Of a stretch of 64,000 nt of DNA, positions 1 to 64,000 are shown piece after piece. The notes under the pieces were generated by a model that worked only from the letters and a program-made list of their open reading frames with translations, was not told the DNA's origin and did no database searches. Both the position numbers and the translations under genes were made by a program. Origin of the DNA: Patescibacteria group bacterium (GTDB lineage Bacteria; Patescibacteriota; Patescibacteriia; JAHIZJ01); assembly GCA_028714495.1 (NCBI GenBank), contig JAQTMH010000001.1, positions 73,721 through 137,720 on the forward strand. The letters run 5' to 3'. The first letter of the stretch is position 1; every line of letters starts with the position of its first letter.

Positions 1-3000
1 TTTTTGGTGTATATGAAACTAAATTATCACCCTCGCCATAAACCGGAATGGCTTCAATCTTGATGCCGTCCTTTTCATACTGCCAAGCCCATTTCTTCGC
101 GGCTTTTTTCGTGTAGCCCGAGCTGACTAAATAGCGATTAACTGATAATAAATCTTTTTCCCGGGTCATGAACGCAACCGTGCGCAGGGGTAACCAGAGC
201 TTGCCGTTCAGACCGTTGAGCAGCAGACGGTTGCCTGCCCAGATACGAATCCCCTGTTTTTCGAGATCAGCGTAAATCTTTTTGAACGCTTGAAAGTACG
301 CATGGTCCCTTTCCGTAGCGGCTATTTCCGGCTGGTGAAAATCCGGCGAGTCTATAAATAAGTCCCGATTGTTTTTCGGATCGCAGTAGCGCAGATAATA
401 CCAGCACGAGCCAGCCCACTGGGGCATGGTATTGGTTTCACGCTTAGCTGGGCTTCCGCATTTTGGGCATTTAACATTTACCCAGTTTTTAACCTTGGCT
501 AGGGGCGATTCGCCAGTGCCAGTGGGTTTGAAATCCTTGAGCTCTGGCAATTTAACTGGTAAGTCTTCTTCCGGAACTGGCACCACGCCGTCATTCTTTG
601 ATCTCAAAACCCACTCGAGCAATTCAGGAATACGTTCAGCGGTAAAATGAGAAAAACCGTTCCAGATTTCAAAATTCCAGCTTGCGGGTATTTCATTATG
701 GGTATAGAGCGGTATTGATTTATCGTCACGGGAAACGACTATTCGAATTTGATTGGCTAATTCCGTGATTTTATTTAAATCAATCGGCGCTTTCCAGAAT
801 TTTTGCAGAGCGTCAATATCGGCTTTAAGCCAATTAGCCTGCATTTTGGTCCAGTCCCGTTTTGACAGATCAGCGATGGCTGAAGCAACCAATAAAAGGT
901 GGCCGATTTTTTTTCCAGAATTATTCAATAAATGAAGCGCGGCCTTACTACCCAGACTGTGACCGATAATAATGTCATTTTCATTAAAATCTTTTACCAA
1001 AGGCCGAAGCTCTTTTAACCATTGGTTCAAATCCGGGTGAGCCGAGGTTGTCATTGTCGGCACTCTGACTTCAAAACCGCGCTTGATTAATTCATCCTTC
1101 ATCCAAGTCATCCAATTCATCGTACCGCTACCCTCAAAACCGTGGATTATCAAAACTTTCTGCTTTACGTTCTTACATTTTTCGCAATGAACAACCGGGA
1201 TCGGCTCACCCCAATACCTCTGCCGCGAAAACACCCAGTCGCGGAGTTTGTATTGGACCATTGGTCGTCCTAGGCTCTTTTTTGCTAATTCTGATGTAAT
1301 ATTTTTACCCGCCTCAACACTATCTAAACCATCAAATCTGCCAGACTGCATCAACTTGCCAATACCAGTGAAACAATCTGAGTTCGATTTGTAAGCCTCC
1401 CACATATATTTAAACGATGACAAATTGAGCCACTCAGCCATTTTATCAGCGTTTACCCAAACCAATTTGTGATTTTTAGCGTGTTCCGCGGCCACCGGTT
1501 CCTTCTCCTCATCAATCAGTTCAAATAGCATGCCCTGGCCGATCGCGTATCGGTTTTCATCTTTGTGTGCTGCAAAGAAATGATTATGCTGTTCCAGGCC
1601 TATACTTTTTACAAACTTTAAATGCTGATAGCCGGTTTCCTCGCGTATCTCGCGCAGGGCAGCGTCTTGATAGCTTTCTCCCTTATCAACCCCGCCGATA
1701 ATGCCAGAATGCCAGCCGTATTTTTCCCAATCCAGGCAGAGAAAGGAATTCTTATTTTTGTCAAAAACAAAGGCGTAGGCGGTTTTCCTGGTTACCGTTT
1801 TTTTGTCCGATTGCACCGCGTCTTTGTCACCCGGGTTATGCGTAAAATATGGAGCGATTACTTGTCGGATCGGTAATTGATATTTTTTAGCAAACTCCCA
1901 ATCCCGCTCATCATGCGCTGGCACCGCCATAATCGCGCCAGTGCCATAACCCGTCATCACATAATCCGCCACCCAAATTGGAATTTCTTCATTATTCGCC
2001 GGGTTTATCGCTTTTATGCCTTTTAATTCAACGCCGGTTTTTTCCTTGGCCAGATCAGTCCGCTCCAAATCAGATTTTTTCGCGGCGTTATTGGTATATT
2101 TCTTTACTTCTTCGAGATTCGAGATTCGAAATTCGAAATTTTTTATCAATGGGTGCTCCGGTGCTAACACCAAATATGTTGCCCCAAAAATCGTATCCGG
2201 CCGGGTGGTAAAAACAGTGATGGCCGATTGGTTGATTGGTTGATTTATTAATTTCCGTAGAGCGTCAGTAATCGGTTGGAGCTCTTTATACTCTTCAGCC
2301 TCGCTCTCGTCATAAGGGTATTTGCCGGTAGATTTAACCTGGTAAATCGACCTCAAGGGAAAATGCCAGTCAATTTTTTCATGAACTTTATTAGTAAGAA
2401 TAACCTCACGACGCGATTCGCTTACACGTTCGGTTCCATCCGGATCTATTAAAACAAAAACATCTTTCCAGTAGGCTTCGACGCCTTTAGTGTGTTTTTT
2501 TACAATTTTCAAATAAAAATCAAGAATAGCCAGGCCGATTTGATGTTGGTTTAACGATTTCTCGTCTTGGCCTTTTAACGCATTTCGTTTCACCTGCACC
2601 GGATCGATCATCTCGCCATCAATGAACAAACCGGTATCCGTGCCTAAAATCGGCAGACCGGTTTGGCCGAAATAGGCTTTGGCCTTGCGCCGGGCATTAT
2701 CAAAAAGATCCCCGCCCTCTTCCACCTCCATCGCTGGTAATCCCGCTTCGGTCGGCGTGACAACAACGATGTCAGGAGACACTTTCGTTAAAAGCTTCCG
2801 AATACGCGCGACCTTGCTTGGATTATTCGTTGCCAGTAATATTTTAATTTCTTCATCCTTAATTTTGAATTTTGAATTTTGAATTTTGAATTCTATTTCA
2901 GCGCCTTCTGATCGGCCAATCCAATTTTTCTGCAGAAGCCTAATCGACTCCGGCCAATCCAGCTTGTCTAAACCATTGAGCAAACGATCAGCATAGGCCG

Positions 3001-3616
3001 TGATTTTTAAAAGCCACTGTTTCAATTTCTTTTTCTCCACGGTCGTATCACAGCGCTCGCACCGGCCGTTGATCACCTCTTCGTTGGCTAAACCGGTTTT
3101 GCAGGAAGGACACCAATTGATCGGCACTTCAGCCTGGTAAGCCAAGCCGCGCTCGAACAGCTTCAGAAAAATCCACTGGGTCCATTTGTAATATTCCGGC
3201 TCCGAGGTAATCACCTCGCGTGACCAGTCATACATGAAGCCCAGGCTTTTTATCTGTTTCCGAAAACGCTCAATATTTTTCCGGGTGTAGTCGCGCGGAT
3301 GGATGCCCCGCTTGATTGCCGCGTTCTCCGCCGGCAAACCGAACGAATCAAAACCCATCGGATGCAAAACGTTTTTGCCCCGCATTTTTTCCCAGCGCGC
3401 GTAAATATCAGAAGCGGTATAACCCTCTGGGTGGCCAACGTGAAGACCGTCACCCGATGGATAGGGAAACATATCAAGAATATACGCCTTTTGCTTCTGG
3501 GCGCTTTCTTCCACCTGGCCGGCTCGCGTTTTCTCCCAAATCTTCTGCCATTTGGCTTCGACTTTGTTTGGGTGGTAGCCGCCCCTGGATTTTTGCTTTT
3601 TTACCCGCCTTGCCAT
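1..3616 (-). CDS. leuS: Leucyl-tRNA synthetase, C-terminus runs off the window; contains inserted Ham1/ITPase-like, Nudix and alpha/beta serine-hydrolase domains
   Basis: Manual translation of the reverse strand from ATG at 3616 gives MARRVKKQ...MFPYPSGDGLHVGHPEGYTASDIYARW (class I HIGH motif), the Zn-finger INWCPSCKTGLANEEVINGRCERCDTTVEKK, the CP1 core TTRPDTIFGATYLVLAPEHP...GYGTGAIMAVPAHDERDWEFAKKY, LRDWVFSRQRYWGEPIP and PTGTGESPLAKVKNWVNVKCPKCGSPAKRETNTMPQWAGSCWYYLRY. The frame stays open to position 1. It is absent from the ORF track, probably because it has no stop inside the window. Confidence 0.8.
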   Translation of the reverse strand, partial: MARRVKKQKSRGGYHPNKVEAKWQKIWEKTRAGQVEESAQKQKAYILDMFPYPSGDGLHVGHPEGYTASDIYARWEKMRGKNVLHPMGFDSFGLPAENAAIKRGIHPRDYTRKNIERFRKQIKSLGFMYDWSREVITSEPEYYKWTQWIFLKLFERGLAYQAEVPINWCPSCKTGLANEEVINGRCERCDTTVEKKKLKQWLLKITAYADRLLNGLDKLDWPESIRLLQKNWIGRSEGAEIEFKIQNSKFKIKDEEIKILLATNNPSKVARIRKLLTKVSPDIVVVTPTEAGLPAMEVEEGGDLFDNARRKAKAYFGQTGLPILGTDTGLFIDGEMIDPVQVKRNALKGQDEKSLNQHQIGLAILDFYLKIVKKHTKGVEAYWKDVFVLIDPDGTERVSESRREVILTNKVHEKIDWHFPLRSIYQVKSTGKYPYDESEAEEYKELQPITDALRKLINQPINQSAITVFTTRPDTIFGATYLVLAPEHPLIKNFEFRISNLEEVKKYTNNAAKKSDLERTDLAKEKTGVELKGIKAINPANNEEIPIWVADYVMTGYGTGAIMAVPAHDERDWEFAKKYQLPIRQVIAPYFTHNPGDKDAVQSDKKTVTRKTAYAFVFDKNKNSFLCLDWEKYGWHSGIIGGVDKGESYQDAALREIREETGYQHLKFVKSIGLEQHNHFFAAHKDENRYAIGQGMLFELIDEEKEPVAAEHAKNHKLVWVNADKMAEWLNLSSFKYMWEAYKSNSDCFTGIGKLMQSGRFDGLDSVEAGKNITSELAKKSLGRPMVQYKLRDWVFSRQRYWGEPIPVVHCEKCKNVKQKVLIIHGFEGSGTMNWMTWMKDELIKRGFEVRVPTMTTSAHPDLNQWLKELRPLVKDFNENDIIIGHSLGSKAALHLLNNSGKKIGHLLLVASAIADLSKRDWTKMQANWLKADIDALQKFWKAPIDLNKITELANQIRIVVSRDDKSIPLYTHNEIPASWNFEIWNGFSHFTAERIPELLEWVLRSKNDGVVPVPEEDLPVKLPELKDFKPTGTGESPLAKVKNWVNVKCPKCGSPAKRETNTMPQWAGSCWYYLRYCDPKNNRDLFIDSPDFHQPEIAATERDHAYFQAFKKIYADLEKQGIRIWAGNRLLLNGLNGKLWLPLRTVAFMTREKDLLSVNRYLVSSGYTKKAAKKWAWQYEKDGIKIEAIPVYGEGDNLVSYTPK
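2113..2140 (-). repeat. Tandem heptanucleotide repeat (TTCGAGA x2, TTCGAAA x2) inside leuS coding sequence, translated NFEFRISNLEE
   Basis: Direct reading: ttcgagattcgagattcgaaattcgaaa. Confidence 0.85.
2224..2244 (-). repeat. Tandem octanucleotide repeat (GATTGGTT x2.5) inside leuS, translated INQPINQ
   Basis: Direct reading: gattggttgattggttgattt. Confidence 0.8.
2861..2888 (-). repeat. Tandem heptanucleotide repeat (AATTTTG x4) inside leuS at the junction with the Ham1-like insertion, translated EFKIQNSKFKI
   Basis: Direct reading: aattttgaattttgaattttgaattttg followed by aattc. Confidence 0.85.
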
Positions 3617-3938
3617 AATCAAAAAGGATTATCTGACTTTCTTTAATAAATACCTCGTTTCAATGAAATAATACCATTTTTTGGCCCTTCCGACCAATAT
3701 TTTTATGCCCCCATATTCCCCTCTTGACATTACTCTCTGTCCATGATAAAGTACTTGTTGTACCAAAAGTTCTTTTTTTTAAAACCAAAATTCTTTGCTT
3801 AAATTAGCCAATAAAACAAAATACGGCTAAATATTAGCAGGAAAGCATATCAGCCTAGAGCTAAAAAAATTCAGCCTCATCTTTCTCCGCCACACCTTAA
3901 GCGGGGCTTCTTATTTATATAAGGGAATCGCCTGGTTA

Positions 3939-5192
3939 TTGGCTAGGATCCTGGCCCGGCCGACAAAAGCCTCGGCCAAATGGATCGTGTCAAAAGTGCT
4001 GTCGCGAATTTACCTGTTTATCTATTTTCCCATCAAACGCCGACTGGGCGATAAATTTGCGCTGGCTAAAAATAAAGTTTGGTACCCCTTTGCGACAAAA
4101 TACGTCATTCATTTCTTTATCGTCCTTTTAGCCACCGGCGTTATTTTCTACAGTATCAAAACTCGGGAAGCTTCGGCTGAAGAATTTACCACCGACAGTT
4201 TGATTACGAAATTTCTGGGTGAAGATTCATCTGATATTATTACTGAAACAGCCCAGAGCGCGCCAAAGAAATCTATCAGCTATGTTGACCAGCGCGGCAT
4301 GTTCGGCGGCCAAACCCTCTCCATAAATAGCCCGACCGAAGAAGAGACCGCGGAAGAAGAAGATCTGACTTTGGCGCAAGGCAGCGGTTCGATTTTGAAA
4401 CCAAATATCCCGACTACCCAAGTAGGCGACCGGGCCCGCGAGATCGTTGAATACTACGTCGTCGAGGGCGGCGATACGGTCAGCACGATTGCTGATAAAT
4501 TTGGCGTCTCCACCAACACTATCCTTTGGGAAAACCGTTTGGGCGAAAAGGACTACATAAAACCGGGCGACAAATTGACAATTCTGCCCATGTCCGGCGT
4601 TTCACATCAAGTCAAAAAGGGCGATACGATTAAAACTCTGGCCAAGAAATACAATGTCGATGAGCAAGAAATCATTGACTATAATAAACTGGCTTCGGCT
4701 GACGCGATTTCAGTAGATGAAATTCTCATTATTCCAGGCGGTCGCGCTCCGGAAATCGTCAAACCCACCTCTACCGGAACTGGCGTCGATAAATACTTCG
4801 GTGGCACGCCGCCGCCTCCAGCCCGCGTGGCTGCCTCGGAAAAAATGCTCTGGCCCACGGCCAGTAAAAAGATTAATCAATACTTTAAATACCGTCATTC
4901 CGGCCTCGATATTGATGGCAACACTGGTTCACCGATTTACGCGGCTGAGAGCGGCCGGGTGTCTAACGTCGGCTGGGGTTCGGGTTATGGACTGCACGTG
5001 ATCATCGACCATGGCGGAGGCAAAAAAACAGTATATGCCCACTTCAGCAAGGCTTACGTGACTGCTGGCCAACAAGTCAGCAAGGGTGACTCGATTGGTC
5101 TGATGGGCTGTACGGGCTGGTGCACCGGACCCCACCTTCACTTTGAAGTGATTATCAGCGGCAAAAAAGTAAACCCATTGTCATATCTGTAA
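3939..5192 (+). CDS. Membrane-anchored LysM-LysM-M23 (LytM-type) peptidoglycan endopeptidase; start codon uncertain (TTG at 3939 or a downstream GTG)
   Basis: Two LysM-like segments (YVVEGGDTVSTIADKFGVSTNTILWENRL and HQVKKGDTIKTLAKKYNVDEQEIIDYNKL). M23 core HSGLDIDGN...GYGLHVIIDHGGG...GCTGWCTGPHLHFEV. An N-terminal TM helix. Confidence 0.85.
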   Translation: MARILARPTKASAKWIVSKVLSRIYLFIYFPIKRRLGDKFALAKNKVWYPFATKYVIHFFIVLLATGVIFYSIKTREASAEEFTTDSLITKFLGEDSSDIITETAQSAPKKSISYVDQRGMFGGQTLSINSPTEEETAEEEDLTLAQGSGSILKPNIPTTQVGDRAREIVEYYVVEGGDTVSTIADKFGVSTNTILWENRLGEKDYIKPGDKLTILPMSGVSHQVKKGDTIKTLAKKYNVDEQEIIDYNKLASADAISVDEILIIPGGRAPEIVKPTSTGTGVDKYFGGTPPPPARVAASEKMLWPTASKKINQYFKYRHSGLDIDGNTGSPIYAAESGRVSNVGWGSGYGLHVIIDHGGGKKTVYAHFSKAYVTAGQQVSKGDSIGLMGCTGWCTGPHLHFEVIISGKKVNPLSYL

Positions 5193-5217
5193 TAACAACG
5201 AGGATATAAATAATAAA

Positions 5218-5247
5218 CAGGCGAGGCTTCCCCTCGTCTGTTTTGAT
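5218..5247 (+). terminator. Rho-independent terminator after the LysM/M23 gene
   Basis: Hairpin caggcgaggcttcccctcgtctg followed by TTTTGAT. Confidence 0.55.
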
Positions 5248-5283
5248 AAAAAAAGCCCCCAACATCATTAAGTTGTCGGGGGA
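5245..5283 (-). terminator. Rho-independent terminator for the minus-strand cupin-like gene (overlaps its stop codon)
   Basis: Minus-strand hairpin ccccgacaacttaatgatgttggggg followed by CTTTTTTTATC. Confidence 0.5.
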
Positions 5284-5876
5284 TACGGACGAGAGAAATC
5301 ACGGTAGACGTAATCATCCATGCTGAGGGGATCACCGCCATTGTGATTGGTGATGGCCAGAAGATTCAGGGCTGGAGAGCCTGTGGTTTGGAGAAAGTGC
5401 CATTGTTCAGGCAGCATCACAAAACTGCAGCCGGTAGTATCATCTACCCTATCCTCTTCCTCTTGGCCCCTGGCGCAAGCTCCAGCCAGATTGTAAAACT
5501 GTTCAGTCTTGCCCGTGTGATAGTGCCACGAGGTGCGGACCCACGGCCGAATCAGCTGAAGGAGCCACCCCAGCGTTCCATCCTCGCTCTGGGCCAGATA
5601 TACCGCTCCTGAACCAGCTGAACGTGCATGTCTCGATTCTTCGAAAACCGTGAAGCCCCTGAGCGCTAGGTGAACCCAGGCTTTACCGAATGGAACTTGG
5701 ATCAGTTGGAACCCGGGGAAACATTCCCCTAGCGGGTTCTGCTCGCTTGTACAAAGAACTGATACCAGCGTTGCCTGACGCAATCTCGAATCAACGAATG
5801 AGCGGAATCGCCCGAATCGCCCATCCGGAAAGAATGCGCAGACATCCTCATTGCCGAAAAGCTTGGGTTTATCCAC
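5268..5876 (-). CDS. Hypothetical protein with a cupin-like HXH...E motif, GTG start, GC-rich
   Basis: WHYHTGKTEQFYNLAG fits cupin motif 1 (G..HXH...E). Strong RBS aaAGGAGGcaaggc immediately before the GTG start. GC visibly higher than the flanks. Confidence 0.5.
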   Translation of the reverse strand: MDKPKLFGNEDVCAFFPDGRFGRFRSFVDSRLRQATLVSVLCTSEQNPLGECFPGFQLIQVPFGKAWVHLALRGFTVFEESRHARSAGSGAVYLAQSEDGTLGWLLQLIRPWVRTSWHYHTGKTEQFYNLAGACARGQEEEDRVDDTTGCSFVMLPEQWHFLQTTGSPALNLLAITNHNGGDPLSMDDYVYRDFSRPYPPTT

Positions 5877-6089
5877 GCCTTGCCTCCTTTTTCTTGGGCA
5901 TCCGGACGACAGATTGATTCAAAATGCATAAGAATGATAATAGCCTATCCGTAAATATCTGTAAAGATCCATGATTAATCATTCTTCAGCCAAAATATCA
6001 CTCTAGAAAAGTCGATCCTTGCGTTACTTCTTGAAGTATGATATTCTCGTCTTTAGTTGTTGATAATTGTTCGTCTCGCGCCCACCCCC

Positions 6090-6110
6090 GTCCCACCACA
6101 GAAGTGGGAC
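6090..6110 (+). promoter_or_regulatory. Perfect 7-bp hairpin immediately upstream of the first leader micro-ORF
   Basis: gtcccac-cacagaa-gtgggac. Confidence 0.4.
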
Positions 6111-6150
6111 TCGACCCGAGCCATATGACAGCTAAAAGGGAGGATGCAAG

Positions 6151-6171
6151 ATGCGCAAAGTCGCTGCCTAA
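6151..6171 (+). CDS. Leader micro-ORF MRKVAA (6 codons) with a strong RBS, copy 1
   Basis: GGGAGG at 6138-6143 with a 7-nt spacer, then atgcgcaaagtcgctgcctaa. An identical micro-ORF recurs at 6411. Confidence 0.45.
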   Translation: MRKVAA

Positions 6172-6215
6172 GGCCGTGCCTTACTTTTCCGGCTCCGAAA
6201 GTAATCGGTACGGCC
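6172..6215 (+). promoter_or_regulatory. Two-tier hairpin immediately after the leader micro-ORF stop (copy 1); candidate attenuator or ribosome-sensing structure
   Basis: Outer stem ggccgtgcc/ggtacggcc and inner stem ttacttt/aaagtaa. The equivalent element in copy 2 keeps the pairing with compensatory changes. Confidence 0.5.
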
Positions 6216-6288
6216 AACTCGGAACATCACCAATCTAGGAGCTAATCTGATCGTTCCAAACCGCAAACCGACCACACAGGAGGTTCTC

Positions 6289-6375
6289 ATGCGGAGATTC
6301 CTCGGGCAGGCAATCGGGCATTCGCCGCCCGTATCCGCCATCGAGGTCGTCGACACGAGGAGCGCGACGAAGTAG
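6289..6375 (+). CDS. Small protein (28 aa) MRRFLGQAIGHSPPVSAIEVVDTRSATK, copy 1 of a duplicated family
   Basis: RBS cAGGAGGttctcATG. The C-terminal motif IEVVDTRSATK recurs in the 6550 ORF. Confidence 0.45.
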   Translation: MRRFLGQAIGHSPPVSAIEVVDTRSATK

Positions 6376-6410
6376 CGCAGGCCGCTGACCAACCAAATGG
6401 AGGTTGCTTA

Positions 6411-6431
6411 ATGCGCAAAGTCGCTGCCTAA
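6411..6431 (+). CDS. Leader micro-ORF MRKVAA, copy 2
   Basis: GGAGG at 6399-6403, then an atgcgcaaagtcgctgcctaa identical to copy 1. Confidence 0.45.
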   Translation: MRKVAA

Positions 6432-6475
6432 GGCCGTGCCCGTGCTTTTCGGACTCCAAAAGCATCGGCATGGCT
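6432..6475 (+). promoter_or_regulatory. Hairpin after leader micro-ORF copy 2, covarying with copy 1
   Basis: Outer stem ggccgtgcc/ggcatggct (G-U wobbles) and inner stem gtgctttt/aaaagcat, replacing ttacttt/aaagtaa of copy 1 (compensatory base changes). Confidence 0.5.
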
Positions 6476-6549
6476 AGCTCGCCTTCCGAACCCACAGGAG
6501 TCAGGTGTTCATTCGATTCCGCAAAACAACCAACCCTATGGAGGTTCGC

Positions 6550-6690
6550 ATGCGGGAAACAACCAGTCGGGCACATCGGCATCCACCGCCGATGTTCGCC
6601 CTCGAGGTCGTCGACACGAGGAGCGCCAAGAAGAAGGCCACCAAGAAGAAGGCCGATGTCGCTTCCGGTCTGGAGAGCGGGCTCGTCTAG
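6550..6690 (+). CDS. Small protein (46 aa) MRETTSRAHRHPPPMFALEVVDTRSAKKKATKKKADVASGLESGLV, copy 2 of the duplicated family
   Basis: RBS tGGAGGttcgcATG in the same arrangement as copy 1. Shares the LEVVDTRSAKK motif. Contains a PPP stalling-prone motif. Confidence 0.5.
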   Translation: MRETTSRAHRHPPPMFALEVVDTRSAKKKATKKKADVASGLESGLV

Positions 6691-6849
6691 GTCTATCGCC
6701 GACCGAGGAGCATAACCAGTCTCTCTACGCGCGACAAGGCGTTTCGTACATTCACCACATGGTGTTTGCACGGAACGCCTATTTTATTTGCCATCGAACC
6801 AACACGCGTGATGAGTGAAAGACTTTCTATTAGTAAATTCGCTGACGAA

Positions 6850-7000
6850 GCCTAGGGCAAATACCCGCCATAGGCCCCCTTGATTTACCTAGCTGTGGTA
6901 AGAATGAAAAATGAATGGAGTAGAAAAAACGAAAGCAAGCAGTAACCGGAGGCGGGTATGGTTTTATTTATCTTAGCCATGGTAAATACCCGCCGAGCCC
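6850..7000. repeat. Cluster of short AAATACCCGCC-type motifs in both orientations in a convergent intergenic region
   Basis: aaatacccgcc at about 6856 and 6984. Inverted copy in ggaggcgggtatggtttt at about 6947. Related aaataccc repeats occur at 34943 and 38001. Confidence 0.5.
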
Positions 7001-7043
7001 CGGTCTCTGCGCCGGGGGAGGCGGAACCTATCGAAGCCAAGGG

Positions 7044-7081
7044 CAAATAAAAAACCCACGAAGCGATTCAGCCTCGTGGGG
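7044..7081 (-). terminator. Rho-independent terminator for hutU
   Basis: Minus-strand hairpin ccccacgaggctgaatcgcttcgtggg followed by TTTTTTATTT. Confidence 0.65.
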
Positions 7082-7094
7082 TTGAAATCAAAGA

Positions 7095-8738
7095 TCATTC
7101 AGGGGGTAGCATGGGCATATCGATTCTGTGCTTGCGCACATTGGCGATTGCCTCAGGTTCACCAGAGTCAGCGTGTCGGATCAGTCCGATAGCTGGGTCA
7201 TTGGTAAAGACCCGCATTGCCCTGTCGAGACACTCCTGCGTCGGCTCGATGACGAAGCACTGACCAGCGTGGATTGACTTGCCAATCCCGACTCCGCCGC
7301 CTTGATGCACGCTCACCCAGTCAGCTCCGCCAGCCGTGGCTAGAAGCGCGTTCAGAATCGGCCAATCGGCGATCGCGTCACTGCCGTCAAGCATCCCCTC
7401 GGTCTCACGGCTGGGCGAAGCCACTGAACCACAATCCAGATGATCCCGGCCGACCCAGATCGGCGCTGAAATGTCGCCCGCATGGATTGCCGCGAATATC
7501 TGCTCCACTGCCCGATATCGCTCACCCATGCCCAGCCAGCAAACTCGGGCTGGAAGTCCGCGCAGCCGACTGAAATCAATCTGCTTCTGGGCTTTCCGAA
7601 TCCAGTTCACCAGCCGCTCGTTATCCGGGAAAAGGCTGAGAATGATTTCATCCACGACTGCGATGTCGGCTGGATTGCCAGACAAGGCCGCCACCCGAAA
7701 CGGTCCCCGGCCCTGGCAGAACAGCGGCCGGACATAGAGCGGCACAAAACCCTGGAACTCAAAGGCGCAATCCAATCCCTCACCCTTAGCCCAGAGCCGC
7801 ATGCCATTGCCGTATTCAAAGGTCGTCGCGCCCTTCCGCATCAGAAGAACCATGACCTCCACGTGTCTGGTAATCGTCCGAAGAGACCGCCGCCTGTACT
7901 CAGCCTCATCTTCTTGGCGCAGACGGTTCAACTCTATAAATGACAACCCTTGAGGGCAGTAGCAGACGGGATCATGGGCTGAAGTCTGATCAGTCAAGAA
8001 ATTCGGTACCTGGTCATGATTCAGCAAATACTCAAGCAGATCAACAGCGTTGGCCTGAACTGCTATGGCGATTGCCAGGCCTTCGGCTTTGGCTTGGAAG
8101 GCGCGTTGAACTGCTTGAGGGATGTTACCAAACACCTCATCCACCCAGCCTTCTCGCCGGCAGCGTTGGATTCTGGCTGGATTGATCTCGGCAATCAGAA
8201 TGGTCGCGCCAGTCATCTTGCCAGCCGGCGCTTGTGCTCCACCCATACTGCCAAGACCACCTGAAACAATCAGCGTGCCTGAACCAGCCCCGGCCGCAGC
8301 GAATGTCTCAAAGGTCGCTTGCATGATTCCCTGCTGGTCAATGTAAGCCCAGCTTCCAGCAGTCATCTGGCCATACATGATGAGCTCCCGAGCCTCAAGC
8401 GGCCAGAATTCCGCATCCGTGCACCACTGCGGCACCAGCATGGAGTTGACGATCAGTACCCGGGGCGCCCCTTCAAATGTCCTGAGGATGCCAACCGGCT
8501 TGCCACTCTGCACCAGCAGTGTTTCATCGGGTTTCAGCCGACGCAGGGCCTCATCAATCTTCCAGAAACTTGGCCAGTTGCGCGCGGCCTTACCCCGACC
8601 GCCATAAATGATCAGCCTATCCGGATCTGCTCCCTGCACCACATTGTTGTAGAGCATTCGAAGTGCCCCCTCAATCCCCCAAGAGGCGCAGGTTCTTTCT
8701 GTGCCGGTTATCAGTTTGACCCGATCCGCTTCACCCAT
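7095..8738 (-). CDS. hutU: Urocanate hydratase (urocanase)
   Basis: 547 aa. Sequence spans MYGQMTAGSWAYIDQQGIMQATFETF, LLVQSGKPVGILRTFEGAPRVLIVNSMLVPQW, GRDHLDCGSVASPSRETEGMLDGSDAIADWPILNALL and VSVHQGGGVGIGKS, collinear with known HutU. RBS aaAGGAGGagcATG. Confidence 0.9.
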   Translation of the reverse strand: MGEADRVKLITGTERTCASWGIEGALRMLYNNVVQGADPDRLIIYGGRGKAARNWPSFWKIDEALRRLKPDETLLVQSGKPVGILRTFEGAPRVLIVNSMLVPQWCTDAEFWPLEARELIMYGQMTAGSWAYIDQQGIMQATFETFAAAGAGSGTLIVSGGLGSMGGAQAPAGKMTGATILIAEINPARIQRCRREGWVDEVFGNIPQAVQRAFQAKAEGLAIAIAVQANAVDLLEYLLNHDQVPNFLTDQTSAHDPVCYCPQGLSFIELNRLRQEDEAEYRRRSLRTITRHVEVMVLLMRKGATTFEYGNGMRLWAKGEGLDCAFEFQGFVPLYVRPLFCQGRGPFRVAALSGNPADIAVVDEIILSLFPDNERLVNWIRKAQKQIDFSRLRGLPARVCWLGMGERYRAVEQIFAAIHAGDISAPIWVGRDHLDCGSVASPSRETEGMLDGSDAIADWPILNALLATAGGADWVSVHQGGGVGIGKSIHAGQCFVIEPTQECLDRAMRVFTNDPAIGLIRHADSGEPEAIANVRKHRIDMPMLPPE

Positions 8739-8881
8739 GGCTCCTCCTTTGCTTTCTGATATGCCCTATGTCAAAGTGCCTCCCTACCTGAAAAAAATGA
8801 TACAACGGTAATAAACATTAAGCAACATTGTATATTTTGTCAAATGTTTTATCCAATAATTTTCTCGAAATCGGTCTTCTA

Positions 8882-8910
8882 TTGACATAATCAACTGCCT
8901 ATGATAAACT
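8882..8910 (+). promoter_or_regulatory. Sigma70-like promoter for the RRM protein gene
   Basis: TTGACA, 17-nt spacer, TAAACT. Confidence 0.5.
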
Positions 8911-8957
8911 GGTTTAGCTTATCTTTTTGGGATAATCTAATGGTAACATTAGAGGCT

Positions 8958-8994
8958 AAAGGTCTCCCTAAATAAGAGAGCACTCTAATTAAGT
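8958..8994 (+). promoter_or_regulatory. Conserved 5'UTR element shared with the paralogous RRM gene at 63142
   Basis: aaaggtctccctaaataagagagcactctaattaag matches aaaggtcttcctaaagagagtgcgaattaataag in the 5'UTR of the 63142..63456 gene. Confidence 0.5.
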
Positions 8995-9005
8995 GAACAG
9001 TTACA

Positions 9006-9332
9006 ATGGCAAAAAAATTGTACGTCGGAGGTTTATCCTACGATGTTACCGACGCCCAGCTGAACGAATATTTCGCTCAGGCCGGGACCGTTGAGTCCGC
9101 CTCTGTAGTTATTGACCGAATGACCGGCCGCTCGCGCGGATTCGGCTTCGTGGAAATGGCAACGGATGGAGACGCCCAAAAGGCAATCGAAACCCTGAAT
9201 GGTCAGGAATTCGCCGGACGAACCATTACCGTCAATGAAGCTCGACCAATGTCTGACCGCCCGCGTGGCGGCGGCGGCGGTTTCGGTGGCGGACGAGGTG
9301 GTCGTGGTGGCTTTCAACGACGCGATTACTAA
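9006..9332 (+). CDS. RRM-type RNA-binding protein with a glycine/arginine-rich tail
   Basis: RNP2 LYVGGL and RNP1 RGFGFVEM. C-terminus RPRGGGGGFGGGRGGRGGFQRRDY. Confidence 0.9.
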   Translation: MAKKLYVGGLSYDVTDAQLNEYFAQAGTVESASVVIDRMTGRSRGFGFVEMATDGDAQKAIETLNGQEFAGRTITVNEARPMSDRPRGGGGGFGGGRGGRGGFQRRDY

Positions 9333-9341
9333 GCTTCTATC

Positions 9342-9378
9342 ATACGAAGTTTTACAAAAAGGCCTTCCGATGAGGGAG
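9342..9378 (+). terminator. Probable rho-independent terminator after the RRM gene
   Basis: Imperfect hairpin ggccttccgatgagggaggtc followed by TTTTTGATTAT. Confidence 0.4.
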
Positions 9379-9568
9379 GTCTTTTTGATTATCCTTAACA
9401 TTAGTCGGCAGGACGACTCGGGTTTAAAAAGATGATGAATACTCGGCCAGAGGCCTCGCGTAAGCCAGAGTGTATATTAAATATCTAAGCCGAGGCGTCC
9501 CGCCGAGGCATCACTTACCTAGGCGTCCCGCCAAGTCTTTTTAAACCAAGACGAAGACACTCTCAGGC

Positions 9569-11089
9569 TTAATTCTCCGCGGCCCGATACTGCAAGGCTT
9601 CAGCCACATGCTTGGTCTGAATCGTTTCAGCACCCTCTAAATCAGCAATCGTCCGGCTGACTTTCAGTAATCGAGTATAGGAACGGGCAGTCAATCGAAG
9701 CTGTGTCATCGCCCGGCGAAAAAGCTCGGTCGCGGCCGACTCCACCTGGCAATATTGCTTGAGCTGCTGATTGGTCATTTCAGCATTGGTAAAAATCGCT
9801 TGCCCCTGGAAACGCTTCAGCTGCGCTGCCCGCGCCCGGTTCACCCGCTCGCGGATAGCGGCTGAGGGCTCGGCTGGTCGGACTGAAATCAATTCGTCAA
9901 ATTTCACCCGGGACACGCGCAAATGCAGATCAATCCGGTCCAAAAGCGGCCCGGATATCTTTTTGTTGTATTTGGCAATCTGCCAGGGGCTGCAGGTGCA
10001 TGGCCGCTCGCGGTCGCCGGCGTATCCGCAAGGGCAGGGATTCTGCGCGGCTACCAACATAAATTTTGCCGGGAAATGCATCACGCCATTGACCCGGCTG
10101 ACCACGATCACCCCATCCTCGAGGGGCTGGCGCAGACTTTCGAGAACCGGCCTGGGAAATTCCGGAAATTCATCTAAAAACAGCACGCCGCGATGCGAGA
10201 GAGAAATTTCTCCCGGCCTGGGAATCCGGCCTCCGCCAATCAGCGAGGCGGCTGAAGCAGTGTGGTGCGGCGATCGAAACGGCCGTTGCCGGACTAAAGG
10301 CTGGTCTGGTGAAACTAGGCCGACCACACTGTAAATCCGGGTCACCTCAAGGGATTCCTCAAGTTCCATTTGGGGCAATATCGAAACTAGGGCTTTGGCT
10401 AGAAGCGTTTTGCCCGAACCCGGCGGGCCGGAAAGCAGGACATTGTGCCCGCCTGAGGCAGCGATCTCCAGGGCGCGTTTAGCCTGTTCCTGTCCTTTTA
10501 CCAGGCTGAAGTCGACCGGGTAGTCGCCCGATATTTCGCTCTGCTTAGAAGCTGTGTCTAGACTATATGGTGCGATTGCTTTAATGCCGCAGAGATGATT
10601 TATCAGCTGGTTTAAATTTTCGACCGGGAATATTTCAGCTTCCCGGATAATAGCCGCTTCAGCCGCATTACCTGATGGCAAAAATATTCTTCTCAAATGT
10701 CGGCGCTTCAATTCCTGCATGACGGAAAGAATGCCGCTTACCGGCCTCAACTCTCCCTCAAGCGATAATTCGCCAATGAAAAGAGAATTGCTGTCAACCG
10801 GTTCAAGCTGGTACGAAGCGGCTAAGACGCTAATGGCAATCGGCAAATCAAATGCCGGTCCCTCCTTCTTTATATCAGCTGGGGCGAGATTAACCGTGAC
10901 GCGCGTGGTAGGAAAACTCAAAAGGCTGTTGCGCACTGCTGAACGCACTCGTTCCCGGGCTTCCTGAACCGATGGGTCAGGCAAACCCACAATTAAAAAA
11001 TTCGGCAGTCCAGAGGCGATATCCGCCTCTACTTTTATTAGCCTAGCGTCAAGGCCGACAATCGCGGCCGAACTTGTTTTCGCGGGCAT
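9569..11089 (-). CDS. ComM/YifB-family Mg-chelatase-like AAA+ ATPase
   Basis: 506 aa with N-terminal Lon-like domain, Walker A GPPGSGKT, and the family-typical length and order. Confidence 0.85.
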   Translation of the reverse strand: MPAKTSSAAIVGLDARLIKVEADIASGLPNFLIVGLPDPSVQEARERVRSAVRNSLLSFPTTRVTVNLAPADIKKEGPAFDLPIAISVLAASYQLEPVDSNSLFIGELSLEGELRPVSGILSVMQELKRRHLRRIFLPSGNAAEAAIIREAEIFPVENLNQLINHLCGIKAIAPYSLDTASKQSEISGDYPVDFSLVKGQEQAKRALEIAASGGHNVLLSGPPGSGKTLLAKALVSILPQMELEESLEVTRIYSVVGLVSPDQPLVRQRPFRSPHHTASAASLIGGGRIPRPGEISLSHRGVLFLDEFPEFPRPVLESLRQPLEDGVIVVSRVNGVMHFPAKFMLVAAQNPCPCGYAGDRERPCTCSPWQIAKYNKKISGPLLDRIDLHLRVSRVKFDELISVRPAEPSAAIRERVNRARAAQLKRFQGQAIFTNAEMTNQQLKQYCQVESAATELFRRAMTQLRLTARSYTRLLKVSRTIADLEGAETIQTKHVAEALQYRAAEN

Positions 11090-11145
11090 ATAAAAACAGG
11101 CTTGAATCTCGCCTGCTCTTGTCTTTGACTATATTGTAAACTAAG

Positions 11146-11619
11146 CTACTTATTTTGTAAATGGCGGTCGGTTGATAGACGGAACCAAGCTAGCATGACT
11201 AGGGCCGCTCCGGAAATAATTAATACGTCAGCCAGATTAAATATCGGCCAGTCAAAAACCTTGAGATAATCAATAACGTGCTCAAAAAATATACGATCAA
11301 TAAAATTGTTCAAGGCGCCAGTCAAAACCAAGCTCAGTCCCCAAACCTGAAGAGTCTCTCTCCGGCGGACAACCTGGATTAGCCAGCCGATCAAGCCGGC
11401 GAGAATAAAGACGGTGGCGGAAACAATTACGACTTGAGACAGCGGCAGCCCAAAACCGATGCCCTCATTCGGATAATATCCAAAGGCCAAAATGCGATTG
11501 CCCGAGTCAGACCACTGGTCCTTCATTTGCAGAGCCAGAGATTTGCCCAAACGGTCGAATACAAAACCAACCGCCAACGCGCCTATGAAAAATATCCGTG
11601 ATTTAAAAAGTTTCTGCAT
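11146..11619 (-). CDS. lspA: Lipoprotein signal peptidase II; the ORF extends to 11823 but the likely start is the internal Met at 11619
   Basis: FNLADVLIISGA (LspA FN.AD motif) and 4 TM segments. The N-terminal 68 aa of the long ORF lack LspA similarity. Confidence 0.75.
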   Translation of the reverse strand: MQKLFKSRIFFIGALAVGFVFDRLGKSLALQMKDQWSDSGNRILAFGYYPNEGIGFGLPLSQVVIVSATVFILAGLIGWLIQVVRRRETLQVWGLSLVLTGALNNFIDRIFFEHVIDYLKVFDWPIFNLADVLIISGAALVMLAWFRLSTDRHLQNK

Positions 11620-12249
11620 ATAAAAGATCCCAGCCCTTACATTATAATCGGCCTGGGTCATTTTATCAATTTTTTGTAATTGAAAAGGCGCAGATGTACG
11701 TCCTAAAACATTGTTATATGACGCTCTGCGCCCAAACCTTTGAACCAGTCCTATTGGACCGTGTGAGCGTCCCGCTTTTTCAAACGAGGCTTTCACACAG
11801 TCCAAGTAAGACATGATGTCCAACGGCCTAATGCGATTTCTATCCGACTGTCGAAAACGCGATCTTCACACCGTTCTTGCGGTAATCTTCTAAAGCCCGA
11901 AGGCCTTGGAAAGCTACCTTTTTGTTTTTGTTTTCCCCTGTTTTGGGGGAATTAGTTTTGGTTTCCAGCCTGCCGGAAAGGCAAATGTTCGAACAGTGTG
12001 AAATTTCCCGCTCCATATATAGTATGGAAAGGGTTATTCACACCGTTTAGGCGTGAAGATATTAGGTTTTCAATGAATCTATTACGAGTATAGCAAATAA
12101 AATAAGGCTTGTCAAGAGGATATATTTTTCACTTTTTTTCTTAAGACTAGCCTAAAAAATGAAAAAGAGGGATTTTCACTTTATGTGCATGTCCTGTTAA
12201 TGAAATGTGTGTTTATCCACAAGGGGGTTTTACGCGAAAACCCATAAGC

Positions 12250-13830
12250 TTAAAATTCAATGCAGTAGTTCAAATAAACCCGTTCGTCTTTGCTGCCATC
12301 ACCGATATAAACCTTTTTGATATTGTGACCCAGAGGGCTGATTGATTCGAGATACTTTTGGTCAAGGATGATCAGACGCCTGCCCTTTAAGTTTTCTATA
12401 CAGGTTGGAGTCTGGTTTGTTTCGGTCTCGGGTTTTTGGACTATTGATTTAACAAGCTCGAATGAGTTTGAAAAGATTATTCTGCTCTGCCAAAGGCCGA
12501 AGATGAGCTGCGTTGAATCTGGCAAGGTGAATAATTGAAGACTGTCGATTTTTTGATAGTCAATTTGGAGCGGTTCGGTTTGGCCGGCCTGCGGATCAGG
12601 CAAAAGCTCAGTCACCTTGCTTCCGTCGGTCAAGGTCTTCTCCACTTTTCTGGGAAAACGTAAGCCGATAACCCTTTTAACAAGCGCCTCGAAATTATTT
12701 AGGGCTCCTGAATCGTCGCCCGGCTCGATCGAAAAAAGAAACGGGGCAGTTGAACCATCGGGCTGGCCGCTCTGACCCAGGGTAACATCCGTGGCCACAT
12801 TAAGAAGCGGGAGAATATCTTTTTGCCAGTCAAATCCGATTTCCTCTTTTAAAAATCTCACCCAGTCAAAAGTCGTTTGATCAGATTCATCGCCTTGTTC
12901 TTGTACTAATGTTTCCAAAAAATCTTTTGGGTTTACCTTAAGCCAGCTGAGGGCGCCAGTCCCGGGCAAATAACGAATCGACTCGCGATAAATATCTTCC
13001 GCCTCGCCCGCGCTCACCTCTTCGAGTAAGGTTGGCACGTGATTACTCATTGTCCCCATAAAGGTCCCCTGGGCAATATCTAGTTCAAGATACAGTTCAG
13101 ATAGCTCGGTTGAATTTCGTAAGATTAAATTGGCTGCCGTATCATTTTCTTTATCCGCGCTAAAATAATCGGCTAGACGAACAATCCCGGTAACCAGGTG
13201 CGAACCTCGGCGATAGGGTTTGATTTTGTCTTCGATCGAAGCCCGCTCTTTCTTTTCAACCGAGCTCACCGCTTGAATCAAATCGCTTGAATTGGCAATG
13301 ACAAAAATATCGCCTGGCAAATTGGTCCGGTACAAAACTTTATCCGAGGCAATCGCCTGTTTTGTTATTGCCGTGCCGTTGACTGTTTCAGTAGTGCCAG
13401 CACCGAACATTTCGACTAGCAGCTTTTCAAAACGATCGGCCGAACGGACTTTGGCCAGGAGACCGGTTTTTTCTCCGGCTAATTGCACGAGAGCGATTTC
13501 ATTGCCAAATTCCGAACTCAAGCGATCTAGATCGAAGGAGCTCGAAAAAATTCGCTTCAACTCCTTTTCAGCGTTGACCATAAATGTATTCCAGCCTTCG
13601 TTATCCTCCAGATCCTTAAGTTGCCGGCGCGGCTGGCCGCTCAAATCAAGGTGGAGATAAAGCCGGGCGTCTGCTGGCACCAGGCGGTCAAGCCTAGCCC
13701 GGGATTTAAAGAAAAACGGCTTTTCCAAAACCAAAGTCAAAATCACGATTGCCACAATAATAAAAAACCCTCCCACTATCACGCCGGCCAAGCGCTTGTC
13801 AATCAGACCTTTTTTCTCTTGGAACCACAT
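12250..13830 (-). CDS. Hypothetical membrane-anchored (N-terminal TM) extracytoplasmic protein
   Basis: 526 aa ORF with TM LAGVIVGGFFIIVAIVILTLVL near the N-terminus. No recognisable catalytic motif. Confidence 0.6.
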   Translation of the reverse strand: MWFQEKKGLIDKRLAGVIVGGFFIIVAIVILTLVLEKPFFFKSRARLDRLVPADARLYLHLDLSGQPRRQLKDLEDNEGWNTFMVNAEKELKRIFSSSFDLDRLSSEFGNEIALVQLAGEKTGLLAKVRSADRFEKLLVEMFGAGTTETVNGTAITKQAIASDKVLYRTNLPGDIFVIANSSDLIQAVSSVEKKERASIEDKIKPYRRGSHLVTGIVRLADYFSADKENDTAANLILRNSTELSELYLELDIAQGTFMGTMSNHVPTLLEEVSAGEAEDIYRESIRYLPGTGALSWLKVNPKDFLETLVQEQGDESDQTTFDWVRFLKEEIGFDWQKDILPLLNVATDVTLGQSGQPDGSTAPFLFSIEPGDDSGALNNFEALVKRVIGLRFPRKVEKTLTDGSKVTELLPDPQAGQTEPLQIDYQKIDSLQLFTLPDSTQLIFGLWQSRIIFSNSFELVKSIVQKPETETNQTPTCIENLKGRRLIILDQKYLESISPLGHNIKKVYIGDGSKDERVYLNYCIEF

Positions 13831-14383
13831 TTTTCCTTATGTGTTCAATGACAATTTTGATTTCTTCTTCTTTCCCGATTTTGGTCGTATCCAGGATATA
13901 ATCGTAATTCTTCGGGTTGAATATGTCCGATTTATTGTAATACTTTTGGTAGCGCCGCTCGTCACTGGCCATGCGATTTTTTACGCTAGCGATGACGTCG
14001 GCCAGGCTTTTGGGATTGGCCATCTCATTGCGCTTCTCTGGGTGAATCTGCAAATCCTTCCAGATCCGTTTGGCGCCTTCCTCAACCTCAATGTCAAGAA
14101 ATATCTTGTATGATCGCGGGATTAGAAAAAAAGACGTCCGGCCTTCAATCACGAAATTGTCCTCGGTTTCACCAAGCTTCTTCTGGTATTCATCAACCTC
14201 CCGGTCGGTAAAATCCTCCCGTTCACCCAGGCGGTTCAAATCCTCGAGTGTCAGGCCGCGCTGCCTGGCCATTTCCCGGCGCAGCCCGCCGATGTAATAG
14301 CGTTTCAAACCGAATTCCCGGGCAATGGCTTCAGCCACCGAACTTTTTCCCGAGCCGGGCTTGCCAGAAATAGAAATAATCAT
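13799..14383 (-). CDS. cmk: Cytidylate (CMP) kinase-like P-loop NMP kinase
   Basis: ISISGKPGSGKSSVAEAIA Walker A at the N-terminus. 194 aa, immediately downstream of pnp. Confidence 0.7.
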   Translation of the reverse strand: MIISISGKPGSGKSSVAEAIAREFGLKRYYIGGLRREMARQRGLTLEDLNRLGEREDFTDREVDEYQKKLGETEDNFVIEGRTSFFLIPRSYKIFLDIEVEEGAKRIWKDLQIHPEKRNEMANPKSLADVIASVKNRMASDERRYQKYYNKSDIFNPKNYDYILDTTKIGKEEEIKIVIEHIRKNVVPREKRSD

Positions 14384-14392
14384 TTGTCTATT

Positions 14393-16651
14393 TTAATATC
14401 TTCGACGAGAATCGTGCGGACGGCGGGGACCCATTGGTCTGGGCCGGCTACCGAAAGGTCTCATTGGCCGAGCGTTGTTTTTCCTCTCAGTCGTTTGTTC
14501 CGGAGTTTCATTGACCGCTCGGCAGGAAAGGCTGATCCGGCCTCGCTCCTTATCAACGTCAACCACTTTGACTTTGACTTTGTCGCCTACTTTGACCACG
14601 TCGCTGACACTGGGTACTCGATGATCTGTTAATTCAGAAATGTGGACCATCCCGTCTTGGCCGGGTAGAAATTGAACAATGGCTCCGATTTCACTGCCGG
14701 AATTCCGATCTAGAACGATCTGTGATACCGTGCCCTCGAATTCTTCACCGATTTGGACTTCGTAGGTTAGGTTTTTGATCCAGTCCATCGCTTTCTGGGC
14801 CATCTCTGAACTATGGGAAGTAACCATGACCAAGCCGTCATCTTCAATATCTATCTTAGTCACGTCCTTGCCTCCGCAATTGTCAATAATTTCGTTAATG
14901 GTTTCTCCGCCCTTGCCGATAACATCGCGGATTTTCTTCGGATCAATTCGCAGCGAGGTTATTCTCGGGGCATAGGGCGAAAGCTCGGCCCGCGGCGCCG
15001 GAATGATTTCAGCCATCTTGTCCAAAAGGGTATGCCGGACCGTTTTCGCCCGCTCAAAAGCCTTGGCGCAAATTTCCAGCGTCAGTCCGGTATTTTTTAC
15101 ATCCAGCTGGACCGCCGTTATTCCGTCGCGCGTGCCAGCCACCTTGAAGTCCATATCGCCGCCGTGATCCTCCTCGCCTTGAATGTCGGTTAAAAGCTGG
15201 AATTTATCGCCTTTTTTATCCGACATTAGACCGATTGAAATGCCGGATACCGGCTTCGAAATCGGCACTCCGGCGTCCATCAGGGCAAGGGTCGAACCGC
15301 AGGTTGAGGCCATCGAGGTTGAACCGTTGGATGACAATACTTCAGAAACGACCCTGATGGTGTAGGGAAATTTTTCCTTGTCAGGCAAAACCGGAAGCAA
15401 GGCCTTTTCCGCCAAAGCGCCGTGGCCGATTTCCCGCCGGCCAGGCCCCCGCAATGGAGCCACTTCACCTACGGAAAAGCCGGGGAAATTATAGTGGTGC
15501 ATATAGCGTTTCTTGCCGCTTTCTTCCATGGTGTCAAGAACTTGCTCATCGCCAGGTGAGCCCAGAGTGACAATCGAAAGGACCTGCGTTTCGCCGCGCT
15601 GGAAAAGTCCGCTCCCGTGCGTTCGGGGTAAAATCCCGACTTCGACATTAAGCGGACGAATTTCCTCAGTGGTCCTGCCGTCAATCCGGCGGCCGGTTTC
15701 GAGCACCTGCAGTCTGATCGTTTCTTCCATCATTTTATGGAATACTCCGGCGGCTTTCAGGCGCATCTCTTTAGTCACTTTATTATCCTCTTTTAACATG
15801 GCGTCCAATTCTCCCAAAAGCTTGTAGGTTTCGTTATTGCGGGAGACACTGTCAGTCAGTTCGAGAATCTTGGCCAGTCGCGCCTTGGTGTACTCTTTTA
15901 CTTTATCTTCCAGAAGCTTAAGCGCCTCGATATCTTCGGGGGTCGGCTCTGGAATAACCATCTTGGGCTGACCAACTTCTTGCCTGACTTGCTCGATTAA
16001 ATCCAGAATCTTGCGCAAGTGTTTCTGGCCGAAGCTGACCGCCTCCATCACCTGTGCCTCGGGAACTTCCTTGGCTCCAGCTTCGAGCATCACGACCTTC
16101 TCGGCGTTTCCGACCACCACCAAATCCAACACCGACTTTTCTCTAGCCGTGTAGGTCGGATTAAGCGCCCATTCATCATTGATCCGGCCGACGCGCACGC
16201 CGCTCACCGGTCCGTTCCAGGGAATGTTTGAAATCGCCAGGGCGCAGGAAGCGGCAATCAGGCCCGGAATGTCGGAATCGTTTTCCTGATCAACCGAAAG
16301 GCAGGTAATGACCACCTGCACGTCATTGCGAATCGTGTCCTTGAAAAAAGGACGGATCGAGCGGTCAACCAACCGCGAGGTTAATATCGCTTCGTCGCTC
16401 GGCCGGCCTTCGCGCTTGATGAAACGCGAACCTTTGATTTTGCCGGCGGCGTAAAGGCGCTCTTCGTAATCAACCAAAAGCGGGAAGTAATCAATGCCCT
16501 CCCTGATTGTTTCGCTCATCACCGCCGTGCCTAAAACCACCGTGTCACCATAGCGCACGGTACATGCACCGTCGGCTTGACCGGCGAATCGGCCTACCTC
16601 AATCGTGAGCGGTCGTCCACCGATTTCAGTCGAAAATTGTTTGACTGCCAT
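14393..16651 (-). CDS. pnp: Polynucleotide phosphorylase
   Basis: 752 aa. Sequence spans MAVKQFSTEIGGRPLTIEVGRFAGQADGA, two RNase PH domains, KH and S1 domains, and a basic C-terminal tail. Confidence 0.95.
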   Translation of the reverse strand: MAVKQFSTEIGGRPLTIEVGRFAGQADGACTVRYGDTVVLGTAVMSETIREGIDYFPLLVDYEERLYAAGKIKGSRFIKREGRPSDEAILTSRLVDRSIRPFFKDTIRNDVQVVITCLSVDQENDSDIPGLIAASCALAISNIPWNGPVSGVRVGRINDEWALNPTYTAREKSVLDLVVVGNAEKVVMLEAGAKEVPEAQVMEAVSFGQKHLRKILDLIEQVRQEVGQPKMVIPEPTPEDIEALKLLEDKVKEYTKARLAKILELTDSVSRNNETYKLLGELDAMLKEDNKVTKEMRLKAAGVFHKMMEETIRLQVLETGRRIDGRTTEEIRPLNVEVGILPRTHGSGLFQRGETQVLSIVTLGSPGDEQVLDTMEESGKKRYMHHYNFPGFSVGEVAPLRGPGRREIGHGALAEKALLPVLPDKEKFPYTIRVVSEVLSSNGSTSMASTCGSTLALMDAGVPISKPVSGISIGLMSDKKGDKFQLLTDIQGEEDHGGDMDFKVAGTRDGITAVQLDVKNTGLTLEICAKAFERAKTVRHTLLDKMAEIIPAPRAELSPYAPRITSLRIDPKKIRDVIGKGGETINEIIDNCGGKDVTKIDIEDDGLVMVTSHSSEMAQKAMDWIKNLTYEVQIGEEFEGTVSQIVLDRNSGSEIGAIVQFLPGQDGMVHISELTDHRVPSVSDVVKVGDKVKVKVVDVDKERGRISLSCRAVNETPEQTTERKNNARPMRPFGSRPRPMGPRRPHDSRRRY

Positions 16652-16677
16652 AAGTTAAGATCCTTTGCGTCTCCTGA

Positions 16678-16735
16678 CCCGCAGACTCCAGACTTTCATG
16701 CTAAAAAAGATGGAAAAGTCTGACTGTCTGGGGGC
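16678..16735 (-). promoter_or_regulatory. Long imperfect hairpin in the pnp 5' leader (candidate RNase III autoregulatory site)
   Basis: cccgcagactccagacttt pairs with aaagtctgactgtctggggg. By analogy to the E. coli pnp leader. Confidence 0.45.
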
Positions 16736-16772
16736 CAATGGAGAAATTAATTATGTATAATAATGAACGTTT

Positions 16773-17369
16773 TTAATGTCTTGGCTTGTTTGATAACTCA
16801 ATCGTCTGACGCGGCTTAGGCGCTCGCTGGATCGGATTAACCAGACGTCTCAGGCTGAATGACTTTTTGCCATTGCGCAATAGGTATTTGCCTTCGTCTA
16901 AACACAAGTCGGTAAAATCATCGGCTGATTCGATTAATTTGGACGAGCAAGATTTCTGAAAAGCGATCACTTCAACCTGCTGACCGGTATTCTTCAAATA
17001 CTCCACCATCGGAATAAAATCCCCGTCGCCGCTCACCAAAACTACCACGTCAAGCTTGCTGGACAAACGAATGGCGTCAATCGCCACGCCGACGTCCCAA
17101 TCGCCTTTTTTCTGGCCGCCGAGAAAAACCTGCAAATCCTTCATCCGCACTTCGAACCCCTGTTTGCTGAGGGCTCCAAAAAAACTTTGTTCATCCGGGG
17201 CTTCAGCCCTGATAACATAGGCAATCGCTCGGATCAGCTTCCGGCCGGCAATCGCCGTCTTCAATATTTCGCCGAAATTGACTTTGGAATTGTAAATATT
17301 TTTAGCGGAGTAGTACATATTCTGGATATCCACGAACACGCCAACCCGCTGGTCTGAATGTTTTATCAT
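16773..17369 (-). CDS. NYN/LabA-like domain protein (predicted RNase) inserted between rpsO and pnp
   Basis: [12 protein letters not shown] and [14 protein letters not shown], typical of NYN/LabA. Overlaps the rpsO stop by 4 nt. Confidence 0.8.
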
Positions 17370-17635
17370 CGTTTGAGTTTAAGTTTCTTAATTAGCGACT
17401 GGTAGCTCTCAGGATTTTCTTTCTCCAAATATTTTAAAAGGCGCCGGCGCTGGCCGACTTTGCGTAAAAGTCCCCGACGGGATGAAAAATCTTTCTTATG
17501 GAGCTTAAGATGCTCGGTTAATTGGCTGACCTCTTCGGTCAAAATCGCTATCTGAACCTCGGAAGAGCCGGTATCAGTCGCGTGAGTTTTAAATTTTTTG
17601 ATTAGCTCTTCCTTTTTCTTCTTGTCAATTGCCAT
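17366..17635 (-). CDS. rpsO: 30S ribosomal protein S15
   Basis: 89 aa. [48 protein letters not shown]. Confidence 0.95.
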
Positions 17636-17872
17636 TGTGATGCTCCTTTAGTCCGCGAATTCCGAGTTTCGTCAAAAAGATTGGCGAAACCAAGGATTCG
17701 TAAATAATAATATAGCTTCCTTAAAATATCACGCGTCAGTTGTTCTGTCAAGTAGCGTGAATCCCGGCAAAAAAGAAAACCCACCGGCAGAGCGGCGGGC
17801 AAAAGGACATCGCTCGTGGCGAGTAGCCCTAGATGAAGTTCGGCGCCTCGGCAAACATTCTGGCCGGCACGA

Positions 17873-18409
17873 TCAGCGATCACGCAGATAAATCCACCGT
17901 GCCACCTGATTTTCGATCGGTATCATGTCGATTTCGTCGCAGTCAGACGGCCAGTTGTCGAACCAGAGCCTGTAACCCGACGTGTTACCGGGCCGTCCAT
18001 AGTATGCGGGCTGAGCGATTACATGACTGGCTGGACACTCCCATGAGTATGACCCGTCTATTTCAAACGGTCCTCCGGGGTGTCTGTATCGCAGCGCATC
18101 GAAATCGATGACGAGCCACACGATCAAGTCGGCGCGTTTCTCGAGGCGCATGCCGGAAATGCTGCACAACCGCGCCTCACTCCTCTCAAGCGAATCACGC
18201 GCCCCAGTCCGGAAGATAGCGGCAGGCAACGTCTGTTCTTCAAACAACGCGCCGCTGACTGCGAGTATTTCCGGTGCCTTCATAGGCTGGTGATCGCGCT
18301 TTTGACACCCACCGGTCAGAGAAATCGAAAAGAGCGACAGCCCGCCGAGCACCACGACGATAAGCGGTATCAGAACCCGATTCTCTCCGGACCACAAACC
18401 CGTCTTCAT
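17873..18409 (-). CDS. Hypothetical lipoprotein (signal peptide with lipobox LTGGC), GC-rich
   Basis: N-terminal hydrophobic segment followed by Cys. No known domain recognised. Confidence 0.5.
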   Translation of the reverse strand: MKTGLWSGENRVLIPLIVVVLGGLSLFSISLTGGCQKRDHQPMKAPEILAVSGALFEEQTLPAAIFRTGARDSLERSEARLCSISGMRLEKRADLIVWLVIDFDALRYRHPGGPFEIDGSYSWECPASHVIAQPAYYGRPGNTSGYRLWFDNWPSDCDEIDMIPIENQVARWIYLRDR

Positions 18410-18528
18410 CTCAAACCTCCTCCTCTTGCCGATACAGACCTTTATCGTCTAAACATTAACCTTCAACCAGCCAATTTGTCAATACAGAACTTGTTGCTTT
18501 TTTTGTTTTTGTGTCGTAAAATATATTC

Positions 18529-19482
18529 ATGGCTATCCCCTCGCTAAAACAACTCCTTCAAGATTTTCTCGACTATCTCGAAATCGAACGCAATTGCTCT
18601 CTGGCCACAAAGCGAAATTACCAGGCCTATCTTGATCGTTTTTTAGAATGGTCAAAATTGACCAAGCCTCAGGACATTACACTCGACGTAGTTCGGCAAT
18701 ACCGGCTCTACCTCAATCGGCAAGAAAACCAAAAAAAGGAAGTGCTGAAGAAAAGCACCCAGAACTACTATCTTATCGCCCTGCGGTCTTTTCTCAAATA
18801 TTTGGCCAAGCGTGATGTCAAAACCCTGGCCTCGGAAAAAATCGAGCTGGCAAAAATGCCTGAGCGGCAAGTCACCTTTCTCGAAGGCGAAGACCTGGAA
18901 CGTTTTCTCGAAGCGCCTTTAAAAACCAAGGAGCCGGCCATTATCCAGAAGCGCGATAAGGCCATTTTGGAAATGTTTTTCTCAACCGGCCTGCGGGTTT
19001 CGGAATTGGCCAACTTGACCAAAGAACAGATTAATCTCAAAAAAGACGAGTTCACGGTTCGGGGCAAAGGCAGCAAACTGCGCCTGGTCTTTCTCTCAAA
19101 CCAGGCCAAGTACTGGCTGAAAAACTATTTCGACGCTAGGCGCGATACCTCACTCTCGGTTTTTGTCAGGCACGACCGCGCCGTGAAAAAAAACGACGTG
19201 GCCAAGTCCCTCACTCCCAGAAGCATCCAGCGCTTGGTTCAGCACTACGCGAAATCGGCTGGCATCACCAAACGGATTACGCCGCATGTCCTTCGCCATT
19301 CCTATGCTACCGACCTTCTAACCAATGGCGCCGACATCCGCTCGGTCCAATCCCTGCTTGGCCACGCATCCATCACCACCACGCAAATCTATACTCACAT
19401 CACTAATCAGCAGTTGAAAGACGTGTACCAAGCATTTCACAGCCGCAAACGCAAGTCTCCGAATATTGACTCTAAAGAATAA
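18529..19482 (+). CDS. XerC/XerD-like tyrosine site-specific recombinase
   Basis: C-terminal HVLRHSYATDLLTNGADIRSVQSLLGHASITTTQIYTH (R-H-R-Y catalytic region). N-terminal SAM-like core-binding domain. Confidence 0.85.
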   Translation: MAIPSLKQLLQDFLDYLEIERNCSLATKRNYQAYLDRFLEWSKLTKPQDITLDVVRQYRLYLNRQENQKKEVLKKSTQNYYLIALRSFLKYLAKRDVKTLASEKIELAKMPERQVTFLEGEDLERFLEAPLKTKEPAIIQKRDKAILEMFFSTGLRVSELANLTKEQINLKKDEFTVRGKGSKLRLVFLSNQAKYWLKNYFDARRDTSLSVFVRHDRAVKKNDVAKSLTPRSIQRLVQHYAKSAGITKRITPHVLRHSYATDLLTNGADIRSVQSLLGHASITTTQIYTHITNQQLKDVYQAFHSRKRKSPNIDSKE

Positions 19483-19595
19483 ACAAAGTATATTCAAAAC
19501 AAAATAATAAATAAGTCCCCATAGTTTCCGCCCAAGGCGGACCCCGAATCCTGCATGGTTCGGGGCAATGATATAGACCCGCCCGACTCGCCTGA

Positions 19596-19627
19596 CGCCC
19601 TCATAGTTTAACGGATAAAACAGTGGC
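19596..19627 (+). pseudogene. tRNA 5'-half fragment (acceptor and D-arm only), diverged copy of the tRNA-Arg 5' end
   Basis: gccctcatagtttaacggataaaacagtggcc compared with gccctcgtagctcaacggatagagcgccagcc of the intact tRNA. No matching 3' half. Confidence 0.4.
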
Positions 19628-19648
19628 CTTCCCCCGCCCGCCTCAGCG

Positions 19649-19720
19649 AGCCCTCGTAGCTCAACGGATAGAGCGCCAGCCTTCTAAGCTGGTTATAGAG
19701 GTTCAATTCCTCTCGAGGGC
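19649..19720 (+). tRNA. tRNA-Arg (anticodon TCT)
   Basis: Cloverleaf folded by hand: acceptor GCCCTCG/CGAGGGC, D-stem GCTC/GAGC, anticodon stem CCAGC/GCTGG with loop CTTCTAA, T-arm AGAGG-TTCAATT-CCTCT. Discriminator A, no encoded CCA. Confidence 0.8.
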
Positions 19721-19753
19721 ACTTGAGGCGAGCGGGGCGGGTAAGCCGTAGAT

Positions 19754-19780
19754 GTAGGTTCGATTCCTACTGGGGATACC
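19754..19780 (+). pseudogene. tRNA 3' fragment (T-arm, acceptor 3' strand, encoded CCA) with no cognate 5' half
   Basis: gtagg-ttcgatt-cctac tggggat a cca. No ATCCCCA-type 5' strand within 100 nt upstream. A partial copy ctactggggataca recurs at about 20027. Confidence 0.4.
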
Positions 19781-20158
19781 AAAAAATTACTCTAAAAATA
19801 GAATTCAATTCTCGGAGCCCAGCCGGGCGGAGATCTCGCCGAATGGCGGGACTCTCGGGGGCACCAGACGAGTCAGGCGGGCGGGTAGGTTTCAAATTGG
19901 TTCTCCGCCACCATAACTAAAAAATTCGAGGTATGGCGGATCCCCGCCAGCCGTCGGGCAGGCGCCTTTGGCGGAGATTCTCGAAGCGCAGCGAAGATCC
20001 CGCCCTGAGCTTGTCGAAGGGCGGGACTACTGGGGATACAAGCCTTAAATCACCATCCAGGGTCACCGTCGAACTGGATTCGACGGTCCAGAAAACAAAA
20101 AATAAAACACATTAATAATGACGGGAAAGTAATAATTAATTATTAAATTTCCCGTCAT

Positions 20159-20482
20159 ATGCCACGAACTTATTACGTCTATATCCTGGCCAGTCAACGA
20201 AACGGAACATTATACATCGGCGTTACCAATAATCTTGAACGAAGAATATTTGAACACAAGACGAAATTCAACAAAGGATTCACCGAAAAGTACAATGTTA
20301 GTAAACTCGTGTATTTTGAGGAAACAAACGAAATCGGCGAGGCAATTCGTCGAGAGAAGCAACTGAAAGGATGGAACAGGGAATGGAAATTGGTCCTCAT
20401 TGAAAATGCGAACCCGAACTGGCATGATTTGGCAGCCGGATGGTTTAGCGGAGTTTCTGGGTCATCGGATCCCCCCGACTAG
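20159..20482 (+). CDS. GIY-YIG nuclease family protein
   Basis: YYVYILASQRNGTLYIGVTNNLERRIFEH (GIY-YIG motif). Confidence 0.85.
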   Translation: MPRTYYVYILASQRNGTLYIGVTNNLERRIFEHKTKFNKGFTEKYNVSKLVYFEETNEIGEAIRREKQLKGWNREWKLVLIENANPNWHDLAAGWFSGVSGSSDPPD

Positions 20483-20604
20483 ATCGGGGGTCGATGACGA
20501 CAATCTAAGTAGGTTTATTATATTGTTACTACCGGACTTAATCGGATGTTCCCGAAAGACAGAACGAAGTTCGGTGAGAAACGCGTGTCTACCTGGCGAT
20601 ATCG

Positions 20605-21198
20605 TTATGGCAACCTGGCTAATATCGTCAGCATTATCGTCTTGGCCTGTTCTTGGTTGCCGTTAAGGCCATAGAGTACTTGGGCCGTAAAGACGTCGCC
20701 GCCGCGGAGAACCCGAAAAAATCCCTGATCCGCGTCCCAATAGGCAAGGTCGCCATAACCGGTCACATCGATTGCGCGGTCCAATCGGGCCTTGTTCGCG
20801 TCGTAGTTTGCGCGCGCGGTTGTGGCTGAACCGAAGCGGTCAACCCCGACCCAAACCGATCTGGCAGTGGCCCCAGTGGCTGCCGTGGCGTAAACACAGT
20901 AATAATTATTGTCGTAACTAGAAAGAAATATTTTTCCAGTCGGCGGATCAGGCGGCACGAGCGTGACACCAACGATTTTTTCAGCTTCAGCTTGCGAATA
21001 GAGCTGACAAGCATGTTCAAACGAGGAGATGGAATTAGCATTTAACGTATTTGTCATGCTGGTGTTGCTGGTTGAGGCATTATTAGTTTGGTTCGTGTTG
21101 GTGGTGGTTTTTTTCGATGAGCAACTGGCACCGAGTAAAAGGATTATAGCGCTAATAAAGATAAGACTCGCCAAACGATAGGAAGGATGTGTTTTCAT
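20605..21198 (-). CDS. Secreted protein with a Ser/Thr/Asn-rich linker
   Basis: Signal peptide MKTHPSYRLASLIFISAIILLLGASCSS followed by a low-complexity TNTNQTNNASTSNTSMTNT linker. Confidence 0.6.
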   Translation of the reverse strand: MKTHPSYRLASLIFISAIILLLGASCSSKKTTTNTNQTNNASTSNTSMTNTLNANSISSFEHACQLYSQAEAEKIVGVTLVPPDPPTGKIFLSSYDNNYYCVYATAATGATARSVWVGVDRFGSATTARANYDANKARLDRAIDVTGYGDLAYWDADQGFFRVLRGGDVFTAQVLYGLNGNQEQAKTIMLTILARLP

Positions 21199-21360
21199 AA
21201 GAATATTTATATAAATGATTGGTTTACGCCGTCTTTTCTGTTTTTTTCAGTGATATAATCAAATAATTTTTCAACTATTTGAGCTGGGCTTTGAATTATA
21301 TTGCTTAAGGATATTTCGCCTTTATTATACTCCCATTCCTGATTAAAAAAAGCCCATCCC

Positions 21361-21603
21361 TTAGGATGAGCCGGCTTTGACCATGACCCCAATCGGTGGC
21401 GGGGTGTGGGCCGCATACGGCATATTGCAGAGCGCACAGGGCTTGGCTGGAGCGGTGACCGAGATGTCTCTAACATGAACTGTTGTCGTTTCTCGATGAC
21501 CACAGTAGGAACATTTGAGCGTGTAGCGAAAAGTGACTTGGCCAGTACGTTTGGCGTAGCACTGAGCGTATTTACCGCATCGTGGACAGGCCGTTTCGGG
21601 CAT
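21361..21603 (-). CDS. Small zinc-ribbon protein (CxxC...CxxC...C..C), GC-rich; the start was moved to the internal ATG
   Basis: MPETACPRCGKYAQCYAKRTGQVTFRYTLKCSYCGHRE. RBS AAGGAAAGGGGGG, 5-nt spacer, ATG at 21603. Confidence 0.45.
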   Translation of the reverse strand: MPETACPRCGKYAQCYAKRTGQVTFRYTLKCSYCGHRETTTVHVRDISVTAPAKPCALCNMPYAAHTPPPIGVMVKAGSS

Positions 21604-21697
21604 ATGGACCCCCCTTTCCTTATGGTAAAGAGCTGATTGGCTTACACTGGCTCTCAAGGCTAGCAAATAGACTGACGCGCTGTCAAGCGGCTGGCTG

Positions 21698-22495
21698 TTA
21701 CAACTTTCGCAGGATTTCCGGCATCATAGCTTTAGCCGCTTTTTCGCCAGCCAGGATGTTTTGCTGGACTGTTTTTTTATTGAAAAAATCATTGAAGCCG
21801 ACCAGCTTTTCGCTGTGGGTTTGCGGCTCAATAAGAATATCAGTGGAATTAACCGTCTGATCGCTGAAATTGTGCCGGATTATTGACAAGGCTCGATAGG
21901 TTACGTCAGTAATATTTTTCTTGGACAAAGGCTTAAGCTTGATATCCGTATCCAGGCTTACCGAAATTACAACATCGGCGCCCATGGCCCGGACCACGTC
22001 GTCCGGCACCGGATTGGTCAATCCTCCGTCAGCTAGAAACCATTCGTCGTACTGTATCGGCGTAAAAACCGGCGTGGACGCGATGCTCGCCCGTACCGCT
22101 TTTATCACATCGCCTTCAGTCAGATGGATCTCTTTCCCAGTGTGCAAATCAGTGGCGACCAGGGTTAGCGGGATTTTCAAATCGGAAAACTGAAGATAAC
22201 CGATCTGCTCACGCAGGAGCTTCTCTATTTTATTCCCTACCATCAATCCGCCTTTCCAGGTCAGGTCAACAAGCGCCAGCCACTGCCTGAAGCCACTCTG
22301 TTTCATCGCGAATTCTTCAATTCTCCGGCTTGAGCCCCAAGCCGCGTAAAAAGCGCCGATCAAAGAACCGATGCTCGCGCCGGCAATGTAGTCAATTGGA
22401 ATTTTGTTCGTCTCGAGCTGTTTCAAAACTCCGATATGCGCCAGTCCGCGCACGCCGCCAGAACCGAGGACTAGACCGATTTTTCTTTTTTTCAT
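21698..22495 (-). CDS. Patatin-like phospholipase
   Basis: GSGGVRGLAHIGV (oxyanion), GASIGSL (GxSxG) and LADGGLTNPVP (DGG). Confidence 0.9.
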   Translation of the reverse strand: MKKRKIGLVLGSGGVRGLAHIGVLKQLETNKIPIDYIAGASIGSLIGAFYAAWGSSRRIEEFAMKQSGFRQWLALVDLTWKGGLMVGNKIEKLLREQIGYLQFSDLKIPLTLVATDLHTGKEIHLTEGDVIKAVRASIASTPVFTPIQYDEWFLADGGLTNPVPDDVVRAMGADVVISVSLDTDIKLKPLSKKNITDVTYRALSIIRHNFSDQTVNSTDILIEPQTHSEKLVGFNDFFNKKTVQQNILAGEKAAKAMMPEILRKL

Positions 22496-22621
22496 ATCCG
22501 TAATAGTAAAAAAATACTATACCAGTATACCAGGTATTTATCTTTCAGCCAATCGATTATCAAATGCCCCGAGGGTACGAATGGATGTATCGGCGTACCA
22601 CAACCAGCTGACGGATTAGGG

Positions 22622-23356
22622 TCATTGTTTCACCGCCTCGATCAATAAACTCTCCAATGGAATACCGCTATATTGTTCTTTGCTAATTGCTTTATTTTCC
22701 GCCAAAATAGTCACTTTAAAACCCGCCTTTCTCACTATTTCCAAATATTCGTCTCTTAGAATAGCTCCGCCGACGCAGCCAGCAATAAGCTTTTCATCTT
22801 TTCTTTGTTCCGGCGACAATTCCTCAAGTAACACAATATCTGACACAAACATCCGGCCGCCCGGTTTCAGTATCCGGTATGCCTCCTCAAACACTTTAGT
22901 TTTGTCCGGCGCCAGATTAATCACGCAGTTTGAAATAATCACGTTAGCCGAATCGTCCTTGAGCGGAAGATTTTCGATATCGCCCAGGACAAAATCGACG
23001 TTTCTGAAATCCATTTTCAAAGCATTGGTTTTCGCTTTGACAATCATCTCCACGGTAAAATCTACGCCGATGACTTTTCCCGCCGGACCCACTTTTTTCG
23101 CGGCTAGAAAACAATCAATGCCCGCGCCGCTTCCGAGATCAACGACCGTGTCGCCCGGTTTCATTTTCCCAAACGCGACCGGATTGCCGCAGCCCAGCCC
23201 TAAGTCCGCTTCGCCAACCTGCGCCAGGTCCTTTTTTGAATAACCGATGCTCTGCGAAACGCTTTTCTGCGGTGAACACGAACAGCCGCAGTTTTTTATT
23301 TTTGCGCCCGCGATTTCTGAATATTTGCTTTTAACGATTTTTTTAATATCTGCCAT
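22622..23356 (-). CDS. SAM-dependent methyltransferase, ArsM-like
   Basis: VVDLGSGAGID SAM motif, a conserved cysteine cluster NCGCSCSP near the N-terminus, plus LGCGNP and ISNCVINL. Confidence 0.75.
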   Translation of the reverse strand: MADIKKIVKSKYSEIAGAKIKNCGCSCSPQKSVSQSIGYSKKDLAQVGEADLGLGCGNPVAFGKMKPGDTVVDLGSGAGIDCFLAAKKVGPAGKVIGVDFTVEMIVKAKTNALKMDFRNVDFVLGDIENLPLKDDSANVIISNCVINLAPDKTKVFEEAYRILKPGGRMFVSDIVLLEELSPEQRKDEKLIAGCVGGAILRDEYLEIVRKAGFKVTILAENKAISKEQYSGIPLESLLIEAVKQ

Positions 23357-23391
23357 AAAATATTATTCATAGTTAACTAAGTATATAAAAA

Positions 23392-24768
23392 TCAATCCTC
23401 GCCTCCAAATCCCAGGTAGTCCACTTTTGAATCGCCTAAACTAAAATCAATCCCGGCTAATGTCGGCAGAGTAACGGTTACATCCATTGACGGACGGTCG
23501 CAGATAAAATAGAAACAGCGTTCATTTTCCTCATTCCGGAGAGTAATTTTATTGTCTGTCTGTTCAACTATCAGTTCATCAATAAACAGATCAAATCCTT
23601 TAGCCGTAACAGCGTAAGTATCCCCCTTCAAAAAGGTAATATCATAATCATCCGCTGTTTCAATTGAAGTAAAAGGGTTAAGCTCAAATGCTCGGGTCGA
23701 ATCAAGGCGCGCGTTTATATCTTCGTAGATATTTTCGACGCGCGGACCAGCTTCCACGGCGATGGCGCCAGCCACTACGATTGAAATCATCCACAGGACG
23801 ATCAGCGCTCCTGAAAGTACTCCGGAAAAAACATTTTTCCGTCTCATCAGGGCCAGGCTGGCCAGGAATAAAAACACGACCGGGACAATAGCGATAATCA
23901 TGGAGGCGCTGACACCGAGGTAGTAGGTCGAGGCACCCAGCATTTCCCGGAAGGGATAATCAAAATATAGTTGAGGCGAGTCCAGGCTCACGAGCATGAT
24001 ACCCCAGGAAACCAAAAGGGATAAAATTGTCACGCCAAAACTAAAGACTAATACGGCCCCGATAAACGAAACAAAAAACGGCCCGGCTTTTTGGATAAAT
24101 TTGCCGACCCAGCGGAAAAAAGAATCAAAGAATCCGAGAATAGCCGGCATTGATTTCTTCGTGGCATCCAGGCCCTTTTTACCGCCTTTGGCAATTTTCC
24201 TTGAAACTTGTTCAATTTTTTTTAGGGTGATTGGCTTACCCTGCATTTCCAGTTTTTGAGTACTGGTTTCCGCCTCGGGTACGATAACCCACATTACCAG
24301 GTAGGCGATGATTCCCGTACCGCCGAGAAAGATCGAGGCAAAAAATATGAGCCGCGCGATCACCGGGTCAAAGCCGAAATAACTGGCAATACCTGAAGCC
24401 ACGCCGGCGATAACTTTATCATCTGGGTTGCGGTAGAGTCTGCGGTAGGACGCTTGGCTCTCTTGGTGGGGTTCGGGTTTTTCTATTTCTCCAGCATCTT
24501 CCTCAACCGCGGCAAAATCCTCAACCGTGCCCATTACTTTAATCAAGGCCTCGACATCAGCCAGGGTAATTACTTCTTTTCCCTTTGGCCGAGCTGTAAA
24601 TTTATCAGCGATGCTTGATTCAATGTCTTTAATTATTTCCTTGGCGTCGCCATTTCGATTCGAATAATATCCTTTTATTGAATCAAGATATTCTTTTAGC
24701 TTGGCGTAAGCCCCCTCCTCGATATGGAAGAGAACGCCGTTTAATTCAATGTTGACCGCTTTATTCAT
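23392..24768 (-). CDS. PspC-domain membrane protein
   Basis: DKVIAGVASGIASYFGFDPVIARLIFFASIFLGGTGIIAYLVMWVIVPEA (PspC domain) plus several TM helices. Confidence 0.8.
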   Translation of the reverse strand: MNKAVNIELNGVLFHIEEGAYAKLKEYLDSIKGYYSNRNGDAKEIIKDIESSIADKFTARPKGKEVITLADVEALIKVMGTVEDFAAVEEDAGEIEKPEPHQESQASYRRLYRNPDDKVIAGVASGIASYFGFDPVIARLIFFASIFLGGTGIIAYLVMWVIVPEAETSTQKLEMQGKPITLKKIEQVSRKIAKGGKKGLDATKKSMPAILGFFDSFFRWVGKFIQKAGPFFVSFIGAVLVFSFGVTILSLLVSWGIMLVSLDSPQLYFDYPFREMLGASTYYLGVSASMIIAIVPVVFLFLASLALMRRKNVFSGVLSGALIVLWMISIVVAGAIAVEAGPRVENIYEDINARLDSTRAFELNPFTSIETADDYDITFLKGDTYAVTAKGFDLFIDELIVEQTDNKITLRNEENERCFYFICDRPSMDVTVTLPTLAGIDFSLGDSKVDYLGFGGED

Positions 24769-25133
24769 ATTTTTTCAGTCTTAGTAATTAAAGAGTTTAT
24801 CGATTTATTAAATTTATTCCAGGTTAGGGTGAGTCTTTTGATCGCCTCTTTCCCTTTTGTGGTTAGGGTGTAATATTTTCGCGGCGGGCCGCTCTTTGAC
24901 TCGGTCCAAGTATATTCCACCAGACCGGAATTTTTCAGCCGGCTCAATAGGGGGTAAAGGGTTCCTTCAACTACGATTAAGTCGGCTATTTCGAGCTGTT
25001 TTAAGATATCCGGGGCATAGGTTTTCCCTTTGGAAATAACCAGCAAGATACAAAACTCCAGGATTCCTTTTCTCATCTGGGCTTTAGTGTTTTCTAAGTC
25101 ATTTTTAAGATTTTCTTCTGTATTTCTGTCCAT
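24765..25133 (-). CDS. PadR-family transcriptional regulator
   Basis: 122 aa with a winged HTH. GTLYPLLSRLKNSGLVEYTWTE...PRKYYTLTTKG. Confidence 0.85.
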   Translation of the reverse strand: MDRNTEENLKNDLENTKAQMRKGILEFCILLVISKGKTYAPDILKQLEIADLIVVEGTLYPLLSRLKNSGLVEYTWTESKSGPPRKYYTLTTKGKEAIKRLTLTWNKFNKSINSLITKTEKI

Positions 25134-25153
25134 AAGACAAGGCTAGCACTAAT

Positions 25154-25172
25154 TACCTTGTAATGCAAGGTA
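25154..25172. promoter_or_regulatory. Perfect palindrome upstream of padR (candidate PadR operator)
   Basis: taccttg-taatg-caaggta. Confidence 0.4.
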
Positions 25173-25261
25173 CCTGGCTGTGGATAACTATAATTACAAA
25201 AAACCATCTGGTTGGGGATGGAACTTAGGTTAGGCGAGAAATTTTATATACTGGATAATTT

Positions 25262-25291
25262 CTTGACAAGGTAATTGTTACTATGGTAACA
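25262..25291 (+). promoter_or_regulatory. Promoter with an overlapping palindromic operator for the XRE gene (probably a leaderless transcript)
   Basis: TTGACA ... TAACAT with the palindrome gttac-tatg-gtaac at 25276-25289. ATG at 25301 lies about 10 nt downstream. Confidence 0.4.
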
Positions 25292-25300
25292 TTCCGTTGT

Positions 25301-25585
25301 ATGACAATCGGCGAATTTATACTTGAATATAGGGAAAAAAACGATATTACCCAGTCAGAATTTGCAAAGAAATCCGGACTTGCAAGAAGTTACATCGCAA
25401 GACTAGAAAGGGGTGATTTCGAAGACGGATCAATAGGTCTAGCAACATTTATTCGATTATCTAAGGCGTTAGGAATCCCTATGTATAGATTATTTAGTGA
25501 TCTAAAATACGATAATCAGGGAAATTTACCACCATTGGGAGCCTACTTATTAAGAGCCCAAAGAAGAAGAAAAAGCGATGTATAA
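25301..25585 (+). CDS. XRE-family HTH regulator (the ORF could start at 25283)
   Basis: ITQSEFAKKSGLARSYIARLERGD (HTH_3). Confidence 0.8.
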   Translation: MTIGEFILEYREKNDITQSEFAKKSGLARSYIARLERGDFEDGSIGLATFIRLSKALGIPMYRLFSDLKYDNQGNLPPLGAYLLRAQRRRKSDV

Positions 25586-26075
25586 CCTACGTCAAGAAGC
25601 ACAAAAAACGGCAAACGCATTACTTTACGCAGCTAATGTTAATAAACCACCCATACGGATAGATAATATAATAAATTGGCTACGTAAAAATTTGAATTTC
25701 AATATCACCATCTTTAAAAGTGATCAGTATCTAAATTATTATCGTCTTTCCGGTCAGTTAATGAGAAGGGGGCAGAATGTTTGGATTCTTATCAATAAAA
25801 ATGAACACGAAGTCCGCCAACGTTTTACTTTAGCCCATGAATTAGGACACTTGCTTGATGCCTATCAAGTTGCGCATATGACCGAGCTTACTAGAAATCA
25901 TAATCCTGAACGTTACGCTAACCAGTTTGCTTCAGAGCTATTAATGCCAGCCGAGCTTGTTAGAGAAGAGTGGAGTAAATTTTCACAAGAACTCTACCCG
26001 CAATCGTGCAATTCAAGCTATCAAAAATTTTCAATGTATCAAATGAAGCTATGGGCTATCGTCTTAATGAATTGA
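25578..26075 (+). CDS. ImmA/IrrE-family metallopeptidase
   Basis: FTLAHELGHLLDAY (HEXXH). Overlaps the XRE gene by 8 nt. Confidence 0.8.
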   Translation: MYNLRQEAQKTANALLYAANVNKPPIRIDNIINWLRKNLNFNITIFKSDQYLNYYRLSGQLMRRGQNVWILINKNEHEVRQRFTLAHELGHLLDAYQVAHMTELTRNHNPERYANQFASELLMPAELVREEWSKFSQELYPQSCNSSYQKFSMYQMKLWAIVLMN

Positions 26076-26159
26076 ATATACAAAGCGAACACTGGGCTGG
26101 TACGTCGACTCCACCTGTATATAGTAGTTAATATGATATCTTAAAGGAAGTGATTATAT

Positions 26160-26450
26160 ATGGCAAAGCGAGGAAAAGTTGGTCAGGCAAAACACGACAG
26201 GAAGGTGCAGAAAGAACTTGAGAAATTTATTGATCAGGACTTTCGCACGTGGGCAGACCTACCTGGTCGGACCAAGCCACCAAAAGTTGGCGGACGAGTA
26301 CCCGACATCTATGCGCGAAAAGGAAAGAAGCTGGTCGTAGAAGAAATTGAAACCGTTTCAACGAAAAATGCCGACAAACAGCAGCAAAAACAGCTCCGTA
26401 AAGGCACCAAAAAACTTGGTGGCAAGTTTTTTGTGAAGACTGTTAAGTAA
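26160..26450 (+). CDS. Lys-rich hypothetical protein
   Basis: 96 aa ORF. RBS aaggaag upstream. Confidence 0.45.
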   Translation: MAKRGKVGQAKHDRKVQKELEKFIDQDFRTWADLPGRTKPPKVGGRVPDIYARKGKKLVVEEIETVSTKNADKQQQKQLRKGTKKLGGKFFVKTVK

Positions 26451-26505
26451 GAGTAATAACAATAAAAACAGGGGGATCAATTTAGCCTGCACTAAAATTT
26501 ACCAC

Positions 26506-27207
26506 ATGAAAACTGTAATATTTATACTCACAATTTTAATTCTTTTGTCATTCGTTGCATATTATTATAGTTCTGATAAAATTCAGTTTGATCAAATATC
26601 ACTATCATTCTTAAGCGCTTCTATCAGTGTACTTATTGCCGTTATCTTGATCAATTATTATTTAGAGGACGAGAAGAGGAAACGTTGGAAAAAGCTATCA
26701 GGTAAAGTAAATGAAGTATTGTCAAATATGTTTTGGGATCTTTTTAGCTATGTCGATTTTATTACTGATCCACCAAATTCGAATTTTTGGCCAAAAGTTG
26801 ATGACGCAATATCACCCTATGAGCTCTATCACAGAAAACTTAAGGCAAAACACAAATCAAGTAGAATAACCATTCACCCTGAACGTTTTGATGGTTTGCT
26901 AGATGAAGAAATTGGCTGGGGCAAATACTACGAAAACACAAAACGTGAATTTGATGAATTGGAGATCAAGTACCTAGAATTTATTAGTCCAGAGACTCTA
27001 TATAATATTATTGAAATTGAAAAAATTTTAACAAGTATTTCAAGTGGAATAAGAATTATACAAGATTCAATAAAAAGAGGCGAGGAAGAAAGTGGTTATA
27101 TCATAAGTATTAAAGAATCGACTGAGGATGATCATAAAAAAATATTCGCAGTACTCACAAATGTAATACAAAATATTGATTTTTTCGAAATTCATAAAAC
27201 CGTTTAG
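26506..27207 (+). CDS. Hypothetical membrane protein (2 N-terminal TM helices and a cytoplasmic domain), AT-rich
   Basis: 233 aa with TM segments VIFILTILILLSFVAYYY and SASISVLIAVILINYYL. Confidence 0.55.
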   Translation: MKTVIFILTILILLSFVAYYYSSDKIQFDQISLSFLSASISVLIAVILINYYLEDEKRKRWKKLSGKVNEVLSNMFWDLFSYVDFITDPPNSNFWPKVDDAISPYELYHRKLKAKHKSSRITIHPERFDGLLDEEIGWGKYYENTKREFDELEIKYLEFISPETLYNIIEIEKILTSISSGIRIIQDSIKRGEEESGYIISIKESTEDDHKKIFAVLTNVIQNIDFFEIHKTV

Positions 27208-27399
27208 ACTTGACCTAGGTTGACCTTTGCAATGTCATCATATACTTGCTCCGAACTTTTATCCTCCGTCTCAATATCAACCCCACATTTACCCCAGACA
27301 ATATCTGACTCCCAGTAGGCCGCGGAGGATGAGGTGATGATTCATAAAGTTATTCTATGGCAAACATGGATAAAAAGCCAATCGTTTTATATATTTTTT

Positions 27400-27440
27400 A
27401 GTTATAAAAATGCCACTGGTTAGCCAGCGGCATTTTGTCT
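27400..27440. terminator. Bidirectional rho-independent terminator
   Basis: Hairpin atgccactgg-ttag-ccagcggcat flanked by an A-run on the 5' side and TTTTGTC on the 3' side. Confidence 0.55.
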
Positions 27441-28079
27441 CTCCCTTACGAGCGATTGAGCAATGATATGACAGATATGCCTTCGTCTCCGTGCTATTTC
27501 ATCTTGCGGTAGGTCAGCGTGTCGTATCGTTACTTTGTATCCCCGAACGGGTCTTCCCGCGTTTCCGATCATTGCGGGAGAAGCTGGCGCTTCTTCTAAA
27601 GATTCCAGGAACTGTGAGAGTTCTTCGGGGAAGAAGAACTTAACGCGGCCTATCTCGTCAGGACGTAGAATTGGAGATACCCGTTCCTCAACTGTTTGTA
27701 ATGATGCGCGATCAAGAGCTACGGAAACTACGTAATCGTAGCCCGCATCGAGACACTTACGAATATTCCCATTCTCTTGGAGTACCGTCGTAACGGGAAT
27801 CTCACAAGCGACTCGAACATTTCGGCCACGAATGCTTACGTCGACTCGCTTTCTGGTTCCCGGAATCAGATCTTCGACGATGGCTCCGTATCCCAGGTTT
27901 AAAGCGAGTTGACTAACAAGAAGCTGAACGTACTTATGTCTAGCGCCGCCAGCCCCGCCTCCAGGAGACGCCCTCCTCCTCCCCTTGGGTTGGGACGCTA
28001 GCAATCCTTTCTCTATCTGTTCTGCAGAAGCAAGCCATTGTGATGTTTCAGATAGCGTTTCAGATAGCCTTGAGGTCAT
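27420..28079 (-). CDS. Hypothetical protein, GC-rich
   Basis: 219 aa. A possible nuclease-like D...E.K arrangement (RVDVSI...VACEIP) is weak. Confidence 0.45.
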   Translation of the reverse strand: MTSRLSETLSETSQWLASAEQIEKGLLASQPKGRRRASPGGGAGGARHKYVQLLVSQLALNLGYGAIVEDLIPGTRKRVDVSIRGRNVRVACEIPVTTVLQENGNIRKCLDAGYDYVVSVALDRASLQTVEERVSPILRPDEIGRVKFFFPEELSQFLESLEEAPASPAMIGNAGRPVRGYKVTIRHADLPQDEIARRRRHICHIIAQSLVRERQNAAG

Positions 28080-28284
28080 TTCATCCCCCTTTGTTGTGTG
28101 GGAAAACTAAAGGAACTGGTTTTTAAAATAAACTAATTCTTAAAATTTGTCAAACACTTGGATGTTAGAGAGATTTAAACCCTCATCCCTGGTTTCACCC
28201 TCGTCCATCTCGTCAAGCCGCTTAGGCCGGTTTGGCCAAATAGAGCCCCGCGATAACATCAAGGGGCTCATTTTCTTATAATCA

Positions 28285-28312
28285 AAACACTTCCCGACAC
28301 GGGGAAGTGTTA
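28285..28312 (-). terminator. Rho-independent terminator for the 28343..29278 gene
   Basis: Minus-strand hairpin cacttccccgtgtcgggaagtg followed by TTTTGATTAT. Confidence 0.55.
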
Positions 28313-28342
28313 TATGAGTGTATTGACGCCGGAAGCGATATT

Positions 28343-29278
28343 TTAATCGGTTGCTACCAGGCTCAACTCATGCACTGTGCCGGCTCTCGGTTTCCAACCC
28401 GCGCCCTCGATGGCCACATAATGGATCTTAGCCGGTTTGGGATTGAGCGTCATTAAATCAAAGTCATAAGTATACTTTTGGCCGGTTGTCACCTTCACGC
28501 CATTGGTCGCTTTAGCTTGACTGTTCGGGTCAAGTGTGTAAAAACCGCGCCAGAACATCTGGCCGGCGGCAGTCGGATCTTCACCCAGAGATTTATGTTC
28601 CACGCCATTGGCATCAAGATAGCTGATAACCACGGCGACTGGCGCCTCGCGTCCGTTCCAGCCAGTGCCGGTCAATGTTTGCTGATTGTTGGTCGCGATC
28701 ATATGGAGATTGAGGTGAGAGTACGCTGATACATCTTGCTCGACGTTTGTCATAATGCCGCTGCGTGAATTGGATTCGATGCCAGTGAATGTTACGCCAT
28801 TAGCTCCATAAGTCACTTCTCCGCCGGAGCTTTTTGGCTGAAACCAGACTTCTTCAAACCAGTTGGTGGGCGCGGAAGTAAAGGTGAGCGTCGCGACGAT
28901 ATTAAGTGACACTTCAGCCGTTGTTCCATTAGTGTTGGTATTAGTTACAACAGCGTTTGTGTTAACATTGGTATTTACCGTGGTATTATTGGTGCTATTT
29001 GTATTGCTGTTTGTCGTGTCTTTGTCCCGGAATATAAACCACCAGAGCAGAAAAATAACTAATAGTAGCAGAATTATGACAAAAATTACCAACAGCGATG
29101 ATTTTTTGCGCTTTGGTTCCTGGGTGTCATTTGGCATGGTTTTTTTGTTAATATTAATATGGTAATTATAGCACCTATTCGAAAAAAACACCCAGGCGAT
29201 GTTGCAATCGTTGGAGTTACGAACAACTTGATATACGCGTACAAACAAAAAACCACTCGATTGAGGCGGCATTGACAA
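28343..29278 (-). CDS. Secreted/membrane-anchored protein with an Asn/Thr-rich linker and a C-terminal globular domain
   Basis: TM LLVIFVIILLLLVIFLLWWFIF followed by the low-complexity TTNSNTNSTNNTTVNTNVNTNAVVTNTNTNGTT. Confidence 0.6.
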   Translation of the reverse strand: MSMPPQSSGFLFVRVYQVVRNSNDCNIAWVFFSNRCYNYHININKKTMPNDTQEPKRKKSSLLVIFVIILLLLVIFLLWWFIFRDKDTTNSNTNSTNNTTVNTNVNTNAVVTNTNTNGTTAEVSLNIVATLTFTSAPTNWFEEVWFQPKSSGGEVTYGANGVTFTGIESNSRSGIMTNVEQDVSAYSHLNLHMIATNNQQTLTGTGWNGREAPVAVVISYLDANGVEHKSLGEDPTAAGQMFWRGFYTLDPNSQAKATNGVKVTTGQKYTYDFDLMTLNPKPAKIHYVAIEGAGWKPRAGTVHELSLVATD

Positions 29279-29395
29279 AAAATATAAAATGCGTTAGTAT
29301 GTGAAGTTCCCAAAGAGGGAATATTCGCACCTTCCCATAGGAAGTGGCGGAGCGGCAAACCACCCAAATGCTCCCATAGGAGCAAGGGGGACGGC

Positions 29396-29917
29396 ATGAC
29401 AAAGGAGATTCGTGTACCGGCTACTACGGTTCAACTCATTCAGATTCTCGGAGACATCCTCCGGAATCACATCAAGATCAGACTCTGGGGCACCGAGTGC
29501 TGGACATTCCAGCACGTTGCTGACTGGGCCATTGTCGGAGAGGAGCCCGAGCTTGAAGCAGGTGAAGAGGAGTGGACCAGGTTTCAGCTGTACGAGAACC
29601 CTGAACACGAGATGACCATTTATCTCGGATCAGGTTACTGTCGGGCACTCGGCTATGCTCCCAGGCCTGGTGCGGCCCAGAAACTGCAGATGCGGGTCCG
29701 TTGCGAGCACTCTCGGTGGGTGGCAACGTCGATGAGCTACTGGGATTTCCAGATCTGGATCCGTCTGCCCGATGACACGACTGAGCGACATCATTATCGA
29801 TGCCACCTCGGGTATGGCCAAGATCGGGATATCATGGACGAGCCGGTTTCTGGAATGTCCGAGCTTCCTCCCCGGAAGATCGCCTTCTGGAGAGAGGCGC
29901 CGGCCTTGGCCGAGTGA
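29396..29917 (+). CDS. Hypothetical protein, GC-rich
   Basis: 173 aa ORF. No recognised motif. Confidence 0.45.
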   Translation: MTKEIRVPATTVQLIQILGDILRNHIKIRLWGTECWTFQHVADWAIVGEEPELEAGEEEWTRFQLYENPEHEMTIYLGSGYCRALGYAPRPGAAQKLQMRVRCEHSRWVATSMSYWDFQIWIRLPDDTTERHHYRCHLGYGQDRDIMDEPVSGMSELPPRKIAFWREAPALAE

Positions 29918-29939
29918 TCCGCTTCGCACAACTTATCAC

Positions 29940-29980
29940 AGCCATCCTTGGTAACCCCTTGGATGGCTTTTCTTTTATTC
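29940..29980 (+). terminator. Rho-independent terminator
   Basis: agccatcc...ggatggct stem followed by TTTTCTTTTATTCTC. Confidence 0.5.
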
Positions 29981-30206
29981 TCAAAAACAAAAAACGCCGA
30001 TTCCGCCGCCGACCACGAACTGTTATTTCTGACTGTCAAATTAAACAATCTGTTGGAAAAAGTCAGACCTCTCTGATGTTGTCTTTTATATCGCCTTATT
30101 CTTCCTGTTAAATTTCACATTATGTATCTTTTCCAGCATATCTAAGGTGGCTTTAACGGAAAGATTGCTCGTGTCCATTGGACCCTTCAGACACAGCCAA
30201 ACAAAA

Positions 30207-32141
30207 TCATCGCACCACCACGCCTGCCTTTCCGAAAATCCCCCAATTGCTTTCAAACTGGGCTTTTGTCCAGGTAATCTGGCCGACGTATGGATCGTTG
30301 ATGATAAATTTGATCGGGTTGTTAGTACTGCCGACAAAACCAATGACTGTGCGCGCGTGCTCGCCCATCCAAGCGTAAATATATTTCCCGGCCGGAGTAT
30401 TCCAGGAATCTTCATACCCCCGGCCATACACGCCCCAAACCACGACGGCGTTTCCGTTTTCAATCTCCTCGGCCACCTGACTCGAGGTCCAGCCGGTAAA
30501 CGCCTGACTCGGACGCCAATGACTGGCGGCCTTGGCGATCGGCTCCCAGTAGACGCCGTAGCCGGTGGAGTTTTGCCGGCCGTTGATATCGCCAACAAAC
30601 GCGAGATAGGCATCGCCCCAGGTATTACCTTTGTGCGGCGTCTGGTCAAAACCGACATAGTTCATGATATCGTCTTCTGACACGCGTACGCCTTTATTCG
30701 CCAACGCCATTTTTATAGCCGCTGCCTCGCACGATAAGGCGCGGTCCTGCAAATCGATGGCGACGTTGAGTTTCACTGTTGACAGGGCCGTCCTGAAACT
30801 GAAACCATGGATAACCCGCGAGTTTTGGCCATAGACGCTTTGTATGCCGCTGGCCAGACGCACCTGATAGGCAGTATCAAACGGCAAGGCGCTGCTCGGC
30901 GTAAACTTCATGGTTCGTTCGTTCCAGGAAAAAGTACCAGCGATAGCTGGTTCAGTCGAAAAAGCTTTTTCAGCCGAGGCGCGATCAACCGCCTGATCAA
31001 AGGTTACCTCTATGCTGCTCCCGATAGCCACGCCGACAGCGCCGTCCGGCGGCGAATGATGAGTCGCCTTAACCGCGCCGATTGTCCGGAAGGCATACGA
31101 GACGTCGTCCGGGAAAAAACCGCCATTCGCGTTGGCCGCTCCGGCGGTGACAGTCACGCGATAATCGGTATCAAAGGCAAGCTTCTCGGATGGAACAAAG
31201 GTCGCGGTTACTCGGTCGTCAGAAAGCGACAGTGATCCCTCCGTGGCCGGGCTGACGGTAAAATGTTTCCGCAGGCTCTCGCTATCCATGGCCTCGGTAA
31301 ACGTTACCACGAATTTCTCGTCAGTGAACACTTGCTCGCCGGCCGGACTGACTGTCACAGTCTTGGGCGGCGGCGCGATCGTAAATGTTCCATGATACAT
31401 CTTCTCGGGCTCGCCCCGATAGGTGATTATTTGCGTTTGCCGGTCCCGAACGATAAACGATCGGTTGATCGTAAGCGCATAGGTCGCGCCCTGGCTGAAG
31501 GGAGATTCAGGAACAATTATATACCGATCGAGAGTTTCATTGCGCTGGACGGTATAGACAATGACCGGATCGAACACAATTTCAAACTCCGCGTAGTCGT
31601 GATTCGCTCCGGTCAGCGTGATTTCTACCTGACTCTGCGGTGAAACGCCTTTCGCTCCATCCGTCGGCGCGACACTCGAGACTTCAGGCAGCGCCTGGGT
31701 AGTAAGGGTCGTCGAATAGGTCCGTGGTTTCGCGTACCTAAACAGATCAGTAATCCCCTCAAGCGTCACGGCGTATGTCGTGCTTGGCTCAAAAACGCGG
31801 TTTGGAATGAATCGAATGGCCCGGAATAAATGGCGGTCGCCAGCAAGCGGTTCCTCAAAACTCCACTCACCGTCAAGATCCGGCGTCAGTTTCGGAACAA
31901 GGGCGCGTCGATTGATTGGCTTATCAAATCGGATGAGTATTGTTGAATCAAGAGCAACGTCCGTCGCCTCGGCCGCTGGTCTTACCAATTTTACCTTCGG
32001 TTGCCAAAGAAAAAAATAAACGGCTGCTCCAAAAATTACAAGCAGACCGACTATAGCTAATAATACTATTTTTACCAACCGTCTTGTTTTCATTTTTTTG
32101 CCTAATATAATAATTATAGCGGTTTTTTCGCGTTTTATCAA
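30207..32141 (-). CDS. Membrane-anchored protein with tandem Ig-like domains and a C-terminal peptidase-C39-like (papain-fold) domain
   Basis: N-terminal TM. Repeated approx 100-aa beta-rich modules. C-terminus RALSCEAAAIKMALANKG ... H ... with a candidate Cys/His dyad. Confidence 0.65.
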   Translation of the reverse strand: MIKREKTAIIIILGKKMKTRRLVKIVLLAIVGLLVIFGAAVYFFLWQPKVKLVRPAAEATDVALDSTILIRFDKPINRRALVPKLTPDLDGEWSFEEPLAGDRHLFRAIRFIPNRVFEPSTTYAVTLEGITDLFRYAKPRTYSTTLTTQALPEVSSVAPTDGAKGVSPQSQVEITLTGANHDYAEFEIVFDPVIVYTVQRNETLDRYIIVPESPFSQGATYALTINRSFIVRDRQTQIITYRGEPEKMYHGTFTIAPPPKTVTVSPAGEQVFTDEKFVVTFTEAMDSESLRKHFTVSPATEGSLSLSDDRVTATFVPSEKLAFDTDYRVTVTAGAANANGGFFPDDVSYAFRTIGAVKATHHSPPDGAVGVAIGSSIEVTFDQAVDRASAEKAFSTEPAIAGTFSWNERTMKFTPSSALPFDTAYQVRLASGIQSVYGQNSRVIHGFSFRTALSTVKLNVAIDLQDRALSCEAAAIKMALANKGVRVSEDDIMNYVGFDQTPHKGNTWGDAYLAFVGDINGRQNSTGYGVYWEPIAKAASHWRPSQAFTGWTSSQVAEEIENGNAVVVWGVYGRGYEDSWNTPAGKYIYAWMGEHARTVIGFVGSTNNPIKFIINDPYVGQITWTKAQFESNWGIFGKAGVVVR

Positions 32142-32167
32142 TTATTATGCCATAAAAATATATATAG

Positions 32168-32196
32168 TTGACAAAATCGTCATTAAATAGTAAATA
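32168..32196 (+). promoter_or_regulatory. Near-consensus sigma70 promoter
   Basis: TTGACA, 17 nt, TAAATA, then RBS GAAGGAGGTGG before the ATG at 32217. Confidence 0.55.
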
Positions 32197-32216
32197 ACAG
32201 ACAGAGAAGGAGGTGG

Positions 32217-32525
32217 ATGATGGCACGCGAAGATTACGTTCTGGCCAGGGTAACAATCAGGGAAGGGGCGGGGTGGCATATCTTTTACCTGTCAACCAGC
32301 GTTGTAACAGCGCTGATCGTGGTCAAGAATGAGCGGCCAGATCAGTTTTGGATTTCGGGGAGACAGCTTGATCTGCGGGTTGTGGATACGGAAGAACTTC
32401 CAGAGCTGGAAGAGGGGCTACGGTGGGCCGCTTCCCACACACCAACGGGCGACCCAAAGGCAGATACCCACTACCTGGCTACTTTTCCCCGACCTTCAAG
32501 ACGGCGAGGGGCTCGAAGACGCTGA
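32217..32525 (+). CDS. Hypothetical protein, GC-rich
   Basis: 102 aa ORF with a strong promoter and RBS. Confidence 0.5.
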   Translation: MMAREDYVLARVTIREGAGWHIFYLSTSVVTALIVVKNERPDQFWISGRQLDLRVVDTEELPELEEGLRWAASHTPTGDPKADTHYLATFPRPSRRRGARRR

Positions 32526-32609
32526 AGCCGTTTTTCCGCTCGCCTTGACCGCAAACCACAAATGGACCAAATCGCCGCTCATTGACATTGAAAGAAAGGA
32601 GGTGAGGCC

Positions 32610-34556
32610 TTGAGAACGCTGTTCTGGCTGATCTGGGCGTTGTTGAAGCTCGTTTTCCACATTGTCCAGGGTCCAGCGCTAGTCGCTTTTTTCAGGGAAT
32701 TTGGTCGGCAAGTGGGCGTCGGTCGGTCGGCTCTCAAAGGCCTGACCATCCTGAATGTCGTCATCATCCGGTGCTCGAAGTACGATGACGAGACTGGGTT
32801 CGTTACACGAGACTGGCGAGGAGTGTTGCCAAGCAACACGCTGGCCACAATGTACAGCTTGGTACAAAACATCGGAGAAAAACACCAGCTGGGCGTGAAC
32901 GTGCGCATTGTCACGCACGTCTTTGATGAATCGGTGCAGGTGGTCCGGCCGAAACGGATCACTTGGCTGACCAAACTATTCGGGGCGAAATCAGTAGTAT
33001 TGCTGGTTGGTGTCCAAACTAACCAATTTCCACGGGCGCGGGATCTGGCTCTGGCTTTTCGCGATCTGGGAATTCCCGTGGTGGTGGGTGGATTCCATGT
33101 CAGCGGCGTACTGGTTCAGTTTCCCCAGAACGGCGATTCGGTCAATACTCGGGCATTCCGGGAGCTTGGCCTCGCGGAACTGGTTGATCGCGGGGTAGTC
33201 TTGTTCGCGGGTGAAGCCGAGGGGCGGCTGGAACAGGTGCTGAATGACTGCTTGGCGCAGACGATGCCGCCTATCTACAACTATCTGGATTCGCCGCCCA
33301 ATCTGATAAGCAAACCATTTCCACTCCCATTGCCAAACACGCACAGACGCTTTGCCATGCCGCACATGGGAACGCTGGACTCTTGCCGCGGCTGTCCGTA
33401 TAATTGCAGGTTTTGCTGCATTCGGACAGTCCAGGGCAGGAAGGTGCGACCGCGCGGGGTTCCGGAGTTTGTTAACTTCCTCCGCCAAAACTGGACGCTT
33501 GGTATTCGGGAGTACTTCTTTACCGCGGACAATTCAGCGTGGGATCCGCTCTGGCGCCAACGTTTCGAGGCAATGATCGCTCTCCGAGGCGAAGGCGTGA
33601 AAGTCACGTTTCTGATGCAAGTGGATACGCGAGCGCATCTCATTCCAGACTTTCTGGATTTGGCGGCACGGGCTGGTTGCGCCATGGTCTTTCTCGGCGT
33701 CGAGAGCCTGAATCCGTCAAATCTCGAGCTGGTCGGGAAAAGGCAGAATCACCCGGATGATTACGCAGGCATGATTGAGTCATACCGGTCGCGGGGCATC
33801 GCGGTCTACTTTGCCATGATGATCGGATTGCCGAATGATACGAGGGAGTCCGTCGCTCGCGACGTTCAGACGCTGATGGAGCTCGGACCAGATCTGGTGT
33901 CTTTCTTCATCGTCATGCCGAGTCCGGGCGCGGACGATCATGCCGAGATGTTCCGGACAGGCAAATGGATCGATCCTGACCTCAATCACTGTGATACGTT
34001 TTCTCGGCCTGTCACAAACCATCCCCGGATGACGTCGACGGAGTGGCTCGCCGCCTACCAAGACGCTTGGCGCGCGTTTTACAGCGTCGGGAATCTGATC
34101 CGTATCCTGAAGCGCACTCCGACAGAGCGCTACTGGCCGGTGTTCAAGAATCTGGTCTGGATGAAACACTCCATCGATGTCGTTCAGCGCCACCCCATGC
34201 TCAGTGGTTTTGTCCGGCTCCGCGACCGCGCCTCACGGAGAAGCACGTTTCCGAGACTTAGCCGCTCCGCTTTCTTCCGGTTCGAAATTCGCGAGTGGTT
34301 TGGTATGTATCGGCGAATCGCTCGCCTGATTCTCGATCTGACAGAGGTCTGGCTCCAAACCAGGCCAAGCCGCAAGCGAAAGACCCGGTCGGACATCGAC
34401 CAGTATTGGCAGACGCTCAGAAACCAGTTGCGCCAGGGGAAGTTCTGGGTTTTGTTCCGGTGGCAGACTCTGCGCGCGTTCGGTGCGGAATCCGTACTTA
34501 CCCTGTCTTTTCTCGGGACACTTCTCTTCGCCTGGCAGGGACGCGATCGTCCCTGA
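32610..34556 (+). CDS. B12-binding-domain radical SAM enzyme (class B-like) with a long C-terminal extension; true start may lie inside the ORF
   Basis: Rossmann-like B12 region VVLLVGVQTNQFPRARDLALAFRDLGIPVVVGGFHVSG. Radical SAM CPYNCRFC (CxxxCxxC). 648 aa. Confidence 0.8.
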   Translation: MRTLFWLIWALLKLVFHIVQGPALVAFFREFGRQVGVGRSALKGLTILNVVIIRCSKYDDETGFVTRDWRGVLPSNTLATMYSLVQNIGEKHQLGVNVRIVTHVFDESVQVVRPKRITWLTKLFGAKSVVLLVGVQTNQFPRARDLALAFRDLGIPVVVGGFHVSGVLVQFPQNGDSVNTRAFRELGLAELVDRGVVLFAGEAEGRLEQVLNDCLAQTMPPIYNYLDSPPNLISKPFPLPLPNTHRRFAMPHMGTLDSCRGCPYNCRFCCIRTVQGRKVRPRGVPEFVNFLRQNWTLGIREYFFTADNSAWDPLWRQRFEAMIALRGEGVKVTFLMQVDTRAHLIPDFLDLAARAGCAMVFLGVESLNPSNLELVGKRQNHPDDYAGMIESYRSRGIAVYFAMMIGLPNDTRESVARDVQTLMELGPDLVSFFIVMPSPGADDHAEMFRTGKWIDPDLNHCDTFSRPVTNHPRMTSTEWLAAYQDAWRAFYSVGNLIRILKRTPTERYWPVFKNLVWMKHSIDVVQRHPMLSGFVRLRDRASRRSTFPRLSRSAFFRFEIREWFGMYRRIARLILDLTEVWLQTRPSRKRKTRSDIDQYWQTLRNQLRQGKFWVLFRWQTLRAFGAESVLTLSFLGTLLFAWQGRDRP

Positions 34557-34610
34557 GCCAGCGTGAGATCCACTTTCGTTGACAAATCCGCTCATTATCT
34601 CTTCACCCTT

Positions 34611-34640
34611 GAGCCTCGGCACCAGTCGAGGCTTTTTTCT
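34611..34640 (+). terminator. Rho-independent terminator after the radical SAM gene
   Basis: agcctcg-gcaccagt-cgaggct followed by TTTTTTCTT. Confidence 0.65.
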
Positions 34641-34942
34641 TAAATAAAAAAACCATCCTATTGCAAACCAAGGATGATTTCTTCAATACCAACTATTTCA
34701 GGAGGTATTTATTATCTGACTTAAAAATTTTATTTATGCCTTTTTTTGGCCTTGGCCTCAAGCATCAGTCTTTTAATCTCCAGCCTCTTTTTCGTTTTGT
34801 GAGAATGTGATCTTTGACTTTTACCGACCGCGCTCCATCTTTTCGCCATATGAGTATTATTTATAATGATTATAAGCTATCATAACTGATTGTAAGAATA
34901 AAATCAATGGCTAAAGATTTTTTTATCTCTATCCTGTCGCTG

Positions 34943-34963
34943 TAAATACCCAAGCCCTGGGGT
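34943..34963 (+). repeat. 21-nt direct repeat copy A (taaatacccaagccctggggt)
   Basis: Identical 21-mer at 38001..38021. Confidence 0.8.
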
Positions 34964-35025
34964 GGCTAGAGTTTTTTTAACATTCTTTCCCGCTTGAAAA
35001 TTACTAAATTGTTACCTTTTTTAGC

Positions 35026-37854
35026 CTATTGGCTCACGCTAAGGTTAACACCACCTCGGAAGGCCGGATGAAAACTCATGAACTGGGTTATTACATCGCC
35101 CTCTGCGTCAAAGACTCTAACCTGGGGACCGCCGTCTTTCATCGGCGCGGTGATAATATCGGCTTTTCCATTGCCGTCCAAATCCGTTACCGCCAGTTCA
35201 AGCCCACCTCGGAACGCCTTATTGTACGCCATAAACTGATGTTCCAAGCCCAGTGGACCGAACACCTGGATATGCGGACCGCCGGCTGAAGGCGCCAGGA
35301 CAATTTCCATTTGACCGTCGCCGTCAACGTCGCCAGCGCCCGATTTCAAACCGAGACGCCAACTCTGGTTATAGGCGAAGAACTGGGTAACCAGCGTTCC
35401 GTCGTACTTCATTACCCGGACCTGCGGACCGCCGGCTGAAGCCGCGGTGACGATAAGTTCATTTGCCCCGTCATCGTTGTAATCGGCCAGAGTCACGTTG
35501 ACCCCGCCGCGGAAAGTCGAGGCAAAGGCGTAAAACTGACCCATGAGCTCTCCTGCCTTGTTGAACACCCGGATATGCGGGGCAGAGCCGGCATTGGTTG
35601 AAGTAATGATCTCAGCCACTCCGTCACCGTTGACGTCCCCGGCGTTGACCTTGATGCCTTTGCGGAAGGAGGTGGAATAGGCAAACCACTCGTTATGCAG
35701 AGAGAAGGTGTCGCCGATATAATCATAGATACGGACATGGGGACCGCCAGAAGTCGCTGGGGCGACGATCAGCTCATTGACGCCATCATTGTCGACATCG
35801 GCCGCGGCTAGGCTCAGTCCCCCGCGATAACTGAGGGCGTACGAGAAGAGGTCCGCTTTATAATCTCCGTGTGTATTAAATACGCGTATGTGCGGACCGC
35901 CAGCGCTGTAGGGCGCGGTGATAATTTCTTCTGCGCCATCGTTATCGAGATCAGTCATCAGGGTAGTGACACCACCGCGGAAGGTCTTAGCGTAGGCCAT
36001 GAATGTAGCTTTTAGTTTGCCCGATGAATCCCAAACGGTCACCTGCGGGCCGCCGCCGGCCTTAGCGCCGGTAACGATATAATTAACTGAGTTATCGATG
36101 TCTTCTTCATTGCCGGGAATTTGGGGTAAAGCAATCACATCATTGACGGTAAAATAAGTGGCGTGGTCAACTGTAAAACCGCATAGACCTCCCTTCACCA
36201 CGCAGGTGGTCTCGTTTGCCCAAACCTCTTCACCTTCCCCAAGTGCCTGAATCAGTAAGGTTTTCCCGTTGTATTCACTACCGACGTCAAACGCCAAAGT
36301 AACGTCTTTACTGAATTCAAGGTTCAAGCCAGGGATTCCTAGGTGAATCGTTTTTACTGGTCTACCGAGAAGATTGTTGTCGGTAAGACTGCCTATTTCA
36401 TATTCAACGTTGACTAATTTATAGAAAGCGAAACTGCCTCCGTCATTTTTTGTAACTATCGTGTTGTTCGGAAATGTGGCCGTGGCTTTTGCCGTACCAA
36501 TGGTCCATTCCCGCTCAATCGTTACCGAAGAAGCTTCAGCAGTATTTGTAATGGTTAACCCGGAAGCCTCGGGGAATAAAGTATTCAGGTCTTCGGGATA
36601 AAGATATACAAGGTTCCCTATTTTATCAACCAATAAGAGGTGCTCGACTTGCCATAATCCTTCTTTGCTGGATTTGGGGATCGTGACGGTCTCTTCGTAC
36701 ACGCCGCTTAGATCATTACCGGATATGCGCGTGAGGGTGCCGAAATCGATGAATTGAGTGCCGATCAGCGGGCGTATGCGTAATTGGGTTTCACTGCTGA
36801 TGTAACTGCCGCAATCACTGGCAATACAGACGCCCGCGGCATTGTCAGTCAGCGTCATCGTCAATGTCAGCGTTTGACTTTCATCACTAGTGTTGATTTC
36901 GGTCGGTGTAATCTCAAAAGAGGTTATCTGCGGCCGCTCCCGATCACTCCTGATTGCCGCGTTGAAAATGTCAGTCACGCCTGTTCCAAATTCCGCTTCC
37001 AGGTCAGCCTTGTACAGATATTGACCATTGCCGATTTTATCACCGAGGTAAAAATATTCGGCTGACCAGGTGCCGGGCACACTGCCCTGCGGTAATATTA
37101 CCGTTCCGGTATAAGTGCCATTCAGGGCATCACCAGAAGTACGGGTCAATGGAGCAATAACCACATTCTGCGCTTCGTTCGGAGAGATTAGTCGCAGCTG
37201 GGTTTGACTGACAGTGCCGATGCATTCATTGCCGCCGATACAAACACCGGCGTACTGGTCAGTCAGGGTAAGCGACAAGGTTATTTCCGCGTCAGCGTCG
37301 TCAGTATTTACTGTGCTCGGGGATAAGGCAAACGCAGTGACGTCCGGAGCGGCATCGTCGTAAAGAGTAGCGGTATTATTAACATCGCCTACTCCGTCGC
37401 CGAAAGCTAACTCGAGCTCACTGTTAGACAGCGACGTACTATTTCCCAGCTTATCAACCAACAACATATAGCTCAATTGCCAGACGCCATTTAGGCTATA
37501 TTGCGGGAGGATTGCCGTCGAAGTATAGATGCCATTTAAATCATCTCCGCTTATTCTGGTAAACGAAGTGAAAAAAACTAACTGCGATTCGCCCGTTGAT
37601 GTTAATCGTAGTTGCGTTTCGCTACTGGAGTAGCTGCCGCAATCGCCAGGTATGCAGACGCCGGCCTGATCATCAGTCAGCGTCAAGGTTAAAGTCAAAG
37701 TCTGGTCCGCTGATTCGGTGTTGACGGTATGCGGTGTCAGGCTGAGGGCGGTGACTTCAGGGGCAGCTGTGTCTTCAGCTGCGTTAGCGGCAGCGGGAAT
37801 AAAAAAGACGCACAAGCCAATAAACGCTAGCGCGATTGCGTTTTTTGTCGTCAT
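35026..37854 (-). CDS. Large secreted FG-GAP/VCBS-repeat protein
   Basis: 942 aa. Signal peptide. Repeated D.D.DG...E (FG-GAP/VCBS-like) motifs in the C-terminal half and repeated approx 130-aa modules in the N-terminal half. Confidence 0.7.
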   Translation of the reverse strand: MTTKNAIALAFIGLCVFFIPAAANAAEDTAAPEVTALSLTPHTVNTESADQTLTLTLTLTDDQAGVCIPGDCGSYSSSETQLRLTSTGESQLVFFTSFTRISGDDLNGIYTSTAILPQYSLNGVWQLSYMLLVDKLGNSTSLSNSELELAFGDGVGDVNNTATLYDDAAPDVTAFALSPSTVNTDDADAEITLSLTLTDQYAGVCIGGNECIGTVSQTQLRLISPNEAQNVVIAPLTRTSGDALNGTYTGTVILPQGSVPGTWSAEYFYLGDKIGNGQYLYKADLEAEFGTGVTDIFNAAIRSDRERPQITSFEITPTEINTSDESQTLTLTMTLTDNAAGVCIASDCGSYISSETQLRIRPLIGTQFIDFGTLTRISGNDLSGVYEETVTIPKSSKEGLWQVEHLLLVDKIGNLVYLYPEDLNTLFPEASGLTITNTAEASSVTIEREWTIGTAKATATFPNNTIVTKNDGGSFAFYKLVNVEYEIGSLTDNNLLGRPVKTIHLGIPGLNLEFSKDVTLAFDVGSEYNGKTLLIQALGEGEEVWANETTCVVKGGLCGFTVDHATYFTVNDVIALPQIPGNEEDIDNSVNYIVTGAKAGGGPQVTVWDSSGKLKATFMAYAKTFRGGVTTLMTDLDNDGAEEIITAPYSAGGPHIRVFNTHGDYKADLFSYALSYRGGLSLAAADVDNDGVNELIVAPATSGGPHVRIYDYIGDTFSLHNEWFAYSTSFRKGIKVNAGDVNGDGVAEIITSTNAGSAPHIRVFNKAGELMGQFYAFASTFRGGVNVTLADYNDDGANELIVTAASAGGPQVRVMKYDGTLVTQFFAYNQSWRLGLKSGAGDVDGDGQMEIVLAPSAGGPHIQVFGPLGLEHQFMAYNKAFRGGLELAVTDLDGNGKADIITAPMKDGGPQVRVFDAEGDVITQFMSFHPAFRGGVNLSVSQ

Positions 37855-38000
37855 ATTATTGTTTATTAATAATTTCCTGACTATCAGTATAATTATAACG
37901 GTAAAACTATTTTCCTACAATGTGTGATTTTTATAGCCTGAAAACCTTAAGGGTCCGGGACCGGCGCCACAAATAACTATTCGTTTAAATCTTATCATAT

Positions 38001-38021
38001 TAAATACCCAAGCCCTGGGGT
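38001..38021 (+). repeat. 21-nt direct repeat copy B (taaatacccaagccctggggt)
   Basis: Identical to 34943..34963. Lies at the left edge of the AT-rich island. Confidence 0.8.
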
Positions 38022-38180
38022 CGCGAGTGGAAGCCCGTTATAACCAATTTATTGGGAGTTTTAGAGGATGGGCAGTATATGAATATGCTATTGGCGAAAC
38101 TTGAGGCAATCGGCAATCTTATGGAAGCAAAAGGCCGGGTTTAGTTTATTATTAGTTATTATAGTTCTGAATGCCACTTT

Positions 38181-39125
38181 TTATTTAATAAAGCGACATC
38201 CTCCGCCACAATTTATATAGCTTTGACATTGATCGCAAATCGGCTTGGCGTTTTTCTGTCGAAAAGTTTTAACTTCATCTAGGTTGGATAATTCATTAAA
38301 ATTTTTATCAAAAAGATTGCCGAGTATCTCGGGATTCTGCTCACAGGTTCTCAAATTACCCAAGGGATCAATAACCCACTTATCTTTCCCGCATCCACAA
38401 GTACCAAATTTGAGGTGGGGGTATTTTTTATGATCAACTTCGCACGGTTCTATTGGTATGGTGATGTTTACTTGAATATTGTCTTGGGCGTTCTTGTGAT
38501 TGGCTATTCGCAAGGTGTCTTCCAGCTCCCGCCGGGAAATCTGCAGAGTCTCAATGTTTTTTATGCCCGCGCCTCCGGGTACGAAACGGTTGAGAGCGAT
38601 GGAATCGACTGAAAAAGCAAAGCACAAATCAACGACATCTGCTATGTCCGTATGGTTTGATTTGGTAATGGTAAATGAGGCGGTCAATGGAATCCTAAAT
38701 TTTTTAACAGCCAGTATTGCTTGGCGCACTTTTTCAAGCTGATTATTGCCACTTAGTTGAAAATAGGTTTTAGGGTAGGTGGTATCAAGGGATATTTCAA
38801 AGTATTTAACCCCGTCTTTTGTTAGTCTACGAACTTTTTCTTCATCAAGTAGAGTGCCATTGGTAGCCAAGCCAACTTTGTTTCCGAGCCCATATAGGAG
38901 ATTGACAATGTTAAAAATATCCGGATGCAGTAGAGGTTCACCGCCGGATAAGATGATGAATTTTGGCTTTATCTCGGCTAATAGTTTCTTGAATAGAACT
39001 TTGATGGAAGCCAGGCGCAACTCACCGCGCGGATATTTTTTGTTTTCCTTCCACACATTGTAGCAGTACAAACAGTTATTATTGCACCGTGGCGTGACTT
39101 CAAAAATAATATAAGGCCTATTCAT
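38181..39125 (-). CDS. Radical SAM enzyme with a C-terminal SPASM domain (peptide/protein maturase class)
   Basis: CNNNCLYC (CxxxCxxC) near the N-terminus. C-terminal Cys-rich CGCGKDKWV...C...CDQCQSYINCGGGC (SPASM-like). Confidence 0.8.
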   Translation of the reverse strand: MNRPYIIFEVTPRCNNNCLYCYNVWKENKKYPRGELRLASIKVLFKKLLAEIKPKFIILSGGEPLLHPDIFNIVNLLYGLGNKVGLATNGTLLDEEKVRRLTKDGVKYFEISLDTTYPKTYFQLSGNNQLEKVRQAILAVKKFRIPLTASFTITKSNHTDIADVVDLCFAFSVDSIALNRFVPGGAGIKNIETLQISRRELEDTLRIANHKNAQDNIQVNITIPIEPCEVDHKKYPHLKFGTCGCGKDKWVIDPLGNLRTCEQNPEILGNLFDKNFNELSNLDEVKTFRQKNAKPICDQCQSYINCGGGCRFIK

Positions 39126-40185
39126 TGGTTACTAAATCCTGAATCAGCTCATTGAGCTGAGGAAGTGCAATTTTTACTTTTTCAATTTCTTCTTTCGTCT
39201 CTTTATACTTGCTTTCAATATCTTCAGGGTAGTATATGTTAATATTTTTAGTACCTGATTTTTTATCTATCAGATATGACTGGTAGTTTTCCTCAAACGC
39301 ATTTATATAATATTGTGCGGTTCGCAGTAGGCTGGTTTTATTAACTCCATTGTCATAATAATTATTGGCATAATATACGGTGTAATGGGACGAAATCGTA
39401 TCAAGTATTGAAAAAAGTTCGATATCCTGCCAAATCAGCCGTTGCGCCTGGGTAAAATCATCGCTACTAACGATACCCTTGTTACGCAATTCAATAAGAG
39501 TGTCAATCTTAAATTCTAGATCTTTTATTGAATTTTCTTTATCGGTCAATGTAATAGGTGGAATCATCCGCATTATCATACTAGAAAAACCCGTAGACAT
39601 ATAGCTAATGCGCTCTTGGCAAATTTTTTCAATCAGATCAATTTCAGTGTCGCTAAGTACAAGTTCCTCCTGCGTCATACCCTCCAGACTGTTTATCAAT
39701 GTCGTCAGCTCACCCTTAAAAATTTCGGCCTGTTCTTGGGTAATTGCATCGGCATACTCTCCATAATAGGTAGTAAGGGCGGTATCATCAGTTTTATTTT
39801 TTGGGACAATATCGTCAAGTTTCTGCCAGAAGGTTTTGAAATTCTTCCATTCTGAAGTATTATTGAGTAATTTAATCCTACCTGATTTATATTCAACAGT
39901 TTGTGGAGTGGTTTTATTTTGTTTGATGTTCGTATTGGTCTTATCCGTTTTTTCTAAAAGATCGCAGCCACTCAAAGTAAAGGCGATGAGGAGAGTGCTC
40001 ATAAACAGGCCGTACTTTTTATATTTATTCACCTTAAGCTTCCTGAATCCGATAATGGTCAGGATGGAAGCGACAATAGAGGCAGTGGAAATGATGATAA
40101 TGTTATATATTTTATCCATATTTGTATTATACCTTTTTATCAAAAAACCGCCATTGTTGGCGATCTTTTGTTTTGGTTCAAGCAA
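39118..40185 (-). CDS. Hypothetical lipoprotein/membrane protein cotranscribed with the rSAM-SPASM gene
   Basis: TM plus lipobox LSGCD. Overlaps the rSAM gene by 8 nt. Confidence 0.55.
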   Translation of the reverse strand: MLEPKQKIANNGGFLIKRYNTNMDKIYNIIIISTASIVASILTIIGFRKLKVNKYKKYGLFMSTLLIAFTLSGCDLLEKTDKTNTNIKQNKTTPQTVEYKSGRIKLLNNTSEWKNFKTFWQKLDDIVPKNKTDDTALTTYYGEYADAITQEQAEIFKGELTTLINSLEGMTQEELVLSDTEIDLIEKICQERISYMSTGFSSMIMRMIPPITLTDKENSIKDLEFKIDTLIELRNKGIVSSDDFTQAQRLIWQDIELFSILDTISSHYTVYYANNYYDNGVNKTSLLRTAQYYINAFEENYQSYLIDKKSGTKNINIYYPEDIESKYKETKEEIEKVKIALPQLNELIQDLVTNE

Positions 40186-40279
40186 GCTTCAAAAGGGTGG
40201 CATTATAGATAAGTTCAGAACAGTTGACTGGAAGCGGGTTCTAGATGATCTAGCGCAGTTATTCCCTACTTTGTCATCA

Positions 40280-40741
40280 CTAGCTAGAATCCCTTAGCAT
40301 TACTTGTACTCTTTTTGCGACTTGAGGGCTAGCCACAACGCCCTCAATTAGTTGTTTGATTATTTCTTCGGGCATTGCTTCTGAGCAAACCTTTAGTTTG
40401 CATTGTTGCAATTTATCAATAAGGTATTGAGAAGTTTTTTCAAAAACACTATTACAGTCAATTACAGTATCCAAACAAAAAATTGAATACTGAGCAGGCT
40501 TTACAATCACAAGAGTTTTTGACGGGAGCTTTAATCTGCGTATTATACTCTTTCTTTTTTCCACCTGTGATGAAGCGCAAACTAAAATAAGAAACTCATC
40601 ACTTCTCGGATTTTTATTGAGGACAATAAAATAATGAGGCTCAGTAGATTTTAGTTGTTCCTCTTCAAAATAGTAGACTGAGCCAGTCTTTATGGTTGAT
40701 AAAATATGGATATGAGGTGGAATATCCATTTGTATAAACAA
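40280..40741 (-). CDS. Candidate toxin partner of the Panacea-domain antitoxin (unknown family)
   Basis: 153 aa. Starts 1 nt after the antitoxin stop (translationally coupled). No known motif. Confidence 0.4.
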   Translation of the reverse strand: MFIQMDIPPHIHILSTIKTGSVYYFEEEQLKSTEPHYFIVLNKNPRSDEFLILVCASSQVEKRKSIIRRLKLPSKTLVIVKPAQYSIFCLDTVIDCNSVFEKTSQYLIDKLQQCKLKVCSEAMPEEIIKQLIEGVVASPQVAKRVQVMLRDSS

Positions 40742-41350
40742 CTAAAGCCAATATTGGGCTACTTGGTAATTTTCGGTAAAGATTTCTTTTGAGGCATCCA
40801 AAATGTCTTTACCCAGAGCAAATTTATCTTCGCCGTTATTTATAGGGTCATTAAAAAAGTCTGAATAAGTCATTGGTTCTCTCGTTGTTTCTTTTGAGTC
40901 AAATGCACCCTTAAACTTTCTCCATTCTGGATAACGGTGAGTAATATTTACCAACTTAGAGGCTGGGTACTTCCCAAATTGGTTATAGCTAAAATTAAGA
41001 GCATCCAATTCACTTTGTGAAAACAAATCCTCTTGTACTTCATTTACTGACTGGACACTATTAGCTTGAGAACCTTGTCGGATATAACTTTGCGCGTATT
41101 GTTTCTCTTGATCAGCTAAAAAAACTGTTGAGTCGACAATATCTTTAACCGAAGAACCTACCGGTCCTAGGGGCATAGCAAAATAAGCATCGTTTATCAT
41201 TGGTCGTCCATACCGTCTTAGATGGAATCGATCAGCTAAGTAAATGAGCTTAATAAGTTTGAGTTTATCAATACTACCACCTTCTTTTTTAGCAAGGTAG
41301 TTAATTACTTGGGTAGCTTTTTTGTAGTCAAACTCAAGTAATGTTTTCAT
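40742..41350 (-). CDS. Panacea-domain (DUF4065/SocA-like) antitoxin
   Basis: KLIKLIYLADRFHLRRYGRPMINDAYFAMPLGPV resembles the Panacea domain core. Confidence 0.6.
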   Translation of the reverse strand: MKTLLEFDYKKATQVINYLAKKEGGSIDKLKLIKLIYLADRFHLRRYGRPMINDAYFAMPLGPVGSSVKDIVDSTVFLADQEKQYAQSYIRQGSQANSVQSVNEVQEDLFSQSELDALNFSYNQFGKYPASKLVNITHRYPEWRKFKGAFDSKETTREPMTYSDFFNDPINNGEDKFALGKDILDASKEIFTENYQVAQYWL

Positions 41351-41437
41351 ATTTTCACCTTTCGTTTATAGCGTTCAATACTACTCAATCCTACCTTTTT
41401 ACTTGAAAATAATCAAGATGTAAACTAAAGTAAAGTT

Positions 41438-42196
41438 ATGATAAACAATAAAGGTCAAAAGCTTACAAAAGAACAGTTTAATAAAGGAATGAAGAAACTT
41501 GCCAGTTCCCAAGGCCGACAGAAGCTATGGAACTACTTCTTAAGTATTATTAAATCGACCAAATTCCAAAAGACTATTGCTGACTTGCGAAAAAAATATG
41601 ACATACCAAAAGATGGCTTTGGGCCTTCTTCCGAAGGGTTCATTCTGCCTCCCCGTCAATGGGAATATGAGGACCCTCGAAATAGAAAAATTAGAAATGA
41701 CGCAGAAGGTCTTTGTAAGGAATATGGTTTATATTTTATTGATTGGCAGGATGTAATAGAATTTGTCATATATTATAATAAACTTTATAAGCCAGAAGAA
41801 ATTGGCGGCGATCTCTGTATGGTTTCAGATTTTAGGGAAGAAGCGAAAGAGCCATTTACAAAATGGATTCAGGCGGCTGATGATTATTCCTTTCCTGTAG
41901 CAATAAGGGTCAGCCCCTATGCGAGCGAGCGGGATATAATTGATTTTATTAAGAAAAGCTACTACCTTTTTATTAAGCCGATTCAGGATTCTTATAAGGA
42001 GAGCGGCTCAAAAATAGGAAAGCTAAAAAAACGAAAGAAGTCAATTCAAGATAGAAATGATTTTATATACAACAACCGCGAACTCCCAAGAAGAGAAATT
42101 GGGAAGTTAGTTAGTAAAAAATTTAATGAACTTCTGGACTATGGGCTTATCGGGAAAATTATTTCAATTGAAAAAGAAAGGAGAAGGGATGTGTAA
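41438..42196 (+). CDS. Hypothetical protein (mobile-element associated)
   Basis: 252 aa ORF, AT-rich. Confidence 0.5.
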   Translation: MINNKGQKLTKEQFNKGMKKLASSQGRQKLWNYFLSIIKSTKFQKTIADLRKKYDIPKDGFGPSSEGFILPPRQWEYEDPRNRKIRNDAEGLCKEYGLYFIDWQDVIEFVIYYNKLYKPEEIGGDLCMVSDFREEAKEPFTKWIQAADDYSFPVAIRVSPYASERDIIDFIKKSYYLFIKPIQDSYKESGSKIGKLKKRKKSIQDRNDFIYNNRELPRREIGKLVSKKFNELLDYGLIGKIISIEKERRRDV

Positions 42197-42277
42197 CACA
42201 GAAATTTTCTAGGGTACAGAAAATTCTTATACAAGTAATTCAATAAACGATAACCTGATGATATAACATCAGGTTTT

Positions 42278-42460
42278 ATGTTTTTTAGGCAACAAACATC
42301 AACCAATAACGCAATAAATCAAGAAAAGATTGATGATATTTTTGTTGACTTTGAGTCTAGGTCAAATATCGTTGGTCTCTTTGATTTGTTACTCAAGATT
42401 GATCGGCGTAATAATCCACAACGATACAAACCAGAAATGAGGGAGAAAGACTATGATTGA
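42278..42460 (+). CDS. Small hypothetical protein
   Basis: 60 aa ORF overlapping the downstream gene by 8 nt. Confidence 0.3.
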   Translation: MFFRQQTSTNNAINQEKIDDIFVDFESRSNIVGLFDLLLKIDRRNNPQRYKPEMREKDYD

Positions 42461-43583
42461 TACTATTATTCTTTCAATCCCTAAAACAAAAACTATTAAA
42501 CTAGATTTTATGGATGACAGCCTAAAGCCGTGGGACTTGCAATCACGAACTAATGTCTATGATAAGTATGTTAAAAACGCACCAAGCAAAGAGATTGGAC
42601 AAGGCACATATTATCCCCGGCTAACAGGATTCAGAAGGAAGGGTGAAAATGGCGAGTGGGGTTCAACCATCAAGATTGAGTTTTCTGCTCCCAAACTACT
42701 TTTTCAGAATAATCTTGATGAGCTTACAGAAGATCAATTTGATAATGTTGTTGACGTTTTACGGGAGCGAATGAAAAAAATGGGAGTTGGTGCGCTAACG
42801 GGGATAATTGCGGATGCGAAAGTAATGGCTGTTCACTATTCAAAAAACATTGAACTTACAAATGGGTATACGGCAGAATACGTGATTGGAGAACTTAATA
42901 AGGTTAACCTCAATAAACGCTTTGACCTTGCTCGCGCACGTTATATGAACGATGGTCAAAGTTTATATGCTTATACAACCGCACATTCACTAGTCATCTA
43001 TGACAAAATAGCAGACTTAACACGGGGTAAAAAACGATCTACCGACAGGGAGCAATCTGATTATCAGTTAAGCTTATTGGAAGCGTTAGTAAGTCAAAAG
43101 AAACAACGAGAAATACTCCGTATAGAAGTGCGTCTAAGCCAGAAACAAAAAATTAACACCCTTTTTGAAAAACTTGGCTACACCAAAAATCCGTCTTTCA
43201 AAGATGTTTTTTCAGAGGAAAAAAGTAAAGCAGTACTCCAACATTATTGGGATACGATGATTGATGGCAATATTTCCTTTCTTTTTACCCCCTCGCTGTC
43301 TGCCAAAGATGTGCTGAAACAAGTACTGTTTATGCAACCTGATATTAAACCCAAAGAAGCTATTTACCGTACCGGGTTAGTATTGGCTTCGCGTGAAGGC
43401 AATGGGATGCGTGAATTACGGGCAATGCTTAAAAAACGATCAAACGATAGGACGTGGTTCAGAATGGCTGCTGATGCAAGGGCAACTGGTCTGGCTTTGA
43501 GCGAAATACAGCCAAGAGAGTGGTGCAGTCAAATCAAGGGTATTCTAAGGGATTATCGGCCATTTCGGGTGAAAAATAGCTGA
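42453..43583 (+). CDS. Rep_trans-like rolling-circle replication initiator
   Basis: MIDTIILSIP N-terminus, SLVIYDK, and LRIEVRL resembling conserved blocks of the replication initiation factor family. Confidence 0.55.
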   Translation: MIDTIILSIPKTKTIKLDFMDDSLKPWDLQSRTNVYDKYVKNAPSKEIGQGTYYPRLTGFRRKGENGEWGSTIKIEFSAPKLLFQNNLDELTEDQFDNVVDVLRERMKKMGVGALTGIIADAKVMAVHYSKNIELTNGYTAEYVIGELNKVNLNKRFDLARARYMNDGQSLYAYTTAHSLVIYDKIADLTRGKKRSTDREQSDYQLSLLEALVSQKKQREILRIEVRLSQKQKINTLFEKLGYTKNPSFKDVFSEEKSKAVLQHYWDTMIDGNISFLFTPSLSAKDVLKQVLFMQPDIKPKEAIYRTGLVLASREGNGMRELRAMLKKRSNDRTWFRMAADARATGLALSEIQPREWCSQIKGILRDYRPFRVKNS

Positions 43584-43619
43584 CTTGCTATGTAAACCAT
43601 TGTAAAGTATAATATAAGT

Positions 43620-43796
43620 ATGAAAAAACAAGATTTCTATACAGCCCAAGAGTTAGCGGATAAACTTCGGGTCAATGTAATGACTATTTATCGTTATATC
43701 AAGGCTGGCAAACTAGAAGCCTATAAGTTTGGTAAAGAGTTTAGAATTAAACTCAAAGAATTCGATACTTTTATAAATAGTGCCAAGGTGAAGTAA
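43620..43796 (+). CDS. Excisionase/AlpA-like HTH DNA-binding protein (58 aa, below the ORF-track size cutoff)
   Basis: MKKQDFYTAQELADKLRVNVMTIYRYIKAGKLEAYKFGKEFRIKLKEF. Confidence 0.6.
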   Translation: MKKQDFYTAQELADKLRVNVMTIYRYIKAGKLEAYKFGKEFRIKLKEFDTFINSAKVK

Positions 43797-43797
43797 T

Positions 43798-44823
43798 ATG
43801 CAAACAAGTCTTTTCAAAAAAAAGAGAAAAAGCTGGGACAAGGGCGGGAATAAATTTACCTTTATTGATTTATTTGCAGGCATTGGAGGTTTTCGTATAG
43901 CACTTGAGGATCAGGGTGGTAAGTGTTTGTTCTCATCTGAAATAGATAAAGAATGTGTGAAAACTTACGCGGCAAATTTTAACGATTACCCGAGTGGCGA
44001 TATTACTGAAATCAAGCCATCCTCAATACCAAAACACGATATTCTCTGCGGCGGCTTTCCTTGCCAGCCATTTAGCATATCAGGAAAACAAAAAGGGTTT
44101 CAGGATACAAGAGGAACATTATTTTTCAATATATTAGAAATAATAAAAGAAAAAACTCCGAAAGTTGTTTTTTTAGAAAACGTAAAACATCTTCAATACC
44201 ACGACAAGAAAAGGACACTAGCAACAATTATTAAACACCTTGAAGAGCTTGGCTATAAAACGGAGTGGCATTTATTAAATGCAAAGGATTTTGGATTGGC
44301 GCAAAATAGGGAGAGAATAATTATTATCGGGAATAAGCACAAACACTTTAGTTTTTCAAAAATTAAAACTTATGAGCCAAAAATTATTAAAGATATTTTA
44401 GAAAAAAATGGTAATTTCGAATATCTTAAGCCGTCAGAATTTACAATTCTTCCAAAGGGCAAATGGAGAAAACAGGCATCAGGGTTAATATTTTGCGGGT
44501 ATAGAAATAAATCCATACGAATAAATGGAACACGACCAAATACAGAGCATCTATCCCGTGTTCATAAGCAGCCCAATAGGATATATCACATAGATGGTAC
44601 GCACCCCACTATCCCATCACAAGAATCATCTGGAAGATTTTGGATATTTGATGGGAAAAAAGTCAGAAAGTTAACCTTAAATGAGTGTTTTCGGCTTATG
44701 GGGTTCCCTGATGATTTTGAAAAAGTTAGTAGCAATGGCGCAAGGTACAACCAGATTGGGAATGCAGTTGCAATACCGATGATCAGGGAAGTAACTCATC
44801 AAATATTAAATCAACTAATATAA
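43798..44823 (+). CDS. DNA cytosine-5 methyltransferase
   Basis: FIDLFAGIGGFRIALE (motif I), GGFPCQPFSISGK (motif IV), FLENVKHL (ENV) and QIGNAVAIP (motif X). Confidence 0.9.
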   Translation: MQTSLFKKKRKSWDKGGNKFTFIDLFAGIGGFRIALEDQGGKCLFSSEIDKECVKTYAANFNDYPSGDITEIKPSSIPKHDILCGGFPCQPFSISGKQKGFQDTRGTLFFNILEIIKEKTPKVVFLENVKHLQYHDKKRTLATIIKHLEELGYKTEWHLLNAKDFGLAQNRERIIIIGNKHKHFSFSKIKTYEPKIIKDILEKNGNFEYLKPSEFTILPKGKWRKQASGLIFCGYRNKSIRINGTRPNTEHLSRVHKQPNRIYHIDGTHPTIPSQESSGRFWIFDGKKVRKLTLNECFRLMGFPDDFEKVSSNGARYNQIGNAVAIPMIREVTHQILNQLI

Positions 44824-44828
44824 ATCAT

Positions 44829-45929
44829 ATGGATCACAAAGAAAAATTGCTCGAGATATATCATAAATCGGTTGATGTATCAGATATAATAAATATATCT
44901 GATGAGGATAAAGTTTTCCTACAAAATGTAGCTTCCAATGTTGATAGAAATAAGGGTGTCTATACTGTGTTGGTTACTCTCCTAGTTCATAAGTTATTAG
45001 TGCCAAAGCAAGACATTAGATATTTCCAAAATAAAATGAAGAAGGGATTCTCTGCCCGAACGCTTGATACAAAGTTTATTACCCCTACTCTCAAAGAACT
45101 AAAATTGCCTTCAATGGCAGAAAGTGGATGGTTAACCAGAAGCTTGGAGCAACCTTATCCTTATACATTAAAGTATGAAGGTGAAATATCAGGAAAAGAT
45201 ATGAAGAAATCATTCTTGAGAATAATTGATTCGATTCAAAAACATCCTGCTTTAACGGAAAATTATCTCAGATTTATACTCAATGGATCAATTGCTTTTA
45301 GGGATAAAAATACTATCGAAATAAAAAAAATATTTAATGGCGATGGGTTGACCATTGCAACAATTGTAAACTTATTAGAGGAACATTTTACAGAAAATTA
45401 TAAAACGCACGGAGGGTCAAAACTTCCCGTTTTAGCCTTTTATGCTATATATAAAATTTTAGTTTCAGAGTTAGGGAGATACAATGGCTGTGAGCTATTA
45501 CCGCTGGGTAGCCATACTGCTTCAGACAGAACGTCAAAAAGTTCGGGGGATATAGAAGTTACAAAAAATGGTAAAATTTTTGAATCAGTTGAGGTAAAAT
45601 TAGATAAACAAATTGATATTACAATGACAAGGATTGCATACGAAAAAATAGTAAGATTTAATCCTATTAGATATTACATTCTTTCGTATATTGGAATAAA
45701 AGAACAAGATAAAAATGTAATTGAGGATTTGATTAAAGAAATTAAAACAAAGCACGGGTGCCAACTAATTGTGAACGGATTGTTGCATACATTACGGTAT
45801 TATTTAAGATTGATTTCTGATCCAAAGTATTTTTTTAACAGCTATATTAAACTAGTTGAAAATGATACAGAAATTAGGCCCATACATAAAATGAAGTTAA
45901 AAGGGTTGATAAAAAAATATGATCTATGA
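44829..45929 (+). CDS. Candidate Type II restriction endonuclease paired with the C5-MTase
   Basis: PD-(D/E)XK-like SGDIEV...ESVEVKLDK. Located immediately downstream of the MTase. Confidence 0.55.
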   Translation: MDHKEKLLEIYHKSVDVSDIINISDEDKVFLQNVASNVDRNKGVYTVLVTLLVHKLLVPKQDIRYFQNKMKKGFSARTLDTKFITPTLKELKLPSMAESGWLTRSLEQPYPYTLKYEGEISGKDMKKSFLRIIDSIQKHPALTENYLRFILNGSIAFRDKNTIEIKKIFNGDGLTIATIVNLLEEHFTENYKTHGGSKLPVLAFYAIYKILVSELGRYNGCELLPLGSHTASDRTSKSSGDIEVTKNGKIFESVEVKLDKQIDITMTRIAYEKIVRFNPIRYYILSYIGIKEQDKNVIEDLIKEIKTKHGCQLIVNGLLHTLRYYLRLISDPKYFFNSYIKLVENDTEIRPIHKMKLKGLIKKYDL

Positions 45930-47536
45930 AAGCAGTAATCCTAGCTAGAGTATCAACAGAAGAGCAGAAAGACGCAGGGAACTCACTCCCCGCCCAAATT
46001 GATAGATTAAAAAATTACTGCAAGCGCCAGAGTTTTGAAATTATCGAGACATTTAGTTTTGATGAGAGTGCCTACAAGACCAAACGCGATGAGTTTGATA
46101 AGGTGCTTGATTTTTTGAAAACGCATAAAGAGAAAGTCGCCATTTGTTTTGATAAGGTTGATCGGCTATCGCGCAACGTCTTTGATAAACGCGTTTCACT
46201 GCTTTATGATAAGGCAGTGGCCGATGAGATTGAATTGCATTTTGTTTCTGATGGCCAGGTTGTTGGGCCGTCAATGTCGGCAGTTGAGAAGTTTCATTTT
46301 GGCATCAGCCTAGGCCTTGCAAAGTATTATTCCGATGCTATCAGCGACAACGTAAATCGGGTTTTTGAGCAAAAACGCCGTCAAGGCCAGTGGCTTTCCC
46401 GTGCGCTTATTGGTTATGTTTATATTACGCTCAATGATGGTAAGAGGGATTTAGCGCCAGACCCTGAACGCGCGCATTTACTACGAAAACTCTTTGAACT
46501 ATACGGCACTGGGAATTACTCCCTGAACACTTTATGGCAGGAAATGAAAACGCTTGGCTTGCGAAGTATCAAGGGCAAGCCGATAGCACGTAGTAGCGTT
46601 GATCGTATTTTGCGCGATCCTTTTTACTATGGGATGGTTCGTTCAAAAAAGCACGGTTTATACCCGCATCGCTACGAGCCGCTTATTACCAAGGAGCTTT
46701 TTGATAAGTGCCAAGACGTAATGAGAGGGCGTGGCTATAAGCCGTCCAAACAGGCCTCCAGGCCGTATGTTTTGAAAGGCCTAGTTACTTGTAAAAATTG
46801 TGGCTGTTTATATACCCCCGAAATAAAGAAGGGCAAGTTCATCTATTACAGTTGCACCAACGCCAAGCATAACTGCAAAAGGGTATATGTCAGCGAGAAA
46901 GACCTGTTACAGCCCGTGTACGGGGTTTTCAAGGCCTTCGGTGGCATCTCTAAGGGGGTACAGGAACGGCTAGTATCCGAGCTAAGGTCTTTAAGCGAAG
47001 GCGAGACCGTCTTTCACCAAAAAGAGATTGAAAGGGTCCGGGCTGAATATGACCGAATACAGAAACGAATTGACGCTCTTTTAGATATGCGCCTAGACCA
47101 GAGTATTACGCACGATGACTATGACAAAAAATTGCAGGAGTTAAAAGACAGGCAACACCAGCTTGGCATTGAGTTGGAAGAATACACGAAAGCCGATCAT
47201 CAGTACCATATCCACGTTTCTACGGTACTAGACCTATCGCGCAGAATGGGTCAGATTTTTGATAGTTCTGAACCAGAGGAAAAACGCTCGATTTTGAACT
47301 TTATACTTCAGAACCCGACTGCGATAGGGAAGAAACTCAGCTTTACGCTTAAAAAGCCTTTTGATTCAGTACTTTCTTTAGCTTATGCCCAAACGGAAAA
47401 CAGGGCATTTAGCCCTGCTTGTCCTGTATGGGGTGGCCAGTGGGACTTGCACCCACAATCCCGGATCAAGGTCCGGGACCGGTGCCATACCCGCCCGCCT
47501 CGCGACGAGCGGCTTCATAAGCGGAGTCTGGGGTGA
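45926..47536 (+). CDS. Large serine recombinase (integrase)
   Basis: N-terminal resolvase domain AVILARVSTEEQ..., recombinase domain and Zn-ribbon CKNCGCLY...C. 536 aa. The 3' end overlaps tRNA-His. Confidence 0.9.
   Translation: MKAVILARVSTEEQKDAGNSLPAQIDRLKNYCKRQSFEIIETFSFDESAYKTKRDEFDKVLDFLKTHKEKVAICFDKVDRLSRNVFDKRVSLLYDKAVADEIELHFVSDGQVVGPSMSAVEKFHFGISLGLAKYYSDAISDNVNRVFEQKRRQGQWLSRALIGYVYITLNDGKRDLAPDPERAHLLRKLFELYGTGNYSLNTLWQEMKTLGLRSIKGKPIARSSVDRILRDPFYYGMVRSKKHGLYPHRYEPLITKELFDKCQDVMRGRGYKPSKQASRPYVLKGLVTCKNCGCLYTPEIKKGKFIYYSCTNAKHNCKRVYVSEKDLLQPVYGVFKAFGGISKGVQERLVSELRSLSEGETVFHQKEIERVRAEYDRIQKRIDALLDMRLDQSITHDDYDKKLQELKDRQHQLGIELEEYTKADHQYHIHVSTVLDLSRRMGQIFDSSEPEEKRSILNFILQNPTAIGKKLSFTLKKPFDSVLSLAYAQTENRAFSPACPVWGGQWDLHPQSRIKVRDRCHTRPPRDERLHKRSLG
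47440..47498. repeat. Partial duplicate of the tRNA-His T-arm region plus one arm of an inverted repeat (pair at 47745..47790)
   Basis: tgggacttgcacccacaatcccgg compared with tggggcttgcacccacaaccaccgg in the tRNA. cccggatcaaggtccggg/ggggtggcca recur inverted at 47745-47780. Confidence 0.6.
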
Positions 47537-47605
47537 CTAGTGGGGCTTGCACCCACAACCACCGGTGCCACAGACCGGTGCTCTACTAATTGAGCTATAG
47601 TCACC
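47529..47605 (-). tRNA. tRNA-His (anticodon GTG) with G-1 and encoded CCA
   Basis: Minus strand G-GTGACTA TA GCTC AATTAGTA GAGC A CCGGT CTGTGGC ACCGG TGGTT GTGGG TGCAAGC CCCAC TAGTCAC C CCA. Confidence 0.8.
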
Positions 47606-47744
47606 CCAGACTCAACTTAATATTAATTTAACATTTTCAATATTAATGTGAACTTCTTATATCCTTGCTCGGCGTCGGGGCAAGCAGACCGATACTCCCT
47701 GCCCCGCATAGCGAGTTTGTGTGGGGTACTCCCTGCCCCGAACC

Positions 47745-47790
47745 CGAGCTTGTCCCGGACCTTGATCCGGGATGGTTCGGGGTGGCCACC
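47745..47790. repeat. Inverted-repeat partner of 47440..47490, flanking tRNA-His
   Basis: cccggaccttgatccgggatggttcggggtggcc. Also a direct duplication of actccctgccccg at 47693 and 47729. Confidence 0.55.
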
Positions 47791-47951
47791 CCTGAGCCAA
47801 CTTCCCATACTAATTTCAAAAATATCGTATCAAAAATTGCCTGTTTTGGCAAGATTAACTGATAACTAATAAAAAAATCGCCTGCTCTCTGAATGCAGAG
47901 CAGGCGTGCCAAGCGATTCACATCACTTGGCTTGGCTCGGGCGCCGGATCA

Positions 47952-48437
47952 TCAGCAGTTCATCTGGGCGCCGTATCGCGTCTCGTCGCCGGCGTTCTTC
48001 GTCATCGAAATGCTGGTCGGCAAGATGACGACGAGCACCGCTTCCAGCCGTAGGTTCTTCTCGTTCGCCATGTAGATCGCCGCGTCGTTGCAGCTCGCCG
48101 CGTCGATGCGGCTCGCCACTGCGTAGGTCGTCGACTCGTTGAGGTTGGAGGTGCTGGCGACGTCGTTGCTGAAGATGACATCGTGCCACACCTCTTCGAT
48201 TGCCAGCGCCGGCGGGATCGTCGAATTGGTCGTCCAATCGTAGGAAGAGCTGGCGACGCCGTTGTCGAAGACGACATCGTACTGCCCCTCCTCGACCATC
48301 GGCGACGGGATCGTGATCGCGATGTTGGCGTTGTCGGACGCGGACTGCGTCGGCAGGGCCTGGGCCGGGGAGACCGGAATCAGCAGAATGACGGCGAGAA
48401 CCAGAAAGAGCAGATGGAACGGAATCCGTCTAAGCAC
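47952..48437 (-). CDS. Secreted protein with an internal duplication, GC-rich
   Basis: Signal peptide MLRRIPFHLLFLVLAVILLIPVSPAQA. Repeats YDVVFDNGVASSS and HDVIFSNDVASTS. Confidence 0.5.
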   Translation of the reverse strand: MLRRIPFHLLFLVLAVILLIPVSPAQALPTQSASDNANIAITIPSPMVEEGQYDVVFDNGVASSSYDWTTNSTIPPALAIEEVWHDVIFSNDVASTSNLNESTTYAVASRIDAASCNDAAIYMANEKNLRLEAVLVVILPTSISMTKNAGDETRYGAQMNC

Positions 48438-48703
48438 ATCGACCTCCTTGTGTTACGGGTTTTGGGTCTTGGGTCTGATGTCTTTACTAAGACGTTACAG
48501 CTGATAATATTATTAACATATAATTTTATAATTGTCAATGATTTGTATGTGGATAAATAGTTAGTTTCAATTATTTAAATAAAATCTCATTATTTATTAG
48601 ATTTGGCAGATTTTTTAAATTTTACGTCTACTTTCTTGACAAGAATTATGACTTGCTTTACGCTGTGTATGAAATATCATACTTTTCATATTTATCTAAA
48701 TAT

Positions 48704-48946
48704 ATGAATTTTCACGGCATTACTTATGGTCTAACCAAGGTTGGCAGCCGGGGACAAATCGTCATCCCGGCCAAGGCGAGAGCTGATTTAAAACTCAAAG
48801 AGGGTGATCAGCTGTTTGTTTTCGGCCGCCACCGGTTTATCGGCTTGGTCAAAAGCGAGGATATCCGAGATTTTGTCGATCATCTCACCAGTCAGATGAG
48901 CCAAGACAAGGAAGAATTGAAAAAATGGAAAAAATCATTGAAGTAA
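48704..48946 (+). CDS. AbrB/MazE/SpoVT-type DNA-binding protein (the ORF begins at 48653; start chosen at the internal Met)
   Basis: VGSRGQIVIPAKARADLKLKEGDQLFV (swapped-hairpin AbrB-like). Confidence 0.65.
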   Translation: MNFHGITYGLTKVGSRGQIVIPAKARADLKLKEGDQLFVFGRHRFIGLVKSEDIRDFVDHLTSQMSQDKEELKKWKKSLK

Positions 48947-49734
48947 ACAATCTGGTCAAAGAGTTCAACGGCTTTCGGGCCGTGGACAATATTTCCTTTA
49001 GCGTGGCTAAAGGCGAGGTTTTTGGTTTCCTGGGACCGAATGGCGCGGGTAAATCAACCACCATCCGCATGCTGACCACCCTGATCCGGCCGACTTCCGG
49101 CCAAGCCAAGGTAGCTGGTTATGACATTGCCACGCAGGCGGCCAAAGTACGCGAGCAGATCGGTCTGGTCGCGGAAAAAATCATCCTTTACGACCGGCTC
49201 ACCGCCCTGGAAAACCTGATGTTTTTCGGCAGTCTCTACCACCTACCGAGAAAGGAAACCAAGGAACGGGCAATAAACTGGCTAAAAACCCTGGAAATGG
49301 AAAAATGGGCGAATAAATTAACCGGCACTTTTTCTACTGGCATGAAGCAGCGGGTAAACATCGCCCGGGCACTCTTAACCAAGCCCGAGGTAATGTTTCT
49401 GGACGAACCAACACTCGGCCTGGATCCTCAAACTTCCCGCTCCATTCGAGACTTTATTAAAGAACTCCATGCCCAAGGCGTGTCAGTTATTTTAACCACC
49501 CATATTATGCCGGAAGCGGACGAGCTTTCGGATACTATTGCCATCATTGATCGGGGTAAAATCATCGCGCTCGATACTCCGACCAACCTCAAAGCCCGCA
49601 TCCAGAAAGAAAAACCGACGCTCGAAGACGTCTTTCTCGAACTGACTGGTCACGATATGCGCGAAGAAACCCACGAGAACATTCCTTCAGCCCGGGGACG
49701 CCATTTCCTGGGTTCGAAATCAAGAATCAGATAA
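48925..49734 (+). CDS. ABC transporter ATP-binding protein
   Basis: GPNGAGKST (Walker A), LSGGQ-like TGMKQR, LDEPT (Walker B). Confidence 0.9.
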   Translation: MEKIIEVNNLVKEFNGFRAVDNISFSVAKGEVFGFLGPNGAGKSTTIRMLTTLIRPTSGQAKVAGYDIATQAAKVREQIGLVAEKIILYDRLTALENLMFFGSLYHLPRKETKERAINWLKTLEMEKWANKLTGTFSTGMKQRVNIARALLTKPEVMFLDEPTLGLDPQTSRSIRDFIKELHAQGVSVILTTHIMPEADELSDTIAIIDRGKIIALDTPTNLKARIQKEKPTLEDVFLELTGHDMREETHENIPSARGRHFLGSKSRIR

Positions 49735-49736
49735 TT

Positions 49737-50957
49737 TTGCCTATTATGAAAATAATTTTTCAAATCATCAGTGATAGCATCCGAATGGCCCGCAAAGATC
49801 TGCTCGATTTTTCCCGCGACCGGATGCAGCTCGTCTTCTTCATAATCATGCCGATTTTTATGATGATTATGACCGGTTTTATCTTTCCCACGGAGAATTC
49901 TCTGAAAAATATTCCACTGGGCATTGCTAATCAAGATACTGGCCAGCTGAGTCAAACTTTGACTCAGGTTCTAACCGATCTAAAAACCTCGGATAATAAT
50001 CAGGTGTTTGAAATAAAAACCTACGCTGATTCGAACGCCATCAAAGACGCAATCAAAGCGCAAAAAATAAATGGCGGCCTGTATATTGCTTCAGACTTTT
50101 CCCAGATGATCCAGCGGGGTCAGCCAGCCGAAGTCAGCATTATTCCAGACCAGTCAAATCCTCAAATCTCGCAGATTCTAACCCAGCTGCTCCAGCAAGT
50201 AATCGCCGGGACTTCCACAAATGTCGCTCAGGCCAAAGTGGGTGAGATAATTAAGCTGACAGCCATTGCCAACCCACAATTATCTCAAGCCGATCCCGCG
50301 GCCATCATCCAGCCAATCCAGTCAACAATCGATAATCTCATTCCAGGCAAACCAAACTATTTTCAATTTGTCGCGCCCGGTATCATGGCGCTCATTGTCA
50401 TGATGTCGGTCATGACCGGGCTGGCCGTGTCCGTGACCCGCGAACGCGAAGCTGGCACGCTCGACGGTTTGCTGATTGCCCCAGTCTCGAGGCTAGCAAT
50501 TATTCTTGGCAAGGCATTTTCCCAGACGGTTCGCGGCCTAGTCCAGGGCATGGTCGTCTTGCTTCTGGCTATTCTGATTTTTGGCGTGCATGTTTATGGC
50601 AACTGGCTAATCATGATCGTGTTGATGATCCTCGGCGTGTTCGCTTTTATGGGCATTGGCATCCTTGTCTCAGCCGTCGCCTCAGCCCAAGAATCAGCCA
50701 TGACCATTATGATGACTTTTCAATTCCCAATGATGTTTTTATCCGGCACATTTTTTCCGATTCAGCAAATGCCCCAGGTAATGCAATATATTTCAAAAGC
50801 CATTCCCCTAACCTATGAGGCAAGCGCTCTCCGTAAAGTAATCGTCCTGGGCGCGGGCTTTAACGCGGTTTGGACTGAAACATTAATTCTGTTTGTTTTC
50901 GGAGCGATTATGCTGGCTATTGCCGTGCCGACTTTTCGCCGGGTGATCACCCGGTAA
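49737..50957 (+). CDS. ABC-2 type transporter permease
   Basis: 406 aa with N-terminal TM, large extracytoplasmic loop and 5 C-terminal TM helices. Confidence 0.85.
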   Translation: MPIMKIIFQIISDSIRMARKDLLDFSRDRMQLVFFIIMPIFMMIMTGFIFPTENSLKNIPLGIANQDTGQLSQTLTQVLTDLKTSDNNQVFEIKTYADSNAIKDAIKAQKINGGLYIASDFSQMIQRGQPAEVSIIPDQSNPQISQILTQLLQQVIAGTSTNVAQAKVGEIIKLTAIANPQLSQADPAAIIQPIQSTIDNLIPGKPNYFQFVAPGIMALIVMMSVMTGLAVSVTREREAGTLDGLLIAPVSRLAIILGKAFSQTVRGLVQGMVVLLLAILIFGVHVYGNWLIMIVLMILGVFAFMGIGILVSAVASAQESAMTIMMTFQFPMMFLSGTFFPIQQMPQVMQYISKAIPLTYEASALRKVIVLGAGFNAVWTETLILFVFGAIMLAIAVPTFRRVITR

Positions 50958-51209
50958 GGAGCGACCGCCAAAAACTTTCAGCAATACAATATTTCTCTAA
51001 GATACCCCAAGCCAGGGTATTTTTTATAAAAGAATTCACGCTATATTCATACGCGGGTGCTAGAGTGGTTGTGTGAAAATACACAGGTTCATGAAACAAA
51101 TGAATTGGGCCTTTTGCTAGCGATACCACGCGCTGATATGAAAAACATGCCAGTTTCGCCAGTCGCGGGCGAGCCTCGCTCAACTATTTAAACTATTTGA
51201 ATAACCATC

Positions 51210-52658
51210 ATGAAAAAAAGAAGAATTATCATTTTAATCGTAATTATTCTGCTAATCGGCGCCGGATCTTACTACTATTTCCGGCTCCATAAAAAAACAG
51301 CCGCTGTGACTTACCAAACTGGCGAGGTAACAAAAGGCACGCTCGTGTCAACCGTGACCGGCAGCGGAAATATCACTGTTTCTGCGAGCGCCGATGTCAG
51401 CCCGAATATTTCCGGTACAGTGGCGGATCTGAAAGCCAACGTCGGTGACCAGGTAAAAGCCGGCCAAACGCTATTTGCCATAACCAACGCTGATCTGGAT
51501 GTTTCAGTCAGCAAAGCCTATACCGCGCTGCTCCAGGCGAAACAAAAATTGACCCAGGCCCAATCCGATCTGACCACTGCCAACCAGAATTATTCGGATT
51601 TGAAGGAAAACGCGGCGGCCCAGGCTCAACTTGCCTATGACCAAGCCCAACAAAATCTCGCTCAGGCAAAATACCAGCTCGAACTGGACCAGGATACCCT
51701 GGATAAATATGCAGACGAAAACGAAAAAACAGCTGGGACCCATACGGCTGTTGAAATAAATCTGATCAAGCAAAAAATAGTTGTTGATAAAACGACAATC
51801 ACCTCAAAAGAAAGTGACGTTGTTTCCGCGAAAACGGACCTGGCTGAAGCAAAAGCTGGAACCAGCCCGGAAATCACGACTGCTAAATCACAAGTTGAAT
51901 CCACCCAGATCAGCGTACAAGCGACTGAAAACGATGTGAAATCAGCTGAATTAGACTATGAGAATCAAAAAGAAACGGCCAATGAGCGTACGGTCAGCGC
52001 GCCGATTGACGGCACAGTGACCGCTGTGAATGTGGCCAATGGCGATGAATTGGGCAACAGCGGATCGAGTTCGGCTTCAAGCTCAAGCAGCGGGAGCGCG
52101 GCCATTGTTATCCAGGACTTGAACAGCTTAAAGGCGATCGTGTCCATAAACGAAGTGGACATCGCATCAATCAAAGTCGACCAAAAGGCCAGCATGACCT
52201 TCGACGCGGTCAGCGATCTGACTCTGACCGGAAAAGTGGAAAAAGTGGACACCGTCGGGACATCGGAGCAGGGCGTGGTAACCTATTCCGCGACGATCGG
52301 TTTTGACGCGCTGGACAGTAAAATAAAACCGGAAATGAGCGTCAACGCCACGATTACCACGGACGTGAAACAAGACGCTCTGATTGTTTCTTCCAGCGCC
52401 GTAAAAACCCAGGGCGAGGCATATTATGTCGAGATTCTAGAAAATGGGGCTCCGGTTCAGCGAACCGTGGAAATCGGCGTATCAAACGACACCCAAACGG
52501 AAATCATCTCGGGTCTATCAGAAGGTGATTCGGTCGTGACTCAAACCATTACCGCTGATCAAACATCAACCGCCTCCAGTACCAATTCCTCAAATAACAG
52601 CCGGAGCGAACAGGGTTTTGGCGAGGGTCTCGTCGGAGGCCCGGGAGGAATGTTCTAA
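51210..52658 (+). CDS. HlyD/MacA-family periplasmic adaptor (membrane fusion protein)
   Basis: N-terminal TM, biotinyl/lipoyl-like halves flanking a long coiled-coil, beta-barrel C-terminus, and a Ser-rich linker. Confidence 0.8.
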   Translation: MKKRRIIILIVIILLIGAGSYYYFRLHKKTAAVTYQTGEVTKGTLVSTVTGSGNITVSASADVSPNISGTVADLKANVGDQVKAGQTLFAITNADLDVSVSKAYTALLQAKQKLTQAQSDLTTANQNYSDLKENAAAQAQLAYDQAQQNLAQAKYQLELDQDTLDKYADENEKTAGTHTAVEINLIKQKIVVDKTTITSKESDVVSAKTDLAEAKAGTSPEITTAKSQVESTQISVQATENDVKSAELDYENQKETANERTVSAPIDGTVTAVNVANGDELGNSGSSSASSSSSGSAAIVIQDLNSLKAIVSINEVDIASIKVDQKASMTFDAVSDLTLTGKVEKVDTVGTSEQGVVTYSATIGFDALDSKIKPEMSVNATITTDVKQDALIVSSSAVKTQGEAYYVEILENGAPVQRTVEIGVSNDTQTEIISGLSEGDSVVTQTITADQTSTASSTNSSNNSRSEQGFGEGLVGGPGGMF

Positions 52659-52684
52659 CCGTTTAATCGAAAAGACTAGCGACT

Positions 52685-53410
52685 ATGAAACCAATTATTG
52701 CCTGCGCAAACATTGTCAAAACATTCGTCAACGGCGATGTAAAAACAACCGTCTTGAAAGGTCTTAGTTTTACTGTGTTTCCAGGCGAATTTCTGGCCAT
52801 CACCGGACCGTCTGGCTCAGGCAAATCAACTCTCATGCATATCTTGGGCGTGCTTGATTCGCCGACCAGCGGCCAGTATCAATTAGAACAGAATGATGTG
52901 TCAAAAATGACCGACAATCAACTGGCTGAAATCCGGAGCAAGCGCATCGGCTTTGTGTTTCAAGCCTTCAATCTGCTACCGAGGATTTCGGTCCTGCGCA
53001 ATGTGGAACTGCCTTTGATGTATGCTGGCGTGCCGCGGGCTAAACGACCGTCGATTACCCATCGAGCGCTGCAGAAAGCCGGGATCGACGACCCGACTCA
53101 TTATCACAAACGCTCGAACCAGCTTTCCGGCGGACAAATCCAGCGGGTGGCGATTGCCCGAGCCCTGGTTAATGATCCGGCCATTCTCTTGGCTGATGAG
53201 CCGACCGGCAATCTCGATCAAAAAACCGGCCAAGTTGTTCTGGAAACATTCCAAAAGCTGAATGATAGCGGTCGGACCATAATCTTAATTACCCACGATC
53301 AATATGTCGCCGAACACGCCACTCGGATAATTAAATTGAGAGATGGCTGCATTATCGAGGATTCAGCCAATAAACGCTCGGCTGAAGAAAGGATTAAAAC
53401 ACGACTATGA
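52685..53410 (+). CDS. MacB/LolD-type ABC ATP-binding protein
   Basis: [36 protein letters not shown]. Confidence 0.9.
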
Positions 53411-54627
53411 TACTCGCAGATTTATTTTCCGAAACATATTCTAATTTATTCGGCAACAAGGTCCGCTCCGGTCTGACGATGCTCGGCATTGTTATCGGCA
53501 TCAGTTCGGTTATTGCCTTAGTTGGCGTCGGACAAGGTGCGACTCAACAAGTAACTTCCAGTATTACTTCCTTAGGCTCCAATTTGATAATGATTTCGCC
53601 CGGCGCCTCCCGCAATGCCGGACCAGTCAGCGGCGGCGCCGGCAGCGCGACCACGCTCACAATGGATGACGCTGAGGCGCTAAAAGAGCAGATGACCTAT
53701 GCCAAGGCGATTTCCACGGAATTAAGCCGGCGCTATCAAGTTACCTACAAAGGCAGCAATACCAACGCCCAGGTCATTGGTACCGAAACGACCTATCCGA
53801 CAATCCGGAATGTCTCGCTCGCTTCAGGTTCATTTATCACCGACCAACAAATCCAGACCTACGCCAAGGTGGCGGTGATCGGGCCGAGTATCCGGGATGA
53901 ACTTATTGGCGAGAACGCAGATCCGATCGGCCTGACGATTAAAATCAATAAAATTCAGTTTAAGGTTATCGGGGTTACCGCAACGAAGGGCGGCTCAGAA
54001 ATTAATACTTCCGATAACTCAATCTATGTCCCAATCAGTACGGCCCAGCGATTTTTAGCCGGCAAGAGCTCAATCAGTAGCATTGATATACAGGCGATTG
54101 ATGAAAAGAGTGTCGACGCCGCCCAGCAAGAAGCGACTAATATTCTATTGGAGCGTCATGATATCTCTGATGCCGCCTCAGCTGATTTCCGTGTTCAAAA
54201 TCAGGCTGACATCGTCTCAAGCTTAACCAGCACAACCAGCACCCTAACGCTTTTATTGGGCGCCATTGCCGGCATTTCATTGATAGTGGGCGGAATCGGT
54301 ATCATGAACATGATGCTGACCACGGTCACTGAACGAACCAAGGAAATTGGCTTGCGCAAGGCGATCGGCGCCAAGAGTCGCGACATCAGTCTACAATTTC
54401 TGACTGAAGCGACGATGATTACATTTATTGGCGGTCTTTTTGGTGTCTTACTCGGTTGGGCAATTGCCACGATTATGACAAAAACCGGCTTGATGACAGC
54501 CATGGTCACCTGGCCTTCGGTCTTGCTGGCCTTTGGCGTGGCCGCCTCAGTCGGAATTGTCTTCGGTTTTTACCCGGCCCAACGCGCGGCTAAGCTTCGG
54601 CCGATCGATGCCTTAAAATATGAATAA
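53407..54627 (+). CDS. MacB-type permease (FtsX domain)
   Basis: N-terminal TM, periplasmic domain and a C-terminal 3-TM FtsX-like region. Confidence 0.85.
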   Translation: MILADLFSETYSNLFGNKVRSGLTMLGIVIGISSVIALVGVGQGATQQVTSSITSLGSNLIMISPGASRNAGPVSGGAGSATTLTMDDAEALKEQMTYAKAISTELSRRYQVTYKGSNTNAQVIGTETTYPTIRNVSLASGSFITDQQIQTYAKVAVIGPSIRDELIGENADPIGLTIKINKIQFKVIGVTATKGGSEINTSDNSIYVPISTAQRFLAGKSSISSIDIQAIDEKSVDAAQQEATNILLERHDISDAASADFRVQNQADIVSSLTSTTSTLTLLLGAIAGISLIVGGIGIMNMMLTTVTERTKEIGLRKAIGAKSRDISLQFLTEATMITFIGGLFGVLLGWAIATIMTKTGLMTAMVTWPSVLLAFGVAASVGIVFGFYPAQRAAKLRPIDALKYE

Positions 54628-54645
54628 GATAATTAATAATCTTCT

Positions 54646-55149
54646 ATGAAAAAAAACTACCTTATCACAATCATTGCCGTCATCGTGTTTGGCGCGGGCG
54701 GTTTCTTCGGCGGCCTGACTTATCAGAAAAGCCAGGACTCGCTGGCCGGACTCACTGGCCAAGACTTAACTAATAAAATGCAAAGTCTCGGCCTATCGAG
54801 TGGCGGATTTGGCGCCGGGCGGAATGTCAATGGAAGCATTTCTACTCCTAACGATCGAAATTCCCCCGACGGAACCAGTGGCCGGCAATTCGGCGGAGGC
54901 GGCATGATAAACGGTGAGATCGTCAGCCTGGACAGCCAAAGTATCACCGTAAAACAACAAGACGGCAGCACAAAAACCGTGTATTTCTCCACCTCGACTG
55001 AAATCAATAAAACTGCCACTGGCTCGACCAGCGACTTAGCGGTCGGCACTACGGTTATGGCTAATGGCACCAGCAACACTGATGGCAGTATTACAGCTCA
55101 AAATATCCAATTGAATCCGGCTGAGATTGGCAGTTCGCCGACACTCTAA
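54646..55149 (+). CDS. Secreted Gly/Ser-rich hypothetical protein
   Basis: Signal/TM followed by a low-complexity G/S/T-rich stretch. Confidence 0.55.
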   Translation: MKKNYLITIIAVIVFGAGGFFGGLTYQKSQDSLAGLTGQDLTNKMQSLGLSSGGFGAGRNVNGSISTPNDRNSPDGTSGRQFGGGGMINGEIVSLDSQSITVKQQDGSTKTVYFSTSTEINKTATGSTSDLAVGTTVMANGTSNTDGSITAQNIQLNPAEIGSSPTL

Positions 55150-55219
55150 TTGACTCCGTTAACCTCTGCCTTAACAGATGATTTGCCATCTCAGCTGTTA
55201 ATCGCTAAGATATGAGCAT

Positions 55220-55888
55220 ATGAAAATATTAGTCGTTGAAGATGAAGAATCAATCCGCGAGGTGATAAAAAAATATCTCCAGCTCGCGGGTTTTGACGTG
55301 CTTGAAGCGGCCAGTGGCGAGGTGGCGCTTTTGAAATTTAATGACTCAGTTGATTTGGTCATACTCGACCTCAACCTGCCAAATCGAGACGGTCTTGAAG
55401 TCTGCCGCGGCTTGCGCAAAAAATCCCAGGTCCCGATCATCATGGTCACCGCCCGGACTGAGGAGATTGACGAGCTTAAAGGGCTGGCCATCGGCGCCGA
55501 TGATTATATAAAGAAACCCTTCTCGCCAAAAGTCTTGCTAGCCAGGGTTCAATCAATCCTGCGCCGTTCATCGGTTGAAACGGCAAATAGGCCTAGCCTG
55601 ATTATTAACAAGGAAAAAATGACGGCGCGCAAAGATGGCAAGGATGTCCCGCTGACTACGACGCAGTTTAAAATATTACAGACGTTGGCCGGTCAGCCGG
55701 GAAAAGTCTTCACGCGCGGAGATTTACTGTCAGCAATCGACGGAGGCGGTCAGTCAAAATCCGCCATGGAGCGCACCATCGACGCCCATATAAAATCTAT
55801 CAGAAAACTAATCGGCGACGACTCATATAACCCAAAATTCATTAAGACAATAATTGGTACCGGTTATAAATATACCGATGAAACTTAA
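55220..55888 (+). CDS. OmpR-family response regulator
   Basis: MKILVVEDEESIREV...DLVILDLNLPNRDGLEV receiver plus a winged-helix output domain. Confidence 0.9.
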   Translation: MKILVVEDEESIREVIKKYLQLAGFDVLEAASGEVALLKFNDSVDLVILDLNLPNRDGLEVCRGLRKKSQVPIIMVTARTEEIDELKGLAIGADDYIKKPFSPKVLLARVQSILRRSSVETANRPSLIINKEKMTARKDGKDVPLTTTQFKILQTLAGQPGKVFTRGDLLSAIDGGGQSKSAMERTIDAHIKSIRKLIGDDSYNPKFIKTIIGTGYKYTDET

Positions 55889-57023
55889 CAAGCATTTCAA
55901 TAAAATCGGAGTTAAAGTCGCCTTGATCATTATCGGACTGCTGGCCGGCTTGTTTGTTTTATTGAATTTTCTGGCGGTGGATCGGGGCGAGCGAGCTTTC
56001 CATGATGTCTACCGAATCATCGTCGACCGGGGTGGAGTGCCAGCCTATGACGCGCCGTTAATTGGGCCATTCAATGATCAAGGTTTTCCTGGCCGCCCCT
56101 TTAACGGTCAACAGGAGATGACCCCGCCTGAGCATTTCAAAAACAAATTCCAGTTATCACTATTGCTGATCGGCTTGATCGCCCTGCTCGGCGCAGTCGG
56201 CATCGCTTTTCTAATCTCTAAAATAATCACCCGCCCGCTTAATAAACTAGGAACGGGCTTAAAAAAACTGCGAGCGAGCCATTACAAGCTCCGGCTCGAT
56301 GAAAATAACTCTGAGGAATTCAATACCCTAATCAAGGAATTCAACGGTCTAGCGGCCGAGCTTGAGCGAGCCGAGGAATTGAGAAAAAACTTAATCTCTG
56401 ACACCTCGCACGAATTGAAAACTCCGCTGGCCAGCCTCGTCGCTCAGCTGGAGGGCATCGAGGATGGCGTGCTTACTTTCGATCAGGAACGCGTTAAACT
56501 TCTGCGCGAGCAGGTAGTCCGGTTATATGAATTGACCGAAGGCCTGCAGGATTACGCCAGCCTGCGCAGTCACTTTATCAAACCGCAATTCAAAAACTTG
56601 CGACTCAAAGAAGTTTTGGATAAAATCATGGAACAGTTTAAAGATCAGCTGGCCGATAAAAAGATCACGGTGCGAGTGAATATATCTGATGACTACGCTT
56701 TGACCGCCGACCCCTCGCTACTGACCAGGGTGTTTACCAATCTTCTTGACAACGCCATCCGCTATTCTCAGGCTAAAAACATTACGATCGCGGCGACCAA
56801 GGAACAAATCACTATCGCCGATGACGGCGTCGGTATCCCAGAACAACATTTGCAGGATATCTTTGAGAGATTCTTCCGCCTGGAAAAATCCCGCAATCGC
56901 AAAACTGGCGGGCTGGGACTGGGGTTGGCCATCATCCGCGAGATCATCGAATCGCACGGCTGGAAAATACACGCCCGGATTCCCGAAAACAACCAGGGCG
57001 TTGAATTTGTCATCGATTTATAA
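55854..57023 (+). CDS. Sensor histidine kinase
   Basis: 2 TM, HAMP, H-box DTSHELKTPLASL, N/G boxes NLLDNAIRYS and GGLGLGLAI. Confidence 0.9.
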   Translation: MVPVINIPMKLNKHFNKIGVKVALIIIGLLAGLFVLLNFLAVDRGERAFHDVYRIIVDRGGVPAYDAPLIGPFNDQGFPGRPFNGQQEMTPPEHFKNKFQLSLLLIGLIALLGAVGIAFLISKIITRPLNKLGTGLKKLRASHYKLRLDENNSEEFNTLIKEFNGLAAELERAEELRKNLISDTSHELKTPLASLVAQLEGIEDGVLTFDQERVKLLREQVVRLYELTEGLQDYASLRSHFIKPQFKNLRLKEVLDKIMEQFKDQLADKKITVRVNISDDYALTADPSLLTRVFTNLLDNAIRYSQAKNITIAATKEQITIADDGVGIPEQHLQDIFERFFRLEKSRNRKTGGLGLGLAIIREIIESHGWKIHARIPENNQGVEFVIDL

Positions 57024-57044
57024 CACTAATACCAAGAAAATAGC

Positions 57045-57749
57045 ATGAAAAAAGTTTATCTTGTGTTTTTAGTGATATTAATCGTTACCGTCGGTGGCGT
57101 TTATTTATTGATCAGCTTAATCACTCGGACCAATCCGAAAAATAATAACCAGGCTCAACCGGTAAATAGCAATAGTCAGGCAGTTCAAAATACCGCCGAT
57201 AACAACCAGGTCAGCGTCAATCAGCCGGTAAATCAAGCCGTCAGTCCCTTTCAGCCGCCATTGACTAAATCCGGTGAACGAATCACGAAAAAACCTTTCG
57301 GGATCTACATTACTCCCCAAAATTCACCGGTCCAACCGGAAAAATTCCAGGGCTATCATACTGGAGCTGATTTTGAAATATTTCCGGACGAACTTACAGC
57401 CGACGTGGCTGTCAAGGCAGTATGTTCAGGAGTATTGAAGGTGAAAGAATACGCCAGCGGCTACGGCGGGGTAGCAGTTGAAACATGCCAATTGGATAAT
57501 GAGCAAATCACCGTCATTTATGGACATTTAAAACTCGCCAGTATCCAGTATAAGGCGGGCGACAGTATCAACGTTGGCGATCAGCTCGGCCTTCTAGGCG
57601 CAGACAAAAGCGTCGAAACTGACGGCGAGCGAAAACATTTGCATCTGGGGTTTCATAAGGGTTCGGCGATAAACCTGCTCGGTTATGTAAATACGCAAGC
57701 CGGACTGGCTGATTGGATTGATCCTTGCCTTTACATCTGCCACGACTAA
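57045..57749 (+). CDS. M23 family peptidase (membrane-anchored)
   Basis: HTGADFEIF and HLHLGFHKG motifs. Confidence 0.75.
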   Translation: MKKVYLVFLVILIVTVGGVYLLISLITRTNPKNNNQAQPVNSNSQAVQNTADNNQVSVNQPVNQAVSPFQPPLTKSGERITKKPFGIYITPQNSPVQPEKFQGYHTGADFEIFPDELTADVAVKAVCSGVLKVKEYASGYGGVAVETCQLDNEQITVIYGHLKLASIQYKAGDSINVGDQLGLLGADKSVETDGERKHLHLGFHKGSAINLLGYVNTQAGLADWIDPCLYICHD

Positions 57750-57998
57750 ATGCGTCCGTAGTAAATTCACATACAAAAAACCATCCGCGAAGGGATGGCT
57801 TTTTGTATTACGTTATCTTGAAGGAATTATTATTAGGACTTACGCGTTTGAGCCAAGTTCAAGGAAAAATGCGAGGATTTTGCGAGGCGTAGTCAAACTA
57901 CGACGAGCAAAAACGAAGCATTTTGACGAAGAAATTGGCCAAAGCCGCTGATGGAACCGGCTTCGCCGGGCCGAAAGCGGCAAGCGCGTAAGTCCTAA

Positions 57999-58946
57999 TT
58001 ATTTCAGCTCAATGCAGTCCAGGGCATTATAATACATATTGGCGCTGGTCTCAGTATTCCACTGCAACGCAATGGTATGGGTTCCAGCCGCGACTGACAA
58101 AATCGCGTGCGTCTCAAGGCTGGCAGAACTGACGAGACCCGAAGAAGTCCTGGTAATGCGTATGGTCCGAGGGACCAAGACGCCATCGAGCAGCATCTGC
58201 ACCCTGATTAATTCATAATCATTTATTGTGTCGCCGTACCCGCTCCAAGTGCAAAACATCGAACTGTCTCCAGTGGTAATCGACAACGAAGTTAAGGTAT
58301 CGAAGTCAGCACCCGACTTGGTTGTGTTTTCAGATGAAGTAAGCGTTCCTTCAACCCCTTGTGTAACTCCAAGGCTGGCCAGATCAGCGGAAGTTATTGT
58401 CCCGTCAGTGATTTTCGCGCTAGTAATCGAGCTGTCAGCCAGATCAGCCGTTGCAATTGTCCCATCGTAGATTTTCGCGGTCGTCACCGAATCACTGGCC
58501 AGATTATCAAGGCTGACAATACCCGAACCGACTAAGCTAGAGGCTGTCAAAGCACCGGTGGTCAATGAGTTTGACGTTAAATAACCGGCAACTTCTATGT
58601 TGTCATTAACCAGGAGGGGTTGCGTATCGCCTGTTCCGGCAATTGCTCCCCGGTAAAGGCGTCCGTCAATTCGAACATTATCGCCGAAAGTGACTGGATT
58701 ATCAGAATTGCCCGTTCCAGTCGTGCTGTTAACGATGGTGCCATTGAAAAAAGTCACACCGCCAGTTCCCTGCCGGCCAACTTTGATCGAATCAAACATC
58801 ATCGTGCCTTTGACGTCAAAGGTATCGCCAGTCGCGCCGCCCAGCGTTCCCGTAATGTTGTGGCTAGCCGCGTAAACAATGGTGGCGCCGGTAAAAACCG
58901 AGGCTATTCCTACGCAGAGGGAATAAATTAGTCTCGCTTTTTTCAT
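57999..58946 (-). CDS. Secreted protein with Gly/Thr-rich repeats
   Basis: Signal peptide, then repeated TGT/GDT-rich segments. Confidence 0.5.
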   Translation of the reverse strand: MKKARLIYSLCVGIASVFTGATIVYAASHNITGTLGGATGDTFDVKGTMMFDSIKVGRQGTGGVTFFNGTIVNSTTGTGNSDNPVTFGDNVRIDGRLYRGAIAGTGDTQPLLVNDNIEVAGYLTSNSLTTGALTASSLVGSGIVSLDNLASDSVTTAKIYDGTIATADLADSSITSAKITDGTITSADLASLGVTQGVEGTLTSSENTTKSGADFDTLTSLSITTGDSSMFCTWSGYGDTINDYELIRVQMLLDGVLVPRTIRITRTSSGLVSSASLETHAILSVAAGTHTIALQWNTETSANMYYNALDCIELK

Positions 58947-58974
58947 AAGTTTTATCTTAATAATTTACTCTTGC

Positions 58975-61900
58975 TTATTCTTCCAAAACCCGGAAGTTTG
59001 GGCCGCCGTTCGAGCGAGGCATAGTCACAATTTCCGCCTTGCCGTCTTTATCCACGTCGCCAGCCGCAACAATCAAACCGCCAGTCACTCCCTTAGCATA
59101 CGGCCGGATTTCTTTTATGGGCGTAAACTGCCGCTTGTTGTATATACGCACATAGGAATCCATGCCGATTCCCGAACCGACAATTATCTCACCGGTGCCA
59201 TTGCCGTCATAATCAGCTCCGGCTACAGATACTCCGCCTTTGTAACTCGAGTCAAAGGCGTAAAACCCGGGATTCAGCCGTTTCACTTGGCCTGGGATAA
59301 GAGTGAAAAACTGGATGTGCGGCGACCCATATTCAGGACCGGTGATAATTTCATCCTTACCGTCGCCGTCACTGTCAAAAGTAGCCACGGTAATTCCTCC
59401 GCGGAAGGTGTTTTTGTCGTAAGCGAAGAAATTGCCGATTATCCGGCCGTCAGCCTGGTGAACCGTGACTTGCGCGCCGCCGCCCTTACCCGCGGTAACA
59501 ATAATTTCGTCTAGTCCGTTGCCGTTGACATCACCTGAAGCCACATAGGCTCCCCCTTTAAATTTACCATCAAGCGCGTAAAAACCATCCTTATCAACAT
59601 CGGGATTACCTTTAGCGTCGTAAATCTTAACTAGAGGCGTTGCGCCAGGCCCTGGCACTGTAATAATTTCATCATATCCGTCACCATCTAAATCGCCAGT
59701 GGTAATCCGCACGCCGGCTCTGAGGTTTGAGTCGTAGGCGAAAAACGACCCCAACACCTTTCCGTCCTTATCAAATATCCTGACCTGAGGACCGAAACCT
59801 TGGCCGGTTCCGGTAATTATTTCTTCGGCTTCATCGCCCATTACATTTCCCACGGCAATAGCCCAGCCGCCCCGAAGCTTAGAATTATAAGCCATAAAGC
59901 TTTTGCCAGGAGCCACGGTGTCGCGCGGACTCGGGACCGTCGAATCTAAATCGATAGTTCTAATCAAATCGTTTCGAAAGTCAGTGACATAAAGAGTGGT
60001 GTTGAGAAAAGCCATGCCTTTTGGCGCGTCCCATTCAGCCACCTCTTTTGTTCCATTGACCTTGCCGCGCTCGCCAGAGCCGGAGACCAGAGAAGTTTTT
60101 TGGGCGGTTAAATCAAGCTTTCGAACCCGCAAGCTGCCGGCTTCGGAGATATATAGATTCCCGTCAGGCCCGCGCTTGATGTTTTCCGGAATGCCCAGAA
60201 CCGCTTCTTTGAAACTGCCTTCTTTATAACCCTGCTTGCCTGTGCCGACCAGCGTGGTGACTTGGTTGTTGGCCAGGTTAATCGCTCGAACCGCGTGATT
60301 ATATTTATCCGCCACATAAAGAGTCTTATTGTCAGACGACAGGGCTACGGTAAAAGGGCCGTTAAAAGTGGCATTATTGCCAATGCCGTTAACGAATCCG
60401 CTGGCCCCGGAGCCGGCGATTAACGAGGTTTGACCGGTCGCGATAACTACTTTTCTAATCCGGTTGTTGCTGCCGTCAGCGATGTAAAGAGTTTTGCCGT
60501 CGCTGGTCAGGGCTAAGCCGGTCGGCCGGTTGAAATAGGCGCAGCCGCTCACCCCGAGCGAAAACTGACCGTCGCAGGGGCCGCCTTCCTGGTAACCATT
60601 ATTAGAATCTTGATCGGAATTGAATTCTCCGGCGCCGGTGATATAGCTGGTTTGCCCAGTTTCAACATTTAGCGAACGAATGCGATTATTGTTCCGATCA
60701 ACCAAATATAGGGTCTTACCGTCCGCTGACATGGCCGTGCTGATCACATCGCTGAAACGGGCGGTTTCGCCGGCAGCCTCGAGATAATTATCCATCGCGT
60801 TTCCAGCTAAGTGGGTTAATTCGTCATTCCAGAGATCATACTTCGCTATTTTATTTCCTTGCGAGTAAACAATGTATAAAATTTTTCCGTCAGGAGAAAA
60901 GGCGACATCCTGGGGATGGCCGATTAACGCTACGCCGGCATTTCCAGTGTCATCGCCATAGCGGTGCTTGCCGGCAATCTGCCGCATATCCTCACCATTA
61001 ATATCAAAGGTGAAAATACTGGAGCCGCCGCCCTGGAGAATATAGATCCTAGGCGTTCCATTGTCCTCGCGGACAAAGATATCTGAACCCATATTCAGCC
61101 ATTCAGTTTCTCGTCTTTCGGCCAATTCAGTCTTTTCTCCGGTTGTTGGGCTGATTCGCCAGATCTCGTTCCAAACTCCGTTTTCACCAGCCGTAACGTA
61201 AATATTGCCATTATAATAAGTTATGGCTCGCGGCTCGGTAAAGCCAGAGGCCAGAACAGTTTTGGCTTTCGTGGAAATATTTATCTTGATAATCTTGCCC
61301 GAGCCGAAATCCGCGACATAAAGATTGTCGCCGCCCTGGACGATTTTCATAGGAGTGCTCAAACCAGTGGAGATTTCCGTGAGCGCGCCTCCAGATTTCG
61401 AAACTTTGACAATCCGGTTGTTGCCGGTGTCAGCAAAGTAAAGGTCTGAGCCGCTTATGATAATGCCTTCGGGTACTGATAAGGCTTTTGCTCCGGTGAC
61501 AGTCAGAGTTGTCACCTTGCCGGCTGAATCGATTTTGCGTATCCGGCTGCTTCCCGCGTCAGCGACAAAGAAAGAACCGTCGCTTGAACTGTAGGCAATG
61601 CCCTTGGGATAACCAAAAGAAGCTAGCGTCCGAGAACCATCTTGGCGTCCCCACTCGCCAGTTCCGGCGAAAGTCGTGATTACACTGTTAGCGTCAATTT
61701 TTCTGATGACGTTATTGTTGGTATCGGCAATGTAGATATTGCCCGCTCCGTCATGAGTGAACCCCTGCGGCATATCCAGGTAGGCGTCAATCGCCGGTCC
61801 ATTATCGCCAGTATACATTTTTCCCAGGAAAGTGCCGGTGTCGCCAAAAGCCGCGAAGACCGCCTGGTTAAAAATAAAAACGCCTCCAGCAATAAGGAGA

Positions 61901-62028
61901 AGGCCTAATAATACTCTAATGGGAAAAATAAATGGTTGTTTGCTCATTGTTGTATAATTTAATTGTTTGGTAACATTATTATACCAAAAATAAGGATGTA
62001 GATCAAAGAAGCTTACGGAATCAGGCAA
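58975..62028 (-). CDS. Giant secreted NHL-repeat plus FG-GAP/VCBS-repeat protein
   Basis: 1017 aa. NHL-like blades (YVADKYNHAVRAINL, LYIADGSNNRIRKV). C-terminal D.DGDG...E repeats. Confidence 0.75.
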   Translation of the reverse strand: MPDSVSFFDLHPYFWYNNVTKQLNYTTMSKQPFIFPIRVLLGLLLIAGGVFIFNQAVFAAFGDTGTFLGKMYTGDNGPAIDAYLDMPQGFTHDGAGNIYIADTNNNVIRKIDANSVITTFAGTGEWGRQDGSRTLASFGYPKGIAYSSSDGSFFVADAGSSRIRKIDSAGKVTTLTVTGAKALSVPEGIIISGSDLYFADTGNNRIVKVSKSGGALTEISTGLSTPMKIVQGGDNLYVADFGSGKIIKINISTKAKTVLASGFTEPRAITYYNGNIYVTAGENGVWNEIWRISPTTGEKTELAERRETEWLNMGSDIFVREDNGTPRIYILQGGGSSIFTFDINGEDMRQIAGKHRYGDDTGNAGVALIGHPQDVAFSPDGKILYIVYSQGNKIAKYDLWNDELTHLAGNAMDNYLEAAGETARFSDVISTAMSADGKTLYLVDRNNNRIRSLNVETGQTSYITGAGEFNSDQDSNNGYQEGGPCDGQFSLGVSGCAYFNRPTGLALTSDGKTLYIADGSNNRIRKVVIATGQTSLIAGSGASGFVNGIGNNATFNGPFTVALSSDNKTLYVADKYNHAVRAINLANNQVTTLVGTGKQGYKEGSFKEAVLGIPENIKRGPDGNLYISEAGSLRVRKLDLTAQKTSLVSGSGERGKVNGTKEVAEWDAPKGMAFLNTTLYVTDFRNDLIRTIDLDSTVPSPRDTVAPGKSFMAYNSKLRGGWAIAVGNVMGDEAEEIITGTGQGFGPQVRIFDKDGKVLGSFFAYDSNLRAGVRITTGDLDGDGYDEIITVPGPGATPLVKIYDAKGNPDVDKDGFYALDGKFKGGAYVASGDVNGNGLDEIIVTAGKGGGAQVTVHQADGRIIGNFFAYDKNTFRGGITVATFDSDGDGKDEIITGPEYGSPHIQFFTLIPGQVKRLNPGFYAFDSSYKGGVSVAGADYDGNGTGEIIVGSGIGMDSYVRIYNKRQFTPIKEIRPYAKGVTGGLIVAAGDVDKDGKAEIVTMPRSNGGPNFRVLEE

Positions 62029-62136
62029 AATAACAAAAACGCCTCATCCAATAAAATTTGACATAAAAAATATATCACAGTAAGCTGGATAGCTGATTTA
62101 TGTGTTGGAGTTCTTTCTAAATACAAGGAGGAACAG

Positions 62137-62349
62137 ATGCCGAAATGGATGTTTTTCGTCCAGAACGTGGACGGCTCAAGCCTGGGTACATTCCAGCAGA
62201 CTCTCCCAGAGACTCCCCGCGTCGGAGACAGCTTCAGTGTAGACTGGGATTCTCGCGGTGGCCGCCTGATCAAGGGAAGATATCAATACACCAGCGTCAA
62301 TGATCATTGCCATCAGGCCGTAATCAAGCTCGTGACTCCAGCCAGTTAG
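62137..62349 (+). CDS. Small hypothetical protein, GC-rich
   Basis: 70 aa ORF. RBS AAGGAGG upstream. Confidence 0.35.
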   Translation: MPKWMFFVQNVDGSSLGTFQQTLPETPRVGDSFSVDWDSRGGRLIKGRYQYTSVNDHCHQAVIKLVTPAS

Positions 62350-62379
62350 CTGAACCGTTTTCCAAACCACTCAAGCCCG

Positions 62380-62760
62380 AGTGGTTTTTCTTTGCCCGTG
62401 GCTCCGATAATAAACCAAACTCCCCGAGCCTCCGCGCTTGGGGAATTAACGCGTTTTAGTAGTATCGTATCCTTTATCCGCCTCTTCGGCGGATCTTTGC
62501 CCTAGGCTTCGTCAATGTAAATAGAGAGTAAGGACTCCCTATACTTCAAACTGACTTTAGCCAGGTTAGTATTGATAACTCCACCATTGCCGTGCCAGTA
62601 TAACACGTATTATTGTTAACTAATGTTTATCCGCCTCCCCCCGGCACAGAGGCCGGGGCTCGGCGGTCCGCCCCGCACCCGAAGTGGTGTGGGGGGTTCT
62701 TTGCCTGTGGCTCCGCTTAAGTATGCAGTGAAATCATTGTATTAAGTCTCTACGATTGTT
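62380..62760. other. Structured noncoding region with repeated motifs and hairpins (candidate ncRNA(s), unassigned)
   Basis: ttctttgccYgtggctccg at about 62386 and 62697. tttatccgcctc hairpin module at about 62470 and 62628. Strong GC hairpins ccccggcacagaggccgggg and ccccgcacccgaagtggtgtgggggg. Confidence 0.3.
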
Positions 62761-63141
62761 GGTGTGAAGGCAAAGAAAAAGGCGGCGCGGGTCAGATGAC
62801 CGTTGCCGCCTGAGCGTGTCGGTGCAGCATCGCTGCCCCTTCACACCGGTGACGCGTCTCGTGTAGCGTCAGCTGGTGTTCCGGGTCGAAATGCTGCCAC
62901 GCCCATTGCTTCGCCTCATAGTGCACCTCCCCTTTCAAGGATGGCTACTACGTCCCCCGCGAAACGCTTCGACGGGGGCTCGGCGTGTGCGCATGCGCAA
63001 TCAACTCGCGCATGCATGCAGTAGGCAATATATCATAACGAATATTTTCAAGTCAAGCTATTTATTCACAACCAAAAAAGCCCCCAGGATTCTGAGAACT
63101 TTCTTGTGACTTTCCTTTTTTGAAAAGTCCCGGCGGTTTAC

Positions 63142-63444
<303 letters not shown>

Positions 63445-63456
<12 letters not shown>

Positions 63457-63478
63457 TCTCTTTAGGAAGACCTTTCCC
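63445..63478 (-). promoter_or_regulatory. Conserved 5'UTR element shared with the 9006 RRM gene
   Basis: Minus-strand aaaggtcttcctaaagagagtgcgaattaataag. Confidence 0.5.
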
Positions 63479-63630
63479 CTATTTTATCCTGGGAGAAATA
63501 CCTAAAAAGACTTGCACCTAAACGATAGCTGAAAGCGCGATGACTGTCAAGAATCGGGATTTGTCCGGTTGTCGGATATCTGATAAGCTATTATTGACTC
63601 GGGATTAAGCATTAACTCATTTCTAAAATT

Positions 63631-64000
63631 ATGAATCAAAAGGGTTTTATTTCTATCATCGCCATTATTTTAATAGTAGCTGGCGCGATTTTAGTCGCCT
63701 CATATTATACCAACCGCGGTTCTGGCAATGTCGCGAATGAAACTCGCGATGTCTCTAATTTTAAGAGAATCTCGCTCAGCGGCGTGGGCAATCTAAAAAT
63801 TACGCAAGGTGATACTGAGGGTTTAAAGATCGAGGCCGAAGACAACCTGATCAAGAAAATCGAAACTAAGGTTGAGGCCGGCACTCTCAAAATCGGATAC
63901 AAGCATTGGTGGTCGTTCGGTTTGATCTGGCCGACCAAAGACGTAAACTTTTTCCTCACCGTGAAAGAGCTCGAAGCGATCACCATCTCCGGCTCCGGCT
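63631..64000 (+). CDS. DUF2807/GIN-domain-like membrane-anchored protein, 3' end runs off the window
   Basis: MNQKGFISIIAIILIVAGAILVASYY (TM) then ISLSGVGNLKITQGDTEGLKIEAEDNL...TKVEAGTLKIG. No stop before the window end. Confidence 0.55.
   Translation, partial: MNQKGFISIIAIILIVAGAILVASYYTNRGSGNVANETRDVSNFKRISLSGVGNLKITQGDTEGLKIEAEDNLIKKIETKVEAGTLKIGYKHWWSFGLIWPTKDVNFFLTVKELEAITISGSG

Follow-up and report, generated by a model that had tools for sequence, protein, structure and literature searches.

The 64,000-nt window analysed here (GCA_028714495.1, contig JAQTMH010000001.1, positions 73,721–137,720, forward strand) comes from a Patescibacteria group bacterium and contains an AT-rich gene block at roughly 38022–47428, here termed E2. 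The genome hosting E2 belongs to an uncultured member of the Patescibacteria (CPR). GC content was 0.37 for E2, compared with 0.47 for the window and 0.47–0.49 for the flanks. The 1-kb bins between 38 and 46 kb ranged from 0.32 to 0.41, and per-gene GC was 0.31–0.41 throughout, the exception being the large serine recombinase (LSR) gene at 0.46. All features of the AT-rich block listed in an earlier reading made from the sequence alone (the sequence-only reading) were recovered at or near the positions given, and the low GC content was confirmed.

Accessory genes and core genes of the block

The left half of E2 carries leftward genes. A radical SAM/SPASM enzyme (38181–39125, − strand) was identified by domain matches (Radical_SAM, E 2e-24; SPASM, E 1e-5), with scores under every cut-off of the NCBIfam equivalogs. 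The adjacent gene (39118–40185, −) encodes 355 aa, or 333 aa in the gene call for L002; its product has an LSGC lipobox and a transmembrane segment, and family searches gave no match for it. The two genes overlap by 8 nt and are therefore predicted to form an operon. The domain matches and the lipobox bear out the proposed pairing of an rSAM-SPASM gene with a lipoprotein. An rSAM-like gene was found in only one of the related loci in an 85-locus comparison, and together with the lipoprotein-like gene beside it the rSAM-SPASM gene is read as strain-specific cargo. Further right, a SocA_Panacea-domain antitoxin is encoded at 40742–41350 (−); the match to PF13274 (E 1.3e-21) agrees with the domain assigned previously. 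A 153-aa protein (40280–40741, −) directly adjoins the Panacea gene on its downstream side (40741/40742), which makes it a candidate toxin by position. It had no match in family searches, and other small ORFs occupy this position in the relatives L084 and L089.

The rightward operon is preceded by a conserved DNA motif, ATGTAAACTAAAGTAAAGT (41418–41436, +), just upstream of its first gene. The sequence GTAAACTAAAGTAA is exact and unchanged in relative position in at least 20 related loci, making the motif a candidate promoter, operator or origin. There follow a semi-conserved 252-aa accessory protein (41438–42196, +), present in 17 related loci, and a 60-aa ORF (42278–42460, +), which runs into the beginning of the 376-aa gene and was found in 15 loci, with ORFs of 55–56 aa at the same position in relatives. 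Between them lies a hairpin, AACCTGATG-ATATAA-CATCAGGTT (42252–42275, +), followed by TTTATG at the start of the 60-aa ORF. The hairpin is maintained by compensatory changes in five relatives (L014, L084, L007, L070 and L048) and may represent a terminator or an origin hairpin.

The 376-aa core protein (42453–43583, +) is a candidate distant Rep_trans/G2P-type rolling-circle initiator or relaxase. The window's own copy had no match in Pfam. Among 56 homologues, 21 matched Rep_trans below threshold (residues 135–278) and two matched Phage_CRI, the G2P N-terminal domain, above the gathering score (residues 1–230). Compared with the viral structures in BFVD, an AlphaFold2 model (pLDDT 84.5) matched G2P-type proteins of inoviruses at a probability of 1.0, consistent with the Rep_trans-like initiator proposed before, which holds as a distant relationship. 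A Foldseek search of the model against the PDB returned nothing, RepD-type structures included, and sequence comparison with solved RepD-type structures gave no match. The family has an invariant Y183-D184-K185 in a strand-turn region; no counterpart was identified for the C-terminal helical third. On this assignment, E2 is predicted to replicate by the rolling-circle mode.

Downstream, a 58-aa DNA-binding protein of the HTH_17/'excise' family (43620–43796, +) matched TIGR01764 at 49.8 bits, in agreement with the excisionase-like protein first suggested. It also showed a weak match to the MADS MAD1 HTH. It is a candidate recombination directionality factor or regulator and could equally regulate the R-M or Rep operon.

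The slot between the HTH_17 and LSR genes holds a C5 cytosine DNA methyltransferase (43798–44823, +; E 3e-97) and a 366-aa candidate PD-(D/E)XK restriction endonuclease (44829–45929, +), whose stop codon overlaps the LSR start codon. The latter scored 18.2 bits against RE_SacI, slightly below the cut-off, and retains the conserved GD241 and (E/D)255-x-K257. The same pair is present at a related locus (L040) with 78 and 71% identity. Across the family, the slot is almost always occupied by an R-M system: in a Pfam census of 117 slot ORFs, DNA methyltransferases, ResIII subunits and named type II endonucleases dominated. The conserved motif and the family-wide slot thus corroborate the methyltransferase–nuclease pair, which would be expected to have R-M activity.

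The recombinase family and its tRNA association

The LSR ORF (45926–47536, +) contains Resolvase, Recombinase and Zn_ribbon_recom domains. Its homologues number more than 2,000, mostly from Patescibacteria MAGs, and 80 of the corresponding loci were fetched for comparison. This LSR element family in Patescibacteria is apparently undescribed to date. Its core consists of the LSR (85 of 85 loci), the HTH_17 protein (70/85) and the 376-aa gene (68/85), and these core genes adjoin differing tRNA genes in dozens of genera, with differing cargo.

Of 77 related loci, 57 have a tRNA gene in antisense orientation whose 3' end falls between −35 and +24 nt from the point where LSR homology stops (41 Asn, 7 Gln, 4 His, 2 Asp, 2 Leu and 1 Tyr). 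Several of the remaining loci carry a tRNA split by an intron at this position. For five of seven scanned loci with 'no tRNA called', a group I intron was found immediately after the LSR; at L017 this intron comes after a tRNA 3' exon. The two LSRs most similar to the window's (77 and 75% identity) adjoin intact tRNA-His genes. Direct repeats of the tRNA 3' end, 14–24 nt in length, bound elements of 3.8–10.3 kb in seven loci.

LSR homologues are mostly ~495–525 aa long, and family homology stops at about codon 503 (47434). Codons 504–536 of the window's ORF are read-through over a pseudo-tRNA and spacer. It had been proposed that the LSR 3' end overlaps tRNA-His: the maximal ORF does overlap the tRNA by 8 nt, but as read-through only. 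In one relative (L084) the LSR stop codon lies inside its own tRNA-His. Across the family the attachment site is the LSR's own 3' end. The hexamer TGGGGT at 47429–47434 falls in codons 502–503 of the LSR, and a crossover there would mean that, once integrated, the LSR ORF takes its final 33 codons from the target.

The AT-rich block is thus quite probably an integrated mobile element of ~9.4 kb belonging to a large Patescibacteria family. The earlier view of an integrative element built around the LSR is upheld by the family-wide comparison and by a relative (L125) that apparently lacks the region.

Junctions and proposed tandem arrangement

At the right end, an intact tRNA-His(GTG) gene (copy D; 47529–47604, −; 64 bits) with an encoded G-1 and CCA is accompanied by a pseudo-tRNA-His (copy C; 47429–47487, −) representing only the 3' half. 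The pseudo-tRNA consists of the acceptor strand, T arm, a 20-nt hairpin in the variable-loop position and the 3' strand of the anticodon stem, and ends within the anticodon loop at 47487. It was called by neither ARAGORN nor Rfam. Positions 47426–47458 and 47526–47558 are 88% identical. Both tRNA-His copies have the odd T loop TGCAAG, so the pseudo-tRNA looks host-derived rather than element-derived. The partial duplicate of the T arm noted before is therefore real, but larger than described, extending over the whole tRNA-His 3' half to 47487. Nor does the element end at the real tRNA-His: its end is the pseudo-tRNA-His 3' half, 41 nt downstream of the 3' end of the real gene.

The proposed right junction (attR) of E2 is the TGGGGT at 47429–47434 (+), termed site C, whose position agrees with the family norm for attachment sites. 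The P arms of the window and of L084 share 96% identity as far as TGGGGTGGC, beyond which each enters its own host tRNA. The contig L001 ends at 47431. Judged from these sequences, the crossover most likely occurred in TGGGGT (47429–47434 and 38016–38021) and not in the 22-nt inverted repeat described below. At 6 nt, the stretch of identity at TGGGGT falls far below the 14–24-nt repeats of the relatives.

The 22-nt hairpin module ATCCCGGATCAAGGTCCGGGAC is exact at 47458–47479 (copy b, +) and, inverted, at 47752–47773 (copy c, −), with none expected in shuffled sequences. Copy c is followed by GGTTC and the palindrome GGGGTGGCCACCCC (47752–47792 overall, +), and lies within a strongly structured 130-nt region (z = −4.8). 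A second inverted pair is formed by GGGGTGGCCA (47430–47439) and its reverse complement TGGCCACCCC (47783–47792). The 22-nt hairpin was absent from all 88 related loci, with four mismatches allowed, and exact in 33 unrelated metagenome contigs, and was excluded as the family attachment site on both grounds. The inverted repeats reported at this tRNA are accordingly real, with 22 nt exact, but the role suggested for them as attachment sites does not extend to the family.

To the left of E2, an exact 21-nt repeat, TAAATACCCAAGCCCTGGGGT, occurs twice in the window (34943 and 38001), with no copies expected by chance. The first copy, site A (34943–34963, +), is followed by GGCTAG; the second, site B (38001–38021, +), ends in TGGGGT (38016–38021) and is followed by a mimic of the tRNA-His 3' end, CGCGAGTGGAAGCCC. 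The P' arm of L062 likewise begins TCGCGAGT. Between the sites lies segment E1 (34964–38015), ~3 kb without a recombinase, which carries a gene for a 942-aa FG-GAP/DUF7035 surface protein (35026–37854, −) and has a host-like GC content of 0.51. When the left part of site B was rejoined with the right part of site C, 26 of 27 positions matched site A. Together with the exact 21-nt repeat, this is the pattern expected for tandem accretion. We propose from the sequence that site A is the attL of the outer segment E1 and that site B is the attL of E2 and an internal attI of the array, so that the repeats at 34943, 38001 and 47429 look like a tandem array of E1 followed by the 9.4 kb E2. A start at 38181, as previously placed, would miss this second repeat-bounded segment (34964–38015) to its left.

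Comparison with a relative that appears to lack the element, a check called for by the sequence-only reading, was made with L125 (87% identical), in which homology stops at 34637 and the tail best matches 47487–47506. That match is short, with a score of 11 equal to the shuffle mean, and is persuasive only because of where it falls. It suggests that L125 lacks 34638–47486, E1 included. L125 is a different species, and its contig stops 23 nt past the homology break. Two assemblies hold the block, with an identical integrated arrangement in both; a search for an empty-site or circular-junction contig from the same population found none.

Several other readings of these junctions were considered. 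The same element could instead be bounded by an 18-nt direct repeat, GGTCCGGGACCGG(C/T)GCCA, with the left copy GGTCCGGGACCGGCGCCA (37952–37969, +; right hairpin half and an anticodon-stem-like piece) as attL core and the right copy at 47470–47487 (+). The whole pseudo-tRNA and hairpin would then be element-borne as the P arm, and the host DNA used for integration would be a sequence that contains a hairpin and lies 41 nt downstream of tRNA-His. The copies are 17/18 identical and nowhere else in the window exceeds 13/18; the right end is the exact point where the L125 tail best rematches; ATCCCGGATC-AA-GGTCCGGGAC is a near-perfect dyad about a non-palindromic AA, like a serine-recombinase core site; and CAAATAA, the sequence that follows the left repeat in the window, also opens the P' arm of L011. 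We nevertheless regard this placement as unlikely, since the region of identity in relatives is the 3'-terminal 14–24 nt of the tRNA and not the variable or anticodon region, identity with the L084 P arm ends at the point expected for a crossover in the TGGGGT, the hairpin is missing from the related loci and the shared T loop gives the pseudo-tRNA its host-derived look. The 21-nt repeat at 34943/38001 would also be left unaccounted for. Also quite unlikely is that all 12.85 kb of 34638–47486 move as one unit, a single composite island of a 39-aa ORF region, the FG-GAP segment, the LSR element and the pseudo-tRNA, inserted or lost whole, with sites A and B as internal relics. Exactly this interval is apparently missing in L125, and composite tandem arrays that excise whole are known from IME/ICE accretions at tRNA-Lys (PMC5704250). 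Against this stand the host-like GC of the FG-GAP segment beside that of E2, the species difference and early contig end of L125, the absence of a repeat at the left end of the block, and the finding of FG-GAP-like cargo in none of the 85 related loci, although this last point is weak because only E2 genes were compared.

The nature of the block can also be read in other ways. An integrated inovirus-type prophage or phage satellite, as opposed to a plasmid-like element, is suggested by the resemblance of the replication protein to phage G2P: its top fold matches are viral, an Inoviridae G2P among them, and homologues match Phage_CRI. This is nonetheless improbable, as no morphogenesis ATPase, coat or ssDNA-binding protein family was detected among the element proteins, and the cargo of the family consists of R-M and TA genes rather than virion genes. 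Only two relatives of the 376-aa protein were present among 2.9 million IMG/VR contigs, and no match was found in the phage or plasmid record collections searched. Ancestral, non-mobile host DNA of unusual composition would fit the identical arrangement in both assemblies and the lack of an observed circular form, but is strongly disfavoured, and barely credible, given core genes at different tRNAs in dozens of genera with varying cargo, direct repeats bounding related elements, the apparent lack of the region in L125 and a GC content 10 points under the flanks.

Related systems and proposed life cycle

Our preferred reading of E2, as an LSR-driven integrated element, was compared with known systems. 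The SCC elements of staphylococci rely on Ccr, an LSR, for insertion into a conserved housekeeping gene at its 3' end, and their direct repeats are ~15–20 nt long. They frequently carry defence and R-M cargo, and tandem or composite arrays occur. The E2 family is likewise LSR-driven, with 3'-end insertion, direct repeats, R-M cargo and, for E2 itself, a proposed tandem array. The SCC target, however, is rlmH and not a tRNA, and SCC elements are not known to carry a rolling-circle initiator. CcrB was the best named relative of the LSR in NCBIfam, at 90 bits against a cut-off of 900, and sequence kinship is at the superfamily level only. The mycobacterial prophage-like phiRv1 combines a serine integrase with a small Xis-type HTH directionality factor, much as E2 pairs its LSR with a small TIGR01764 protein of putative directionality role, but its target is a repetitive element and not tRNAs. 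An attachment site inside the integrase gene, so that integration alters the C-terminus, is known for intP of myxophage Mx8 and for SSV1-type integrases, and the proposed crossover within the E2 LSR ORF is similar. Those enzymes are tyrosine recombinases. In E2, only a short non-conserved tail would change. The 376-aa family resembles G2P and pT181-type RepC/RepD in its Phage_CRI and Rep_trans matches, inovirus G2P fold and invariant Y-D-K, and differs in the missing RepD-structure match and in its C-terminal helical third.

The integrative and mobilizable elements (IMEs) of Firmicutes combine a serine or tyrosine integrase with a rolling-circle initiator or relaxase of the MobT/Rep_trans type, and many also carry TA or type II R-M modules; tRNA 3' ends are targets of tyrosine integrases, and serine-recombinase IMEs are inserted inside dispensable genes with very short repeats (PMC5704250). 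E2 is similar to these IMEs (PMC5704250) in its small size (<15 kb), TA and R-M stabilisation modules, and the proposed tandem accretion, with its internal attI site, at a tRNA 3' end. In contrast, the serine recombinase of the E2 family targets tRNA 3' ends with 14–24-nt repeats, the hosts belong to the phylum Patescibacteria, the window's copy of the Rep protein is too distant for Pfam to detect, R-M systems take up one fixed slot in most family members, and no coupling protein or oriT was identified in E2.

In the proposed life cycle, the LSR would join an element site mimicking a tRNA 3' end to the 3' end of a tRNA gene. The target here would have been a second tRNA-His copy, since turned pseudogene, with crossover within TGGGGT, and E2 would stand in tandem with an older, recombinase-less E1 that used the same site. 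Excision would probably be carried out by the LSR and the HTH_17 protein. The excised circle would be nicked by the 376-aa protein and copied by rolling circle, and this protein may also serve in transfer, as the relaxase. The Panacea TA pair and the C5 methyltransferase/PD-(D/E)XK pair would contribute to stabilisation of the element and defence of the host.

Gene content of the AT-rich block

GC content is 0.32–0.41 in 1-kb bins across 38–46 kb of the window, against a window mean of 0.47, and per-gene values are 0.31–0.41 throughout this block with the sole exception of the recombinase (0.46). The sequence-only reading had placed here an integrative element replicating by rolling circle and carrying restriction–modification (R-M) and toxin–antitoxin (TA) modules, and ORF and family searches returned the same ORFs and families as its gene list. 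The block comprises a radical SAM (rSAM) gene with a SPASM domain, a 355-aa protein carrying a lipobox, a 153-aa protein, a SocA/Panacea antitoxin, three proteins of 252, 60 and 376 aa, none of which has a Pfam match, an HTH_17 'excise' protein, a C5 methyltransferase paired with a 366-aa protein at 43798–45929 in an R-M slot, and a large serine recombinase (LSR) of 536 aa. A tRNA-His(GTG) gene was called by both ARAGORN and Rfam at 47529–47604 on the minus strand. The rSAM enzyme was considered as a viperin and rejected, as it matches the generic rSAM core only and has the SPASM domain.

The antitoxin has the Panacea domain that characterizes PanA TA pairs (PF13274, 78 bits). The 153-aa ORF directly adjoins its gene and is without a family match in Pfam, PHROGs, NCBIfam and PADLOC; adjacency makes it a candidate toxin partner. 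The methyltransferase assignment is based on PF00145 (326 bits), TIGR00675 (321 bits) and PADLOC MTase_II (E 8e-112). Its 366-aa partner, a candidate nuclease, approaches the threshold for RE_SacI (18.2 bits, cut-off 19.3) and has no match in PADLOC or the PDB; the residues GD241...(E/D)255-x-K257 are kept in four homologues of 23–71 % identity.

A second low-GC patch (0.37) in the window, at 25283–27207, codes for three proteins, one of 100 aa with an XRE-type HTH, one of 165 aa that is ImmA/IrrE-like and has a HELGH motif, and a membrane protein of 233 aa; it may be another small island.

The recombinase family and its conserved backbone

The resolvase catalytic domain, with its nucleophilic serine, occupies the LSR N-terminus (PF00239, E 6e-21, residues 3–156), with R8-V9-S10-T11 unchanged in 27 homologues, and the C-terminal part matches PF07508 (Recombinase, E 1e-15) and PF13408 (zinc ribbon, E 2e-7). 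The PHROGs 'integrase' family phrog_95 spans residues 1–463. A Patescibacteria-group MAG has the annotated LSR on a 344 kb contig, and a Logan contig carries it at 100 % identity. At E <= 1e-30 the LSR has more than 2,000 homologues, the named ones being mainly from Patescibacteria, and full-text searches of the literature returned no description of the family. Among deposited phage records, the LSRs nearest to that of the window are encoded by MT837677.1 and MT836653.1 ('Bacteriophage sp.', human faeces, 6–9 kb, unannotated), at 34–37 % identity over about 90 % of the protein; both records may represent small elements of a comparable kind.

A single scan of species-representative genomes gave 80 loci with LSRs 51–64 % identical. 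An antisense tRNA gene lies at the LSR end in 57 of the 77 loci having enough flank, with the tRNA 3' end −35 to +24 nt from the end of LSR homology; the targets are tRNA-Asn (41), Gln (7), His (4), Asp (2), Leu (2) and Tyr (1). Many of the 20 loci with no called tRNA have a tRNA 3'-end-like sequence downstream of the LSR, and in five of the seven such loci scanned with Rfam a group I intron (RF00028) directly follows the LSR. All five introns are on the minus strand (L017, 11531–11768; L030, 11541–11779; L075, 11526–11742; L053, 3480–3735; L069, 6464–6734), and that of L017 comes directly after a tRNA 3' exon. The true tRNA association is therefore higher than 57/77, and many target tRNA genes in these Patescibacteria, probably of tRNA-Asn, appear to be intron-split. 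The two LSRs closest to that of the window (77 and 75 % identity) adjoin intact tRNA-His(GTG) genes.

The closest long relative, locus L084, carries additional recombinases and tRNAs at 39–1810 and 11841–13128: a second, different LSR (563 aa) abuts tRNA-Arg(TCT) at the left element end, and another tRNA-Arg(TCT) with a tyrosine integrase lies on the right side. Such tRNA gene clusters seem to be multi-element hotspots.

Comparison of the window proteins with 85 related loci by tblastn delimited a core of three genes, encoding the LSR (85/85 loci), the HTH_17 protein (70/85) and the 376-aa protein (68/85). The 252-aa and 60-aa genes were found in 17 and 15 of the 85 loci and a gene weakly similar to the rSAM gene in one, while the 355-aa and 153-aa proteins had no tblastn counterpart in this set. 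Between HTH_17 and the LSR, 66 loci have one or two co-directional ORFs, typically ending at the start codon of the LSR. Classified with Pfam, 117 ORFs in this slot gave N6_N4_Mtase (25), ResIII (19), C5 DNA_methylase (12), D12 MTase (8), N6_Mtase (6) and Eco57I (5), together with endonucleases of the kinds HpaII, TdeIII, HindIII, AlwI, CfrBI, HaeII, BpuJI, ThaI, MvaI/BcnI, Mrr and HNH. The LSR family is therefore a carrier of R-M systems in a fixed slot. The methyltransferase and nuclease pair of the window recurs at L040 3–1575 (78 and 71 % identity) beside an LSR that is merely 56 % identical, and GC content within the window is 0.46 for the LSR versus 0.31–0.35 for the R-M genes, which suggests that R-M cassettes are swapped between elements.

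The 376-aa protein has its closest homologue, at 75 % identity, in an element present on L089, L090 and L091 that has Panacea, 55-aa and 339–379-aa genes and a different radical SAM gene on its left side. No LSR gene was called downstream on these contigs, the place being taken by a 166-aa ORF, and the element could be a relative that has decayed or that integrated in a different way.

The 376-aa protein itself has no match in Pfam, PHROGs, NCBIfam or PADLOC. Among its 56 homologues, 21 match Rep_trans, all under the cut-off of 29.6 (best E 3.7e-4, residues ~135–278), and two pass the cut-off of 21.7 for Phage_CRI (G2P N-terminal) over residues 1–230 (P0163, 28.6 bits; P0125, 23.4 bits). Y53 and Y183-D184-K185 are invariant across the homologues. 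An alignment-based AlphaFold2 model (pLDDT 84.5, pTM 0.80) gave four viral proteins at probability 1.0 in Foldseek, one named Inoviridae G2P, and nothing against the PDB; a profile of the family also returned nothing from the PDB sequences. From these matches we conclude that the protein probably belongs, as a distant member, to the nicking initiators of the Rep_trans/G2P superfamily. It may serve as replication initiator, relaxase or both, and it is the sole relaxase candidate in the element. The MobT proteins of ICEBs1 and Tn916 act as both (PMC5704250).

Searches by tblastn found no relative of the 376-aa protein in PLSDB or INPHARED, and merely two occur in IMG/VR; the family is therefore not a recognized plasmid or phage group. 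Inovirus morphogenesis (pI/Zot) ATPase and coat protein families were not found among the 10 larger element proteins (Pfam, PHROGs, NCBIfam) or in the 60-aa ORF (Pfam), and no coupling protein or type IV secretion/conjugation gene was found within the element with Pfam and PHROGs.

The DNA motif GTAAACTAAAGTAA is located at 41418–41436, a few nucleotides 5' of the gene that opens the Rep operon. It is 100 % conserved at the same relative position in at least 20 loci (L006, L009, L012, L013, L017, L037, L038, L044, L052, L057, L062, L064, L069, L075, L082, L084, L086 and L089–L091), whichever gene follows, and is kept although the element proteins are just ~50 % identical. The motif is a candidate promoter, operator or origin. 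A conserved hairpin at 42252–42275, 5' of the 60-aa ORF, is the second candidate nick site.

Element ends at the tRNA-His locus

The family norm for element ends was taken from seven relatives, in which an exact 14–24-nt direct repeat of the tRNA 3' end, from the acceptor strand into the T arm, recurs 3.8–10.3 kb upstream of the LSR. As in an IME, these elements have an integrase of their own, the LSR, and bounding repeats at a specific site; the window offers two candidate repeat pairs. In the window the place of the relatives' tRNA is taken by a tRNA-His 3' half at 47429–47487, which lacks the 5' half, has 20 nt inserted in the variable loop and was not called as a tRNA by ARAGORN or Rfam; the cloverleaf is incomplete. 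The partial tRNA duplicate and inverted repeats reported from the sequence alone are real and far above chance. The accompanying claim that an element at 38181–47800 ends at tRNA-His held as to the tRNA association; the functional gene is not the end, which appears to lie instead in a tandem array at this pseudogene.

Upstream of the pseudo-tRNA, the window and L084 share 96 % identity over 48 nt, up to TGGGGTGGC, after which each sequence tracks its own tRNA. Because the identity breaks there, the crossover was placed at or near TGGGGT (47429–47434). This hexamer lies inside LSR codons 502–503, and the ORF of 536 aa ends in 33 read-through codons. TGGGGT occurs again at 38016, followed by CGCGAGTGGAAGCCC, a mimic of the acceptor and T stem that resembles the start of the P' arm (an element-side arm of the attachment site) of locus L062. 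The 21-nt sequence TAAATACCCAAGCCCTGGGGT is exact at both 34943 (site A) and 38001 (site B), and a composite of the left half of B and the right half of the pseudo-tRNA site (C, 47429) agrees with A in 26 of 27 positions.

Tandem accretion would be expected to leave such a pattern, with junctions that would read (host arm, P1') at A, (P1, P2') at B and (P2, tRNA) at C. Its parts would be E1 (34964–38015; GC 0.51), an older segment that holds an FG-GAP gene alone, and then the LSR element, E2 (~38022–47428; GC 0.37). Streptococci have tandem arrays of this sort, with an internal attI, at tRNA-Lys (PMC5704250). When the left and right junction regions were compared by gapped local alignment, the result was not significant, and in a register comparison the tRNA-like piece at 38016 is shifted by 5 nt relative to an 18-nt repeat that also brackets the block. 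With the crossover at TGGGGT, attP of E2 would be ...CCTGTATGGGGT + CGCGAGTGGAAG... and attB would be ...CCCAAGCCCTGGGGT + GGCCAGTGGGAC..., and the repeats and junction comparisons make attP × attB recombination a candidate activity of the LSR.

The pseudo-tRNA also carries a 22-nt hairpin, ATCCCGGATCAAGGTCCGGGAC, at the variable-loop position (47458–47479, plus strand). An inverted copy lies at 47752–47773 (minus strand), 148 nt past the 5' end of the real tRNA-His, and is followed by GGTTC and the palindrome GGGGTGGCCACCCC. The interval 47655–47800, between tRNA-His and a 161-aa gene, is GC-rich and strongly folded (MFE −74 kcal/mol, z = −4.8) and contains two copies of ACTCCCTGCCCCG, at 47694 and 47728. 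ATCCCGGATCAAGGTCCGGGAC is exact in 33 JGI metagenome contigs (L092–L124; GC mainly 0.55–0.62), where it always caps a longer hairpin, both in a dispersed repeat and in several unrelated settings that have compensatory lower stems. A search for the metagenomic repeat without the 22-mer returned no copies, no tRNA was called at the hairpin in any of the 33 contigs (one has a tRNA-Gln ~1.7 kb off), and Rfam has no family for the hairpin region, for 47655–47800 or for the metagenomic repeat. The suggestion that these inverted repeats are attachment sites does not extend to the family: the hairpin, missing from 88 related LSR loci, is no trait of the LSR family. Two further arrangements were discarded. 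Inversion between the two hairpins restores no tRNA on hand reconstruction, and a 362-bp unit with terminal inverted repeats (47430–47792) carrying tRNA-His conflicts with the tail of a relative, L125, whose best match begins at 47487, inside the unit.

L125 is a 5.5-kb Logan contig carrying an 86 % identical homologue of the flanking 648-aa rSAM gene. Its DNA homology to the window (87 %) extends to 34637, just beyond the rSAM terminator. The best plus-strand match of its last 23 nt in the whole window is 47487–47506, starting exactly at the boundary between the pseudo-tRNA and the 41-nt spacer that precedes tRNA-His; the score is no better than shuffles, so this match carries weight by its location alone. 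At face value, 34638–47486 (12.85 kb) would be missing in the L125 species, and the pseudo-tRNA would be either a second tRNA-His copy peculiar to the lineage or a piece of earlier insertions. The stretch apparently absent from L125 includes an unannotated, highly basic 39-aa ORF at 34742–34861 (minus strand; MAKRWSAVGKSQRSHSHKTKKRLEIKRLMLEAKAKKRHK) with its own terminator and no match in Pfam. A short contig from the sister sample stops at 47431, no more than 2 nt from the proposed junction; this is suggestive but could also reflect low coverage. Searches with five window proteins returned no empty-site or circular contig, the hits having the integrated arrangement or being the short contig ending at 47431. 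Contigs L126 and L127, with flanking rSAM genes 64 % identical, are not syntenic downstream and are uninformative.

The coincidence at 47487 bears on where E2 ends. The 18-nt repeat, whose copies at 37952 and 47470 agree at 17 of 18 positions, could mark the ends instead: on the right it stops where tRNA homology does, the same point is the best re-match of the L125 tail, and the repeat lies within a near-perfect dyad around AA. We nevertheless judge these ends improbable, as they are out of line with the family norm and inconsistent with the identity break against L084, and the related loci lack the hairpin. The T loop also weighs against them. Both the functional tRNA-His (47529–47604) and the pseudo-copy (47440–47456) have the non-canonical UGCAAGC/U rather than a UUCGAAU-like loop, and the tRNA-His genes of the related loci L084, L085 and L033 have canonical T loops. 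The shared TGCAAG marks the pseudo-tRNA as a host-lineage paralogue, not element DNA. A crossover at TGGGGT is therefore preferred.

Proposed mechanism and wider meaning

Protein families, gene order, tRNA association, repeats, base composition and the homology break against a relative are observed. In the mechanism proposed, the LSR would recombine a tRNA-mimicking attP with a tRNA 3' end, and the HTH_17 protein would set directionality or regulate the operon. The Rep_trans/G2P-like protein would nick a site in cis, either GTAAACTAAAGTAA or the hairpin before the 60-aa ORF, and drive the transfer of the excised circle or its copying by rolling circle. Stabilization of the element and protection of its host may fall to the TA and R-M modules.

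In function, Firmicutes IMEs with an integrase and MobT/Rep_trans are the nearest known counterparts, and SCC elements resemble the window element in LSR insertion at the 3' end of a housekeeping gene. The family differs from these in combining a serine recombinase acting at tRNA 3' ends, a Patescibacteria host phylum, a very divergent Rep protein and a fixed R-M slot. Insertion at tRNA 3' ends is classically linked to tyrosine integrases.

Two wider readings are offered tentatively, as possible though rather doubtful: the window element would be the first-described representative of a Patescibacteria-wide 'R-M shuttle' class, and, separately, the 22-nt hairpin could be a new kind of miniature mobile palindrome. 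For the shuttle, a serine recombinase would independently have adopted tRNA 3'-end insertion, with the crossover in its own last codons, and a fixed, translationally coupled slot would exchange R-M cassettes between lineages. The palindrome could be argued from where it nests, a tRNA variable loop in the window and the loops of unrelated repeat hairpins in the 33 metagenome contigs.

In practical terms the map of the window is corrected, from one element ending at the functional tRNA to a probable tandem array beside a tRNA-His pseudogene. Patescibacteria (CPR) account for a large share of bacterial diversity, and to our knowledge their mobile elements are almost undescribed. A family of thousands with differing R-M systems in the same slot would partly explain R-M movement among reduced genomes. 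It would also be a source of serine integrases with predictable tRNA attachment sites, useful for genetic tools in organisms for which few exist, and would show that serine recombinases are able to use the tRNA 3'-end niche usually given to tyrosine integrases.

Follow-up and report, generated by a model that had tools for sequence, protein, structure and literature searches.

A radical SAM/SPASM enzyme paired with a co-encoded exported protein in a Patescibacteria genomic island, and a conserved partner loop as its candidate site of modification

The window, that is, the whole stretch of 64,000 nucleotides that we analysed, comes from a Patescibacteria group bacterium. It carries on its minus strand a gene for a radical SAM/SPASM enzyme (rSAM) and, directly upstream of it, a gene for a membrane-anchored protein, here called the partner. 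The features of the locus, each with what it was recognized by, are as follows.

38181..39125, minus strand: radical SAM/SPASM enzyme (rSAM), 314 aa (Pfam and homologue alignment)
39118..40119, minus strand (maximal ORF to 40185): partner protein, 333 aa, proposed substrate (family of 205 representatives)
39964..40104, minus strand: N-terminal anchor of the partner (sequence, alignment, and charge distribution in 89 homologues)
39553..39579, minus strand: partner loop M181-I-M-R-M-I-P-P-I189, proposed modification site (conservation, AF2 and covariation)
39424..39528, minus strand: helix after the loop, residues 198-232, possible docking element (conservation)
40135..40181, minus strand: conserved segment with a hairpin (CGCCAACAATGGCG, then a T-run) (terminator-like scan)
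38013..38144, no strand assigned: 130-nt element downstream of rSAM, lineage-specific and outside the system (nhmmer)
37952..47487, no strand assigned: low-GC integrative island with the two-gene cassette as cargo (GC, direct repeat, Pfam and tRNA)

The ORF at 38181-39125(-) does encode a radical SAM/SPASM enzyme, as an earlier note on this DNA had claimed. Both domains were matched above their Pfam cut-offs: Radical_SAM PF04055 with 1.8e-24 and 87.3 bits (gathering score 29.5), and SPASM PF13186 with 26.1 bits (cut-off 21.5). In an alignment of 16-17 homologues, the cluster motif CX3CX2C (C14/C18/C21), the SAM-binding motif GGEP and eight more cysteines (C228, C243, C245, C261, C297, C300, C306 and C310) were invariant. 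The SPASM motifs read C245-x10-G-x4-C261 and C297-x2-C300-x5-C306-x3-C310. The protein also displays the signature motifs YCYNVW, NRFVPGG and R-x-CEQN, and it ends in CGGGCRF. It has no signal peptide. Pfam gave no match to an RRE/PqqD domain, and the radical SAM motif already begins at residue 14.

We then compared rSAM with curated families by profile-HMM, a subclassification that the earlier note had asked for. The cut-offs of NCBIfam for SPASM maturase families lie at 265-650 bits, and rSAM fell below the cut-off of every curated family there, including anSME, AhbD/NirJ, PqqE, QhpD and TIGR04133, with 114 bits at best. The best profiles were NirJ2/AhbD (112.1 and 113.9 bits over the full length, cut-off 500), and other SPASM families covered rSAM over its full length equally well. 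An AhbD/NirJ2 identity was rejected because the scores are about 4-fold under the cut-off and the neighbourhoods lack tetrapyrrole genes. PqqE was rejected likewise (87.9 bits vs. 381, no pqq genes nearby), as were TIGR04133 (71.6 bits vs. 425) and QhpD (quino_hemo_SAM, TIGR03906; cut-off 453 vs. the best score of 114 bits, and a partner without a conserved Cys). The enzyme is not of the anSME type, since that model is absent from the 25 best NCBIfam matches and a sulfatase adjoins only one of 56 loci. Nor is it a prokaryotic viperin (pVip): the NCBIfam viperin model scored 69 bits vs. 180 and rSAM has a SPASM domain, and the PADLOC pVip models (76 bits) covered only the generic core, residues 6-159 and 6-185. 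An RRE-dependent RiPP maturase was rejected for want of an RRE/PqqD domain and of a conserved third gene. Among solved structures, the closest by sequence was PqqE (6c8v, 7.5e-19); anSME (4k37, 1.3e-15) was matched over the rSAM core alone, and the Tes structure 7tol also appeared among the PDB matches. Searches of Pfam, NCBIfam, PADLOC and PHROGs thus placed rSAM at the superfamily level only and the partner nowhere.

The partner ORF (39118..40185, minus strand) overlaps rSAM by 8 nt (ATGAATAG). It had been described as an overlapping lipoprotein of 355 aa; the overlap stands, the length probably does not, and the lipoprotein label holds in part. Because the homologues and the NCBI record P0121 (333 aa) begin at a conserved 'MDK...', the true start is probably the ATG at 40119 (333 aa) and not the TTG at 40185 (355 aa). 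A lipoprotein is defined by an N-terminal signal peptide that ends in a lipobox [LVI][ASTVI][GAS]C. The partner has a lipobox, L-S-G-C at residues 49-52 (Cys52 codon at 39964-39966), but an additional TM helix and a basic loop come before it. Its anchor is made up of TM helix 1 (about residues 6-25), the basic cytoplasmic loop RKLKVNKYKKY and, ending in the lipobox, a further hydrophobic segment. A crude regular-expression screen found a lipobox-like Cys in about 40 of 89 family members. The charge over 89 homologues was +3.2 for the loop and -0.2 for the tail. From this charge bias alone, the conserved domain is placed, by prediction, outside the cytoplasm, whether the protein is of the one-TM or the two-TM form. 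With this predicted topology, the partner would therefore not be a cytoplasmic accessory after insertion. No match to the partner was found in Pfam, NCBIfam, PADLOC, PHROG or PDB. An AF2 model from an alignment of 89 sequences was all helical with a pLDDT of 85.1 (with 12 sequences it had reached only 60.7, a poor model), and Foldseek returned nothing below E = 0.24 for it in the PDB.

The co-occurrence of lipoprotein and enzyme, another check raised earlier, gave a clear result: the pairing is conserved. With rSAM also outside the anSME type, neither of the two outcomes that the earlier note had named as refuting its idea was obtained. The partner lies directly upstream of rSAM on the same strand at 56 non-redundant loci including that of the window. 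These come from more than 50 genomes of about a dozen anaerobic lineages, patchily spread across phyla. The end of the partner gene overlaps the rSAM start by 1-14 nt at 22 of the 56 loci and precedes it by 0-20 nt at 21 others. Pairwise identities of enzyme and partner correlated with r = 0.887, whereas permutations reached 0.20 at most. The pairing also held when tested from partner to rSAM: P0122, P0126, P0177, P0199 and P0243, all homologues of the partner, were each followed directly by an rSAM gene. The partner-like P0231 has no rSAM gene next to it on its 1.4-kb contig. Orthologous rSAM loci without a partner were found at contig edges (L029, L037 and L047), and there was one genuine exception, L023. 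Pairing is obligate, and enzyme and partner co-evolve.

Only these two genes recur, and no third gene is conserved beside them across loci. Candidates for such a gene (rpoD with a polyferredoxin, a PMT_2 glycosyltransferase, a sulfatase and a DUF4143 ATPase) were each lineage-specific. Carriage of the pair by phages was rejected, since all that viral contigs yielded was a relative with 27% identity. The literature search brought up no paper that deals with the present pair, with 'lipo-invert', with TIGR04133 or with Cys-Tyr rSAM RiPPs.

Within the partner family, one short loop is conserved. Its consensus is M-M-T-R-M-M-P-P-P (window residues 181-189), with R184 conserved in 88% (His in 10%), M185 in 89% and P187 in 85% of members. 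In the AF2 model it is a short non-helical linker that joins two long helices. The helix that follows has the consensus L-E-x-x-I-D-x-L-x-x-L-x-x-x-G-x-I, in which E202 (96%), I205 (92%), D206 (93%) and L211 (94%) stand out, and in some homologues loop and helix recur as a minimal module. This helix (residues 198-232) may be an element on which the enzyme docks. Cys167 was considered as an anSME-like target and rejected because it is invariant among close relatives only, not family-wide. We know of no rSAM/SPASM modification of an Arg-Met residue pair.

A sister clade of enzymes, 32-38% identical to the main family, provides a second view of the loop. In peptides and proteins adjoining the sister enzymes, the motif [TMSL]-C-Y-[AMVLYFS] occurred at 14 of 21 loci, 15-fold over control frames, and such neighbours carry T-C-Y-x-P. 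The neighbours include leader-plus-core peptides of 44-51 aa and proteins with 4-5 repeats of KPTCYAP; the peptide of the sister pair L082 reads '...TRPWLCYMPMPW'. These leader-plus-core or repeated-core peptides resemble those of RiPP systems, and the motif pattern shows a wider clade that, as far as sequence can tell, modifies co-encoded polypeptides. Some sister-type enzymes are paired with homologues of the partner itself, and there T-C-Y-x-x-x-P replaces the T-R-M-M-P-P loop. CEQ-type enzymes went with an R-M, R-L or H-x loop in 49 cases and CNH-type enzymes with T-C-Y in 4 of 5, the T-C-Y side comprising three independent partner loci only (L053, L057 and L061). Enzyme subtype therefore covaries with the loop motif of the partner. 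When tails of the sister-clade followers were compared with the partner helix by hhalign, the expected region was aligned with E = 0.027 and a probability of 1.8%, so that homology was rejected and the alignment is a lead only.

The best reading is that rSAM modifies the loop of its own co-encoded lipoprotein before export, and we consider this somewhat probable. The earlier note had left the choice between the lipoprotein and an unannotated precursor as substrate, and the covariation of enzyme subtype with a single partner loop supports the former; the partner is most likely the target of its own enzyme. Here we infer the substrate (the partner), the residue, the chemistry and the order of events, with modification preceding export. 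The pair would be a self-contained two-gene cassette whose genes are translated in a coupled manner. In the cytoplasm, the SAM-binding [4Fe-4S] cluster of rSAM would generate a 5'-deoxyadenosyl radical, and two auxiliary clusters, predicted from the SPASM motifs, would assist in the post-translational modification of the protein encoded upstream. The target would be the still-unfolded partner ahead of Sec export, with anSME and the sulfatases, and QhpD and QhpC, as analogues; anSME acts on sulfatases before they fold and are exported. The most likely site would be the Met/Pro-rich loop, with the next helix possibly docking the enzyme. The modified partner would then be exported and work extracytoplasmically, with its N-terminal hairpin or lipobox keeping it at the membrane.

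There are precedents for parts of this proposal. anSME (AtsB/ChuR) is an rSAM/SPASM enzyme whose target is a short motif within a full-length protein bound for export (PMC10114670). It shares with rSAM a full SPASM domain and the lack of an RRE, but it is related only distantly and has 370 aa vs. 314 aa, and its substrate is a sulfatase with a C/S-x-P-x-R motif, whereas the present partner has neither a sulfatase domain nor that motif and rSAM is always encoded beside its presumed substrate. QhpD, also an rSAM/SPASM enzyme, puts intra-protein modifications into a dedicated co-encoded protein that ends in the periplasm (PMC10114670). That protein, QhpC, is a small Cys-rich subunit from the multi-gene qhp operon; the present partner is a helical protein of about 300 aa without a conserved Cys, and no other gene is conserved beside the pair. 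TIGR04133 'rSAM_w_lipo', a hypothetical equivalog, follows the same gene logic in that an rSAM/SPASM gene lies beside a predicted lipoprotein gene, with no peptide. It is paired with the lipoprotein family TIGR04134. None of the 89 partner homologues matched the lipoprotein-partner models of NCBIfam and rSAM scored far below the TIGR04133 cut-off; therefore, by sequence, the two systems are different families on both sides. The RiPP maturases PqqE, SkfB, StrB/SuiB and PapB have an RRE/PqqD domain or partner that the main family lacks, and their donor residues (Cys, Trp, Tyr and Lys) do not occur in T-R-M-M-P-P. Unlike their peptides, the putative substrate of the main family is an exported protein of 260-400 aa.

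New peptide and protein chemistry has one of its main sources in enzymes of the rSAM/SPASM type, and to our knowledge almost all characterised ones act on small peptides via an RRE domain. The pair is previously undescribed and points to an uncharacterised protein modification. It is a compact and widespread cassette in which the only conserved companion of the enzyme is an exported lipoprotein of about 300 aa. The nine-residue loop implicated by covariation offers a directly testable substrate and site, possibly for a new Arg/Met modification, with the sister T-C-Y system for comparison. If our reading is true, two families without annotation, common in Patescibacteria, Omnitrophota, Fermentibacterota, Planctomycetota and further uncultured anaerobes, would gain a function. 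A wider proposal, which we put forward tentatively and hold at slightly less than even, is that an rSAM/SPASM clade without RRE reads a short loop in its own co-encoded polypeptide and installs a new radical modification or crosslink, at Arg/Met in the main family and at Cys/Tyr in the sister clade, and that the cassette passes horizontally between uncultured anaerobic phyla, in the window on a serine-recombinase island. In that wider proposal, the main family with its exported helical lipoproteins would have T-R-M-M-P-P as the loop, and the sister clade T-C-Y-x-P in its peptides, repeat proteins and lipoprotein homologues.

The covariation of subtype and loop is not predicted by an alternative that we regard as unlikely, namely that rSAM produces or tailors a small molecule (a tetrapyrrole-like cofactor, a lipid or another metabolite), which the exported partner then binds, carries or uses without being a substrate. 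This idea draws on the full-length similarity to NirJ2/AhbD (112-114 bits), on the label 'AdoMet-dependent heme synthase' that JGI gives to several homologues, and on the missing RRE domain, a lack that rSAM shares with the haem and haem d1 enzymes AhbD and NirJ2. Haem-binding designed bundles are also included in the top Foldseek matches of the helical-bundle partner, none of them significant. However, those HMM scores lie about 4-fold under the cut-offs while other SPASM families align full length equally well, nothing else for biosynthesis or transport is conserved beside the pair, and the sister clade clearly adjoins motif-bearing peptides.

Membrane anchoring of the partner, tightly coupled expression and co-evolution with rSAM would also be expected if the partner were no substrate and instead tethered or regulated rSAM at the membrane, for example for lipid modification; some rSAM enzymes modify membrane lipids, and Tes is among the PDB matches noted above. 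We hold this to be quite improbable. The conserved domain, to which the T-C-Y/T-R-M covariation maps, is predicted to lie outside the cell in one-TM and two-TM forms alike, and all that the enzyme would meet is the short basic loop, which the one-TM forms do not have.

A small unannotated precursor peptide as the real substrate, with the lipoprotein as an accessory (immunity, export or receptor), was the other choice left by the earlier note. Short ORFs are indeed present downstream of rSAM within 37.86-38.18 kb, and sister-clade enzymes do use small peptides, but no small ORF family is conserved within 700 bp of the loci of the pair; a syntenic Aegiribacteria gene accounts, through frame shadows, for the clusters that were found. 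The earlier remark that no precursor is visible thus holds across the family. Beside main-family pairs the rate of C-Y motifs was at background (4.6e-5). One candidate is the 130-nt element, of which copies were found in L009 and L089 (three in L089; nhmmer 1.2e-36) and whose codon-position pattern fits an ORF of 42-52 codons on the plus strand (38004-38141). However, the element is confined to three Patescibacteria loci and absent from more than 50 others, which excludes it as a family-wide precursor, and its ORF runs opposite to rSAM with no conserved start codon and no T-R-M or T-C-Y motif. As an RNA, it was rejected because it had no Rfam match and no consensus structure. We consider a separate precursor very unlikely.

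In the window, the cassette is the cargo of a low-GC serine-recombinase island. The island has 30-43% GC vs. about 50% in its flanks, carries a direct repeat with 17 of 18 matching positions (37952-69 and 47470-87), and adjoins a tRNA-His gene. According to Pfam, it encodes a SocA/Panacea antitoxin with a 153-aa ORF downstream, an HTH_17 excisionase-like protein, a C5 methyltransferase, a restriction-enzyme-like ORF and a large serine recombinase. The window thus shows an rSAM/lipoprotein cassette moved by an integrative element. That the pair is itself a conflict or defence module, such as an rSAM that modifies nucleotides in the manner of viperin and acts with a membrane effector on a defence island, is hardly credible: the mobile island with its toxin-antitoxin pair and restriction-modification system, the pVip matches of 76 bits and the patchy distribution would fit, but these matches are to the generic core only and viperins lack a SPASM domain. 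Moreover, homologues both close and distant are found in ordinary chromosomal surroundings (rny/ymdB, rpoD and methionine aminopeptidase), viral contigs are essentially free of the pair, and the partner has no PADLOC match.

Upstream of the pair, the hairpin segment at 40135..40181(-) lies 16-30 nt ahead of the partner start codon. It is 94% identical to positions 8044-8090 of L089 and 75% identical to the stretch immediately 5' of the partner gene in L091.

The two genes of the cassette, which belong to a 343,867-bp contig of a Patescibacteria MAG, are on the same strand:

38181..39125, minus strand: radical SAM/SPASM enzyme (rSAM), 314 aa
39118..40185, minus strand: partner ORF directly upstream, a lipobox-bearing helical protein

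The rSAM protein matches Pfam Radical_SAM (1.8e-24) and SPASM (26.1 bits; gathering score 21.5). When it is aligned with 16 homologues of 43-58% identity, C14-x3-C18-x2-C21 and GGEP are invariant, as are 8 more cysteines, C-x10-G-x4-C and C-x2-C-x5-C-x3-C among them. These 8 additional cysteines would be enough for full ligation of two auxiliary clusters. With both domains above gathering score and all cluster cysteines invariant, the assignment to rSAM-SPASM in the earlier note is borne out. Because the cluster motif begins at residue 14, an N-terminal RRE would not fit in front of it. Judged from its sequence, the enzyme has three putative cluster-binding sites and lacks an RRE.

The profile-HMM subclassification proposed earlier was carried out. 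Although 81 NCBIfam models match the rSAM, all score well short of their own cut-offs, including NirJ2 (113.9 bits; cut-off 500), AhbD (112.1; 500), PqqE (87.9; 381), TIGR04133 'rSAM_w_lipo' (71.6; 425) and Viperin (69; 180). The PADLOC pVip models match only its generic core. The solved structures nearest in sequence are PqqE (7.5e-19), SkfB, MoaA, Tes and anSME, every one distant. Since no NCBIfam cut-off is approached and the solved structures are distant, the rSAM family is unclassified below the SPASM level. By these comparisons, the cassette is not a member of any of the curated families tested.

The partner had been described as an overlapping lipoprotein of 355 aa. The overlap with rSAM (8 nt) stands, but the length probably does not: the conserved start is ATG 40119, which gives 333 aa and agrees with the 333-aa NCBI record P0121 and with the 'MDK/MEK/MER' starts of homologues. 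Neither the partner nor its 88 homologues gave a match when compared with Pfam, NCBIfam, PADLOC, PHROGs and PDB sequences, and among 1.84 billion representatives searched by profile only 205 relatives were found, mostly 260-400 aa. A weak match in NCBIfam (8e-5) does occur in two of the 89 aligned sequences; the model is NF058595, 'lipo-invert putative C-terminal anchoring domain'. A literature search found the term 'lipo-invert' in no paper.

At the N-terminus of the partner, the basic loop RKLKVNKYKKY connects a TM helix to a second hydrophobic segment, which ends in L-S-G-C. A low-confidence linker of ~25 residues follows, and then a domain that is entirely helical. Modelled with AF2 from the 89 sequences, the partner has a pLDDT of 85.1 and a pTM of 0.75, and a Foldseek search of its fold against the PDB gave nothing below E = 0.24. 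Charge statistics over the 89 homologues gave +2.1 for the N-terminus and -1.1 for the following region in one-TM forms, and +3.2 for the loop in two-TM forms. The helical domain is predicted to be extracytoplasmic in both architectures. The most conserved residues, numbered in the window protein, are W91 (100%), W98 (99%), R170 (98%), E202 (96%), L211 (94%), D206 (93%), I205 (92%), M185 (89%), R184 (88%, with His in a further 10%) and P187 (85%). One Cys of the partner, invariant in close relatives, is not conserved across the family.

One genome per GTDB species was scanned with the rSAM alignment, and the best 80 loci of 191 relatives were kept. Every one of these 80 is from a MAG; judged by record titles, they include Patescibacteria/Paceibacterota, Omnitrophota, Ratteibacteria, Acidobacteriota, Elusimicrobia, Planctomycetota, Bacteroidales, Spirochaetaceae, Fermentibacteria/Aegiribacteria, Desulfuromonadaceae, Victivallales and others. 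An iterated partner HMM on six-frame ORFs placed the partner on the same strand directly upstream of rSAM in 56 non-redundant loci, window included. Orthologous rSAM genes without a partner were three at contig edges (loci L029, L037 and L047) and one real exception, L023. When neighbouring ORFs were clustered, the two genes of the pair were the only ones to recur (56 and 54 loci); after them came a cluster of 12 loci, all of one lineage. The partner stop and rSAM start overlap by 1-14 nt in 22 loci and are 0-20 nt apart in 21 more. Over 946 pairs, identity between partners tracks identity between rSAMs with r = 0.887 (permutation maximum 0.20), and the partner evolves faster (mean identity 24% vs 43% for rSAM). 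In the reverse test, rSAM was immediately downstream of five partner homologues (records P0122, P0126, P0177, P0199 and P0243), the exception being the distant partner-like P0231 on a 1.4-kb contig. The partner is obligately linked to rSAM, translationally coupled to it and co-evolving with it, and their conserved co-occurrence is confirmed by the 56 loci, the correlation and the reverse test.

In an Omnitrophota MAG (L012) and a Planctomycetia MAG (L020), the pair is flanked by rpoD on one side and, on the other, by a gene for a polyferredoxin membrane protein (Fer4_5), which may donate electrons to rSAM in these lineages.

A sister clade of rSAMs, 32-38% identical to the window enzyme, has 'R-x-C-N-H-S/T' (CNH type) in place of the 'R-x-C-E-Q-N' (CEQ type) of the main family, and a longer C-terminus. 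The standard partner is absent from sister loci, and many have two tandem rSAM genes. Within 500 nt, 14 of 21 sister loci have a same-strand ORF with [TMSL]-C-Y-[AMVLYFS], at 8.25e-4 per residue vs 5.65e-5 in control frames (15-fold enriched). The carriers are leader-plus-core peptides of 44-51 aa (e.g. L082, '...TRPWLCYMPMPW'), proteins of roughly 130 aa with 4-5 KPTCYAP repeats (L083, L088), low-complexity proteins and membrane proteins. In the L054-L088 subset the motif reads T/M-C-Y-x-P (e.g. L082 3592-3744; L083 4507-4899; L088 1785-2174; L084 5988-6233; L067 2861-3643). Because NCBIfam has no family for either the sister enzymes or their motif peptides, this system may be an undescribed RiPP-like class. 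At main-family loci the C-Y motif is at background rate, with zero occurrences within partners.

True partner homologues do accompany sister-type enzymes at three loci (L053, two in L057, and L061). Like main-family partners, these homologues have the N-terminal hairpin and the W-containing helix, but they have T-C-Y-x-x-x-P at the exact position of T-R-M-M-P-P in the main-family consensus M-M-T-R-M-M-P-P-P (window 39553-39579). Over all partner proteins, CEQ enzymes go with R-M or H-x loops in 47 cases, with T-R-L in two, and in one odd case (L021) with E-C-Y-E-C-R-L-V-I-P, where R-L is still at the site; CNH enzymes go with T-C-Y in 4 of 5, the fifth being a misaligned fusion. In the AF2 model, two long helices are joined by a short linker, R184 to P188. 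Where homologues carry additional copies of profile region 162-250, the loop is repeated together with the following helix as a minimal module. This covariation suggests that the loop at 39553-39579 is the target of rSAM; it is suggestive rather than conclusive because it is based on three independent T-C-Y partner loci.

By analogy with its family, rSAM would cleave SAM reductively and abstract an H atom from its substrate, and its auxiliary clusters would share in electron transfer. anSME and AlbA are precedents for these steps (PMC10114670). We propose that the substrate is the nascent partner, ahead of Sec export, and that the T-R-M-M-P-P loop would be the modified site. Candidate products include crosslinked, oxidised or epimerised Arg or Met. 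That an Arg side chain can be the target of a radical is shown by streptococcal rSAM/SPASM enzymes, which form Arg-Tyr crosslinks. As a proposed maturase of an exported protein, the cassette is most like anSME and QhpD, but it differs from them in substrate family, motif and strict two-gene organisation. The analysis yields a specific, testable candidate site and a contrasting sister system.

The main rival is that rSAM acts on a small molecule and the partner is its receptor; the covariation of enzyme type with partner loop contradicts this, and the weak NirJ2/AhbD resemblance is its sole support. The evidence is also against a hidden peptide as the real substrate. Short ORFs are present in the intergenic regions singled out by the earlier note, but no small-ORF family recurs across loci within 700 bp of the pair, so the apparent lack of a precursor holds. 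Between the two substrates that note had considered, the lipoprotein itself is the better supported, through loop covariation, conserved pairing and this absence of a recurring small ORF. Apparent small-ORF clusters near the pair were rejected because they shadow, in other frames, a gene that is syntenic in Aegiribacteria.

An element of ~130 nt directly follows rSAM (window 38013-38144) and is conserved downstream of rSAM in L009 (5772-5903) and L089; of the three copies in L089 (4505-4636, 6687-6821 and 7864-7992), two are additional and flank the cassette. Neither an Rfam match nor a consensus structure was found for the element, and its codon-position variability fits an opposite-strand ORF of 42-52 codons (...TNLLGVLxDxQYMDMLLAKxEAI...). 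It was found at these three Patescibacteria loci and at no other, and therefore cannot be the precursor of the family; it may be a cassette-boundary repeat or marker, or a small gene. Just upstream of the partner start, a conserved 47-nt segment (40135-40181) contains a hairpin and a T-run. Its identity is 94% with L089 8044-8090 and 75% with the sequence that immediately precedes the partner in L091.

A low-GC block (30-43% GC vs ~50% in the flanks) carries the cassette at its left end. The two boundaries of this integrative island (37952-47487, ~9.5 kb) are copies of a direct repeat (17/18 matches; 37952-69 and 47470-87), and similarity extends ~50 nt on one side. The island also holds two unknown genes and the following:

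40280-40741: 153-aa ORF downstream of SocA/Panacea, candidate toxin
40742-41350: SocA/Panacea antitoxin gene
43620-43796: HTH_17 excisionase-like gene
43798-44823: C5 cytosine methyltransferase
44829-45929: restriction-enzyme-like ORF
45926-47536: large serine recombinase (Resolvase, Recombinase and Zn_ribbon_recom domains)

The island adjoins tRNA-His (47529-47604, minus strand), whose 3' part is partially duplicated 100 nt from the intact gene (47426-47458 vs 47526-47558, 88% identical). The final ~40 recombinase codons are probably not genuine because the ORF runs through tRNA-His and the partial duplicate. Pairs 70-79% identical still have different flanking genes, and since close homologues of the pair are located elsewhere in other genomes, the conserved entity is the two-gene unit and not the island. 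The ordinary chromosomal contexts of most homologues argue against a defence role for the pair, and the predicted extracytoplasmic topology of the partner speaks against a membrane tether for rSAM.

Outside the island, ~3.6 kb from the cassette, is a second, unrelated radical SAM gene (32610-34556, plus strand, 648 aa) resembling the B12-binding class (AprD4, PhpK and HpnJ at 52-65 bits, far under cut-offs). Directly flanking the left end of the island, 35026-37854 (minus strand) encodes a secreted protein of 942 aa that has FG-GAP repeats as well as three DUF7035-like ones.
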